A DNA stretch of 64,000 nucleotides from Octopus sinensis (Eukaryota), in assembly GCF_006345805.1 (NCBI RefSeq), contig NC_043014.1:45198001-45262000 (forward strand), in the 5' to 3' direction. The stretch's first letter is position 1. The number at the start of each line of letters is the position of its first letter. Made by a program: the position numbers and the translations under genes. Shown one piece after another: positions 1-64,000 of this stretch. The notes beneath the pieces were generated by a model, which saw only the letters and a list, made by a program, of their open reading frames with translations, was not told the origin of the DNA and did not search any database.

Positions 1-619
1 TCATACCATTGATAGACAGACAGCAAAGCACAGAGTTTCAGACACTACTTAAGGGTTAACATCCAACCATTGATTTGCTGTCATCTGTAATATTATAGCA
101 ATTAGAGTAACAGAACATGCTTTTTTCAACAGATTTCTCTCTGCAGACAAGAAATGTGCTAGTAAATCTAATAAAAGGCAGCACAAAGGTACTCTGTCAA
201 ATAACATAGGGTCCAGAGCTAGGATAAAAGGATTATTGTATATAGTGCTATCAATGAAGTGTTTCACTTTTCAATTATTTTGATATCGCTAATGACCAGA
301 AACATTCATTAATTATTTCTACTCATTTATACATGAAAAATAAAAACAACATTAATTTAGGTTAAATGTTTTCGACTATTGAACCCAAAGGTGACAGGTT
401 CAAATCCATTCACAGATACTATATTTTGTTCCTGGAAAATGTTCATTCTTCTTGGAAGAACAAAAGTTATTGGTATTAGAAAGGATACTCAGTAATAAAA
501 ATATATTTCAACTTAGGCAACTGTTGGAATTTTTCTAAGCACCAACCCTATACTCTGACAGAAAAAAAGACATTTTTAGACCAAAATCCACTCATGCAAA
601 GATAGAAAACAAATGTGAA

Positions 620-790
620 AACTGTGATTAGGAAGCTTGCTTCTGAACTACATGGTTTTGGGCTCAGTATCACTGTGTGGTACCTTGCGCAAATGTCTTC
701 TGATATAGCCTCAAGCCGACCAGACCTTTGGGATTGAATTTGATAAGTGGATGTTCCCATTGTGTGTGTACATGTGTGTATAAGAGTTTG
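620..790 (+). mobile_element. Decayed 5' half of tRNA-derived SINE (family A)
   Basis: Diverged match to the head of the intact copy at 9153 (gaagcttgcttc..catggtt..ggtaccttg.gcaaatgtcttc..tatagcctc), ending in a TG repeat. Confidence 0.6.
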
Positions 791-990
791 TGCCTCCTAA
801 CAAAGAGGAAGGAATATGATGGCCAACTTAATATATCTTTAATGATGAATAAAGTTAATTTCTTTTACAAGTTGAGTGTAAGAAAGTACGAAATATGATT
901 AAATTCATTTGTTTTTAATTAAACAATAGCATGATAGTAATATATCTCAACAAAAGCCACTTAATCTTATAAGTGATTAATCTTATAAGT

Positions 991-1139
991 TGGCGTTAGG
1001 AAGGGCATCCAGCTGTAGAAACACTGCCAGATCAGACTGGAGCCTGGTACAGCCTCCTGGTTCCCAGACCCCGGTCGAACCGTCCAGCCCATGCTACCAT
1101 GGAAAACGGACGTTAAACGATGATGATGATGATGATGAT
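991..1139 (+). mobile_element. 3' terminus of RTE-type LINE with (GAT)n tail, young copy
   Basis: ggcgttaggaagggcatccagctgtagaaac...catggaaaacggacgttaaacgatgatgat; CpGs retained; the same tail is joined to RTE ORF remnants at 35454 and 51290-51793. Confidence 0.75.
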
Positions 1140-2589
1140 TAAAAGCATCAATTTGAGGTGAAATAGTAAAACAGGCAACTGATGGGACTAGAACCACACA
1201 TATACATTGTTTGCCAGGTGAGTACATTACCAATTGCATGCAAATGCTCTATAATGTAATCAGTAATATGATCACTTGCCAAATGAGTGCTTATGTTCCA
1301 TATCATTTACATTAAAATTACTTCCTAATCTGTAACAGTTTATGGTGTACATCAAGCATAAACATAACTCTGAGATCGGCAACATCTCACCAAAACGTGC
1401 CTGATATATTTTATGTAATAAAACACATACGCAATTAATGTTTACAAAAACCTGAAGGGAGAGGGCTGAGAAGAACAATTTTTTAAAATATATTCCAAAA
1501 AAGTTATATCCAATTAATAACAGCCTATTTTTATTCAAATTCAACATTGTATTTTGTTTAAATATTGATTAATGTAACTAATGTAACAGAGATAACACAA
1601 TCAATATGAACACATTTCGTGTATTGCATGATGACAAATCTACCTACCTATATTGATTTCATAAATATATGACCAAATATTAATTGATGAGAGATATGGG
1701 AGTTTTGTGACATTCACTTTTTCCCTATTGAAGCACTAGAAACTGTTACGACCAGAATGGAAACTGGCTTTCAGGTTTAATTGAGAGTTTACTATTCTCA
1801 CACTCGGGCAGGATTTCTTTTCCAGAAGTATATGGTCAATTTTTCAAAAGGTTATGGTTCAGTGAATCAACCCCATTTCATGGATCTTAGCAAAATGGAA
1901 AGTAAATTTGACTCTAACAGAGTTTATTTAGACTCAAAGAGAAAAGACAAAATACCGTAAAGCAGGGAGTACTTTCAATTTCAAATTGTAATAAGTGTAA
2001 GATGATATAAACATGAAAATTAGTAAATAAATTCTTTTGCTTTAAAGCTTATATGTTCAAAGATACCTGTCAAATAGCACAAGATCGTCATAGCTAGAAA
2101 CCTCGATCCAACTTCCTTTTTGATTAGCCATCTGGGTGTCAGATGTTAGCCCAGGACTAATTTAGAGCTAAATAACAATATCTGTAACATTCTATGAACT
2201 TCAATTCATAAGCTAGATGCCTTAGTTACCTAATCAACCAACACTTCACTTTCAATAAAAGTATTACTAATTCTTGATTCTCATACTGGTACGAAATAGG
2301 ATTTTCGAATTTTTGTAGAAAATATTATCCTGCTTTTTCTAGGAACATTAGAAAAATATATAAAGCGAAGCATTTACAATCAGGAATCAAAGTCAAATTG
2401 TAGGCTCAGTTCACTGAGAAATCACAGTAACTTGCAAATGGTAACAGCAATAATACCAACAATCATAGTAATACTAATTTCTTTTGACTAGCATCAAGGA
2501 GCATAGACCTACTTGCCTTCATGTCCAACAGTGGCCACTCTTATGCAGATGATATGGTCCTTCATTCTTCTTTAAGCTTCTTCACTCAA

Positions 2590-3230
2590 GTGTCATCCAC
2601 ATTCCACTTCACTCCAAACCTGTACTGGACTCCATAAACAGAGACCACAAATGCATCCACCAATGGAGCCATATTAATCCTGTCTTTTTCAATAGCAAAA
2701 AAACACAAGCACTGCTCATACCAAAAAAAAACATCTTTGCACCTCACTCCTCTTGAACACAGACAGCACCCAAGGGCCCATGCAATCACTCCAAATAGCA
2801 AATACTCATCTTTAACAATGCTAGAACTGCATCTCAAAACTGGCCTGTCTTTTCAGAGCCAGAAAATACATCAAGCCATAATAATTACTAACCCTCAACA
2901 AAGTTCAGATGAGACCCATACTGGAATACTGCTCCATATCTGTGATAGTCCTGCTGCAAACACAGACCACATCCAGAGAAAGGCCACTCAATTGACTGGC
3001 GTAAGGTCACCACAGACACACTTGAACCAAAGACATGATATCTCCTCTCTCTACCTTTTCTATCAGTACTTACAATAGCTTCTGCTCCTTGGATCGCATT
3101 GATCTATCCAGGCACTCATTTTTTGACTCATCCTTTCATCATCCATGTTATGTCCAACTTTTGTAGGCTCCTCACTAACCACTACACCTATTCCTTCTGC
3201 CCAAGAAAACCATCCCTCTGAAATTCCTTT
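2590..3230 (+). mobile_element. Decayed CR1/L2-clade LINE, C-terminal part of RT ORF
   Basis: Translations resemble the CR1 ORF2 C-terminus (DHIQRKATQL, RHDISSLYLFYQY, HYTYSFCPRK) with frameshifts and stops. Confidence 0.65.
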
Positions 3231-6200
3231 CTTGCAATCACTGATTTGTAATAGCTTAAACAGAATGTTAACATTATCTCACCAATCATAACGGACTTGC
3301 AAAGGCCATGGATACTGCTTTCTTCCTTCAGAACTAGCAACTTAAAGCAAAAAAACCTAACCCTGGTGAAATTTGAACTATGGTTATATAAAAACAACAC
3401 TAAATGTTGAAAGTTATTCAGTCAAAAGCTCTGCCATTTCTATTCACCTAACACTCTAAATTCTATATAACAATGCCATTTTAAGAACATTATCCCTCTC
3501 ACTCAGTACAAACAAACTCAAAAACATATAGACAAAAACAGGAAGAACATAAAACCTAAATAGAACTCAATTGCAGTATATCTTGAATACCAGAACAGAG
3601 GAATGAACCTTATCGTTTAACTTACTGCCTATGTACCATAAGGCTCCTCAATCAATGCTAGTTGGGTTGCACAACAACATATCACTCTCAGTTGTAATAA
3701 TATTAATATCAAAAGAAAACATATAAAAATGTTCATCAGTAAAGAGAATTCACAAGAACCATTAACTGTTAATACACAAACCCAATTATTTAATTGCAGC
3801 TGTTATGCTACAATATATAACACACAAGAAGTACATACATAGAGAGAAAGAGAGTTTTTACAAAGACTATCATTTTACTACAGACACTCTGATTTGTAAT
3901 AGTTGCAATGTAATCACACACAAACGCATACATCAGCCATTAAATTATTTATTTTAAAGTGAATTCAAGATTTTCTAGATAACAGTATAAGAAAATTTCA
4001 GGTATCATCAACTAATTGCTAAGTTTAAAATTTACAAAAATATATGTTATGCATTTCTTAGAAACTTTAGCGAAATCAATATATGTTTCACTACACACTA
4101 GGTATGTAATATTAAACAATGATAAAACCACAATAAAGTGATGTTTTTTGTACTAAGTGTAGAATATGTAAAAAGAAAATGGTTCAGTCACTAAAATAAA
4201 CAGTAAGACAATTACACTGAATTTCTTTCTAGAAAACTAAGTATGAAATACGATAATAAAAATACAGCTAGATTAGACCTTGACAACATATGGAAAGAAT
4301 CTCAGGTGGACATAAATAAAAGGAAAGATTCTAAGTAAATCAGAAAAGAGAATCGACTCAACTCTTGTTCAGAAGCCTAGATTTTAGAGCATGTATTAAA
4401 CAATCATGATGAATACAGTTGTTCAAACATCTTTCTAGATCAGGAGTGAGGAGACTCTGCCCACAGGTACAATTGTGCCCACAAGCCTATTTTATTCTGC
4501 CTGCAGGCTGATATACTCATATGTACAAAATATAGTAAATTTTTCAATCATAAAATTTATACAATATTTTCATGCCTATTTGCGACATAGGTCACATTTC
4601 CACTACAACTTAAAACGGTTAGACTCAAACAGAAAATCATCCAGTAATTGTCATTTGAATGGAAATTTTGTTTTCACTATAAAACACATATTACTAGGCT
4701 TGTACCACCCCCTTGAGACCCAATTACACTCAAGCTGAAAAATGTAGGATAAATCATAAGTAATATAAATGTCTTAAATTCAGTGGTAGTATTAATGAAG
4801 ATGTTATGCATTAATTTAGTGTGTTAAACTTATCTTTATTAATGTATATCGAATTATACATAGGTATATACAAGATCATCATCATCGTTTAATGTCCGTT
4901 TTCCATGCACTACACAGATATAAGAGTTAGAACTTGTGATTCACCCACGGACCTTATTCTTTGGAAATTTTTGCTCACTGCACTAAAAAGTTATCCCAGC
5001 CCTGTTCTAGATCAATAGTTCCAAAACTCTTTAGCTATGATTTCGTTGCTTTCATGAATTTCCCCAATTCCTCCTACACACTATATTAAAAACAATATTT
5101 ATTATAAAATTGTTTATGAACATATTGAATATAATGACACAAAACTATTCCAAGTTCCATAAATCTCATAGTCCTTGTGGTAGATAGATAGCTGTGCTCA
5201 ATTTGAGGAACCCCTAAACTAGGTGATGATGTCTGACAATGAATGCATATGAAATTCAAAATCACATTAATTTTTCAACTAAAATTTTTGAATCATCAAC
5301 GGAACATTTTACAATTTTAAGTTTGAATTTGTTGAAGCTTAACTTAACCCAAACACAGAATCTCAGATTGGTAAACTATTCCATTGCCAAAGCATTTGAA
5401 TAAGCACCACCACCACCCACCTCCCCATAAAAGATTAACCTTAGTGCTGTTCAACGACAACAGCAAAATGTAATTCATATGTGACTGTGATACATTAAAG
5501 ATTTTCTGAACAAGAATAAGAAATTTGGAAGTATTTACAAATTAATCATATAAGTTAACAAACTAAGCTTCGTAGGAAACAATGTTTTTAAATCTCAAAC
5601 TAAACATGAAATATGATAACAAAAAGTACAGCTACATTAGACCTTGACAACATCCTCTTAAATAATCTACAATGTATTCATTTCCTTCATAATATCAATG
5701 ATAGCTGATGTAGAGACTATAATTTATTTAACAGGAATATGAAATCATTTTTATTTCAAAGTTTTATCAGATTAAAATTTTTAAATGTACAAGACCTTAT
5801 TTTGGTTCTAAAAGAAAAGTTTATTTATCTATATGTAATTAAAAATAAATATCTTGCCCTAGTTTTGATTTGAAAGAATGAAGGCTACTGCAGGCTGAAA
5901 TGAAGAAGAAAGGAAGAGAATGTGATATAACTGGAAATTAAAACACGAATATATTTTATATTACAACTACAAAATTGTTTAGTTTCAAACTAAAAGCAAA
6001 GAAAACATCTTTGGTACTATATATTATTTACTATTTTATATCACAATGACTATTATGTAATGGTATCACATTAGTATACAAGATATTAGTATACCAAGCA
6101 GGATACAATTATTTGTTTAAAGGTACAGCTAGCTGCCTTTGTCTCCTCATAACAAAATGTAACTAGATTTCAGATTCTTTTCTTCTTACAGATGTGTTGT

Positions 6201-9152
6201 GCTGTAAATATTTATAACTAAAAACAACTGGTGCTCATTTTTGAAACATGGTATATAAGATTAGTATAATCTATGATATTTATATGCAACATATTCTGTT
6301 AAATATGTAAAGGATTTGAAGTTAAGTAAAGAATATATTTCTGTTTTCATATGGCTTCCTACAAGAAAATCTTTTGAAAGTTAGTAGCTAAAGCTTGGAT
6401 AGTGTAAGCATTTCAGAGCGATAGAGAAGGATAAAGTAAAATATTTAGTATAACGTATAGAAGGATAGCATAAAGTGGTGGCAAAAGAAGGATGATAGGT
6501 TTCACCAGAGTTGGTAACCAACCATTAAGTTGAGAGAAGCAGAAACCATTGCATTGCTAGAAAAAGAAACTGATCAAAGACAAAGCTCAAAATGAGCCAG
6601 TATCGCTGAGTGATATTTTAACAATCAATTATGCAGACTTTTTATACAAGCTATCAAGTATTTGGGTCAATGATGAATTTTCCATCCTAAATATGTCAGC
6701 CCTTTGTTGAGTAAAAAAGGAATATTTAGATATTTTACTCATGCTAAAGAATTGTAATCCATTTTATTATAAAAAAATAATAATAAATATATAGGTCATT
6801 TCCTAACTTATGCTAATAGCTACTGTATAAACCCTTTTTATATGAGGGCTTCGGTGCACAATTTCATCTGTTTAGGATATAAATAGTAAAATATTTATTT
6901 AAGATAAACTGAGGTAATTTAGCAAAACTACACACTTCTTTACTTTGAAGCCAATTATAGAAATAATAATTCTGCCTCTTTAACAAAAGTATATGATATA
7001 TCTGACCAATTCTACCATTCGACACACATTGAAACCAATACCACATCTAAAAAAGGGATGAAACATCTCAAATAATATCAAATTAAAATGTGAAGATGCT
7101 TTAGATAGATCGTGTGTCACAGTCTAGTAGTTATTTAGAGCAAAACATTTATTCAACTAAATTCACACAGAAGCCTATCAAAACACACAAACGAAGGTAA
7201 CATATGGTCTGGGGCTATAAATTTCAGTAAAAAAATAATATATATATCTACATGCTAAGGTGCAAAATCTAGTACTAACAGACTGGCTTTGTAGGATAGC
7301 TTCATATTAGTGCTGATTGGTATCAGAAAAGAATAAATTCAGAAGGAATGTGTTTTCATCTCTGGATATGACACTTTTAGGAGAACATTTTGCTGAAGTT
7401 CCCATAAAAAACTTTATGTATGCACTATTTATTTACTAAATTTAGAAATGTGAGAGCATCAGCTACATTGTTGATTTCCCAACATTTTTAAACATTTTCT
7501 TCATGATACATCATTTCCAGATCTCTCTCTCTCTCTAGCATTACTTTGAAAGAGAGGGTCTCAAAACACTATTTAAAAAATGATCTTACAAGAACTTGTT
7601 AAACCCAAAGCTTAACTTAACTCACTGTTTATCCTCAAAGGAGCTTTTTCAAACATAGTGCCCGCTTAAGCCATCTCAAAATCCTTTGTAACTACACTTA
7701 AATATAAACCAAGAGAGAGCCTCCACATGGTCAATCAACTTGCTAAAAATAGTAGCAGCCAAATCTGCCTTAAAATTACGCCATATAAGGAGAAGCCACA
7801 TCAGAAAATGTAATTCTATATATTCCTAAAAAGACAGCATGGTAATGGCTGAAATGCCTTTGACAACAGGTCTACTTAAGGGTCAACTGAGTCTTAACAA
7901 CATCAAAATAGACAGACGCTTTCCATCAAATTTAATCTCAATGCAAATTTGCACATCACACAGTATTTCTACCATCCTTTTATGCACCTCTATATTACTA
8001 ATTCTTCTTTTATTCATTCAAGATTAAAAATGAATCTAAAGAACTCTGTCATAAAGCTATCAAGTCTCTCTGATGCTCCATTAATAAGCCATCGCCTAAA
8101 TTAAGTGTAATTTAGAATCAAAGTTCACAGAGTGCATTCTTTCTTAATCTTGTAAAAAGAAAATCAGAGATCAATCAGGTTTTCTATAATTTCCCCACAC
8201 CAGTTCTTGCAGGAATTTTAGTCATCAATAGATGTTCGGAAAGCAATATGAAAGAAAAAAGGTGGTGTAAATGAAAATGAATGAAGTTAAGTAATTAACA
8301 AATAACATGTTAGTAGAAAAATTAGTTAAAAATTGGGAAAATCAGGACGTGTTAAAAGAAATAATCTGAAGGAAACTAAACTAGATTACAATATTTAAAC
8401 ATCTGATCTTATGATTTTGTTTGGAGTTAGACCTATTTATTCCAAGATTCCCAACAATTAAAACACTAAAGCCGTTGATATGATTGAAAGAAATTCAAAC
8501 ACCCATTAGGACCAGGAACATATTTCCATACTTAGTTCTGGTTACATGACATGAAGGGATGAGAGATGAATTTTTCTTTCAATAGGACATCGATCTATTA
8601 AAAATAACAGTCCCAGATGATCAGATACCTATTCCTGAAATGAAATGAAATATCAGTATTCTACACAGAAACCCAAGAAAAGGAATGTACCTGATTTGAA
8701 ATCGTGACCTATTGGTATGTGGCCTAATACATTATCCATTTAGCCATCTGCCTCTTCGTGGCAATGACCTTATTTAATCATGTTTAACTTTTTTGACTAT
8801 TTACCACTCAACTTCTCAGGCTACCATTCAAATAGGTAGGTAGTTTACAACTGGATATATTTTGTTGATTCTAAGCACTCCACCACAAAGGACTGGAACA
8901 CACACATATTTTCAGCAAGACAAACTGAGGCAAGAAAAGAAACTTGTTATGTACAAGACTATAATCCAACAGTTGCAGGTAGGTTACAACAATATTTCAA
9001 CACATGATGCTAGTTTATATTCCTCATGAATAATTCCTTGGTAGTAAATAAAGGTTTAATACAGTTTCAGCTTTGCAACAACAAATATAATTTTTAATGG
9101 AGATCATTTGTAGACCAAGAAAGATGTTCCTTTAACAGTGAATGTTTACATA

Positions 9153-9544
9153 GGCGCAGGAGTGGCTGTGTGGTAAGTAGCTTGTTTACCAACCACATGG
9201 TTCCGGGTTCAGTCCCACTGCGTGGCACCTTGGGCAAGAGTCTTCTACTATAGCCTCTGGCCGACCAAAGCCTTGTGAGTGGATTTGGTAGACGGAAACT
9301 GTATATATATGTATATATATGTGTGTGTGTGTTTGTGTTTGTCCCCCTAGCATTGCTTGACAACTGATGCTGGTGTGTTTATGTCCCCGTTACCTAGCGG
9401 TTCAGCAAAAGAGACCGATAGAATAAGTACTGGCCTTACAAAAGAATAAGTCCCGGAATCGAGTTGCTCGATTAAAGGCGGTGCTCCAGCATGGCCGCAG
9501 TCAAATGACTGAAACAAGTAAAAGAGTAAAAGAGAGTAAGAGTA
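9153..9544 (+). mobile_element. Full-length tRNA-derived SINE (family A, octopus-type)
   Basis: A-box-like gtggctgtgtgg, B-box-like ggttcagtccc, internal (TA)/(TG) microsatellite, 3' GAGTAAAA tail; near-identical copies at 30185 and 54639. Confidence 0.9.
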
Positions 9545-9834
9545 TGCGGTAACAAAGTAGGTCGAGACAAGTGATGACCACTTGTCTGATTGGGATGATT
9601 CTGGCTCCACAGGAGATGAACTCAGTATTGTAAGCTTATAAATCATTTGATAATTTTGAAAGGATGCTTGCAGCCATCAGTTGTTCATAACATGGGCTAC
9701 CACTTTACAGCTAGGAGGACTGGGTTATAAGAGTCAGGTGTCATTGTTACAAGCAAACTTACATGAACGACAATATATGATGCTGACTGTGCCCCTACTT
9801 CTCTGTGTATGTGTGTGTGCATAAGTGTATATAT

Positions 9835-10330
9835 ATCACCATCATCATTTTACATCCACTTGCCATACTGGCATGGGTTGGACCATTTGAAAGAATCTGA
9901 CAGGTTGAAAGTCCAAGTCTTGCTTGCTTCAGCATTTCAGTCTGGACTTGTTTTCTAGAGTTGGATGTCCTTCCTAGCACCAACCAGTACACATTACAAA
10001 GTGCAGATTGTGCATCTTTTCAAGGCACCAGCACTGTAGTGTCTTGCTGTAGACAAAATTGCATTTTTCTTTACATGATTCACCAATTCTTACAAGAAGG
10101 GGAAGACTGACCAACATATAACATCATTCTCCTTTTAACATCTATTTATGCATGAGATGAGACTTAGTAGAGAATTTTCTATGGTCAAATGCCCTTCTTG
10201 ACACCAAACCTCACCTGTTTTCAAGCAAGGTAATAATTTCCCCTGTCTATTAAACAATAGGCACCTTGAACATGCTTTCACAAAAGACTGCATGCAAACA
10301 ATACTGCTTGTATGAATGGTGGTATTGCCC
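9835..10330 (-). mobile_element. Two decayed RTE 3'-tail fragments
   Basis: catcatcattttacatcc...ggatgtccttcct and catcattctccttttaacatc...atgcccttcttgacaccaaacctcacctgttttcaagcaaggtaat, the reverse of the tail at 991. Confidence 0.6.
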
Positions 10331-10959
10331 CAGCATGGCCACAGTCCAATGAGTGAAACAACAGGTAATATATATATATATATATATATATAAGGGACAG
10401 ACAGACATATAGAAAGACACTTTTTACTATTTTTACTATTACCATTAACTCATCAAATATAATAGTAATTTCAAACTTCTAAAATGGTTGATTTTTTTTG
10501 ATGAAGCATAAAGCTCATTCTTAAGGGACCATATAAATTAATATATCTCAATACATTATCGACACCAGTTTAATCAACTTCTAAATGTTAACATCAACTC
10601 AGTTAAGACATATATCTAATGAGTGGTTCTGCCAGACTAATTACAGTAAATCACTTAATCTCATGTCATCACTATCATTTTTACCCTAGAAATAGATATT
10701 ATATAAGTTAACTCAGTCAACACTGAACCCTACAGACAGATACAATCTGGTGTTTATATCACTTGAGATTGAATGACATATCAATTATCTTTCTTGAAGA
10801 ATTTAACCTTTAAAAGTTAACATCTATGCAAGTGACATGGATACTAAGTACAATAAATGGGTCATGACTACTGCAACCAATTACACTTCACAATCGGTTT
10901 AAAAGAAACTAGAAACAAGCCGGCGAAGGAGTCTCTCTCTATCTACCTGGCAGAGATAG

Positions 10960-11650
10960 AAGCCAAGTCTGCCTCACTTGATCATCTAAAAAATTAATTC
11001 ATTTAAAAATTATACATTATACATAAAAAAAAGGCGGGGATTAAATAAGATGAGTTGATCAGACTTGGAATGCTTTCCATCATATTCAACATAGTAGAGA
11101 TAGCAGCCAAATCTCCCTCACCTGACCATCAAAAACAAAAATTAATTCATTTAAAAATGAAACACAAAGACGAAATAAGTTGAGCTGGTCAAAGCAGGAA
11201 TCCTTTCGATCATAAATCTCCTTGAATGGGCTGACATCAAGTTAAACAACAACAGAAAGTAACACATTGCATAATGTAGTCTTAGATATACTATGGCAAA
11301 AATTAAAGGATAATTGTTGCCACAACACCATTAATCAAAGGTCGGCAGGATCAGATTAACCTGGGATTAAACAACAGATAACCGGAATGGTTCACATCTA
11401 AGTTATACACTTACAGTTACATGTATATGCAAACAGTAAGGGAACCTCCATGCGCACTCACAACCTGCTAATAATAGCAGCCAAATGTATGCCTCAATTC
11501 ATATACCCTAATGTCTTAAATAAATGAAATTTTAAAAATAATTAAAAAAATAAATAGGACACATACAAAAAGGAGATGATGGTGATGATGGCTAGAATGT
11601 CTGCTTATTAGTCTGCTGATCAGGATTGACCTGGAGTTAATAAACAACAA
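10960..11650. repeat. Cluster of partial copies of a dispersed repeat (family D, SINE/LINE-tail-like)
   Basis: Motifs atagcagccaaatctccctca and gattgacctggagttaaacaacaaca recur about three times here; related pieces at 7710-7850, 39255-39320, 57300-57360 and reversed at 52015-52090. Confidence 0.6.
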
Positions 11651-11767
11651 CAGTTAATACAAAATACAGAGAGAATAAGGAAGAGATTCACAGAGGATAT
11701 AAATGCAATGAAAAGAAAGAGAAAGGAACAAGGATCGGTTTCAAATACTTTTCAGATTTTATTATAT

Positions 11768-11775
<8 letters not shown>

Positions 11776-11809
<34 letters not shown>

Positions 11810-12380
11810 TTTTTTTTAAATTGAATTCTAATTTTGTTTTCTGAATTCATATTGAAAATTTATGACTTGAATAAATTTCATTTATTATTATTATTTTTTT
11901 TTTTTTTAATTTAAACAGGATGTCGTTGATCAATTAATCTTTCAATTTCGGTACAAGACAAATCATTTTTAAAAGTAATGCTCTAGAAACGAGTTTATAC
12001 ATTTTGATGATTCTTTTTTTTTTTTTTTCCAAGTTTTCAATTAAGACTGAAATGGTTTCATAAAAACCACCTTATTTAATAGCAAAATGGAGTTGAAAAA
12101 AAATATATAAAGCAAGTAAGCAAAAGTGAGATTTTTAAGGGAAAGGAGTATAAATAGCAGCACAAGCTAAATTCAAGCAACAAAAGATGACAAAAAAAAA
12201 TATTGATGATAATGGTAGTAGTAGTAGATGATGATGATGACGATGACTATGATGATGATGATAGTGGTAGAGGAACAGATGACAACCATAATATGGAGGC
12301 TGATGGTAGTGGTAGCAGTAGTGATAAAGATTCACCATGACTGGTCATGGTGAGTCTTTTGAAGTATTGACAAAATCATA

Positions 12381-12416
<36 letters not shown>

Positions 12417-12787
12417 GTGGTGGTGATGATAGCAGTGGTAGAGGTGGTGGTGGTGATGTGTTGTTGGGGTGGGAGGTCAGCAATCTTGTTAGTGGCAGAG
12501 ACAAATGTGATGTTATTTGTTAGTGATATTTTGATTTTTTTTTTGTTTTTTTTTTTCTATTTTTTTAGGGTGCTGAAGAACTAATAATCTCAGTTCCCAT
12601 AAATCTTGATGAGGAAGAGGAAGAGAAGGAACATAAGTAGTGATGATAAAGCTGTCAATGTTGCTTGGGCTTTGACTTGAGGAACTGGTTCAAGAGGAGG
12701 AGGCAGGAGATATGGAGATTGGAGGGAGTTATGATTTCAGTAATCTTGCTAATCACAGTAGTAGTAGTGGTAGTGGTAGTGGTGGTG

Positions 12788-12847
<60 letters not shown>

Positions 12848-13560
12848 TCGATGATGGTGGTGGTGGCGACGATGGTGGTGTTTGAAAAGAAATGAAAATG
12901 ATGTCAAGGGAAACAATGACAATGATACCAAGCAAAGGTGACAGCAGCGGAAAGCTAGCATGCTGCTACTGATGCTTACAATAATTTTTATAATTAATGT
13001 AGTGCAATGTCATACAATTTTCAATTCCCCTCACCGCTCCGAGCACCTTTATTTTATTTTATCTTTTAATGACAACATCGGTAACATGACAGGAAGTGAA
13101 GGGAAAAGCTTGTAAAGAAGTATTGGTAATAGGATGAATCATATCCAGACTAATGTCAACATAAACAAACAGCAGCATGAAGGTGTAAGATTTTTACAAT
13201 TAAGAGCCTGAACTTAACATTTTGAAGAGGAATTCAAAACATTGCAAGCAACTGCTAAAATAATAAAAGGTCTATGCAATGATAAAATACTGTTTATTTC
13301 ATACACAACCTATTTTAGAGATTTCTGCTAAAAGTGGTACCATAAATTTACTGATGGCTTTGATTTAATTCTCAAATCTTTTCAAATCCATGTTCAAATG
13401 GCAAAAATCCATTGATAAATTTCTAAAAATATAATTTTTTTTTTCCTTTTTTTGCTTTTTACTCTTTCAACTGTTTTGTGACAAGTGTTCATGTAACTAT
13501 GATGAATGTGTATGCAAAGGTATGTGAGTATATATAGAGAGAGAGTGTGTGTGTGTATAT

Positions 13561-13600
<40 letters not shown>

Positions 13601-14611
13601 CTTTTTTTTAAATTGAATTCTAATTTTGTTTTCTGAATTCATATTGAAAATTTATGACTTGAATAAATTTCATTTATTATTATTATTTTTTTTTTTTTAA
13701 TTTAAACAGGATGTCGTTGATCAATTAATCTTTCAATTTCGGTACAAGACAAATCATTTTTAAAAGTAATGCTCTAGAAACGAGTTTATACATTTTGATG
13801 ATTCTTTTTTTTTTTTTTCCAAGTTTTCAATTAAGACTGAAATGGTTTCATAAAAACCACCTTATTTAATAGCAAAATGGAGTTGAAAAAAAATATATAA
13901 AGCAAGTAAGCAAAAGTGAGATTTTTAAGGGAAAGGAGTATAAATAGCAGCACAAGCTAAATTCAAGCAACAAAAGATGACAAAAAAAAATATTGATGAT
14001 AATGGTAGTAGTAGTAGTAGTAGTAGATGATGATGATGACGATGACTATGATGATGATGATAGTGGTAGAGGAACAGATGACAACCATAATATGGAGGCT
14101 GATGGTAGTGGTAGCAGTAGTGATAAAGATTCACCATGACTGGTCATGGTGAGTCTTTTGAAGTATTGACAAAATCATAATGATGATGATGATGATGATG
14201 ATGATGGTGGTGGTGATGATAGCAGTGGTAGAGGTGGTGGTGGTGGTGGTGGTGATGTGTTGTTGGGGTGGGAGGTCAGCAATCTTGTTAGTGGCAGAGA
14301 CAAATGTGATGTTATTTGTTAGTGAGATTTTGATTTTTTTTTTTGTTCTTTTTTTCTATTTTTTTTTAGGGTGCTGAAGAACTAATAATCTCAGTTCCCA
14401 TAAATCTTGATGAGGAAGAGGAAGAGAAGGAACATAAGTAGTGATGATAAAGCTGTCAATGTTGCTTGGGCTTTGACTTGAGGAACTGGTTCAAGAAGAG
14501 GAGGCAGGAGATATGGAGATTGGAGGGAGTTATGATTTCAGTAATCTTGCTAATCACAGTAGTAGTAGTGGTAGTGGTAGTGGTGGTGGTGGTGGTGGTA
14601 GTAGTAGTAGC

Positions 14612-14645
<34 letters not shown>

Positions 14646-15344
14646 TCGATGGTGGTGATGGTGGTGGTGGCGACGATGGTGGTGTTTGAAAAGAAATGAA
14701 AATGATGTCAAGGGAAACAATGACAATGATACCAAGCAAAGGTGACAGCAGCGGAAAGCTAGCATGCTGCTACTGATGCTTACAATAATTTTTATAATTA
14801 ATGTAGTGCAATGTCATACAATTTTCAATTCCCCTCACCGCTCCGAGCACCTTTATTTTATTTTATCTTTTAATGACAACATCGGTAACATGACAGGAAG
14901 TGAAGGGAAAAGCTTGTAAAGAAGTATTGGTAATAGGATGAATCATATCCAGACTAATGTCAACATAAACAAACAGCAGCATGAAGGTGTAATATTTTTA
15001 CAATTAAGAGCCTGAACTTAACATTTTGAAGAGGAATTCAAAACATTGCAAGCAACTGCTAAAATAATAAAAGGTCTATGCAATGATAAAATACTGTTTA
15101 TTTCATACACAACCTATTTTAGAGATTTCTGCTAAAAGTGGTACCATAAATTTACTGATGGCTTTGATTTAATTCTCAAATCTTTTCAAATCCATGTTCA
15201 AATGGCAAAAATCCATTGATAAATTTCTAAAAATATAATTTTTTTTTCCTTTTTTTGCTTTTTACTCTTTCAACTGTTTTGTGACAAGTGTTCATGTAAC
15301 TATGATGAATGTGTATGCAAAGGTATGTGAGTATATATAGAGAG

Positions 15345-15387
<43 letters not shown>
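11776..15387. repeat. Tandem duplication of a ~1.79-kb unit (copies 11809-13556 and 13601-15357) bounded by (TA)n
   Basis: Directly visible, period 1792 at the left edge; the copies differ by about 5 substitutions and several microsatellite lengths. Confidence 0.97.
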
Positions 15388-15389
<2 letters not shown>

Positions 15390-18050
15390 GTGTGTTTGAT
15401 AAAAAATACCTATAATATCTTCTAACGAATGTATCAATCAGCATCTTTAGTATGAGCCTTGATTAGCTCGATTGAATTGATATCAAAAGATATATTTGCT
15501 TTGAATTAAAAGAAATTGGACACATGAAAAAAATATGATGAAAAAAATGTATGTATCACACATTAACTGTAAATGGAAACACACACTTTTATGAGCATAT
15601 TATCAAATTGAAAAAATAATATCTGAAATCAGTTGACAACATTTAATTAAGACAATAAAAAAATATAAATAAAGAGCTGAACTTTAATTATGTCTCTTTA
15701 AAAGTTTTAATTTAAGCTTGAAAATTTTCAATGTACATATTTTTGTTCGCTTTAAAAAAAAAAAAGGAAAAAAACGGAAAAACTTGATAAAATCAGTTTT
15801 TAGTATGTAGACTGAAATTTTAGCAAAAAAAAAATAATAAAGAAAATCAATAAGCTCTGAGGTTATGCTATTCTTATTAAGGAATTCTAGCTGAGCAAAA
15901 GTCATGTTCCCTCTATAATATCACTAAAATATATATTTATCTTGTGTTTTAAACTTACAGAAAAAAAAAACTAATTTAACAAAAGAAGGAATCTTTAAAA
16001 AATATCAGCTAATATATATGTAAAGTTTCTTGTTTTTTGTTGCGCAAACTAAATAATAAGTTCTTAATAATTCCATGATATTTATTATTGCAATAAACAG
16101 TGATTCAAATGTAGTATTCTTTGAAATGGTATCAATATCTTATAGATAGAAGAATAAAAATGAAGATCTGTATGAGTTGGTAATATTTGCCAATCTTGTT
16201 AATGCATAGATAAGTGGGCACCATTTTCATGTTAAAAATATACAAATGGGTATATTTACCAGTATATTATACAGGTATCAATTTTGTAAACGGTACTTTC
16301 TGTTGATGTTATTTGACAAAATGACCAGCCCCGTTTCTTGATTTTATAGTGACATACATTTGTCATTGACAACTGGAAACATTTTTATTGGGCTTGAAAA
16401 CGGTAAGGAAATGGATGAAATGCTCAAATATTACAGGTAAGGTTGAAATCATTTCACTTTCATCATTCACCAGCATGCTACCAACAAGACAATGAGGACT
16501 ATGAGTATACCAAGAGTATATCAAGAGGCTCACATCTACACAAGAATTTATATAGATTATCTGAGACTGCAGTTTAAATGAACTAATAAAGAGTATGTAC
16601 AAATGATGAGAATTGCCCAAATTAGAAACAATTTATATAAATTTTAAAACAATTTTTTTTGTTTTGTTTTATTACAAGGACAGTTTTGTTTAGTTTTTTG
16701 AATGATCTGCAAAGACCAAAAGATGCAAAGTAATTGTGTCTTAGATAAAATATGCTACAAATATAAACCAATATGGTTGTAGGTGAAGATCAATTTCTGT
16801 CGGCTTCAAATTTACAGTACATACTTAAACTAACCAGCAAATTTATAGTATGTACTTCAAATTGACAGCACACACTTAAACGGTCAGAGAATAATTACTA
16901 TATAAAGGAAAAATGTTAGAAAAAGCAGTTTAGAAAGATCTAAAAATAAGAAAGTTATTTGAAAACTAATCAAATTTTAGTCTTCCAATAATTGATTTTA
17001 CAATATAAATTGAGCTTGTCATTTTAATTTCGGATAAAAATGTTTTTACCATTTAGGAAATGAATTATCAAACGAGCTTTTTGAAAGAAGGTGTGTATTT
17101 TAGGCTACATAAACAACGAAATCTAGCATAAACAATTAAAACTGTAAAATCGTAAGTAAATATTATAATATGCAATTGAAAATTAAAAATCTAAAAACAA
17201 AATAATTCAAAACAAGAAATTAAATTCTGCTGGAAATGCAAGTTAGAATCTAAATCTAAAAAACAAAGCAGCAAAAGAATTTGAATAAAAATTGAAAGTT
17301 AATTTTATTTTTAAATAATACTCTGCAGAAAATGTTTGTAATATGATGTAAAATTTTCCCCCATGTACAGGTATGGAAAACATTAAAAATAGTTCAATAA
17401 AAATCTAAAAGTTAACATAGTCAAGAGCTCTTACTTTATTTACCCCAACCCTCTCTTTTTAAGTAGATGATTGTGTTCAAGTTGGTGGCATGCTTTAGCC
17501 CACAAGTAGGAAAGGGCCAAATGTTTAGAACAATTCCGAGCATGGACAATGGACTTCTCTGCAGGGTGTCACCAAATATAATGCATCACACACAATTTTA
17601 CAAGTAAAAAAAATCATTATTTCTCTTTTGAGAAAATAACATTTAAAGTTGATGTCTATTGATTATGATAGATAATGTGAAGAATAATTGTCACATACAA
17701 AATACTATAATCTTTTTAATAGAAAATACTTAGAACCAAGATTGTTAGCAATAATTTTGCTAACATCTATTCCAAATGTCCTGCATGTGTGTTCTTCAGT
17801 TTGCATACTTAGATGCACGTTTATCTTCAAACTGTATGGTTCGTAATTTTACGTAAAGAATTCTAGAAGTTTGAGAGTCTTAAAGATCCCCTGCAGCAAG
17901 TCCCAATAATAGAATCCAGTGGCAAGGAGTTTGCATGCGAACATTCAGGCTAATGGTAGTAGTAGTAGAAATGTATGTCTGTCGTAGAAAGCTTTTGAGG
18001 AGGGATAACTCCAAATATAGGACACACCAAAATACAAAGCAGTTAAACAA

Positions 18051-20567
18051 CTACAGCATACCTTCCTCTGTTTGAACTTGGTTTTCTCCATTAGGAAGTG
18101 ACTGTACATCCTGTGAATGACTTATCACATTGGACTCATTGTCCATATCTGCAGACACAGAACTGCTATTTTCAGTTGGAATTGTGGATTTCTGTACAGG
18201 TAATTCCTCCATTGCAACAGTTGGTTGCTGAGAAATTTCAGAATTATCTTTAACTACAATAGATTCTTTGTCATCATCAGCAACAGGCACTTGTTCAACA
18301 GAACCAGAAATGTCTATCTGCTCAGCGCTGCTTGGACCATTTTCTGTAGATTTATCATTTTCAGTATTTGCTACCTCATTTTCAGCTGTTACCTCCTCAG
18401 TGTGACTGTCACCCTTTCCAGGTGCATTATCAATATCTTGTTCTGAGACTGCTTCTGATGTAATTTCACCTGCTGGTGTTAATTCTGTTGCTATCGTCTC
18501 TGCTGCTTCTTTTACTTGTTCAGCTTCATCAGCTGATGCTTTCTCTTCCACTACATCACTGCTATTATCCTCATTTGTTTTGGCTTCTGATGGTGTTAAA
18601 GCTGCCCCTTCTTCTGTATGTACAGACTGAGCAGATTCTTCTACAGCTGGTTGTTTTGTTTCCTCTTCTGATGGAATTTCCTCAACAGTTTCTTGGGGTT
18701 CTAAATGTTCTTCAGCTACAGATTCATGAGGTTCTTCAATAACAGCCTCTTTGAGTTCCTCAACCACAGCCTCTCCAGCCTCAGCCACTTGAGATTCTTC
18801 GACTGCAATTTTTTGCTGTTCTACAGCTTCGTGTTGCTTTTGCTCAAATTCCTGCTGAACTTCTTCCAATACTGCTTCTACTAAGCTCTCTTCATAAGGT
18901 TTTTTAACAGGTTCTTCAACAATAGCAGTTTTCTCTTCAATATCCACTAAAACTGGGCTTTCTGTTGATTGTACCTCTTCAACTACAGATTTAACAGCAC
19001 TAGCTGCTTCTTCTGTTGGTAGTATTAAGTCCTCTTCATAGGCACCTTTAGGAGAGGGTAATGCTGAAGGTACTTCAGCTGTCATCAAGTCAGTTGACAA
19101 AATATTGTTAGATTCAGTATGTTCACTCTTGAAAATCTCTTCAGTTTTCTCTTCATCTTCCACAACTGGTGGTGGAGGAGGAGGTAAGCTATCTTCTACT
19201 TGATGAGCAGCCTCTTCAATTTCTTGCTTCACAGTATCTACAACGGTGTCTACACTGGTCTCGGTGATGGCTTCAACAATGTTTCCACTGTCAACACTAG
19301 TTTCCTGGAGTTCAACCTTAGGCATAACCAGTGCATCTACACTAGTTTCAGTAGCATCAGGTTCAACAATTTTACCACTATCTACACTAGTCTCGGCAAC
19401 ATCAATATCCAGGGGAACAGCTGGAATATCAACAGGTTCTTCTTTAGAAACTTTATCTTCAACAAGTTCTTTAACATCACTACTATCAACATTAGATGTT
19501 AATACAGTAGATGATTCAGATTCTTTACTAGTGGGAAGAAATTTATCAATTAAAGAGGAGGGCATTTTCTCAGAAACAGCTGAAATAACAGTTGATACTT
19601 TCTCTTCAACAACAGGAACAACCACTTCTTCAACTTTATCAGCAACTTTAGTCACACCTTCTTTTACTTTTTCTGTAGCAAAGCTTACAATACCGGCATC
19701 TTTTGAATCACTTTCAACCTTTTTCACTTCAGTAACTGTTTCTGAAACGGTAGTGATAATTGGCTCAGATTTAATTACTTTGCTGGACTCCTTGGTGAAA
19801 TGTTGAACCTCAGTAACCACATCCTCTTTTGCAGGAACTGAGTCAATTGCTGAGCCGACTGAGTCTGAAAATTTACTAACAGACGAAACTACAGTTTTAT
19901 ATTCTTGAGTGGAGCTACTGGTAATTTTGCTCACTGATTCAGTTGCACTGGTAGTATGTTTGGTTACTGATTCTGATACATTGTTACTAAGAGTCTTCAC
20001 AGATTCATTAGTACCAGACACAACTTTACTAACTTGCTCAGAAGCACTGCTTGTAATTTTGCTCACTTCTTTTGTGACCATAGTCTTACATTCCTCAGTA
20101 ACAGATTTCACAACTTCAGATGCAACCTCCATTGCAGTTGCTTTAATATCTTCTGCAACATCTTTCTTGTCAACCATAACAAAATCTTCCTCTTTCTTTT
20201 CCAAAGTAGACTTAACTTCTTTAGTCACATCTGAGACAGTTGAAGCAGCTTCAGCTGTAGCAGATGCTACTTCATCTTTCTTTTCCTCAACCGCAGCTTC
20301 AACTTTAGCAGCTTCTGCACTCACAGCCTCTCCCACATCTGTCACATTTTTCAGTATGTCCAACTCTGTTTTATCTATTTGTATATCTGCGGTTCCTTCC
20401 TTGCTCACCTCAACACTAACCCCTTGGAGAAGTGGCTCTTGGGCATTTTCCCCAGAAGCTGCAGGACGTTCAAATAGCACATTTTCTTCATTTTTTTCAA
20501 CAGGCTTATCTACTAAATTTTCTTCTTCAGCCTCTTTTTTGGCTTGTTTACCCAAAGAACACCCCAT
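18051..20567 (-). CDS. Intronless 838-aa acidic low-complexity protein with MGC N-terminus (predicted myristoyl/palmitoyl), LIR motif, 11-mer repeats, polyproline tract and AKAP-like helices
   Basis: 2517-bp uninterrupted ORF in a genome where other ORFs are under 230 aa. Context aaacATGG, in-frame TGA 14 codons upstream, TAG stop. Composition is E/V/S/T/A/K-rich and not derived from a microsatellite. Confidence 0.9.
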   Translation of the reverse strand: MGCSLGKQAKKEAEEENLVDKPVEKNEENVLFERPAASGENAQEPLLQGVSVEVSKEGTADIQIDKTELDILKNVTDVGEAVSAEAAKVEAAVEEKKDEVASATAEAASTVSDVTKEVKSTLEKKEEDFVMVDKKDVAEDIKATAMEVASEVVKSVTEECKTMVTKEVSKITSSASEQVSKVVSGTNESVKTLSNNVSESVTKHTTSATESVSKITSSSTQEYKTVVSSVSKFSDSVGSAIDSVPAKEDVVTEVQHFTKESSKVIKSEPIITTVSETVTEVKKVESDSKDAGIVSFATEKVKEGVTKVADKVEEVVVPVVEEKVSTVISAVSEKMPSSLIDKFLPTSKESESSTVLTSNVDSSDVKELVEDKVSKEEPVDIPAVPLDIDVAETSVDSGKIVEPDATETSVDALVMPKVELQETSVDSGNIVEAITETSVDTVVDTVKQEIEEAAHQVEDSLPPPPPPVVEDEEKTEEIFKSEHTESNNILSTDLMTAEVPSALPSPKGAYEEDLILPTEEAASAVKSVVEEVQSTESPVLVDIEEKTAIVEEPVKKPYEESLVEAVLEEVQQEFEQKQHEAVEQQKIAVEESQVAEAGEAVVEELKEAVIEEPHESVAEEHLEPQETVEEIPSEEETKQPAVEESAQSVHTEEGAALTPSEAKTNEDNSSDVVEEKASADEAEQVKEAAETIATELTPAGEITSEAVSEQDIDNAPGKGDSHTEEVTAENEVANTENDKSTENGPSSAEQIDISGSVEQVPVADDDKESIVVKDNSEISQQPTVAMEELPVQKSTIPTENSSSVSADMDNESNVISHSQDVQSLPNGENQVQTEEGML

Positions 20568-21892
20568 GTTTCCTAGCTTACAGTAATTTCTATTTCTCAG
20601 AAAATCTCACAAAAATAAGTTTGTATTTAGCTTCACGTTCTCCTTTACTTTCTTAACTTCTTATTTTTCTTTCAAAGAAAAAAAACTTACAGATCAACAA
20701 ATAACTTTGAAGAAACAGAAATACTTCTATTTTTTTCCCTTTTGTTGTAAATTATTAAAGATATAGTGGACTTCGTTAAAGCATACTTAATTCAACAAAA
20801 CAACAGCAAATCATTCAAATTACAAAATCCAACAAAAATATGTATGCAAAGTCTTTCAAAGGAGGATATTTGTCATGGATAAAGCAAATATTTTCTCAAC
20901 TGAAATACTAAATCCAAATAAGGTACTCCAAGTGTTTAATGTTTCCAATATAATTCAAAAGTAGAAAATTCCAGGTTTCTTTTAGTTAGGTATTCAATCA
21001 AGAAAAAAAAAAGTTGTGTAAATCCACGTGAAAGCCACAATTATTGCAACTAATTAACAGAAGCTAAGTGAGGAAAACCAACTCACCAAAAAAAAGTTGT
21101 AGCAAGAATTCTTGAAATACAAATTGAAAATTTTTTTTTACACAATAATATAAAAAAAAGTATTTTTTTTTCCTCTCTTTTTAGCACGTGTGATAGTAAA
21201 AAATGGCTTATCCAGTACTGCAATTTCTTTTTCTAGTAAAGAATAAATCTCCAAAATGTAAATATGAAATAATCCGAGAGTGTAGAATGAAGAAATCAGT
21301 CCAAGTTGGTGTTATAAGGTGTGGGCTTTTTGCTTTCTTCAAGAGCCAGCACAAAACATATACTGCTATCTCCTCGACAATTATTACAGATAAAATACAA
21401 AGGTATATCCCAGCAGAAAAACTGTAATCTTTTTACCAGAATTTGATTTTCATGAAGTCTTAATTAATTGATTCCAGGATGCATTTCTAACATCACTGCT
21501 ACAAGACAAACCTTCTGTCAAATTAAGGAGTTCTGTGGTGTGCGCGCGGCTCTGATATGCAGTCTGTAAGCACAGACAAAACCAGGCAATGTAGCTGACT
21601 GCTCAGGAGGAAAGCAGAGGGCAGTAGTGGCTGGTTAGAAATCCTAGCTGCCACTCCTAACAATGTATGAAGATGGTAGCATAGAGAAAAGTGCTGAGAA
21701 GAGAGAAGATTCTTTTCCCATCAGTAAAAGTGAGTTGAGATTAACAGCTATCTAGTCTGAAGGCTAAACTACTACTGCTGTTGTGAAGGTAAAAGTTATG
21801 GTAGGTGTAGTAATGACAGAACTGGCAGTGTTGCGAGTAGTTCTTATAGTAGTGGCAACAGCTAATGCTGGCTACTGCTGCTCACTAAAACT

Positions 21893-21985
21893 AGTAGTAG
21901 TAGTAATAGTAGTAGTAGCAGCAACAGCAGCAGCAGCAGCAATAGTAGTAGTAGTAGTAGTAGTAGTAGTTGTAGTAGTAGTAAG
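21893..21985. repeat. (GTA)n/(GCA)n compound trinucleotide microsatellite
   Basis: Directly visible. Confidence 0.95.
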
Positions 21986-22280
21986 GATAAAAAGGGAGGA
22001 GTATGTCTAAATACACACACACATACAGTACACAAACACACAAACACAAAGAATATCCATCCACCAACTGACTAGGTGTCTGCGGCTATGTCAGGGAGAA
22101 CTGACTGTCTCAGAAAATGGCTATAGTCAGTGAGTGTTATGTTTCCTTTGCTGTTTCCACTTCTTGCTTGTCTGACAGACTGACTGCCTGTCTAGTTTGA
22201 TGCCCCTCTCTTCACACATCAATTCCTTTATCCATTCAGTACACCATGGACTTGTACACTACTCAGCACCATTCAATCAG

Positions 22281-22284
<4 letters not shown>

Positions 22285-22342
<58 letters not shown>

Positions 22343-22365
22343 TTTTCTCTCTCTCTCTCTCTCCC
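22285..22365. repeat. (CT)n microsatellite
   Basis: Directly visible. Confidence 0.95.
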
Positions 22366-22755
22366 TTCTCAAATGTTGTACAGAATTGAATTTCAACCAA
22401 CAGAAAACTATGAGGAGGGATTAAAAAAAATATATATATATAGGGAGTAAATTGAGAAGAATGGAAGGGAAATAGTAAAAGAAAGGGAAATCTAAAGACA
22501 AAAGAAAAAGAAAAAAAAAAAATATCAACTTCCCTATGGAAAAAGAATACCAATGAGACTAAGTAGTAACAGAGGGGTGAGAGAGAAAGAGGAAAAAAGT
22601 ATTTAAGAGAAGGATATTTTCAAGTAAGAAAGGAAATCAGCCTTCTCACTAACAATAAAAAAAAAACAAAACACCCAAGTGGAAAATGCATTCAAGAGAG
22701 GATCACTTTAAAATCACCCCTCTCTTTTTCTCTATCTCTCTCCCTCCCTCCCTCC

Positions 22756-22793
<38 letters not shown>

Positions 22794-23029
22794 CTTCTTC
22801 TCCATCTACATATCTGCCTATCTAACTGCATGTCTCTCGCATGGCTATTTTCCTTTTTTTTTTGTTTTTTTTAGCTTTTATTTCAGGATATATTTGCTTT
22901 TATTTTTGTTCTTAATAATTGATTAGAAAGTTGCTCCTGCAATAAGGTAACAATTATTAGCTCATTAATTATTTCCCCCCCACTTACAGCTCTGAATCCC
23001 CCACCGCCAGCTACCAAACCATTTCCCCA

Positions 23030-23074
<45 letters not shown>

Positions 23075-25494
23075 TACACACACATACACACACCTACATC
23101 TACACCCACTATATAACAGAACATTCATCAGTACACCACCACTCTCTTAGGTTGCTCTATTACTAATGTGACTTGCTCCTGATTTTCATCATTATCTCTA
23201 TGCTACACTAACAACATATTTTGGAAAGGATTTTTTGTTTTCAGGTCCTCTTTTTTGTAAAATATTGAGTTAACCGAAGAATTCAGGCATTAAAAATTCC
23301 CAAAATTATTTTGGTCTAATTATATTGCTTTGCAAATAATTTTGGTTCAGAGGAGTCACTTTTGGAGGAGTAGAGGGATGGCAGTGCTGGTGCTTATTTA
23401 TAGACATCAGCTACTTAGATGTGTCCACTTAAATTCTTATATACATATATTTATACATATATATATATATATACAAACATGCATAGCCATTTTCTGGCAT
23501 ATATGGCATGCAAAGATGTATATTAATGTATTCTGCTGTATATTATAATAAACAGTAATAATGATGTGGATGAAGAAAGGAAGAAAGGAAGGAAGGAATA
23601 GAAAGATGAAGTATAGTTATTTTGTTAATCAACATTTTGAATATTAAATCAAAAGCTATCAATTTATGAATTCTAGAACAACTATACCACCCCAGTTTTC
23701 AATATCTCTCTATCTCTAGAGAGAAATGGATAATTTGACCACACACACACGCACGCGTGCGCATATGTGTGTGTGTGTGTGCACTCTCATAAACCATGCT
23801 TTATTTAAAAATGTATGTGAGCTACATTTCATACTAGTTATGTGTACACATCGTTCACATTACACACATAATAAAATAGATACACTACATACCGCCACAC
23901 AATATACGTTATGCACCCACCCACTTTGGTTCTATTTTGTAGTTGGAAGGAAACCTTTCGCTTTTATGTTGTTAATACTTTCGGAAAAGCATGAATGCCA
24001 CGATATCAGCCAAACTCAGAGATTATGAAAATATATTTATTTAAGCAACTATGTGTGTATGTAATGTATACTATGTATGTATGTATGCATGCATGCATAC
24101 AGTATACATACATACAGAGAGAGAGAGAGAGAGAGAGAGTCAGAGACAGTAAGAATGAATGATATTAGACAGTATAGAAATTTATCATTCACATTTAGTT
24201 GATTTAATGCAGGTTATATTCTAAAATATAGGGCAATATACACATTAAATACAAAGTCGTATATTTCATACATGTTAGTCATGGTCATACATAACAGAAA
24301 CTTTTTCTTGTTTCCTTTTTATTTGCTTTTTTTTTTACTTTTCACATGGTAGATGTACATATGCATACAGATGCCTAATAAAATGCATGCATTTTACGTT
24401 TGATGTGTAGCAGTTAATATGATTAAAGCTTTTGGTGGGGGCAAGGAGGAGGGGCATAAAATATTGTTAGTCATAATGGAATGACCATGCTGAATAGTAA
24501 AACTGTAAACAGGATTTTCAGAGCCATTTACTTGGTATCAGTTGGCATTTATTATGAAGTGACATCTTAAAGCCACTGCTGCTGAGCTTCCAGAAAAGGA
24601 CAAATAATACAAATGGCAGGTATAGGAGCAGAGGAAGGGAGAATAGGGGTAAGAAGGCAGAAAAGGATGGAAATGAAAGGCTGAAAAAAGAAGTAAAAAA
24701 AAAAATAAAGCTGTGATTTGATGAATGAAATTAGTGGGAATGAAAAAAAGAAACTGAAGGAATGATGAATACCAGGTAAGAATTAAAAAGAGATAGAGAG
24801 AGAATGAAATAAGCTGGAAAGAAAATTATGATAAAATATAAGGGAAAAAGGCTCCAGATTTAGAAGAAATTGTTGCTTGATTCCTTGAGTCATTTTCACA
24901 TGACTTCAATTATTTGGGGTTTAAATTGGAACCGAATTTAGAATTATTTAATTGTATTACGAAGCGAATATTTCAAAAATCTATATGTATGTGCATAACT
25001 ATGAATAAAAGATTGCATGTGATGACACAATGTAATGATACGCACGTGATGATAATTCATGTGTGTAAGGGTTCTTGTAAGGGTATGCACATGTGGTTGT
25101 GTATTTCGATGAGTGTTTGTATGCTAAAGTGTGTCTGTATAAGCATTATTATCGAACATGTATGCACAATAAAACAGCTATTTTTCACATTTTGTCAAGT
25201 ATACAGGTGATGGTTGTAAAAAAAGATTCGATAGTTTATGCCAAAGATTGGTCCAGTTGAATTACTTTCAGACTTGTCCATCAGACATTACAGCCACAGA
25301 TATATGACAGATATTGCATATAAGATTATGCAACTGAAACACATATATATACATATCTTTATATAAATATATACATACATGCATACATACATATTAATGT
25401 AATAAAACTCTGAGTAGTAACAGAGAATTAACTCAACACACCAATAAAATACATTTATATTCATGCGTATGTGTCTATATATCAATATCTTTAT

Positions 25495-25495
25495 T

Positions 25496-25573
<78 letters not shown>

Positions 25574-25651
25574 TACATACATATCTATATATATATATAC
25601 ATATATATATATATACATATATATACATATACCTAAATATATACACACATA

Positions 25652-25684
<33 letters not shown>

Positions 25685-25700
25685 CACACACACACACACA
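25495..25700. repeat. Compound (CT)n(TA)n(CA)n microsatellite
   Basis: Directly visible; abuts the SINE half at 25730. Confidence 0.95.
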
Positions 25701-25729
25701 CAATCTCGCTCTTTCTCCCACTCTCATTT

Positions 25730-25888
25730 GAGCTTCTTTCAGTTTCCATCTGTCACATCAACTCACAAGGCTTTGTGGTTAGTCTGGGACTATAATAGAA
25801 GACACTTTCCTAAGGTGAGACGTAGTAAGGCTGAACTTGAAACCATGTGATTCGAAAGGGAGCTTCTTAACCACACAGTTATGCTTGC
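25730..25888 (-). mobile_element. Decayed 5' half of SINE family A
   Basis: gcttctttcagtttccatc..actcacaaggcttt..ctataatagaagacactt..cttgaaaccatgtg..ccacacag. Confidence 0.75.
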
Positions 25889-26639
25889 ATACATACTTGC
25901 TTACAAGAAAAAATACTCAACAGGATATATAAGTTCATTTCCAAGCTGATGATTCATTCTGCTGTGATTCTTTAGTCACCCGAATGAATCCACACAACTA
26001 AGAAACTTAGAGTAATGACAAAGCGAGCCATCAGATTCAAAAGTATAAATACACATATATGTGTGCATATATTTTTTCACATCCAGTTTCCATGCTGGCA
26101 TTGGTTGGAGATATACCTATATTTGTGTGTATGTGTGTGAGAAAGAGAGATGGAGAGAGTGTGTGTGTGTAGCTTCAGAAAAGAATATATTTCACATAGT
26201 TCAAAATTTGCATTCTACAGCTGTTTCATAAGGATAAACACCACCAAATTTGCAATTACGTAACTGTCATTGATATTTAATTTAAATTAATTATGTACCA
26301 CAAATATGAAATATACTTTTGATGTTTATATTAATGAAACAGCTGTCAAACACAAAAATTAACTACATGTGAAATTTCTGCATTTCTGTTTTTATGCAAA
26401 ATATGTTACTCTGAAGGATTGCTTTAGCTGATTATGTAAATACATGGTCATTGATCCTATTTGGATTTACTACAAAATAATAATGTGTTTGAGTCTAACA
26501 ATCTGTTTTTAATTGGGCCTTTAATTATCATGGATTTATTCTTTGATGTTTATACATCAATTTTCTATATGGCTATGGATGAATGGATGGATGGATAGAT
26601 AGATAATACACACACGCACACACATACGTTTAAACCCCA

Positions 26640-27690
26640 ACACTTCCTGTAAAGTCTATGCTTGGTGTCTAGAAAAGAGATGAAAGGATATATGTTGTTG
26701 AGCCCAAGCTAGCTGAAGAACTGTGTTGTTTTCATCCACAACACAGTACAACTGACCAGATATTCACTCTACAACAGGTCTTCAAGAAATTGTGGGAATA
26801 TTGCCAAGAAGTGTATGCTTGGCTTGTAGACCTCACAAAGTATATGACCATGTGCCACAAGACATGGCATGGAGGGTTTTGCAAGAGTTTTGAGGTCCAA
26901 TGAGCAATTTCTGGTTTCCATGAAGTCTATATGCATACCCAAATGTTTGTGCTTGGATAAATGATGCTAAGTCAAAGCCTTTCAATCTGGGATTTGGACT
27001 TAAACAAGGGTGTATATAACCACTCTCCTTTTCATAATTTTTATGAATTGGACTGGCATGTAAAGCAATTGTGGAAGTGGCATTACAACAGGTGAGTGTC
27101 AGATCAGTTGGCTGATAATTGCAGACAACCTGGTGCTACTAGGCTCATCAGCTGATCTCCAGTATGTACTAGTTTCCCTATTGAGTGCTGCAAGGCAAGG
27201 AAGATAATTAGTGCTGCAAAACTGGGATATTGGTCCTCTCAAAACAGTCTTCTCAGTGCACTCTGCATTTTAATGGAATATCATTCAGGCAAGTGGAAAA
27301 CTTTAAGTAACTTAAGGCTGTATTTATGAGTGATGGAAGGCAGGAGGCCAAATTTGATGCAAGAATTGTAGGTGCTGGTACAGTAGTGTGCGAGCTTCGG
27401 CATTTGATCCCTAGAAGAGGAAAGTTTCATTTTAAAAAATGGCTAAACTTGCTATCTTTAGGTTTTGTGCCTATCCTCACCTATGGTTATGAATGCTGGG
27501 TAATGACCAAAAGAGTACAATTGAAAATAACAAGCAGCTGAAATGGAGGTTCTCCAAAGGATCTCAGAAGTAACATTACTTGACAGTGTGTATAGCTCTG
27601 AGATCAGGATGTCTCTCTCTAGATCAAACTGCTACTTCACACTGAGAGATCACAGCTCTGGTACTATGAACATGTGCATGTTGTCATCAT
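26640..27690 (+). mobile_element. Decayed RTE-clade LINE (Expander/Rex3-like) spanning the RT domain
   Basis: Successive remnants: KVYA, STTDQIFTLQQVF, GL.QGC, IADNLVLL (FADD position), FMSDGRQEA, FVPILTYGYECWVMT, SQL.WY.HV; many stops and frameshifts. Confidence 0.85.
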
Positions 27691-27940
27691 CTCAGTGGTT
27701 TTACAATTCTGGAATGGATTGCTTTAATTTTGATACTTGTACATAATGTCATTTGCTCAGTCAGCAACCTCTTAGGAATGAAAGAAAAATGATTTCTCCA
27801 AAAAGTATTTCCATAAAATTGAGCTTAAATCCCTTGTAAACATGAAAAAAATCACATAGTATAAGTAAAGTGTATTAGTATATTCCTCGAATGATACATC
27901 ATTGAAAAAAATTATGAAAATTAGGGTGTTTGTGTATCCT

Positions 27941-28220
27941 TCATCTTTTACTTTTTTCAGTCACTAAACTGCAGCCATACTCCAGTACTTTTTAATATTT
28001 TAAAGTCTGGTACTTATTCCATTCATCTCCTTGGCCAAACTGCTAACAGTGATATCAACGACCCAACACAAATCATCATGCAGTGACAGGGAAGGCACAA
28101 ACACAAAAGAATCAATCACAAGGCACTAGTTAGCCCAGGGCTATAGGAGAAAACATTTGCCCAAGGCACAACCCAGTGGAACTGATCCCAAAACCACATA
28201 GTTGCAAAGCAAGCTTTGCA
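27941..28220 (-). mobile_element. Highly decayed SINE family A copy
   Basis: ttttacttttttcagtca..gcagccat..gtacttattc..gcccaaggcaca..gtggaactga. Confidence 0.6.
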
Positions 28221-28222
28221 TG

Positions 28223-28260
<38 letters not shown>

Positions 28261-28271
28261 ATTCATTTTAA

Positions 28272-28492
28272 CCCTTTTGTTACTGTATTTATTTTGAGAT
28301 GCTTTGTGTTTCTTTCAATTAATTTTAAATATAACAAAGAATTTAGTAAAATAACTTGGTTATCATTAAGCTAGTGATAGGAACATAAATTATGGCTAAG
28401 GTTTGGAGGAAGATTTTTATTCAAAACTTATGAAAGTAAAACATTTGTACTCAGAGCCAGAGCCAGTTTCAGCCAGGTTGGTAACGAAAGGG
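28272..28492. mobile_element. piggyBac-like MITE (221 bp), TTAA target site duplication
   Basis: TTAA|cccttttgttact ... ggtaacgaaaggg|TTAA; 13-bp imperfect TIR beginning CCC. Confidence 0.8.
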
Positions 28493-30079
28493 TTAACAGT
28501 GACTTTGAAGTTTCAGCTTATTAGACATCAACAGTTTGATGACAACTAGTAAACCAAATCTTCAAAGTCACTGTCAACCTTCTTGTAAAAATGAATAAAT
28601 GTGATACACTAAAAAGTATTTTTAACTGTTTTTATACATAACTTTACATAAAAATAAACATTAATGTGTGCGTGTGTTTGTGAGTACATGTATATGCAAG
28701 TATCCACAGACTCACTCATATACACACAATATACACAATCATATATAATTAACTGTTGTATGTGAACAAATTTTATCAGGAAACTATTTATTTGTAAATG
28801 TCATAAGAAATTTAAGTAGTGGAAGCAAAATATTATGCAACAAGTCAGTGTATAATTAAGTTCAATCTGGAGTTGGCTGGATGATATTTTAGAAACTGAA
28901 TCTGAACTATAGGACAATGTACAGTATAGAACAGCTTAACAGTGTAACATATAGATTGATATAAAATATAATTGATCTATTGTGAACAGGAATGATTAAC
29001 TGTTACACCCTGCCACTACCGTTACCACTTTACATACAAACAAACACACATGGTTCACACTTGAAAGAATACAGGGAAGCAACTGTTATATTGTACCTCC
29101 TAAACAAAGAAGGGGTGTGATCTCAGAGAATGGATCAACATTAAACTGAATGGTAGGAGCTGGGGTATATGTCAATCTAAATCATAATGGGTGAAACTGC
29201 ACTTATGAAAACATGTCCCACTTCACTCACCCATGTGTGGAGTAGTAGCAGTGGTGGTGGTGGTGGTGGTGGTAATATGTGTTCACTGTCAGCTGGTGGT
29301 TGACAGCAGCTGGGACATTGGGTAGGCCAATTAAGACTTAGAAGTGAAGTGGTAATTAGAAGTGACCATAACCAAGTGTGCCCCACACTCTCTTAAAAAA
29401 AAAAATCAATGAGAATAGGAATAATAGGGTGGTGGTAGTGGGAGGAGGAGGAAGAGGAGGAGGAAGTTGATAATCATGAAGGTGGTGATACTGGGGAGCA
29501 TATGCTTGGACATTAAATTGTATCCTGAGGCAAGGCATATTTGTCTACTTTAGTAAGGTACAACTTTAAAAAAAAAAAGTGGTACTTAGGCTGACTTAAA
29601 ACTTCATACTTATTGCTGAACAATTAAAAAGGCCATCAAGCTGTGTAACAACAAGTCACCAACTTCAAACATAAAAGGAAGTCTTAAAATTTACAGAAAA
29701 CATCACCTGATGCTTGCACTGGAAAACAGACATTAAAGTTGAGAAAAAAAATGCATGCACTCATTCTCTTACAAGACAATTCAATCTGAGTTATGTGCGT
29801 TGATCAAGATCCAGTACAATACTTTGAAGGTCTTAATAGTTCGCAACTCATCAGTGAAAACAAAATCATAGCAGACGCTGAAGTAGCCATCAGTGATTTG
29901 CTATCTTCGATTACAGTCAGGACTATATCCAAGAAGTGTGTTACATTTGTGAGAAACGGGTAATGAATGCAGAGCAGCAGAGATATAGGAAAGAATGGAA
30001 ACGAGAATGATTTGCTAGCTGAATGGATTATGATTGAGAGAGAGAGAGAGAAGACAAGCAATAAATTGCAGAGAACGAG

Positions 30080-30181
30080 GAAAAGAGAGCCAGAAGTGTT
30101 GTGGAGAGAAATGGGATGAGATGGCTGGGTCATGTGCAGAAGAAGGATGAAAGTGACTGGGTGAAAGGTATGATGGAAATG
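30080..30181 (+). mobile_element. Short RTE ORF C-terminal remnant
   Basis: Translates to MRWLGHVQKKDESDWVKGMME, matching the RTE LRWFGHV motif; cut by the SINE at 30185. Confidence 0.6.
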
Positions 30182-30184
30182 ATT

Positions 30185-30409
30185 ACTCTTTACTCTTTTA
30201 CTCTTTTACTTGTTTCAGTCATTTGACTGCGGCCATGCTGGAGCACCGCCTTTAGTCGAGCAACTCGAACCCGGGACTTATTCTTTTTGTAAGCCCAGTA
30301 CTTATTCTATCGGTCTATTTTTGCCGAACCGCTAAGTAACGGGGGACATAAACACACTACCATCGGTTGTCAAGCAATGCTAGGGGGACAAACACAGACA
30401 CACAAACAC

Positions 30410-30440
<31 letters not shown>

Positions 30441-30612
30441 CATATATACGACGGGCTTCTTTCAGTTTCCGTCTACCAAATTCACTCACAAGGCTTTGGT
30501 TGGCCCGAGGCTATAGTAGAAGACACTTGCCCAGGGTGCCACGCAGTGGGACTGAACCCGGAACCATGTGGTTGGTAGACAAGCTACTTACCACACAGCC
30601 ACTCCTGCGCCT
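30185..30612 (-). mobile_element. Full-length young SINE family A
   Basis: Reverse complement of the 9153 copy with CpGs retained. Confidence 0.92.
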
Positions 30613-31266
30613 AACCTCTGCTTTAGCATGAAAAATGGTCTTGAAAATGTTTGTTGTATCTAAGAAGAAGTATATATTAGTATTCACGAGTGATTAATAT
30701 AAACTATTCAATTCCAAAATCAAAAGTATTAAAGAAATAAACTCATGAGTGAATTGTTTTAATCTTTTTATATAACCCTAATTAGTTGACAATAAATGTT
30801 CAAATTAAAACTATGAGATCAAAATAAGTGGAACTCTCCTAGAGAAAATAGTTTTGATGTAATGTAATAAAGATGGAGTATTTCAAGAATAAAATTCAGC
30901 AAATGCCATGAGAAATAATGTTAGTGACATTTGATAACTCTAAATGGGCTGGGGGTAGTTAACAAGTTCAGGAGAGCATAGTCCATTGTATTCTTGTTAA
31001 CCATAAATAAAATTTGTTTTCACAATAACAAGCAGAGAAAAGCAGAGTTAAAACACCATTCCAGAGTAAGCTTGAACATAAAGAAATTCCTGAAGGAATT
31101 TCTTGATTAAAACAAATATACAAAACAGGATAAAAATATATAAAAATATATACAGCAAAATGTACTGTTGTAGAGTATAATTAAGTAACTTGGTTAAGAA
31201 CACTACTCAATGTTTGTGACAATAAAAAAATTTCCAATTTTTTCAAATGAGAACTGGATCACTTAA

Positions 31267-31488
31267 CCCTTTAGAATTTGAACCGGCCATATCCGGCCAA
31301 AAGTATTCCGCCTGTTTTATGTTCAAACTGGCCAGATCTGATCTCTCACACCAACCCTACAATATCATCTTAAAAATTAACAGCTACCTTATCAAAATCT
31401 CATAGCTACAAGATTAATGCATGATTAGTTCAAAACAATTTGGATAAAAAAGGATTAATTTTGGCAGAATAATGCGAACACTAAAGGG
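31267..31488. mobile_element. piggyBac-like MITE (222 bp), TTAA TSD, CCCTTTAG TIR
   Basis: TTAA|ccctttag ... ctaaaggg|TTAA; homologous to 39327-39545 and 61038-61210. Confidence 0.85.
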
Positions 31489-33299
31489 TTAAAGTGTTTT
31501 TTATTAGTTACTGTGAGAAGGAGCAATGCCTAAAACATTTTGTAGATCTTCCCAGACTGAAGGATAGAGATAACTGAGGAAATTCAATTTAGATACGTTT
31601 ACTTAAATCTTTGTAGCTTGTTGGGTAGAGAGAAACAACATAGGTCATGGGGAAATTCTATAAGACTGTGCTTTGGGGAAAAGGAATTGGCAGAATCAAC
31701 AGTATTCACTTTCAAGTAACTTAGGTTTATAACATTTATGAACCTAAGTTTATAGCTCCTCTATTACAAAATGAAAGACAAATTTATAAAAGGTATTTTG
31801 CATGTGAGATTTAAATGACATCTAGAGATGAGCGTTAAAGGTCTAATATGGATTCCAATAATAAAAATATGTTTATCACGAGAAAGACAATTATTGCCAA
31901 TTACCTTTCATAATAATTTTATTATTCTCACTGATGACCAAGCAAGGTGTAATAACATGATAAAACAGTGTCTGTAAAACACTCCACCACATCTTCCACT
32001 TATGGATCATCAATATCACTGCTTCATTTAACATCTGTTTTTTCAATGTTTGCATGACTTAAACTAGTATTACAAACTACATCTGTCACCAGAGAAACTA
32101 TACAGAAATCAGATAACATTTTCAGTTTTCCCTCCAGTATAACTGGAGCAAAAGACTTACATGACTGGATATTATTCTTCCTTGTATCAGCTACAGTATT
32201 GATGAGAAATGTGCAAAGAATAGTGGGGAGGAGGTATAGAAGGATTTGGAGAAAGACGGAAAGAAAAAGATGAAAAAATAAGAAAAACAATGAAGAGAAA
32301 GTTAGCAAGAGAGTGAGTGGGATGTGTAACAGATCAGAGTAAAAGTGTAAAGTAGAAATAGAGGGAAGAGAGGAGAAAGAGAGATATGGTGATTGGGGAA
32401 GAGATAACATGAAAAATAGAAGACAGAGAGAGAGTGGTGGGGGAGAAAGAAAGAAATAGGAGTGATGAAAGGGAATATAAAAAGCATCAGTTCTGTTGAA
32501 TTCCTAGTGTACTTCCAATCTATAAAGAATGTTAAAAGCTGACTACCCTAACTATGCAGATGTAAAATTCAGAGTTGAAGGGAAAAGCAGCTAGCTTCTG
32601 TGGAAAAAAAAATTTTTTTTTTTTTAAATCTACATGTTACTATATATTTAAAGACAGCAAAAAGATTTATTGGCTGTAATCTGTCATTGTATTATATGTA
32701 CATAGTTAACAACACATCAATTTAACTGTTTAGAATTTACAACTCGGAGCCAATTTACATACACTATCCACATATAATTAGTCATTTCGTTTTATTTGAT
32801 GTGTTTGGGGTTTCTAGAAAAACTCTCCCTCCCTCCCTCCCTCTCTCTTTCTCTCTCTCATTTCACTTTTTCAGATAAGTCTGTAACATTAATATACATC
32901 ACTGAAATTTCTGAATAATACTTTGTTAGATAAATTTTCATTTTTCTTTCTTTTTTTTTTTTTTCCTTATTTATTTAATATATAGTAAAAGATGAAATAA
33001 TCAAGCTACTAATTGATTTAAAATGAAGCATCATTCCAAAACTTTATTATTAGGAATGCACAGCAGTGAAATAGATAGTATTAGCAACACTACAACATAA
33101 ATAAGATTAACACATTTTTCTAAACTCAGATCAATAAAAGGGGTACCGGTAATGTATTGGAACAAATAAAGAGAATCTAGTATATAAATTTTAAGTGGCT
33201 TCTCGGAATTAACTTGGGTAACTCAATAACAGCTGTTGCGATTTGAGTTTTTGAAGGAACATATTCTGAATGATGATATTCTTTGCTTCCCACATATTC

Positions 33300-33876
33300 T
33301 TTTATTCTTTTACTTGTTTCAGTCATTTGACAGCAGCCAAGCTGGAGCACCACCTTTAGTTGAACAAATCGACCCCAGGACTTATTCTTTGTAAACCTAC
33401 TACTTATTCTATTGGTCTCTTGGATCTTTTCGGTTTGAATGGCAGTTTTTTCTAGCAGTGTCATATGAAATTGTCACCCATAATTATGACCCTAGTATCT
33501 ATCTATTGCATTTCAATCTCTTTTAGGGTTAGGGGTGGGGGAAGGGTATCTTTTTTTCTTCACAAATGTAAATAAACCCAATCTGTTTCTTAAACGAGGG
33601 ACATATTCATACGGCACAGAATGCTTTTTAACTCAATAGACGTCACTGATTGGTTGAAATTGCAAAAACTGAAGAAAAACAACAACAAATATCTTACAAA
33701 CTATAGAATTTTCTCAATAAAGCCAAGAGTAAAAGATGTTTTATAAACACATTCTACCAGTATTCTTTAGTTACCTAGAAATTATGTTAAAAACTGCCAT
33801 TCAAACCAAAAAGATCCGGTCTCTTTTGCCAAACTGCTAAGTTACAGGGATGTAAACACACCAGCATCAGTTGTCA
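33300..33876 (-). mobile_element. 3' half of SINE family A interrupted by a MITE
   Basis: SINE sequence runs 33300-33421 and resumes at 33818 in register with the consensus ctatcggtctcttttgccgaacc. Confidence 0.85.
33422..33817. mobile_element. 396-bp MITE with 29-bp TIR (GGATCTTTT...) and 8-bp TSD GGTCTCTT; Merlin-like
   Basis: Left ggatcttttcggtttgaatggcagttttt versus right aaaaactgccattcaaaccaaaaagatcc (1 mismatch); TSD at 33414-33421 and 33818-33825. The superfamily is inferred from the GG termini plus 8-bp TSD. Confidence 0.85.
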
Positions 33877-35453
33877 TATGTCATTTCTTTCACATAATAT
33901 GAGCTGTGACTTGAACTCGGTCTTTTACTGAAGTTTACAATACTAAGAGTCCCATTCCTCCATTGCATTGTCTTGTATGCTCGATTACAGGACAAAAACA
34001 AAAAAAGTTACTGACTCATACTCTCAAATACACAAACAGAACAATTGTTTACATTCAGCTTGTGGAAGTGGATAAATACTTCTGCAAGAGGATAATGGTA
34101 TTATTTAAAGTGTTAAATGAAATAGAACAAAACTCATTAAACAAGTTCCTTCAGTTGAATAGGCAAGAGCAGATAGTTCAAACTGTGTTTTTTACTGACA
34201 GAAATACTGATTTCATGACATTTATATCCAAAATAAATATCTCATAATAATGCAATCAACATTTAGAGATCTGATTTAATTGTCTCAGTATAATAAAACA
34301 ACCTGAATGACATTGAATATCAATCTTACCTCAATAGTGATTGTCTAGAGAAAGTGAAGTTTAAGAAATTTATTGTGTTATTTTCTTTAAGTACAGAGCT
34401 TCTACAATAATTGGAGAGAAAGCAAATTGAGTATAATCTGCTGGGTGTGCAGTGTTAACAATCAATAGAAATCAAGAGAAAGTGAAATGAGAAAGTAAAT
34501 GAGTATAAATGTGTTAGTTGATATCTACAGTAGACACAAACTGCACTTACTGATATGGACATGTGATGTAAATAAATAGTGTTGGACACAAAAACAAATG
34601 TTTTGAGTTAGAACATAAGTTTATATCTCAGAAAGAAAGATTTCAGAAGAAGCAGTTAGAACAAGGTACACTGAATTCATTACTTACTTTTACACTACTA
34701 TCTCACTATTGGGTGCCTTTACATGCTTGTGGAGTCCATTTTGCCCCCAAGTCTCCAACCTGAGGATAATACAATATCTTTGCACACAGCTTTTTACATC
34801 ATGAGTCCACAAATCATGGGGTTTCTTTACTTCCCTTCCCTTCAGCAATTTCAGAGATCTTACAGAAGTCATGGCTACCTCCTTTCCTCCTTTGATTAAA
34901 TCATGATAAAAATGACTGAATTGAGAACATTGTGTCTTACAAGATAGAAATGTGCTGTATTACAGTTTTATCCAAGACATGCCAGTGGAGAAAGATGGGT
35001 CATTAAAATTATGGTAACAATAGTGATAGCAATCCAGATGAAAATAATAATGAGTAGTCTGTAGATAATTATTATAAAAACAGATAAATACAAAACTGCC
35101 CAATTGATAAGATTTTATATAAATTATCAAGAAATCTGATTGCCAATACATCTAAAATCTCAACTACTGAAAATTATTTCATCAACAATGCCCAATATTC
35201 TCAGGTTTGGTTTTGTTGCTCCACCCCAAGCTTTATTTGATAACTTCTACCATTGATATAAATTATTTCATTGCCTAACTTTGAAGTATGTTGTATCTTC
35301 TAAAAGGAATTGTTTTCTCATATGGAAACTGCAGCTTATGGCTTTACAACAGTGCATATACATTAATTATGTCATATAGATAAAGATTTTACTCTAGACC
35401 TGTTTCTGTAGCATTATGCAAATACAGACAGTCTAGTATAGTTATATATATCT

Positions 35454-35886
35454 TCATCATCCTCATCATTTTAACATCTACTTTTCTATGCTTGCATGAG
35501 TCAGATGAAATTCAGTGAAGCAGGCATTCTATGGTTGGATGCCCTTCCTGTTACAATCCATCATCAATTATCAAGCAAGGTAATATTTCCCCCATGCCTA
35601 GACATGTTTCTCTTGGATGACTGGAAATGAACAACATTCTTCTTTGTGCAACTGTACTTATTCATACACATCAGATGGCCAAACCAGTATAGTCGCTTCT
35701 CTTGTACAAAACATCTGACTCCTCTCATGCCTAACGTTTCTCTCATTTGCACTTTGTCATACATACACACTAACATTGCTCATACAGTAGAGCATACTAG
35801 CTTCATTCTTCTTTAGTCTTCATATGTCCTTTGCATTCAGGGTCTACATCTCTCTGTACATGCACAAGCATCATACAATGTCTTTC

Positions 35887-35924
<38 letters not shown>

Positions 35925-36760
35925 TTTGTTGCCAACAGAGATAATAGCTCTCTAAACTTTTTCTTATTCTAGTGTCTACACTTTCAGAACATCATCCTCC
36001 ACAGCTAATTAAATCACCTTGGTGACAGAAACCATCTACAATCTCTAGGAAGCTTCCAGGGTATTTCAGAGAATCAGTTTTCCATGTTACCTTGGACTTT
36101 ATGGCACCAGTGCTTCTTCCACATACAAAAAATACTTTCTCTGTCATCTTCTTGCACCTCTTCTGTGTCCAGGGCTTGCATTGGATAAACCATTTGGAAT
36201 TTCTGTCTACATCTTTCTTACGTATCAAGCAGGGCCATTTCAACTTACTAGGATTTTGGTCTTTGCTAAGCTGAGGTCCTTCAATTCCAGGTTTTGCTTT
36301 CATACCTCAAATTACTTTTTTAATTCAGTTACAGATTCTGCTATGAAAACAAGAGCATCAGTCACAGGAACAGCCAATTTTTAATTCTATTATAGCCAAG
36401 AGAACAATGATAAATAGGATGGGACTGAAAAATGAGTCCTGGTGAACTTACCTGTACACTCAATTCATCACTGTATTCATGGCTAACTTTCACTTTACTA
36501 ACAGCACCCCTGTACATGGCTTTTACAGCTTGACAAGCAATTTATCTACCCCTAGCTTCTTCAAAGACTACCATATCAGAGAGCAAGGGACTTTGTCAAG
36601 GGCTTTCTCCAAGTCAACAAATACCAAGTATAATGGATTACTCTTAGCTACAAACTTCTGCAATTGTCAAAGAGGACAGCATTGATAGTACTTCTACCTG
36701 GTACAAAACCAAACTGTATCTCATCTACTCTAATTCTGCTTCTAATTAATTAGGTTATTA
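35454..36760 (-). mobile_element. 5'-truncated decayed RTE LINE (major family) from RT domain to (GAT)n tail
   Basis: Minus-strand remnants IQFGFVPGRSTINAV, EKRLYWFGHLM, VDGFCHQGDLISCGG, a Cys-rich segment, then the 3' UTR and tail seen at 991. Confidence 0.85.
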
Positions 36761-36849
36761 CTTTCTCTGTAATACTTTAAATATATATTTTAATTATATA
36801 GAAGGAAATACTGCTAATGATTATAATAGAGCTGATAGAGAGAACACAG

Positions 36850-37150
36850 AGGCATGGTTGTGTGGTTAAACATTTTGCTTGAGGATAATTAAGATGTTCC
36901 CTTCAAAATTATGGGGTTCATTTCCACTACATATCTTGGGCAAGTGACTTTTAACATAGCTTTGTGTCTACCTTGTGAGAGGAACTGGGTAATCAGAAAT
37001 TCTATGGAAGCCCATTAGATAGACTGCACCTGTAATTCATAGAACCAACTTTGTCTCATTGTGTGATGCTGATTCTGCATGGAGATTATATTAAGGGTAC
37101 GAAATGTCTGTGGAATACTTAGCCAATATAATTCAATGAGCAGGCAATTC
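36850..37150 (+). mobile_element. Decayed SINE (family A-like head, different 3' part)
   Basis: ggcatggttgtgtggttaa..ggttcatttccac..cttgggcaagtgactt..ccttgtgag. Confidence 0.55.
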
Positions 37151-38647
37151 TGTTAAACAAGGAACTGGAACACATATCACGAAAACCAACAGTGAATTAT
37201 TCATCATCATATAAGGGAAAGTTCTTTTCAATAATATGATCGTGATAGACATTCTGTGGAGAAACTAATCTTATTTTTATTCCTCAAAAAATCGTTAATG
37301 ATAGAGAACACAAAGTGTAGGCTGTCAACCATAAGCTTCAGACCTATAGATTCCATGCGATGTTTTACAATGCAAACTTGAAGAAATCAATTTCATTTAG
37401 TGAAACTAAACAAAACATGTTTTATCCAATGAACTAGAGACCAATGTACAATGAAATGATAGAATATTCCATGTATAACAGTCTCTGCTATGACTGAGTC
37501 AGATATCTGACCTTTCTTTTTTTTTCTGTTTTTTTCTCTTGAAGCTTTATTTATAAATCATAGAACACAATTCTCACAGATATTAAGTTTATGAATTTAA
37601 ACAGGTTTTGACAGGAACAAGTGTAAATCACTGGCCAAACTGATCAATTATATGCTTTAGATTGGTTTACATAATCTATGTGCAGGAAAACAAAAACCGG
37701 CATATATAAATATGCACAACCCAGCACATAAATATTACGAGATAATAGCATATGCACAAATTTGTACAAAACATTTTATTGGCCTTCAAAGGGTAATATT
37801 ATACACCTTTCTCCATCATGTAGCTGCTATTCATTTCAACACTGCTAGAGCTTTAATGCTCTCTGCCTCTACGTCAGCCTTTGTGTATGTGTGTATCTGA
37901 ATATTTGCGTATGCTTGTTTGCGTGGGTGTATACATGCATATCACTTTCTTTCTCTTTCTCGTAATAAAACGATGCACGAAGATAATAAGATACATAATT
38001 TTAAGCAAAATATTAAATAAATTTCATCATGAGAATTTTATATTTCAATATTTTAGCCTTGAAGTCTTTGAAATAATTGCAAATTACAATAAATTGCCGC
38101 TTAAAATAAAATCACGTAAGTTATGCAACGGCAGCAAACTAAACTAATAACTTAATGGGAAACTTATCTGACTACAAATCAGGTATTTTATTTCCCTGGA
38201 ATAGAATGAATGAGTTCCACAAAATGTTTAAGCATCTGCATGAATTGTTGAAGTATATATTTTATGGCTAGCTGTTTTCCTGTCAACTACGAAACAACCT
38301 CATGGGTGAAGCTGTACTTATCTGTCAAGACTAACTGGGGTAAATATTGCGCCTTGTCTAAAAGACAGGACATTATACTAGATGTGCTATAACTTCTGTT
38401 ACCAATCATCAATATACTTTAATACTCTTGAATTTGAATAACTACATGTCAATAATAAAATGACAATAGATGTACAGAATAATCTACATTATGAAATCAT
38501 AATATTAGAAGGTACACTTATGTTTTAGTATTGCTGAGAAAAGATCTCGTTCTTGTTTTATTTTTATTCATTACCTCATGTCATCTCTGATCAAATATTC
38601 ACCTGATGCTGGAAAAGCTCTTCTAAAATGTTTTGTTAATAGTGCAT

Positions 38648-39040
38648 TGCTTACCAACCACATGGTTCCGGGTTCAGTCCCACTGCATGGCACCTTGGGC
38701 AAGTGTCTTCTACTATAGCCTCAGGCTGACCAAAGCCTTGTGAATGGATTTGGTAAACAGAAACTAAAAGAAGCCTGTCGTATGTATGTATATGTACACA
38801 AACATACACAAACATGTATATGTTTGTGTGCCTGTGTTTGATCCTCTCCCCCCACCATCGTTTGGCAACCAATGTTGGAGTGTTTATGTTCCCGTAATTT
38901 AGCAGTTCAACAAAAGAGACTGATAGAATAAGTACTAGGTTTATAAAGAATAAGTCCTGGGATTGATTTGTTCGACTAAAAGTGGTGCTCCAGCATGGAC
39001 ACAGTCAAATGACTGAAACAAATAAAATAATAAAAGAATA
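38648..39040 (+). mobile_element. SINE family A, slightly 5'-truncated
   Basis: Aligns to the 9153 copy from gcttaccaaccacatgg to the tail. Confidence 0.88.
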
Positions 39041-39326
39041 TATATATGATATTTATCTTCATGCATTGCTCAGCCTATAGGCTCTGTTGTCTCCTAAACT
39101 TCAGCCAAGTCTTCTTGTACCTGCCTTACTAAGAGGGTCTCTGATAACTGTATAAAATTCTCTAAATAGTACTGATATTGATAAAGCCACTCTGCTTGTG
39201 GTCTGTTTTTCTTTTGAGTCTATGCTGATTGCATGTTCATGAACACGCAATCAGGTAGCCTGATGAAACAGCTTCTACATGGTCACTCAACCAGTTAGTT
39301 AGAAGTAGCAACCAAATCACTCTTAA

Positions 39327-39545
39327 CCCTTTAGTATTTAAACCGGCCATATCTGGCCAAAATATTTAATCTGTTTTATGTTCAAACTGACCAGATTCAG
39401 GCTCTCACACCTACCCTACAATGTTATTCTACATTAGGTAATTACACCATCAAGATCTTGAAGATATGAGATAATGCATGATTAATTCAAATCAATGGGA
39501 ATCAATAAGCATTATGTTTGATAGGATAATCTGAACACTAAAGGG
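39327..39545. mobile_element. piggyBac-like MITE (219 bp), TTAA TSD
   Basis: TTAA|ccctttagtatttaaaccggcc ... cactaaaggg|TTAA; homologous to 31267. Confidence 0.85.
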
Positions 39546-40329
39546 TTAAATCACAGTCTAACACTTATAAAAAGATGAAGGGACATAATAAATCAGTCCG
39601 AGATAATCTGCTAAACAAAATAGAATAGTCACAACTAGAATGTTTTTACCACAGGTCTGCTTAAGAGCTCACCTGGAGTTTAACCACAAAAATAACACAC
39701 ATGCATTTGCGCACGCATATGCACACACACACACAACTCTTTCTTCCCAACATCTATCATGCCACCAAATATCTAATAGTATGACAGCATCTTCCTACCT
39801 ATCTTCCATGATATGCAATGATAATGATAAATAGTATGAAGAGGGGCAATGATGTACATTAGTTGTTTGTAGTCACAAGGGAGGTGGTAGGGGCATATGG
39901 TGCTTTTTAAATTTCAGTTCGCAAAAATAAAATAGTTTGCAATTAACTCCTGACAACATGCAACCATCACCATCGTTTCCATTAACTAACAACCTCCCAA
40001 CATCATCATCACAACAAAGTATTACAGTTTTCAATGTATGTCTGAATATTTTGAAATATTATTTTCTGTTGTTTACAAATATGTATGTGTGTAGTATGTG
40101 TATCACAACTTTTGCCTCCTCTCCCTCCCTCCCCCACTCTCTCTCACCTGTCCTGCTATTTGCTGTTATCTCCATGATCACAACAACAGCAAACAACAGT
40201 TCTCACTTTTCACAAACAAAACCTGCAGAATTTTCGCTAGTTTTGCTTATACATAGTTACTAAATTACCAAATGTAAACATTTTTTGCTTCATCCCAGGA
40301 AGGCAACCAGTTCTGATGCTGTTCTTTCC

Positions 40330-40560
40330 ATTGCCCTCAAGCAGTGTATCCCTGAGCAATATCCTATCCCCACCAGACTGTTTGGTCTTTAGCTCTCTGT
40401 CTTAAATTATGGAAATATCTAGAAGTGTGACCCATTACCAAAACAGGTAAGCTATCCAACTCTGCCATCTCTCAATCTTTCGCATCTCAAAAGTAATGGA
40501 AACAGTTAAAACATCTGATTTCTTCCTAATCTGATCTAGTGGAGACTTGCTCTCCTGGAC
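40330..40560 (+). mobile_element. Highly decayed CR1-clade RT N-terminal fragment
   Basis: Faint resemblance to VxPIxKxG..NYRPIS..SKVME and GDLL motifs. Confidence 0.4.
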
Positions 40561-40924
40561 CACACACACAATCACATTGACACCAATACACCTATGATGT
40601 GTATGTGTGTGTGTGTGTGTCTCTCTCTCAACAAGGTTTCCTCAGCAAGGCCAAAAACTATTTTGCCCCTAATCAGTCACTGACCTTCTACAAAGTAAAA
40701 CTAATATTGCAGTATTTTCACAATTTATACTGAATCAAACTCTGTGTATAACTGACCATTTAACTTAGCAATATTGATTTGTAAATATATTACCAAGAAA
40801 ACCTCTCCTATTCTTTGTTGTAATTAACTCCTTACAACATACAGATGATATAGAGCTCACAGTGGTGGTGGAGAGAGCAAAGCCAGAGCTTTTTGAGTCG
40901 ATCCCAATAGTCGAGGTTTGTCAT

Positions 40925-41285
40925 GTCATCCTCCGCAGACCTCTGCCAAGCAACTCATTTTAAAATAGATATGCGAATAAACTTTGGAAACAGCAACATC
41001 ACCGTAGGTTAGGTGGAAATGATGAATGTGTTTTCAAGGGAGATAATCAAAGAACGTAACACTGTAATACTTCATGGAAAGTAAATATAACAAATGAAAA
41101 ATCCTTCAAGAATCCATAAAAATTCCCGGGTCACTACCAGAATTTCATCATTCGTTCCTCGTGTCATTACCAACATTTTCTGCAAGTTTCATCAAATACT
41201 GTTCACAACTTTTTGAGTTATTTTGCACACAGATGGACAGCCGGACAAACCAATGCCGATGAACACTTCCTTGGTGGAGGTAATT
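40925..41285. mobile_element. DINE-1/Helentron-associated (HINE)-like non-autonomous element
   Basis: Inverted repeats acctctgccaag (40939-40950) and cttggtggaggt (41270-41281), both explicable as CpG decay of ACCTCCGCCAAG; typical ...acaactttttgagttatttt gcacacaga.ggaca...ccttggtggaggtaa end. Confidence 0.5.
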
Positions 41286-42479
41286 ATTATTTGTTGCTCA
41301 ATTCAAAGGCTGTTGAGCAGAAATAGGTAAACTGTAATTTGAAGGAAGTTCTTTCTTGTGTATTTACTGCCATGTGAATAGTGCCCCAACTTATTTTTTT
41401 CTCTTGGTGACAAAAGAAAACAACAAAAAAACAAAACAAAATGCTATGAGGGGGAAGCTAGGATTTGAAATAGAAACCTTATGGCTTCTAATTAGATGCT
41501 CATCTAGTACATGTAGCTTTTAGTATTAAGGGAAGAAATAAAGTAAAGGAAATTTATGTGAGTAAAGTTAAAATAAAGTGGTTCTTTAGAATGTAAGATA
41601 AGCAAAATCAAAATATATGTTCATTCATTATAGACACAGCCACAAGAGAATGAATAACTTTGCTGTGATTTTCTTTCAATGTTGAAACGGAAGTAAAGGT
41701 CAGGCAGGGTTGGAACTAGATGTTCTATGATTAAAAGCATCAATGGACTCTTTTATAACTAAGAATAGCAAAGTTGTTGTTTCGATTTTTGTTATTACTA
41801 CTAGTGTCTTCTTTTCAAATGGCTCTTCTTCCCTTACAAATGCAAAGCAAAGGAAGAGTCAGATTAAATGAAAAAGACTTTTGTTCTTCATGTAGGATAT
41901 AATGAGAAAAATCTACGGAATGTTTGAAGAACAAAAATACTTTAGTATTTATCAACAGAAGCAATGAAGAAACCATGTAGATGGAATTTAATTAATTAAA
42001 CATCCAGCTAACGAAAACAGTTTAATTGAACCTAAATGTAACCAAAACAACCCTATTTTCTAAGTCACTATTCCTTTTACCTTTCTGACTTGGAATTTTT
42101 GTAGTTTATCTTTCTGTTTCACTTCCTTTTGCACTTTTTTTTATGGATATCTTCAAATTTCTTAGCTTTATTATATTTACTTTTGGAGCAAAATATTGTT
42201 CTTATTACCAAATCAATCAATTGGTCTGGGACTGGTACGTAACCAAAATTGGTGGGATGTAACAAAATATTTCAGTTTATTCATAGGATTTCAAATAGAT
42301 ACTTAAACCACTCAGCTATCGCTATTCCAATATTATGCTATCATTTGTTACTGATATATATGAGTGAGAATATATTAAGCAACACAGTCATCAATCAGCT
42401 AACAGTAACAGAATATTTAGTATCTTCATTGGCAAAAATGCACTTGAAAAAATATATTTATCTTTCATATTTCTACTAT

Positions 42480-42800
42480 AAAAATGAACTAGGGACAGAG
42501 GAGTGGCTGTTGAGAGCTGTACAAACCATGTACAGGGATGCTGTCAGTAAGGTGAGGGTTGGCAACGAGTATAGCAATGACTTTAGTGTACAAGTAGGAA
42601 TCCACCAAGGATCAGTCCTCATCCCCCTTTTGTTCATCATAGTCCTCCAAGCAATGACTGCTCTTGGGAGAAAACATTTCAGGAGTGAAAGCAAGGTCTG
42701 GAATCAAAGAACCTCAGAATTAATTTAGCAAAAGCCAAAGTCTTAATTTGTAGGAAAGCTGACAAATCACATATTGCATCAGGTAGATGGCCCTGTTCAT
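42480..42800 (+). mobile_element. RTE RT fragment with internal deletion
   Basis: EEWLLRAVQTMYRDAVSKVRVGNEYSNDFSVQVGIHQGSVLIPLLFIIVLQA, then a jump past the YADD region. Confidence 0.85.
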
Positions 42801-43074
42801 ACTTTTTCCATGTGTAAAAGGGGGTCAAAGAAAAATTGTTGAGACAGATTTTATAAAACTGGATGCCCTTCCTGTTGCCAACCCTCACTTGCTGTCAAAT
42901 AAAGTAATATTTTCCCATGGTCCAACATCACATGATGCCGAGACAAGAAGACACATGTAGACATATATATGTATATACAAACACACACGTACATTCACAC
43001 ATACATACATACATACATACATACATAATACATACATACATGTACATTTATATATATATATATAAAAGGGTAAA

Positions 43075-43368
43075 GACCCCCTTCGGTCATGAATGACCAT
43101 GGGATTGCACCTAGAAAGTTACCTTCCTAGATACAAATCCGGGCAAGGTTGTTTATGGAAGGCCAGCAGTCGCCCATGCATACCAGCCTCCCCTCTCCAC
43201 GCCACCAGTGTTATCCAAGGGAAAGACAAAGGTCGATACAGCTTGGCACCAGTGACGTCGCAACTCATTTCTACAGCTGAGTGAACTGGAGCAACGTGAA
43301 ATAAAGTGCCTTGCTCGAGAACACAACACGCAGCCCGGTCCGGGATTCGAGCTCACAACCTCACGATC

Positions 43369-43370
<2 letters not shown>
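43075..43370 (-). mobile_element. SINE family B (tRNA B-box head, distinct body), 5' end lost in (TA)n
   Basis: Minus strand reads gttgtgagctcgaatcccgg..ctcgagcaaggcactttatttcacgttgctccag..; CpG-rich, flanked by TA runs on both sides. Confidence 0.75.
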
Positions 43371-43403
<33 letters not shown>

Positions 43404-43454
43404 CACACACACACAAACACACACACACAATTACACACAAAACACACAAACACA

Positions 43455-43608
43455 TACAGAGCAGGCTTCTTTTACCAAATCAACTCACAAAGCTTTTGCC
43501 AACTCAGGGCTGTAGAGAAGAGCACTTACCCAATGCCAAACAGTGGGACTGAATCTGAAACCATGTGGTCGGAAAACAAAAACATTTTATCCACACAACC
43601 ATGCCTAT
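43455..43608 (-). mobile_element. Decayed 5' half of SINE family A
   Basis: caggcttctt..actcacaaagc..cagtgggactgaatc.gaaaccatgtgg..ccacacaacc. Confidence 0.7.
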
Positions 43609-44601
43609 AAATATGCACACACCACACACACACACACACACAAGCAGTTGCAATAGTAACAGCATCACTTAACCATAAGCGATGCTAGGATGCCCACCAC
43701 CAAAAATAAACACTGAAAGACAAACAATCGCTGCTTATATGTGTCATGGTACTACTGAAATGGGGCTGGCTGAGGCTACAGTACAACTAAATTACTGTTT
43801 ACAATAAATACAGCAGTAAGCAGAGAACAATCATAAAGCACACAGCAAATAGGAACAATAGCCAGCAATAAAATCATCACTCAATTTACAAACAGATACC
43901 ATCATATCTGTGCATCTGATGAGGTGATGGATGAATAAACATTAAATAGAAGAATAATGAAATGAGATTGTATTACCAGTAATATGTTATCGCTGTTTCT
44001 TTCTCTAATTTATTACCTATTGATATTTAGTATCTATAAATACTCTCCTAAACAGCTTTAAGGTTAGAAAATGCTGAATTAGATTTCTCTTCTGATTTCC
44101 TTACAAATGTTCCTAACATGGTTTGTTCTTCTGCAAGTTATATTTTGACTATTCCAGATTCAAAGATAAGATTTGCAAGTCAGTTCAAGTGAAGTGCTTA
44201 GTCCAGCACAAAATTACATCCCCTGAAATGTGACAGGCTATGTCTGATATAACGAAATATCATTATCACCATCATTATTATTATCATCCTCACTATTACT
44301 ACTACCCTCCTCCTCCTCCTGTTTGGGTATTTTATCTGTTAAATTCATCATTTCATTCCCTTCTGCCCACTCTGGCCACTGACCCACTATCAACACTTCT
44401 CTCCACTTTTTACCCATCCCTCCTAACATGTGTGTGTGACATTCCTAACAGCTTCTCATCACTATCCGCCTCTACCTCATTCCCCAACACTGCACTTCAT
44501 CACTCTGCCCACTGACTTATTATCTAAATGCCACTTACAACTATATCCCAGCCCCTCCCTCAATGATTTATTATTTTTTTTAAATATACTATCTATACCC
44601 T

Positions 44602-44642
44602 TCACACACAGGCACACAGACACACATGCACACTCACACACA

Positions 44643-44715
<73 letters not shown>
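44602..44715. repeat. (CA)n microsatellite
   Basis: Directly visible. Confidence 0.95.
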
Positions 44716-44717
<2 letters not shown>

Positions 44718-46349
44718 CAAATATACTACCTCAAAACATCAATTGAAAACATTTTTTTGTCTTCCAGCTGTAAGGGCAGTTTCAAAACATCAGATTACCC
44801 TCATCCCACCCCACAACATAGAAACTTTTCAAGCTCACTAACTTCACTAACTTCACTAACTTCACTATAATCTTTACCTACAAAGACCACCTCCAGTTTT
44901 TTGTTTTTTTTTCTAGGATAGGTTTTCTATATTTTATTTAACATAAATCAAAAAGATTATACAGGATGATAGCCCAGTTTATCCTGCCTCATGAGTTTAA
45001 AAGCATGCAAAGATACATATACAAATGTCTTACTGCTATTTTGAAAATAACATCATAAATGAAATTACCAAGTGATTTTTAAAATAAAGCAACTTTATTC
45101 ACTTAATTTAGTAAAGCACAGCATGAGATTCATATGATTTTCATAACTTATTTATAGTTTGTTGGATTAAGAAAGTAAACTAAAAAAAATTATAAACAAG
45201 CATAGAGTTGTACGCTCTAACTCTTCTAGATGACATGTAACCAAAACTCTAAATGCTATTTGACATTACAAGCATCAATTTAAGAAAGAAAACAAGTCGA
45301 CTTATGGGACTTCAGTTATGTATATATTGCTTGCTAACTGAAGACATTACACAACAAAGTACATGCAGGTCAATCAAGCAAAACAATGAATAACAAAGAT
45401 TTGTGAAAACTGGAAAGAAATGAAGCAAGCATGCTTTGCTAGGTGTGTAATGTTAGTGTGCATGAGTGACAAAGCACAAATGAGCTGAGAGAAAAACTGT
45501 ATATAAAGAGTAATCAGATGATGTCTATGAGAGAAAAGACTGTGCTAATATAGACATATTATGCATATGGAGGATGACGTTTGCTGTGACAATGGTGACA
45601 ACAACAAGCATAACAACTTCTACTCTGTAACCTAGATACCTCCAAAGTCCCAGAAAGGTTCTTTACAACCAGTAGTGAACTTTGGTTTCATGATGTAAAA
45701 AAGATGAGAAATAATTTTCTACCCGGATAAGATACTCTTAATACTTGATGTTCTGGTGCCTGTTATTGACAGGTAGATGAAGAGGTGCAATGCAGAATAA
45801 AATGCTCTGCCAGAAATAGTGAAAAATTCTCATAGGGTGAACATATGAATTGGTAGTCCAAACTGTCTCAATTTCTCTGCATGTAGCCTATGTCCAGGTC
45901 TGACAAATTACTCACAAAATACAATAAACAACTGTTTTAAAGCAATATAATCCCATTTGATTACATTTTAGAATGGATTCCTCACAGTAGTTATGTTATA
46001 CATGAAAAATTTTTGTGGTTGCTTTAACTGACAAGCATAACTATCCCTCAAAGACCTAATAGTTCAGAAGTAAAAACACTGAATTTAAAACTTCTCAGTT
46101 TTAGCTTCAAGAATACATAAGGGATTGCTCTAAAGAATGTGACTTTTTTTTTTGAAAGAAATATAAAGAACAAAACATTATTTATTGTGGATGTATCTTA
46201 GTATAAATTCCAAGTGTAAAAAGCATCATAAGAAGGAAACTATCTCTTTTTTTATCTCTTTCTAGCTAATTACTGTGTAAGAGCAGGTTCAGAGAAGGCT
46301 TGCATTGTTCAACAACTCAAAGTAATCTCAAAATTTTTAACAGAAATTT

Positions 46350-46351
<2 letters not shown>

Positions 46352-46395
<44 letters not shown>
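46352..46395. repeat. (TAG)n microsatellite
   Basis: Directly visible. Confidence 0.95.
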
Positions 46396-47071
46396 ATGAA
46401 TAGAGTCTGTCAGCTTAAAACAACTAAACTATTGAAAGTTTTGTTTGAAGTTGTTATATATTATAGTCGTACCCCAAACCCTTTGCACTACACACCCACT
46501 CCCCATCCCATTAAATATTGTATATCACAAGCTCCCAATTCTAAACATGACTAGACATCTTATTATGCATCATTTAATTGAGCCGAAATGTTTTATTTCG
46601 GAGATGAGGCATCGCTCTTAATACCATGTTGCTGAGAAAAGATTAAATAGCAACAAGGCAGCAGCACAAACTACTTGCTAATTTGAAATATAATGTGAAG
46701 GCTAGGAGCTAGACTGATGTGCTGTTGAATTAAAAACACACCCCGACGCCCACTTTTTTCGACTTATTTGTTTCCTAATCTATTTTCTTTTGATGCATTT
46801 TTTTTTGTTTGCTTTTGTGAAAAAAAATTTTTCGATTTTTCAGTTTTCTGTTTTCCCACTTTCTTAAAGGACAAGTAACCATTTATTATAAAATCAGTTT
46901 TGAATTAATGATGTGTATGTGTATGGAAGTAGGGGAGGGAAAAGGGAGAGACCGAACAGAAGCAAGCAGCAAGCAAAAAGGTAAGTTGAGAAAGTGAAAG
47001 GTATCACAACCAGGTAGAAAGCACATGGAGTGCTAGGCAGAGAAAGTTACAGGCAAAGGTATGGGTCACAT

Positions 47072-47480
47072 AGGTGCAGGTATGGCTATGTAGTTAAGAA
47101 GCTCATTTTGCAACCATGTGGTCTGAGGTTCAATCCCACAGCACAGCCCTCTGGGCAAGTGTCCTGTAGTAAAGCCCAGAGCCAACCAATCAAAGTCTTG
47201 TCAGTGAATTCAGTAGATGGAAACTGTGTTGAAGCCCACCATGTGTGTATATTGTATACCCCCATACCACCACCACTGCTTGACACCTGGTGTTGGTTTG
47301 TTTACGTCCTTGTAACTTAGCAGTTCAGCAATAGTGCCTGATAGAATAAGAACCAGACTTTTTTTTTTAAATCAGTGCCAGGGTTGATTTGTTTGATTAA
47401 TTTCCTTCGGGATACTGCCCCAGCATGGCCACAGCACAATAAGTGAGTCAAATAAAAGATAGAAGATAAGATAAAAGAAA
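47072..47480 (+). mobile_element. Decayed SINE, family A-related
   Basis: Head ggtgcaggtatggctatgtagttaagaagc..ggttcaatcccac; tail ctgccccagcatggccacag..aataaaagata. Confidence 0.7.
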
Positions 47481-47714
47481 CAGATAAAGGGAATAACACA
47501 AAAGTTGTTACTAAATATTACCAATATTGCTGAATATATTTATTAACAAAAAAGGCAGAACTTTACTAAGTTAGGTGACATAGGCAAAACAGTGATATAA
47601 AATCCAATGGGTGCACTTGGAGGCCATTTTAGTAGGCAAGTTAGCTGAGTTAGTAGTCACAATGGTATCATATACACTAATACACACTTAAGTATACATA
47701 CTCCATTACACATA

Positions 47715-47931
47715 TACCACTTCTCATGTGACCGCGTGTGTACCATTGGCGATTTTTTTTCCTCTGTCTTCCCTTCTCTGGATCTTTCCTTCTCCTATGT
47801 TTCTGATGAAGAGCTCCGCTCGAAACATTAAACCCTCCTTCTTTCCTTCTTTCCTGAGCATCCAATAATACTATATTTGTTCCACATCCTCGCGTTGTTG
47901 TGTTTTTTTGTGCTTTCATGTTTGGATTAAC
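47715..47931 (+). mobile_element. Penelope-like element terminal fragment with minimal hammerhead-like motif, abutting (TA)n
   Basis: gtttCTGATGAa-GAGC-tcc-GCTC-GAAAc(a)tt-aaac at 47799-47833; CpG-rich, pyrimidine-rich body typical of PLE terminal repeats. Confidence 0.6.
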
Positions 47932-48162
47932 TATATATATATATATATGTCACTACATATGCAAGGACAGACTCACACTACACATACTCTATCATACACA
48001 CAACTGCATATACCACAATACATGCACCACTACAACACTCACATCACCATAAGACAAGTGTATATGAGAGAGCATACAATCAATCGGGATTCAGTTTGCC
48101 TCCTAAAATGACCAGTGCTCTGTTCCAGCACATCCTTATCTAAATTGAGCATTACTATTTAG

Positions 48163-49475
48163 CAAACTTGGGTACCAAACTGTTAATTATCAATTAATGA
48201 AGTCAACATTTTCGTTAACAATCTAACTTTTAAGTTAACTCTGGAAATCATTATTGGACTAATTAACTTCCGTTAATTCAAGTTTGCTTGAGTTTTAACT
48301 TCCATTAGCACAAGTTACTGCAATGATCTTTAGGCTCAAGTCAAAGGGCCTTGTCTACTGCAGCCCCTTGGTCAACACACTTTTGGCAGGCATTGACAAA
48401 AGGTTTAGGACCCTCCTGGAAGATGAAGAATGCCAGATGGCTGCTGTCTTCCACCTCATGTTTTGCTTCATCTTGTTGAAGTATGACAACACCAAGATTA
48501 CCAAGGTGAGGAAAAGCACAGAGGGTAAGGTTGAGGAGGCCATGGGACAGCAGTCTGACAAAGTGAGCAGCAACAGTGAAGGCAGCAACAGCAAAGAGGA
48601 GAAGGATGACTTCTTCAGTGGTGTCACCCAGCCAAAAGAAAGCAGCAGGAGCCACAGATCACTCAAGGACAAGGCCCAGAATTTGATCAAGACTTGGTTG
48701 GAGACCAACTCCAAGGACTTGTTGGCAGATGCTGCTTTCTTGAGTGAGCAAGTGTTGGCGGACTTGTTCATCAAGTTCAGCACAGCCATCCCCTCTAGTG
48801 CTGCAGTGAAGCATTTGTTCTCTATAGGCAAGGACATCATGAGGGCCAAGAGATCATCCTTCTCTGATGGAAACTTTGACATGCTAGTTTTCATGAAGGG
48901 CAACATGTATCTCATGAACAAAATGGAGAATGAGAAGAAGAAAAATTAAATTATATATATATATATCATGTTTTTAATTTTTTATTTCTATCTTTTTACA
49001 GCCACTTTATCAATAAACTTTTTAGTTTAAAACTAATATTGTTTCATTTGAGTTTTTTTTTTTTTTTTTTACCCTTTTCTGGTTCTAGAATCCTTTAGAA
49101 ACCTAAAATGGGGCCAAAAAAGGGACCTAAAATCAGCCTGTTTTAGGTCTTTTAAAAGTTAAAACTTCAAAATCAGCATTTTTTAACTCTAAAGCAAAAA
49201 AAGAAATTATAGTTTTTGGGTTCTAAAGCTCTTAAAAAGACCCAAAAAGGCCGATTTTTATAGTTTTGGCACTTTTTGAAGGTGTTTTAGGTGGTTTTAG
49301 AGCAAAAACTGATTTTTTTGTTATTTCTATGATAAAAATTCATGTTAACGGTTTATCCATAACTTCCATTACAATTTTACAGATTTAACTGATTAATGGT
49401 TATCAAAGTTAACTTTTTGGTTAACGGATTAACAGTTAACAAAGTTAACTTTTCGATTAAGGGTGCCCAGCTTTG
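48163..49475 (+). mobile_element. Internally deleted hAT transposon (1313 bp) with TIRs, 8-bp TSD CTATTTAG and subterminal GTTAAC arrays
   Basis: TSD at 48155-48162 and 49476-49483; TIR caaacttgggtacc versus caaagctgggcacc (reverse complement of the right end). Confidence 0.9.
48323..48949 (+). pseudogene. hAT transposase C-terminal remnant (hATC dimerisation region)
   Basis: AIPSSAAVKHLFSIGKDIMRAKRSSFSDGNFDMLVFMKGN matches the hAT PSSAxxERxFS..R..LSD.NF..L.FLK.N motif; the N-terminal two thirds are absent. Confidence 0.85.
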
Positions 49476-49998
49476 CTATTTAGACACTAGAAAAAGGTAG
49501 CTGGTGAAAAATTAAAAAGGGTGATACAAAGTTGGAATGAGAGAGTGAGAGGAGCAGCAAATGAATAAGGGAAGGAGAGAGAGAGAGGGAGAGAGAAGGA
49601 GTTGGAATGGTTGCCTTTACATCAAATCCTTTGAATTAAATTACCAGACAGGAGTGGTGGGGGGTGAAGTGGGAAATATTTCTGAACTTTGTATGTTTGT
49701 ATGTTTCTTACTTTTCTATTTTTATTACAACTATGATACACTCCCATGGACACATCAGCATGGCTATACATGAGTGGGGCATCCAACAAAAATCTTTCAT
49801 CAGCAAGGGATGTTGCCCAGCTGACTCCTTCAACACCCTGCAGGAATCATGATGGGTGGTAATCATTAAGTTGCACAAATCTGAGCATGCTAAACTAGCT
49901 GACTGTAATCTTAACTTTGTTTTTGTTTATACTTTAAAAACTTTACATTATTGATATATTAGAGGAAAAGCAAGGAAAGATGGAAAAAATATGTTGGG

Positions 49999-50471
49999 AA
50001 TTTATCAACATGAATACATAGCAACCATATAAAACCCTAGTTGCTTTATATTTAAAATTGAATAATAAAGAAAAAACGTTGATACATACTATTATTAATT
50101 GTATTACAATCATCAATTTAATTGTACAAAATTGTTTTGTGTGAATGAAGGTCTTACTAAAAATATTTTTTAGCTGCTATCAGCCAAATGATGAAATCAA
50201 AACTTCAAGATCCTAACCACTACTTTCCTTCAAATTTATCAACATGAATACATAGCAACCATATAAAACTCTAGTTGCTTTATATTTAAAATTGAATAAT
50301 AAAGAAAAAACGTTGATACATACTATTATTAATTGTAATACAATCATCAATTTAATTGTACAAAATTGTTTTGTGTGAATGAAGGTCTTACTAAAAATAT
50401 TTTTTAGCTGTTATCAGCCAAATGATGAAATCAAAACTTCAAAATCCTAACCACTACTTTCCTTCAAATTT
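49999..50471. repeat. Tandem duplication of a 234-bp unique unit
   Basis: Copies start at 49999 and 50233; AATTT at all three junctions; about 4 substitutions. Confidence 0.95.
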
Positions 50472-51289
50472 CCAAGTATTACAGGGGAGTGAGGTTAAAG
50501 AGGCAAACATTACAGTAATGATAAAAGAAAGCTAGATTACATGAATGTTTAAACCTAGAGAGATATAGGAGAATAATTCCAAAGTAGGACAACTTCTAGC
50601 TTTACATATGAAGATAAGAATTGCTTTAGGTAAAAAAATTTATCTTCTGAACAAGTTTCATCAGGTCAGATTCTTTTATGTACTTTCCAGAAAAGAAACA
50701 AAATATAATCTGAATGATTAACTGATAGATAATCTTTCAACTTGATTTTTCAACCATGCAAAGAAAGTTAGTATTTTAAAATAAGTTAATTATTAGTAGA
50801 TGTCCAGAGAGTTTCATTATGCAATAAAGTACTAAGAAATGTATCATTAGATTTCCAAAGTTAATGGTTGCAATATTTTTTCAAAGATGGGTGTGGTTTG
50901 TCTGGTTCCAACTAAATGACCATAAACAGCACTCTCTTTACACAGACATAACACACATTTTAGGTCACCTGATAGCGAAGGCCATACCAACTAACAACAT
51001 CTAGTTATTGGTCTGTGATATTTCTAAAACCACTACAAAATGTTTCTATTCCCCTTAAAAAAATTTAACTACTCAGTATTCTCACTTGATACTGTCCTTT
51101 GTTTTCCTTCTCACAGACACTAATTTAAAACTCTTTTGATACCAACTTGCAGAGTCTGCTCCTAGTTCTATGATGCAAACTTGCTGTCTCAAAGTGATCT
51201 TAACTAAAAAATCTTCCATTAACTTTTCATATATATTTATTCCAAACACCAGCAATGTAGACAACTCCATAAAGAAGCACAAATCACTC

Positions 51290-51793
51290 AAAGTGGATAG
51301 AACTTAAGGAAGAGAGAGACCCAGAGAAAAATGGGACAATGTACTGAAGAGCAATCTTAGGACACTGAACCTTATGGAGAAAATGATAAAGGACTGAGAT
51401 ATCTGGCACCTTGCTATACTCAAGATCTTCCCTCAACAGCAAAAGTGTTAATGTTGCTCCCCCTGCTGAAGAGGATTGGCTTGCAAGAGCCTTGTAGAAG
51501 TGCCATGTAAAAGGCGCCTGTGTTGGCACCATGCAGGAAGCACTTGTGCTGGCATCACATAATGGTACTCATGCTGGCACCATATAAAAGCACCCATGCC
51601 AGTGCCACAAAAAAGCACCCAGAACACACTTTGTAAAGTGGTTGGCATTAAGAAAGGCATCCAGGTGTAGAAACCAAGCCAAACCAGACTGGAACCTAGT
51701 GCAACTCTCCTACTTGCCAGCTCTGATCAAACTCTCCAACTCATGCCAGCATGGAAAGCAGACACTAAATGATGATGACAATGATGATGATGA
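51290..51793 (+). mobile_element. RTE LINE 3' end (ORF C-terminus, 3' UTR, GAT tail), decayed
   Basis: RGRPREKWDNVLKSNLRTLNLMEKMIKD remnant, gctggcacc..aaaagcacc repeats, gatgatgat tail. Confidence 0.75.
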
Positions 51794-53908
51794 TGAAAGG
51801 CAGTGATTTCAACAGAAATATGATAACAGATAGATCAAACATTCATCTAAGCTTTACTTCCCAAAACTCAACTCCTCTATATAGCCACGAAAAAAGCAAC
51901 CAGAAAGGTTTTCAATTTCTGTTAAAATTACAACAACTTACATTTAACATTAAACCACAACAAAATGATTTAAAACTACAAAAATTTTTGACTGATCAAT
52001 CACAATACACTGAGTTGTTCTTGTTTAACCCCAGAGAAATTCTGATCAAGCAAACTATGGTCAAAGACTTTCCAGTCCAAACCATTTCAGTGGGTCAGTG
52101 GGAAGGCAGAGGTTTCAAACTCTTCCTTTATTTGTTGGTTCATATACACTGAGTCAGTATAGTTTTCTCTCTAAAATTAAATTTAAATGTTGATTTGTTC
52201 TACTGAAGATTTACTTCCACAAAATCTTTATTTATTTCATTAGAATTATTCTTATCTCTTCCACTTAAAAAAGAAAAGATATCTACCAAGTTTAACACAG
52301 TACAGGCTAATTCAGTGGAGCTGTCATTATACATTCCAGGAAAGATAAATCATTTAGCTTAACACGGAAATGGCTGTTGCATGCCAACCATTATGTGCAG
52401 CTTGCAAAATCACATATATTCAATGGCAATGATTGGTAGACACTGGTTTGAAGTTAGCATTCCAGATGATCTTTGACTTATACCCAGCACTTACATGGAC
52501 TGTAAAAATAAAATGTTCTACACAGCAATACAATAACACACCAACAGAAGATTTGAATACACAACTCAATGATAAGTGGAATAACATCTTATTCAGTTGA
52601 CCACCTTAACATCACGCATACACACTAACACCCACATGTGTATAAGTGCGTACATATACACGTGTACACACACATACAAGTATATACGTGGTAATTGTGA
52701 ACCTTGGATTAATGGTTTGTAAAGTTTACCAGCTTCAATAAAATTTGATATTTCACTCTACCTTTGATAGTGAGTAACTTTTCCTATTCTCTCGTTTTGT
52801 GGCTTTCTGCTAGCATTCACACACACACACACACACGTACGTGTATATACATATATACATACACACACACGTGAACATAAAAGCATGTGCATACACACAT
52901 TTTATTCTAAAATATAAATTGATTCTGCAACAGGATATTTAAATAAAAGTCGAGTTTAAGAGAAAGTAACTTGTTTTTATGTCCTTAGTGATTTTATGTA
53001 TCCATATTCAAATTATTTTAGAACCTTTGAAGAATTGATTTGCTAAATGTACCTGGATAGAAAGGATAAGATTCTGAAAATGGTATGATATCAGCATATT
53101 ATTATATTCGAATGTTAGGTAGATGGCATCTGAATATGCTGATACTATTTTTAGGTTTATCCCTTCTATTGAGATACATTTAGCAAAACAAAATCAGTCA
53201 AATAAAGTTGCTAGAATATCAAATAAAAAAAATCATTGGGGATATAAGAACAGTTATGGAATAAAATTCCTGATACCAAAGATGTCAATGACTTGGATAT
53301 TGTTAGAGTAACTATATATGAAAAAAAAATTAACCTTATGTTAGAACTGTTTACATTTTATATAAGCAAAGAAAAATTAGTTTTCAAATTTATGTATATT
53401 TCTTTTATGATTAAAGTTACATATTTCATAAAACTAGAAAAGAAACATGCTTTTTGATTCTTTTCATCATGTTTTGATGTTTTTATTAATAATTTGTTTT
53501 CGCAATTCTACAAAATCTTTGATGATAACAGCCAATAATTTTTCTATTTCTCATTACTATGGCAACACAAATTTTGATAAGCCTGCACGCCATAATTTGA
53601 AAGCAAATAAAAAAAAGAAGTATATTCATAAAGTGTCCTGATATGTTATCATTCCTTAGGAGGTCACTAACTAAGCATAAAAAAAAGATGTTTCTTTTAC
53701 AGTTGTCTAGTTTATTCCTCAGGCACCAAAAGCATATATATATATATATATATATATAGTACTGTATATACTATAAATTCTTAAGTCCAAACACAGATCT
53801 TCAATTAATACATGAGGTTTTACTGAATAATCTAAATATCTTACTTCTAAAAACAACAAAAAGACAAAAGAGTATAGAAATACATTTAGGATAATGGTGA
53901 TGATATCT

Positions 53909-54285
53909 CTCTCTTTTACTCTTTTACTTGCTGGAGCACCACCTTTTAGTCGAGCAAATTGACCCCAAGACTTATTCTTTGTAAGCCTAGTACTTATTCT
54001 ATCGGTCTCTTTTGCCGAACCGCTAAGTTACGGGGACATAAACACACCAGCATCGGTTGTCAAGCGATGTTGGGGGACAAACACAGGCGCACAAACATAT
54101 ACACATACACATACATATATACGACGGGCTTCTTTCAGTTTCCATCTACCAAATCCACTCACAAGGCTTTGGTCAGCCCGAAGCTATAGTAGAAGACACT
54201 TGCCCAAGGTGCCACGCAGTGGGACTGAACCCGGAACCATGTGGTTCGTAAGCAAGCTTCTTACCACACAGCCACTCCTATGCCT
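53909..54285 (-). mobile_element. SINE family A with a small deletion near its 3' end
   Basis: Near-identical to the 54639 copy; lacks tttcagtcatttgactgcggccatg. Confidence 0.9.
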
Positions 54286-54638
54286 ATATATCATTTTTTT
54301 TTAATTTTCTTTTTTGCTGATGAACTAATGACTTTGTAAGCAAAAGTAAGTTATCCTATGCACTAGTGCAAAATAGTATGACATCAGTTATTTGACTTCA
54401 CATGGTCAGATGCATTCATCAATGGATAACTAACAATATTGAATTTAAATTAAAAATGAAGCTCATGCTTTTTCTCTAGTCATTAGTAGCTAAATAAGTA
54501 CAGTAGTTGCAAATCCTGAATTGAAATTGGGTCGTATACTCAACTTACCAACATCTTATCACCTCAAATTCTATGGCATTTACCAACCAACTAACCAGCC
54601 AACCAACCAACCAGCAAATATAGATGAAGATCATGATT

Positions 54639-55042
54639 TACTCTTACTCTTTTACTTGTTTCAGTCATTTGGCTGCAGCCATGCTGGAGCACCGCCTTTA
54701 GTCGAGCAAATCGCCCCCGGTACTTATTCTTTGTAAGCCCAGTACTTATTCTATCAGTCTCTTTTGCCAAACCGCTAAGTTACGGTGACATAAACACACC
54801 AGCATCGGTTGTCAAGCAATGCTAGGGGGACAAACACAGACACACAAACACACACACGCATATATATATACATATATACGACGGGCTTCTTTCAGTTTCC
54901 GTCTACCAAATCCACTCACAAGGAATTGGTCAGCCCGAGGCTATAGTAGAAGACACTTGCCCAAGGTGCCACGCAGTGGGACTGAACCCGGAACCATGTG
55001 GTTGGTAAGCAAGCTACTTACCACACAGCCACTTCTGCGCCT
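54639..55042 (-). mobile_element. Full-length young SINE family A
   Basis: Near-identical to the 30185 copy. Confidence 0.92.
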
Positions 55043-56499
55043 ATTTATTTCTGTTAATTTAAACTTCTTTTGTCAGAGAAAAGTTGTTCTGCTTTTTAAT
55101 TTTCATTTATCAAAAGCAAATGCAGAAAATACTCATTTATTATCATGAGGGCATCAACATCACTGAAGACAGGGTTTGGGGGACTTGTTTTTTACCATAT
55201 TCCTGACAATAAAATTTGTTAAATTCCCTCCAAGCTTTTATTTAATTGCAGTTTTTCATTTTTTTTTTTTTTCAGTCAGGATATAATTTGAATACATGTA
55301 GAAATGGATGGAGTTGGGGAAGAATTCATTTGAAGTTATATTTCAAACCATAATAATAAAATCCCTCGCTATTCATACAACAGCCACTGGTACTATGAAA
55401 TAGTTGAGTGAATATTACATTATTTAAAATAAATAAATAAATCCCCCAATAGTAAGTTACTACACAGAGAGAATCTTGTAACTGCAAGTTTAACAGAAAC
55501 CTACAGGGGTTTAGTTAGCCTTTCATCTTTCAAAAGGGTGATAAAGCGCTTCTTAGATTCCAGGATAAGCAGCTAAATTTCTATATATATATATTATGTG
55601 ACTGGTAGGAGTGACATCCATCTCTTCAACAGAGCAGGATGAGAAAACAAAAGAATAAATATCTAAAAGGTTAAGTCGAAAAACATTTTATTTAATGCTT
55701 GATATTATTCTTGATGGACCACAGTTTCAAGAAAATTTTAAAAGCATCATATATTATTAAAAACAAAGCAAAAAAATAAGTCAAGAAAGGAAAATATTAT
55801 GACAGTAAGCAATGAATGCAGTTTCTTGTTACAAAAATTGAGCTGCACTTGGCTTTTACTTAGGGTGCGTTTGAAAGTGTAATCTATCATGCATACTCTA
55901 ATTTTAACAGATATGTCAATGTAACCTGGTAGCTAAATATCAGCAGCAATGTACATAGAATTTAGAAAAGAAGAATTTAATCTTTATTGTATGGAGTACA
56001 TTGTATGCATGCCTCTGGATTTTAAGTTATTCTTTTAAAAAAAAGTAATAATAATAAAAGAGAATCTAAAAAAACATCCAATATTTTTCATTTGTATATT
56101 TTTACTTTCATTTATTGATTTTATTTGGAAGCTTGACATATTTCATGTCTAACATCTTGAATAAGACTTTATTTAACAAAATACTTTAATATAAAGTTTT
56201 GGTAACAGAAATAACAACAGCAACAACAAAAGTATAAATCTTCAAGCAGATCAACGCATGCAACATTTGAAGTGGCCAATAAAACTGTGTTTTCTGACTT
56301 AGTTCACTATGACCACCACTGCTACTATCACCACCGCCACCAACAAGTTTTTCCTGATTAGACAGAAAGCTAATTTTCCAGTATGAAATATAAAGTCAAT
56401 TGAATCTACTCCTATACAATACTAGGGTGGGATGAAAGTTAACACCACCCCAGTGAAGTTTTGATTCAGAATATAACAGGACATAACTAAATAATGATT

Positions 56500-56698
56500 T
56501 CTAACAAAGGCACAATACCACGAACTTTAGGACAGAGAATAGTCAATTAGATTGATTGTAGTACATGACACCCACTTATTTTATTGACTTTGGAAGGATG
56601 AATGATGCAGCCAACTTGGGTGTGATTTAAACTGAAAATTTAAGGATAAATAATTAAACACCACTAGGTATTTTATCCAATATCCTATCAGATCTGCC
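56500..56698 (-). mobile_element. Decayed SINE family C
   Basis: Diverged homolog of 58405-58612. Confidence 0.5.
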
Positions 56699-58404
56699 TT
56701 TTAATTTGAAGTGCTAATTATTCTAAAATAAGCAGCAAGGTTAGAGAATACAACAACTATATGGTGATAGGAAAGAGCCAATTTGAGAAAACATACAAAT
56801 ATTTATCTATTTGGAAAAGAATAGATAGTCCATATATTTATTTTGCACAGTTACAACACATTAAATTGCTAGGGAACTAACAGTGCTTCTATTCATATTA
56901 ACTAAAAAAAAAAAAAGTTTTAATTTCTTTAGATGTTAATAAACCATTATGCTGAAACCATCCAAAGATAAACTATTAGCTAAACAATAAACACTTTATA
57001 TAAACACTTTATGATGTGCAAATTAATTTTTAGGTAAGTTGCACATGAAAATCAAAAACAAAAAGCCTAAACATTATCATCATAAATAGTCAAATTGAAG
57101 CCGTTTATTATGAATAAATAGAAAAACCTATTATACAACCAATATACATCATAAGTAAAATACAGAGTGAAAATATATGACAGTGAATAAGAGTGGTGTA
57201 ACTGAGATAAAGTAGAGACTAATGTTTCTAGCAGCACCCTTCCTCACAGACTAACACTAACCAACAAATACTAGTATCCTTTTACACAAACCAAGCTGAT
57301 TAACCTATTAGAAATAGCAACCAAATTTCCTTCAAATCATACCATACAGTCTTTAAAAAAAAAAAAAAAAAGCTGGTTGTAGCTGGAACATCTTTGATCA
57401 TTGGTTTGAAAAAGCAGCAACAATCCTTTTAACTTTGAATGCAAAGATCATATTTTTAAACTCTCCTACTGTGTCCTTTGCTTTAAACAGAAAAGAGGTT
57501 CCACATTTTATGGTTGAGTGGTCAGAAGTAGCAAAGGCATTCAACAAATACTTACTACAACAAAGACAAATAACCAAATTCTTTTTTACATCCATACAAA
57601 TTAAGCTATAAAATATTAACCAGACAAAAAAAAATAATAAATAACCTAACTAGGTTATATATATATCTGACATTTCATTCTTTCACAAAAGTAGAAAAAA
57701 AAAACATCACACTGTTGGTTTTGTTTATCTGTTTAACCATTTCATCTCCTATCTAAAAAGTTATGCATCCTAAAAGTTTTGTTGAGAGGTGTTGTTGATA
57801 GTATAGCAGCAAGGAATGTGGCAGATTATTCTGTTCATGAAGTAATGAAAGATTGCTGTGAATTTACTGTAAACTAAACAGAGGTGGCGGTGGTGGTGGT
57901 GGTGGTGTGGTGGTAGTGGTGGGGCTACTGAACAGCAAAATACAGTGTATCCTAACCATAACTTCTGCTCTAGAGGAAATGCTTGACGTAAAAAACACAT
58001 ATATAAGTTAATGAGTTGCATGCATTTCTGGTAGGAAAAGGTATCAAATTTTGTTTATGGGGTTACGTATACGAGGAAAACATCTTGTCTATTTTGTTCA
58101 CAATTACAAATAACTTTCATTCCTAATCCTACGTCGGAGTATAGTTGTGAAACTATACTGGTCACACTTAAAAGAGGACAAAGAAACCTACATTTGACTA
58201 ATAGCAAAGTTTATACCAAACATTTTCTTAACATGGAATTACAAATGTAGCTATTTTTAATCCCAGGGGTCATCATATAAATGAAGACAATAAATCTAGT
58301 TTATAAATATACATAGAAACTAAAAGGTTTTTGCTTCCATGAGACTTGACCTGCTGAATTAAAACAAATTTACAGCATACTTTTACAAATGTAAGCAATC
58401 TTAT

Positions 58405-58612
58405 CTACTGGAGGTGCAAAGCCTGAAATTTGATGGGAGGAGGCTTATCAATTACATCAACCCCAGTGCTCAACTGCTACTTCTTTTGTCAACCCAGAAA
58501 AGATGAAAGGCAAAGTCAACCACAGCAGAATTTGAACGCATAATGTAAAGTCAGAAGAAATACTGCTAAGCATTTTATCTGGTGTTCTAACAATTCTGCC
58601 AGCTCAATACCT
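58405..58612 (-). mobile_element. SINE family C (tRNA head plus gactttgcctttcatc central domain)
   Basis: Minus strand gagctggcagaattgttag..gcgttcaaattc..gttgactttgcctttcatctttctgggttgacaaaa; resembles the conserved central domain of Meta/Nin-type SINEs (inference). Confidence 0.65.
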
Positions 58613-59196
58613 ACAAATGTAAACAATAAATGTAAATAATAAAGTCGCTTATTATTTCAGTGTAGATAGCTTATTATACATTTTAAGTTATGCTTGTAGA
58701 GAATTAAATGTTATATTAGATTCAGACCAGCTAAAAAGCTATAAACAATAAAAGTAATTGCCTAGTTTCAAATGGAAAAAAAAAAACAGATTAGCTATCA
58801 ACATAGGATATGAAATTATAATAATCTGCCTGATATGAAGTATAGTTTGTTCATAAAAACACTGATGGAGTAGTTTATTTGCCTATCTCTTCATTTTAAG
58901 TCAGTAGAGTATATCTTAAGAAATATTTCCCTAAAACTTGGTTAAATTATCTAGATAGACTCCCCCAATCAGCGATCATGTCACTATCAACTAGGCTAAA
59001 ATACGGTGTAACTGATCTGATAAAGACTTATATCTCTATCCAAACTCTTAAGAAGAAAATATATTTCACAAAAAACTAAGATAAATCCTTCTGAGCCAAA
59101 AGTGAAGCTTCCCACAACAGAATCTCAATACTACTCATACAATTTCTTTAAGAGGAAAATAATTCTATTTATTATTTGAACACACACATTTTAAAT

Positions 59197-59501
59197 CAGT
59201 GGCTCCCAAACATTTTCGAGCTGCTGCCCCCTTGATGCCCAGGCCACATTCCTAGTGCTCCCATTCCAACTAACCATCACAAACATAGAGTTCTTTCTGA
59301 AGCAAATTCAAAGCAACTGTATTTCACAAATAAAACTTGTGAAATACATTATTTTGTTGTTTTTACATGAATTGCAATCCCATTATCGCCCAACTTTTTA
59401 TATGATCCACTATTCCATTATCACCCCCACTTTTCTTCAATGCCCCCTTGGAAGTTTCCACTACCTCCAGGGGGCAATACCACCCACTTTAGGAACCACT
59501 G
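59197..59501. mobile_element. hAT (Charlie-type) MITE, 305 bp, 8-bp TSD TTTTAAAT
   Basis: TTTTAAAT|cagtggctcccaaa ... tttaggaaccactg|TTTTAAAT. Confidence 0.85.
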
Positions 59502-59724
59502 TTTTAAATCTTTCATCCAAAACCATTCGATTCTTACAGCGATGTTTTTTTTCTCCAAGTTAAGCTTGAGTGACTAAATCTATAATCAAAGGCATCCCAG
59601 CTGTTAACCATCACTCTTTTTTATCCAAATATATTCTAACTAATGGTTACAATAAGGCTTTACAATCTTTACACTTTATTTCAATTCTTCTGATTACACT
59701 GGATGGTGTATAAATATGTACATA

Positions 59725-59763
<39 letters not shown>

Positions 59764-61037
59764 TACATATACACACACACACATGCTTCTAATGTGACAG
59801 GATGATAGCACTGGATCTTTGCAACCAAGATACCACTCAATGGTACATCCCAACCTACTTTCCATTTGCTAGGCACCACACTCATTGCTTGACCTCTCTG
59901 ACAACATCATGTTACCAATGTGAAGGTAAAGTGAACCATACCCAGTCCACTTTACTTTCTTTCTCCCCCTCCTCTACTGCCTGTCATTGACCCCATGTCA
60001 CTCTACCAGTAAATGTTTATTCCTTTTCACCCCCATGTCCTGAGCCACCATCATAGCTCTATCACCACCTCCCAGGTCACAGAGGCATTAGTCACCTCCC
60101 AACCATTTCAATGATGCTGCTCAGAATACTGAGTACACTTGTCACCCCTTCCCTGCAAGATATCTCCCTCATCACTTGGTCATGTATTTAAAAAAAAGTG
60201 ACATGTAGTAACTATTGCATGAAGATCTGCAAAAAGGCTGGCAAGCAAGTGGAGACATGGGGATGTGCAGTCTCTTTAGTTGTGTTTAGAATATGGCTAC
60301 CCAGCTACCTGTCAAGTGCCGGTGTCACAAAAAAATCCACCCAGTACCCTCTGGAAAGTGTGAGGTTGTGAGGATCCTTTGATCTTGTCAAGGGCAGGAT
60401 AACTGTCTAGTCCTGGTAGCACAAAAACAAAAAAAGCACTCAGTACACTCTTTAAAGTAGTTGGTGCATCAAGCTGAAGAGACCATGCCAAAATGAAATA
60501 CAGGTGAGATGAAGTCCTCTTGGCCCGTCTATATAAATGATACCCATTTAACTATGTACTGGCTCTAACCTGCCCAACCCATAGCTGATGATGATAGTTA
60601 TTATGATGTAAGAAAGTGTATGTGTGTGTGTGTGTGAGAGAGAGAGAAAGAGCGAGAGAGTGTGTGTGTGTGTGTGTGTGTGCGTGTGTACATATATATA
60701 AATATAAACCATATGTATCTTAGACGCATATTACCCTATTAAACATCAAGAGTCCTCAATATGTAAATATAATTCTTCCAACACAAAACATGTATCAGGT
60801 TGCATATGTTCTAACAGCAGTGCTTTTATTGACCTACCATTTATTTTCATTGCTCTTCTACTTTTACCTCTGTGTGTGTGTGTATGTTTGTGTATGCTTG
60901 TGTGTGTGTGTGTGTGTGTGTGTAAGACCAAGAAGAGTAATGAAGGTGAAAGCGAGATTCCTAAAATTACTTCAGCTGTTAGAACCTAGGCAACTAGATA
61001 CATGCTTTATGCTCTTCCAGTTAATGCAGATGGTTAA

Positions 61038-61210
61038 CCCTTTAGCATTCAGATTACTCTTTCAAATGTAATGCTTCGTTTATTCACATTGTTTTGAGTT
61101 AATCATGCATTATCTCATAGCTTCAAGATTTCAATATGATATGATTACTTATTTTGACAAAGACATTGTAAGGTAGGAGTGAGAAGTCAGATCTGGCCAG
61201 GTTAAATTCA
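61038..61210. mobile_element. Truncated piggyBac-like MITE, inverted relative to 31267
   Basis: TTAA|ccctttagcattcagatta..atgcattatctcatagc..agatctggccag; the far end is replaced by a TA run. Confidence 0.7.
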
Positions 61211-61232
61211 TATATATATATTTATATATATG

Positions 61233-61275
<43 letters not shown>

Positions 61276-61288
61276 TACATATATATAT

Positions 61289-61487
61289 AGTCGCCATGAT
61301 AGATCGTTAACCACTACACACATTTTTTTCTCTCCTTGTTTCTCTCTTTGTTTTTTCTGTGTCCCTTTCTGTAGAAGAGCGTAGGCTCGAAACGTAATAG
61401 ACTTTTTCTATTCCTGAGCGTTATACAAATACATCTGTTTGTTTTGTACACCACCTGTCTTCGTCTTTTGTTTTTTTCATAAACTCT

Positions 61488-61490
<3 letters not shown>
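61289..61490 (+). mobile_element. Penelope-like terminal fragment with hammerhead-like motif, embedded in (TA)n
   Basis: ctttCTGTAGAa-GAGC-gtag-GCTC-GAAACGTA-atag at 61365-61400; TA runs on both sides. Confidence 0.6.
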
Positions 61491-61578
<88 letters not shown>

Positions 61579-61584
61579 TATATA
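61491..61584. repeat. Long (TA)n microsatellite
   Basis: Directly visible; one interruption at 61560. Confidence 0.95.
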
Positions 61585-63463
61585 AAACCATAGCTATTCC
61601 AGAATCAAGTTACAAAAAAAACAACCTTCACCTTGAAAACAGTAAGAAAAGCACAATGTGTGTGTGTGTATGAGAGAGAGAGGGTGTGAATGTATCTGTG
61701 TGAAGTGTCAATGTATGTACATATACATTGACACACTTCATCGCACACACAGACACACTCAAACTTGCATGCAATATACAAGCATGCATCCACCTAAAGG
61801 AAAAAAATTTGAGAGACTGTGTGTATGTAAATGTGTGTGTACTCCTATGTTTTCACAAGAACAGGCTTTTTCTATTAAAAAATATCTGATAAATTGCTAG
61901 CAGCCAGTACCAATACATCATACATCTATAAATATTATATTCTATTTAAAATAGATGCATGTATTATTTTCCTTTCTTAATCACTTCAAAAATATTTGAA
62001 ATATGACTTATAATGACAACCACATTTATAGCAATATAGCATTACCAATGCTGGAGCTCGGAATTAGTACATTTATTGTTGGATTGAAGTGTTCAGAATA
62101 CTTCTTTTACATATTCTAAACTGAAGTCTTAAAATCCTAAAACGAATTTATTTCTCTGTTGTAATTCCATAACTGCTAACATTATTTTGTCTTCTCAAAT
62201 ACATGTATTAATTTAACTCTGGATACAGTGAAGAGAGAACTAAACTAGTTTTCTCTACGTATGATACTGCTTAGCTGTAGACATCTTTCATCTACAGATA
62301 AAAAATTCCAAAGGCCTGAGATCTAGAATATCAATTCTGAGGGTATTGATTGGGAGATTCTTAATCACTGAGTCAATTGTCAATATTGAATATCAAGCCT
62401 TGCATTTGTAATAATACATTTTTTATATATATATTTTTTTTTCTGGGGAGTTACAAAGAACAACAACCTTAAAAATATTCAATTCAGAATGCAGATTTGG
62501 GTCAGTGGTTTGAAAATGTTAAAATAAAAGTCAGTTACCAAAGTAAAAAAAAAATATTGGCTATGTTATATATTCTAATGGTTGAATGCAATTAAATACA
62601 GGTACACATTAAATACAGGTACACACTAATTTTCCAGCACATCTTCTAATCTAGACATAACAATGAGTAGACCTATGAATTTCTCATAACCTACTAGACT
62701 AGTTAACTGGGTGGCCACAGAGGGAACTGTGTATCATCTATGTTTCTAAAGAATAAGCAAAGGTTTGTCGTGAAGCTTTGCAAGAGAGATAGTTATGAAT
62801 CACATGGTGATAGTCTCTTGGAAATACACTCTGAATTATTATTATTATGTGACTCCTGTTACTTCAGAAAAATGAATAATATGGTATGTGTCTCAAATAA
62901 AAGGTGCAAGGAAATTAGTGGTACACAGTTAAGAATATACCATTAAGGTCTGAAAACTTACTAGAATTACTATAAAGCCAATGTGGCACATATCTAAGAT
63001 TTTGATCTTACAAATCAAAATACTGACTGTTTGAAATTCTACATTACTTGCAGCAATGGTAAAATTAGCAAATGAAATATTATGTGTGATCAGATAACAG
63101 AACATATTACAGTTGAACACATATTTGTACAAGTTTGGTAGAGAAGAAAAATTTATTTGGTTCAATATTTATAGAAAAAATGGATTGATAAGCTATTTTT
63201 GCATTGGTTAACACAAAAAAATTCCCTAAAGTCCACTGATTTGGCTAATCAGAACCAGTGGTAGTCAAAACTCTAATCAGGTCCCAAATCTAAACACATG
63301 CTAGTGATACATATTTTGCAGAACATTTTAAACTTTCAAATTAAAAACTAATAATAAATTTTCTTTTTATAAATTGAGCTCACAGGCCATATGTTTAGCA
63401 TCCTTGTTCTATACTACTGCATCCCTACAAAACCCTCATTCTATTCACATTTTCTTTATGAAC

Positions 63464-63503
<40 letters not shown>

Positions 63504-63791
63504 CAAAATAAGATACTAATCCTGCTAGCCTTACCCAGTTTCATTCTTATGATTTAGTCTAAACAGACCTGAACAAGCTAACAAACAGAAAATATCTTGT
63601 TTCACTTCAATTGTTGCAAATCATCATACAATGCTGTTATACTATATTTCACTCATTTCACGTACATCCCCACAAAGAGGGGGCTTCTTTTAAACTGAAG
63701 TCAAACTCTGAAGCTGCAATTGCAGAATATAAATGTATTGAATTAAATATAGCATGCACACACACATACACATACAATCACACGCATGCAT

Positions 63792-63832
<41 letters not shown>

Positions 63833-64000
63833 AAAGAATAACAGAGAGAAGTAGGACACAGAAGAATAATACAAAAATAACAATAACAATACTCACAGAT
63901 GAGTAAATATGAAAAGAAGCAATTTATCAAGCAATATCAGTTTATAATTCACTAATAACCTGGTCAAATATGTTGAACCATCAACAGCTGTCAACCAACT

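What the first reader, a model, noticed from the sequence alone, without database searches (positions are those of the whole stretch)
18051..20567. Orphan-like lipid-anchored acidic disordered scaffold: an AKAP200/gravin/GAP-43-type architecture in a probable cephalopod
Seen: intronless 838 aa, N-terminus MGCSLGK, very E/V/S/T-rich, no W and few aromatics, no recognisable globular domain, and several short motifs in sequence (LIR, 11-mers, polyproline, amphipathic helices). Established: Gly2 can be myristoylated and Cys3 palmitoylated; Drosophila AKAP200 and vertebrate AKAP12 are myristoylated acidic disordered scaffolds, and BASP1 and GAP-43 are acylated acidic neuronal proteins. Inference: a membrane-tethered signalling or trafficking hub likely annotated only as uncharacterised. 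This is the best candidate for an undescribed system in the window.
Basis: partly seen in the sequence, partly recalled or inferred. Interest (0 to 1): 0.72.

Follow-up and report, generated by a model that had tools for sequence, protein, structure and literature searches.

The report
Giant lipid-anchor exon of octopus SPA17-like gene
The 838-codon reading frame is real but is not a stand-alone orphan gene: it is an octopus-specific, 40-fold enlarged version of a short "lipid-anchor" first exon that molluscs use as an alternative start for their SPA17-like calmodulin-binding (IQ-motif) gene, giving a membrane-tethered, GAP-43-like giant protein.

Summary
The ORF (18051-20567, minus strand) exists as described. 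It is not intronless. Codons 1-835 are the first coding exon of Octopus RefSeq models of 1031-1239 aa; "GML*" is read-through past a GAAG|GTATGC donor. The downstream exons lie outside the window (next intron over 18 kb). They encode the SPA17 post-docking-domain flank and 3-6 IQ motifs, one nearly identical to the GAP-43 IQ motif.

Relatives in molluscs, an annelid and cnidarians are SPA17-type proteins (RIIa docking domain plus IQ repeats). In molluscs the RIIa exon alternates with a short first exon that always starts with MG and usually fits the N-myristoylation pattern. I found two unannotated copies in bivalve introns. Only in Octopus has this exon grown from 20-60 to 835 codons.

The exon body has no detectable homologue outside Octopus. 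It contains:
- a proline-free 176-residue stretch of 11-residue repeats with the physicochemistry of synuclein/perilipin lipid-binding helices;
- four ETSVD repeats;
- a PPPPPP run;
- a 365-residue polyacidic tail.

Best reading: a dually acylated, membrane-tethered calmodulin-binding isoform. The GAP-43 analogy holds. The AKAP, "orphan gene" and "intronless" readings do not.

Verdict: new variant of a known kind, moderate interest.

The parts
18063..20567 (-). First coding exon, codons 1-835, of the Octopus SPA17-like multi-IQ gene. One further coding base follows at 18062.
   Evidence: 100% identical to aa 1-835 of O. sinensis XP_029647520/22/23/26. 96% identical to O. bimaculoides XP_014778084, with 31 substitutions and only in-frame indels of 1, 11, 3 and 6 aa.
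20535..20567 (-). Acylation motif and basic patch, MGCSLGKQAKK (Gly2, Cys3, K7, K10, K11).
   Evidence: Fits PROSITE PS00008, G-{EDRKHPFYW}-x(2)-[STAGCN]-{P}, applied by hand. MGC is the dual-acylation start of G-alpha-i/o and Src-family kinases (established knowledge). Equivalent first exons in other molluscs all start with MG followed by a basic cluster.
20292..20567 (-). aa 1-92, invariant between the window (identical to O. sinensis) and O. bimaculoides.
   Evidence: 0 substitutions in the first 92 aa, against about 4% over the rest of the exon. By my estimate about 3.4 substitutions were expected, so this is only a modest signal.
20172..20192 (-). LIR-like motif EEDFVMV (aa 126-132), in the only break between the two long predicted helices.
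   Evidence: Motif found. The motif count is not above chance.
19845..20372 (-). aa 66-241: 16 uninterrupted 11-residue repeats with no proline. Candidate 3-11 amphipathic helix, with Val/Ala/Ile at repeat positions 2, 5 and 9, Ser/Thr flanks, and Lys and Glu on the polar face.
   Evidence: Lag-11 autocorrelation z = 5.0 and hydrophobic periodicity at 95-100 degrees z about 5, both measured on aa 85-345. Register shown. Mean hydrophobic moment 0.33 against 0.13 +/- 0.03 in shuffles, reached by 0 of 2000. AlphaFold helices at 66-125 and 134-242.
19539..19826 (-). aa 248-343: a further helix-prone V/K/E/S-rich stretch, broken by prolines and with a weak register.
   Evidence: AlphaFold helices at 248-261, 271-285, 294-334 and 337-343. 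Hydrophobic moment only 0.13.
19248..19394 (-). Four ETSVD-centred repeats (aa 392-440), spaced 14-15 residues apart.
   Evidence: The lag-15/30 signal is weak, z 2.5-2.8.
19167..19184 (-). PPPPPP run (aa 462-467).
   Evidence: Identical in O. bimaculoides.
18063..19157 (-). aa 471-835: polyacidic E/V/A/Q/S-rich tail (net charge -79, 20 prolines) with isolated predicted helices at 519-534, 558-608 and 680-695.
   Evidence: Three of the four in-frame indels between the Octopus species (11, 3 and 6 aa) lie here.
18056..18065 (-). 5' splice site GAAG|GTATGC. The exon ends at 18062 and the intron starts at 18061, in phase 1.
   Evidence: Sequence. The RefSeq proteins continue TEE-E-TGHDP. The same phase-1 junction onto (G)+A[AG] ACT GG is seen in the oyster and freshwater mussel loci.
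18051..18062 (-). Read-through codons GML plus TAG. All but the first base (G, 18062, the last exon base) are intron sequence and not part of the spliced protein.
20607..20609 (-). In-frame TGA, 13 codons upstream of the ATG.
1..18050 (-). Start of the intron that follows the exon; it is over 18 kb long. None of the downstream exons of any isoform is in the window.
   Evidence: tblastn of P0001, P0123, P0125, P0126, P0003 and P0050 gave only low-complexity matches or none.

Best explanation
The ORF is the alternative first coding exon of the Octopus orthologue of SPA17 (Sp17).

Shown:
- The gene's downstream exons, which lie outside the window, encode the conserved SPA17 flank (TGHDP...DRQYN) and three to six IQ calmodulin-binding motifs of the Sp17/GAP-43/neurogranin/PCP4 type, depending on the isoform.
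- In molluscs this gene has two mutually exclusive first coding exons. One encodes the RIIa docking/dimerisation domain. The other is a short exon that begins with MG followed by a basic cluster.
- In the two bivalve loci examined, the MG exon lies inside intron 1, downstream of the RIIa exon.
- In Octopus the MG exon has expanded from 20-60 to 835 codons.

Inferred mechanism:
- Gly2 is myristoylated and Cys3 palmitoylated.
- The lipids, the K7/K10/K11 patch and a 176-residue 11-mer amphipathic helix hold the N-terminal part on a membrane or lipid surface.
- The polyanionic tail of about 365 residues acts as a long flexible spacer.
- The IQ array then holds calmodulin near the membrane and releases it, as GAP-43 does in vertebrates and as proposed for igloo in Drosophila.
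- Choosing the first exon, probably through an internal promoter, would switch the same calmodulin-binding module between docking onto AKAPs or axonemes (RIIa form) and lipid anchoring (MG form).
For: Exon identity:
- aa 1-835 are 100% identical to four O. sinensis RefSeq isoforms that continue into the ETGHDP and IQ exons.
- A consensus donor lies exactly at the point of divergence.
- Pfam IQ scores E 2.6e-29 with 5 copies in the 1185-aa isoform.

Family:
- The C-terminal 350 aa retrieve RIIa+IQ proteins from molluscs, an annelid and cnidarians.
- The Argonauta orthologue (66% identical) aligns end to end with the Sp17 chains 9fqr_Ic and 8j07_K, E 5e-26 and 5e-24.
- A profile of the shared region finds vertebrate Sp17 at E down to 5e-10.
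- SPA17 is a metazoan-wide R2D2 docking-domain protein (PMC8339350).

Alternative MG exon:
- Every full model that reaches the TGHDP junction without an RIIa exon starts with MG, apart from one Elysia model that starts MPRC (P0062), which I suspect is a mis-annotation. Examples are Haliotis (two species), Solemya, Ruditapes, Biomphalaria, Plakobranchus and Octopus.
- Unannotated copies with phase-1 donors lie in intron 1 of Crassostrea virginica (L002 13097-13196, E 0.001-0.005) and Sinanodonta woodiana (L005 23917-23980, E 0.004).

Anchor and helix:
- The N-terminus fits the PS00008 pattern.
- 11-residue periodicity has z = 5.
- The hydrophobic moment is 0.33, hydrophobic fraction 0.35, aromatic fraction 0.017 and charged fraction 0.31. 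Table 1 of PMC5889406 gives a moment of 0.30 for alpha-synuclein, 0.35 for Plin3 and 0.257 for Plin4.

GAP-43-type IQ: matches to the neuromodulin IQ (E 3e-4), neurogranin IQ (4e-3), Sp17 (3e-5) and the PCP4 acidic-IQ unit (9e-5).

Coding constraint: only in-frame indels and 96% identity between Octopus species.
Against: - No transcript data could be examined, so the splice junction, the transcription start and tissue expression rest on RefSeq models whose support I could not see.
- No acylation predictor or experiment was available. The motif is necessary but not sufficient.
- The basic patch is weak: three Lys followed by four Glu within aa 12-16.
- The 11-mer region is net negative (-10 over aa 66-241, -1 over aa 134-241). 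Reversing the Plin4 helix charge to -1 per 33-mer abolished its lipid-droplet binding (PMC5889406).
- An Octopus RIIa exon was not seen. It is not in the 43 kb upstream or the 18 kb downstream of the exon, so the exon switch in Octopus itself is inferred from Argonauta and other molluscs.
- The Biomphalaria exon (MGAAVL) fails position 5 of the myristoylation pattern.
- Calmodulin binding is inferred from motif similarity only.
Confidence: 0.62

Rival explanations
1. One reading: a stand-alone, intronless 838-aa acylated acidic scaffold. Transcripts would end in the intron by intron retention or intronic polyadenylation, giving ...EEGML* with no IQ module.
For: The O. bimaculoides RefSeq model XP_014778084 (859 aa) ends ...EEGML, and the gene call on record for the window's source contig is also 838 aa. 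The read-through adds only three codons before the stop. AATAAA occurs about 610 nt downstream.
Against: Four O. sinensis isoforms splice out at the consensus donor. The 2015 O. bimaculoides model may simply be an ORF extension in an assembly where the next exon, over 18 kb away, was out of reach. That reason is my inference. The short equivalent exons of other molluscs (20-60 aa) make no sense without the downstream exons. At most this would be a minor extra isoform.
Confidence: 0.08
2. An AKAP-like anchoring protein, as for AKAP200 or AKAP12. One of the short amphipathic helices in the acidic half (aa 521-532, 559-570 or 685-696) would bind RII or R2D2 docking domains, possibly those of the gene's own RIIa isoform.
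For: Four matches to the Hundsrucker-type RII-binding pattern. The three in the acidic half coincide with isolated AlphaFold helices at 519-534, 558-608 and 680-695. N-myristoylated acidic AKAPs exist (established knowledge).
Against: Four matches against 2.7 +/- 1.8 expected from composition; 29% of shuffles reach four. There is no AKAP Pfam domain. No binding test was possible.
Confidence: 0.08
3. A cassette exon rather than a first exon. The RIIa exon, which is phase 1, would splice into the weak acceptor ctag|ga aac ATG five bases upstream of the ATG. MGC would then be internal and never acylated.
For: The frame works. One base from a phase-1 exon plus 'ga' makes a codon, followed by AAC ATG GGG in frame.
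Against: The acceptor has a purine-rich tract (gaaattactgtaagctag). The better acceptor, ttttctgag| at 20596, is out of frame and runs into TAG. All RefSeq isoforms start at MGC. In Haliotis the RIIa and MG exons are mutually exclusive. MG would not be conserved across mollusc classes if it were internal.
Confidence: 0.05
4. Largely neutral expansion. Only the MG anchor matters, and the other roughly 800 residues are a tolerated low-complexity insertion acting as an entropic spacer with no specific partners.
For: The exon body has no homologue outside Octopus. Indels occur in the acidic tail between close species. Other lineages also lengthen this exon with S/T-rich and acidic sequence, to 54 aa in Plakobranchus and 60 aa in Biomphalaria. 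LIR and AKAP motif counts are at chance.
Against: A 176-residue proline-free stretch keeps one 11-residue register, a moment no shuffle out of 2000 reached. The first 92 aa are invariant. The frame stays open over 835 codons in a genome where frames average 15 codons.
Confidence: 0.2

Closest known systems
SPA17 / Sp17 (sperm autoantigenic protein 17; R2D2 docking-domain protein of cilia and flagella)
   Same: It is the same gene family. The downstream exons carry the conserved flank after the docking domain (T-G/N-H/F-D-P ... DR-F/Y-YNN) and Sp17-type IQ motifs. The Argonauta orthologue aligns over the full length of the Sp17 chains from axoneme structures. PMC8339350 describes SPA17 as conserved across metazoa.
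   Different: This isoform lacks the RIIa domain and starts instead with an acylation motif and 835 residues of new sequence. It has 3-6 IQ motifs (5 in the 1185-aa isoform), against the single IQ matched in the ~150-aa vertebrate Sp17 chains. I found no report of a lipid-anchored SPA17 isoform.
GAP-43 / neuromodulin and the calpacitins (neurogranin, PCP4/PEP-19, Drosophila igloo)
   Same: It has an N-terminal lipid-anchor motif encoded by a separate first exon, an acidic unfolded body, and an IQ motif 16/19 identical to that of GAP-43. The last IQ unit, EIDIDLNDPEVEAAALKIQSGFRGYKKKK, resembles the acidic-IQ unit of PCP4. Igloo is cited as the invertebrate GAP-43-like gene (PMC9618489, PMC6917273). 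That igloo has a myristoylation signal is from my memory, not tested here.
   Different: No homology outside the IQ motif and no Neuromodulin Pfam domain. It would be myristoyl plus palmitoyl, rather than the two palmitoyl cysteines of GAP-43. It is four to five times longer, has several IQ motifs, and belongs by descent to the SPA17 gene.
11-mer-repeat lipid-binding amphipathic helices (alpha-synuclein, perilipins 1-5, exchangeable apolipoproteins)
   Same: It shows 11-residue periodicity, a narrow Val/Ala/Thr hydrophobic face, almost no aromatic residues and no prolines over 176 residues. Its hydrophobic moment and composition fall within the range in Table 1 of PMC5889406.
   Different: No sequence homology to the Perilipin, Synuclein or Apolipoprotein Pfam families. 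It is net negative rather than net positive. Lipid binding is untested.
BASP1 / MARCKS / AKAP200-type myristoylated acidic proteins
   Same: It combines myristoyl-Gly with a basic cluster and an acidic unfolded chain. The Haliotis, Solemya and Plakobranchus exons (MGGKL[ST]RL...NK.R) resemble the BASP1 start MGGKLSKKKK; the BASP1 sequence is from memory.
   Different: No BASP1, MARCKS or AKAP domain was detected. RII-binding helix matches are at chance. The functional module here is an IQ array.

Membership tests
SPA17 / Sp17 family | N-terminal RIIa (R2D2) docking/dimerisation domain, PF02197 | tested here: not met
   Absent from the exon, from all four MGC-starting isoforms and from the whole window. 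It is present in the Argonauta orthologue and in most mollusc isoforms of the same gene. The gene is therefore a member, while this isoform lacks the domain.
SPA17 / Sp17 family | Conserved flank after the docking domain (TxxDP...DRFYNN; C-terminal strand of the extended D/D domain, SPA17 aa 53-75) | tested here: met
   ETGHDPVTTSAALTDRQYNTD follows the exon directly in the RefSeq proteins. It aligns with the mollusc orthologues, and a profile of this region finds vertebrate Sp17 at E 5e-10. It is encoded outside the window.
SPA17 / Sp17 family | C-terminal IQ calmodulin-binding motif | tested here: met
   PF00612 E 2.6e-29, 5 copies. The IQ2 motif matches Sp17 chain 9fqr_Ic at E 2.9e-5. It is encoded outside the window.
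GAP-43 / calpacitin family | GAP-43-type IQ motif (AATKIQASFRGHITRKKLK) | tested here: met
   AATKIQAGIRGHLTRKKIK against 4e53 neuromodulin IQ, E 3.1e-4; against 4e50 neurogranin IQ, E 4.3e-3; against PCP4 2n77, E 8.8e-5.
GAP-43 / calpacitin family | Homology outside the IQ motif (Neuromodulin / Neuromodulin_N Pfam families) | tested here: not met
   No such Pfam hit for the exon or the full protein, even at E up to 1-10.
GAP-43 / calpacitin family | N-terminal fatty acylation that tethers the protein to the membrane | not testable with these tools
   MGCSLGK fits PS00008 and the MGC dual-acylation start, as judged by hand. No predictor or experiment was available.
AKAP (AKAP200 / AKAP12-gravin) | Amphipathic RII-binding helix | tested here: inconclusive
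   Four pattern matches against 2.7 +/- 1.8 in 2000 shuffles, so not above chance. Binding was not testable.
AKAP (AKAP200 / AKAP12-gravin) | Family-specific domains or sequence homology | tested here: not met
   No Pfam hit. No homologue other than Octopus among 1.84 billion representatives.
11-mer-repeat lipid-binding helices (synuclein / perilipin / apolipoprotein) | 11-residue (3-11 helix) periodicity with a segregated hydrophobic face over tens of residues | tested here: met
   Lag-11 z = 5.0 and hydrophobic periodicity at 95-100 degrees z about 5. Sixteen repeats in one register. Hydrophobic moment 0.33 against 0.13 in shuffles.
11-mer-repeat lipid-binding helices (synuclein / perilipin / apolipoprotein) | Sequence membership in the Perilipin, Synuclein or Apolipoprotein families | tested here: not met
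   None reported by hmmscan at E up to 10.
11-mer-repeat lipid-binding helices (synuclein / perilipin / apolipoprotein) | Folding on and binding to lipid surfaces | not testable with these tools
   Needs liposome or lipid-droplet binding assays and circular dichroism.

The most novel reading that the evidence does not exclude
Molluscs, and possibly their ancestors, run the SPA17 gene from two first exons. The same calmodulin-binding IQ array is thereby either docked to AKAPs and axonemes (RIIa exon) or lipid-anchored (MG exon). Octopus has turned the lipid-anchor exon into a lineage-specific 835-residue module: dual acylation, a 176-residue synuclein/perilipin-like amphipathic helix and a polyanionic spacer. 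The result would be a giant cephalopod 'calpacitin'. If the MG isoform is neuronal, it would be the molluscan functional counterpart of GAP-43 and igloo, and would suggest that such proteins arose from the lipid-anchored isoform of an SPA17-like gene.
Probability: 0.2. Interest if true: 0.68.

Novelty: new variant of a known kind. Interest (0 to 1): 0.42.

Why it matters
- It replaces RefSeq names that do not reflect the family ('golgin subfamily B member 1', 'IgA1 protease autotransporter') with a family assignment: SPA17-like, multi-IQ.
- It shows that the apparent orphan gene is one exon of that gene.
- It brings out an apparently undescribed regulatory design. An alternative first exon swaps an AKAP/axoneme docking domain for a lipid anchor on a calmodulin-binding array, across three mollusc classes. 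Two of the copies are missing from current annotation.
- The Octopus expansion is a clean case of exon-level birth of new protein sequence, from 20-60 to 835 codons, which includes a long 11-mer amphipathic helix.
- It gives a testable link between ciliary Sp17 proteins and the membrane-anchored GAP-43/igloo type of calmodulin reservoir, in an animal group studied for its nervous system.

Tried and rejected
- Pfam on the exon gave only sub-threshold low-complexity hits, DUF6277 and Baculo_PEP_C.
- An exhaustive HMMER search of the exon against 1.84 billion representatives found only the O. bimaculoides orthologue.
- The word-indexed search found only the two Octopus clusters.
- The single-sequence AlphaFold model was too poor (pLDDT 41.5) to justify a fold search.
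- The RIIa exon and all downstream exons were sought in the window by tblastn and by six-frame motif scans, and none was found.
- DNA for the Argonauta locus could not be obtained, because the gene spans 270 kb. The O. sinensis isoforms and Haliotis isoform X2 are not on record in the contig index. I therefore could not test whether other cephalopods have the large exon.
- The profile search with MG-type N-termini returned mostly short fragments and unrelated Drosophila IQ proteins. Its only new items were Plakobranchus and the vertebrate Sp17 hits.
- In the annelid Owenia only pattern-level MG-exon candidates were found, with no sequence similarity. Nematostella had none.
- AKAP-helix and LIR motif counts are at chance.
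- The larger ORFs elsewhere in the window have no Pfam hit. There are no Rfam families or tRNAs.
- Literature searches for the protein names and for a myristoylated SPA17 isoform found nothing relevant. The igloo paper is not held.


Full report

Yes, with one correction. An ATG-to-TAG frame of 838 codons lies at 18051-20567 on the minus strand and begins MGCSLGK.
- It cannot be a chance frame. Stop-to-stop frames in this AT-rich window average 15 codons, and the longest apart from this one (851 codons stop to stop) is 225.
- Its 2-kb bin has the highest GC of the window (0.39) and a strong strand-specific A excess.
- No Pfam domain reaches threshold.
- A single-sequence AlphaFold model is not globular, with mean pLDDT 41.5 and pTM 0.22.
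- An in-frame TGA lies 13 codons upstream of the ATG, which sits in GGAAACATGG.

The two large plus-strand ORFs over the same interval (19246-19806 and 19909-20586) overlap the exon on the opposite strand and had no separate support; I take them to be by-products of the coding strand's composition.

**2. It is an exon, not an intronless gene.**

- The frame is 100% identical over aa 1-835 to Octopus sinensis RefSeq proteins XP_029647520, 22, 23 and 26 (1239, 1185, 1140 and 1031 aa).
- At codon 835 these proteins diverge from the genomic frame. The genome reads GAG GAA G|GT ATG CTG TAG, a consensus AAG|GTATG donor in phase 1. The proteins continue ...TEE-E-TGHDPVTTSAALTDRQYN....
- None of the downstream exons of any isoform is in the window, so the next intron exceeds 18 kb. 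This fits the 270-kb span of the Argonauta orthologue.
- The window comes from assembly GCA_951406725.2, record OX597833.1. The gene call on record there, like the older O. bimaculoides model XP_014778084, stops at the read-through stop.

**3. What gene is it?**

- The downstream 350 aa carry five IQ motifs (PF00612, E 2.6e-29).
- They retrieve several hundred proteins. The best hits are from molluscs, the annelid Owenia and cnidarians, and have the architecture RIIa (PF02197) plus multiple IQ motifs.
- The closest, from Argonauta hians (66% identity), aligns over the full length of 'Sperm surface protein Sp17' chains from solved structures (9fqr_Ic at E 5e-26, 8j07_K at E 5e-24) and the SPA17 D/D crystal structure 7my4.
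- A profile of the shared region (TGHDP...DRFYNN plus the first IQ motifs) finds vertebrate Sp17 at E down to 5e-10.
- SPA17 is described as a prototype R2D2 docking-domain protein conserved across metazoa. Its extended D/D domain (aa 1-75) includes a conserved C-terminal flank (PMC8339350). From the Sp17 alignments, I take that flank to be the part encoded by the exon just after ours.

The gene is therefore the Octopus SPA17 orthologue with an expanded IQ array. The RefSeq names ('golgin subfamily B member 1', 'immunoglobulin A1 protease autotransporter') do not reflect this family; I take them to come from low-complexity similarity.

**4. The exon is the enlarged form of a conserved alternative first exon.**

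Among all full models that reach the TGHDP junction, those without the RIIa exon start with MG:

| Species | First exon |
|---|---|
| Haliotis rufescens and H. rubra | MGGKLSRLADIVNKRRKSD..TE |
| Solemya velum | MGGKLSRLRDTINKKRNAEE |
| Plakobranchus ocellatus | MGGKLTRLTESVNKTRRR... (54 aa) |
| Ruditapes philippinarum | MGNNFSLFQGCTSKKKNSGK... |
| Biomphalaria glabrata | MGAAVLCQKS... (60 aa) |
| Octopus | MGCSLGKQAKKEAEEE... (835 aa) |

The one exception is an Elysia model, which I suspect is a mis-annotation. In Haliotis the RIIa and MG exons are mutually exclusive isoforms of one gene.

I then looked in loci where only the RIIa isoform is annotated.
- In Crassostrea virginica (L002) the RIIa exon ends C|GTAAGT. 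The shared exon starts after TTGTAG|AG ACT GGC CAT GAT. Between them, 2.9 kb after the RIIa exon and 0.5 kb before the shared exon, lies AAAACC ATG G.. encoding MGTKFSRIREFVGKKRSSFHSIASCASSPMDAP, followed by G|GTAAAA in the required phase 1. It is the best tblastn match of the Haliotis and Solemya exons in the locus, at E 0.005 and 0.001.
- In Sinanodonta woodiana (L005) the equivalent exon MGNKLSIFRDCSSKESDKYTI plus G|GTAATT lies 1.5 kb upstream of the shared exon (E 0.004 with the Ruditapes exon).
- In Owenia only pattern-level candidates exist, and in Nematostella none.

The MG exon is therefore present in gastropods, bivalves and cephalopods. In the two bivalve loci examined it lies inside intron 1, downstream of the RIIa exon, which suggests an internal promoter. 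By the same layout, the Octopus RIIa exon should lie more than 43 kb upstream of the exon and beyond the window. It is not in the window.

All of these exons except Biomphalaria fit the PROSITE N-myristoylation pattern, and most carry a basic cluster. Octopus adds Cys3. MGC is the myristoyl-plus-palmitoyl start of G-alpha-i/o and Src-family kinases (established knowledge).

**5. Anatomy of the Octopus expansion.**

- The exon body has no detectable relative outside Octopus. An exhaustive HMMER pass over 1.84 billion representative proteins found only O. bimaculoides.
- Between the two species there are 31 substitutions and four indels, all in frame (1, 11, 3 and 6 aa). The first 92 residues are invariant.
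- aa 66-241 keep a single 11-residue register for 16 repeats with no proline. An example is SEQVSKVVSGT / NESVKTLSNNV / SESVTKHTTSA / TESVSKITSSS.
  - Lag-11 autocorrelation has z = 5.0. Hydrophobicity is periodic at 95-100 degrees per residue, z about 5, which is the 3-11 helix.
  - The mean hydrophobic moment per 33-mer is 0.33, against 0.13 +/- 0.03 in shuffles (0 of 2000 reach it). The hydrophobic fraction is 0.35, aromatic 0.017 and charged 0.31.
  - Table 1 of PMC5889406 gives moments of 0.30 for alpha-synuclein, 0.35 for Plin3 and 0.257 for Plin4, with similar fractions.
  - AlphaFold places helices at 66-125 and 134-242. The single break falls on EEDFVMVD.
- There follow a weaker helix-prone stretch (248-343), four ETSVD repeats (392-440), PPPPPP (462-467) and a 365-residue tail with net charge -79. 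The tail has isolated predicted helices at 519-534, 558-608 and 680-695.

**6. How it most likely works.**

Shown:
- the exon structure;
- the family assignment;
- the alternative MG and RIIa first exons;
- the motif-level fit to acylation;
- the 11-mer amphipathic periodicity;
- GAP-43-type IQ motifs. IQ2, AATKIQAGIRGHLTRKKIK, matches the neuromodulin IQ in 4e53 at E 3e-4 and the neurogranin IQ at 4e-3. The last unit, EIDIDLNDPEVEAAALKIQSGFRGYKKKK, matches the PCP4 acidic-IQ unit at 9e-5.

Inferred:
- Gly2 myristoylation and Cys3 palmitoylation tether the protein.
- The long weak amphipathic helix lies on the same lipid surface, with the anchor supplying avidity.
- The polyanionic tail projects the IQ array away from the surface.
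- The IQ array binds calmodulin, as the calpacitins GAP-43, neurogranin, PCP4 and igloo do (PMC9618489).
- First-exon choice redirects one calmodulin-binding module from AKAP or axoneme docking to a membrane.

Which membrane and which tissue are unknown. Neuronal membranes, synaptic vesicles and ciliary membrane are all possible.

**7. Rivals.**

- A truncated stand-alone 838-aa product is possible only as a minor intron-retaining isoform.
- The AKAP reading rests on pattern matches that composition alone explains (4 against 2.7 +/- 1.8).
- A cassette-exon reading is frame-compatible through the weak ctag acceptor at 20573. It is contradicted by all gene models and by the conservation of the initiating MG.
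- Neutral expansion of a tolerated spacer remains the main alternative for everything beyond the anchor. The unbroken 176-residue register and the invariant N-terminal 92 residues argue against it for the first third of the exon.

**8. Comparison and novelty.**

By descent the gene is an SPA17 family member. This isoform lacks the defining RIIa domain but keeps the flank and the IQ motifs. By design it works like GAP-43 or igloo, without being homologous outside the IQ motif. It also contains a synuclein/perilipin-like helix with no homology to those families.

I found no literature on this protein or on a lipid-anchored SPA17 isoform. I rate it a new variant of a known kind. The exon switch across molluscs and the Octopus-specific exon expansion are the new elements.

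**9. Limits.**

No transcript data and no cephalopod genome other than this window could be examined. Acylation, lipid binding and calmodulin binding are inferred from sequence.

Noticed in passing
L002 (Crassostrea virginica, CM130313.1) 13097-13196, + strand: An unannotated alternative first exon of the oyster SPA17-like gene. It encodes MGTKFSRIREFVGKKRSSFHSIASCASSPMDAP followed by a phase-1 donor G|GTAAAA. It lies in intron 1 between the RIIa exon (10001-10154) and the shared TGHDP exon (about 13740).
   Followed up: yes
L005 (Sinanodonta woodiana, CM100983.1) 23917-23980, + strand: A second unannotated MG-type first exon, MGNKLSIFRDCSSKESDKYTI plus G|GTAATT, 1.5 kb upstream of the shared exon. 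It resembles the Ruditapes exon (E 0.004).
   Followed up: yes
L003 (Owenia fusiformis) about 28993 and 15283, + strand: Intron 1 of the annelid SPA17-like gene holds MG-starting ORFs with phase-1 donors, for example MGNEVSRNQVSRAKNE... They have no sequence similarity to the mollusc exons, so whether annelids share the exon switch is open.
   Followed up: partly
window 11780-13571 and 13572-15374: A tandem duplication of about 1.8 kb (93-99% identical), inside the intron downstream of the exon. It contains low-complexity tracts that translate as runs of His and Tyr.
   Followed up: partly
window 49999-50471: Two copies of a 234-bp tandem repeat, 98% identical.
   Followed up: no
window 42249-42728 (+) and 48323-48949 (+): Two ORFs, of 159 and 208 aa, that by eye look like relics of a reverse transcriptase and of a transposase C-terminus. 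Pfam reports nothing at E up to 0.01, so they remain unidentified.
   Followed up: partly
window 19246-19806 (+) and 19909-20586 (+): Long open frames on the strand opposite the exon (186 and 225 aa, S/T/L-rich). I take them to be by-products of the coding strand's codon composition, not genes.
   Followed up: partly
downstream exons of the same gene (outside the window; P0001 aa 1127-1160): The last IQ unit with its acidic lead-in (EIDIDLNDPEVEAAALKIQSGFRGYKKKK) closely resembles the acidic-IQ unit of PCP4/PEP-19 (PDB 2n77, E 8.8e-5). The same DIDLNDPE-IQ unit is repeated many times in invertebrate SPA17-like proteins, which hints at a common origin for the calpacitin IQ units.
   Followed up: partly
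window 25518-25643, 44603-44715, 61491-61584: Simple (TA)n and (CA)n microsatellites.
   Followed up: no
Octopus isoforms P0001/P0123/P0126 (outside the window): A His-rich basic segment (ten consecutive His, then HKHMHQQH...) sits between IQ2 and IQ3. It is skipped in isoform X5. Its function is unknown.
   Followed up: no
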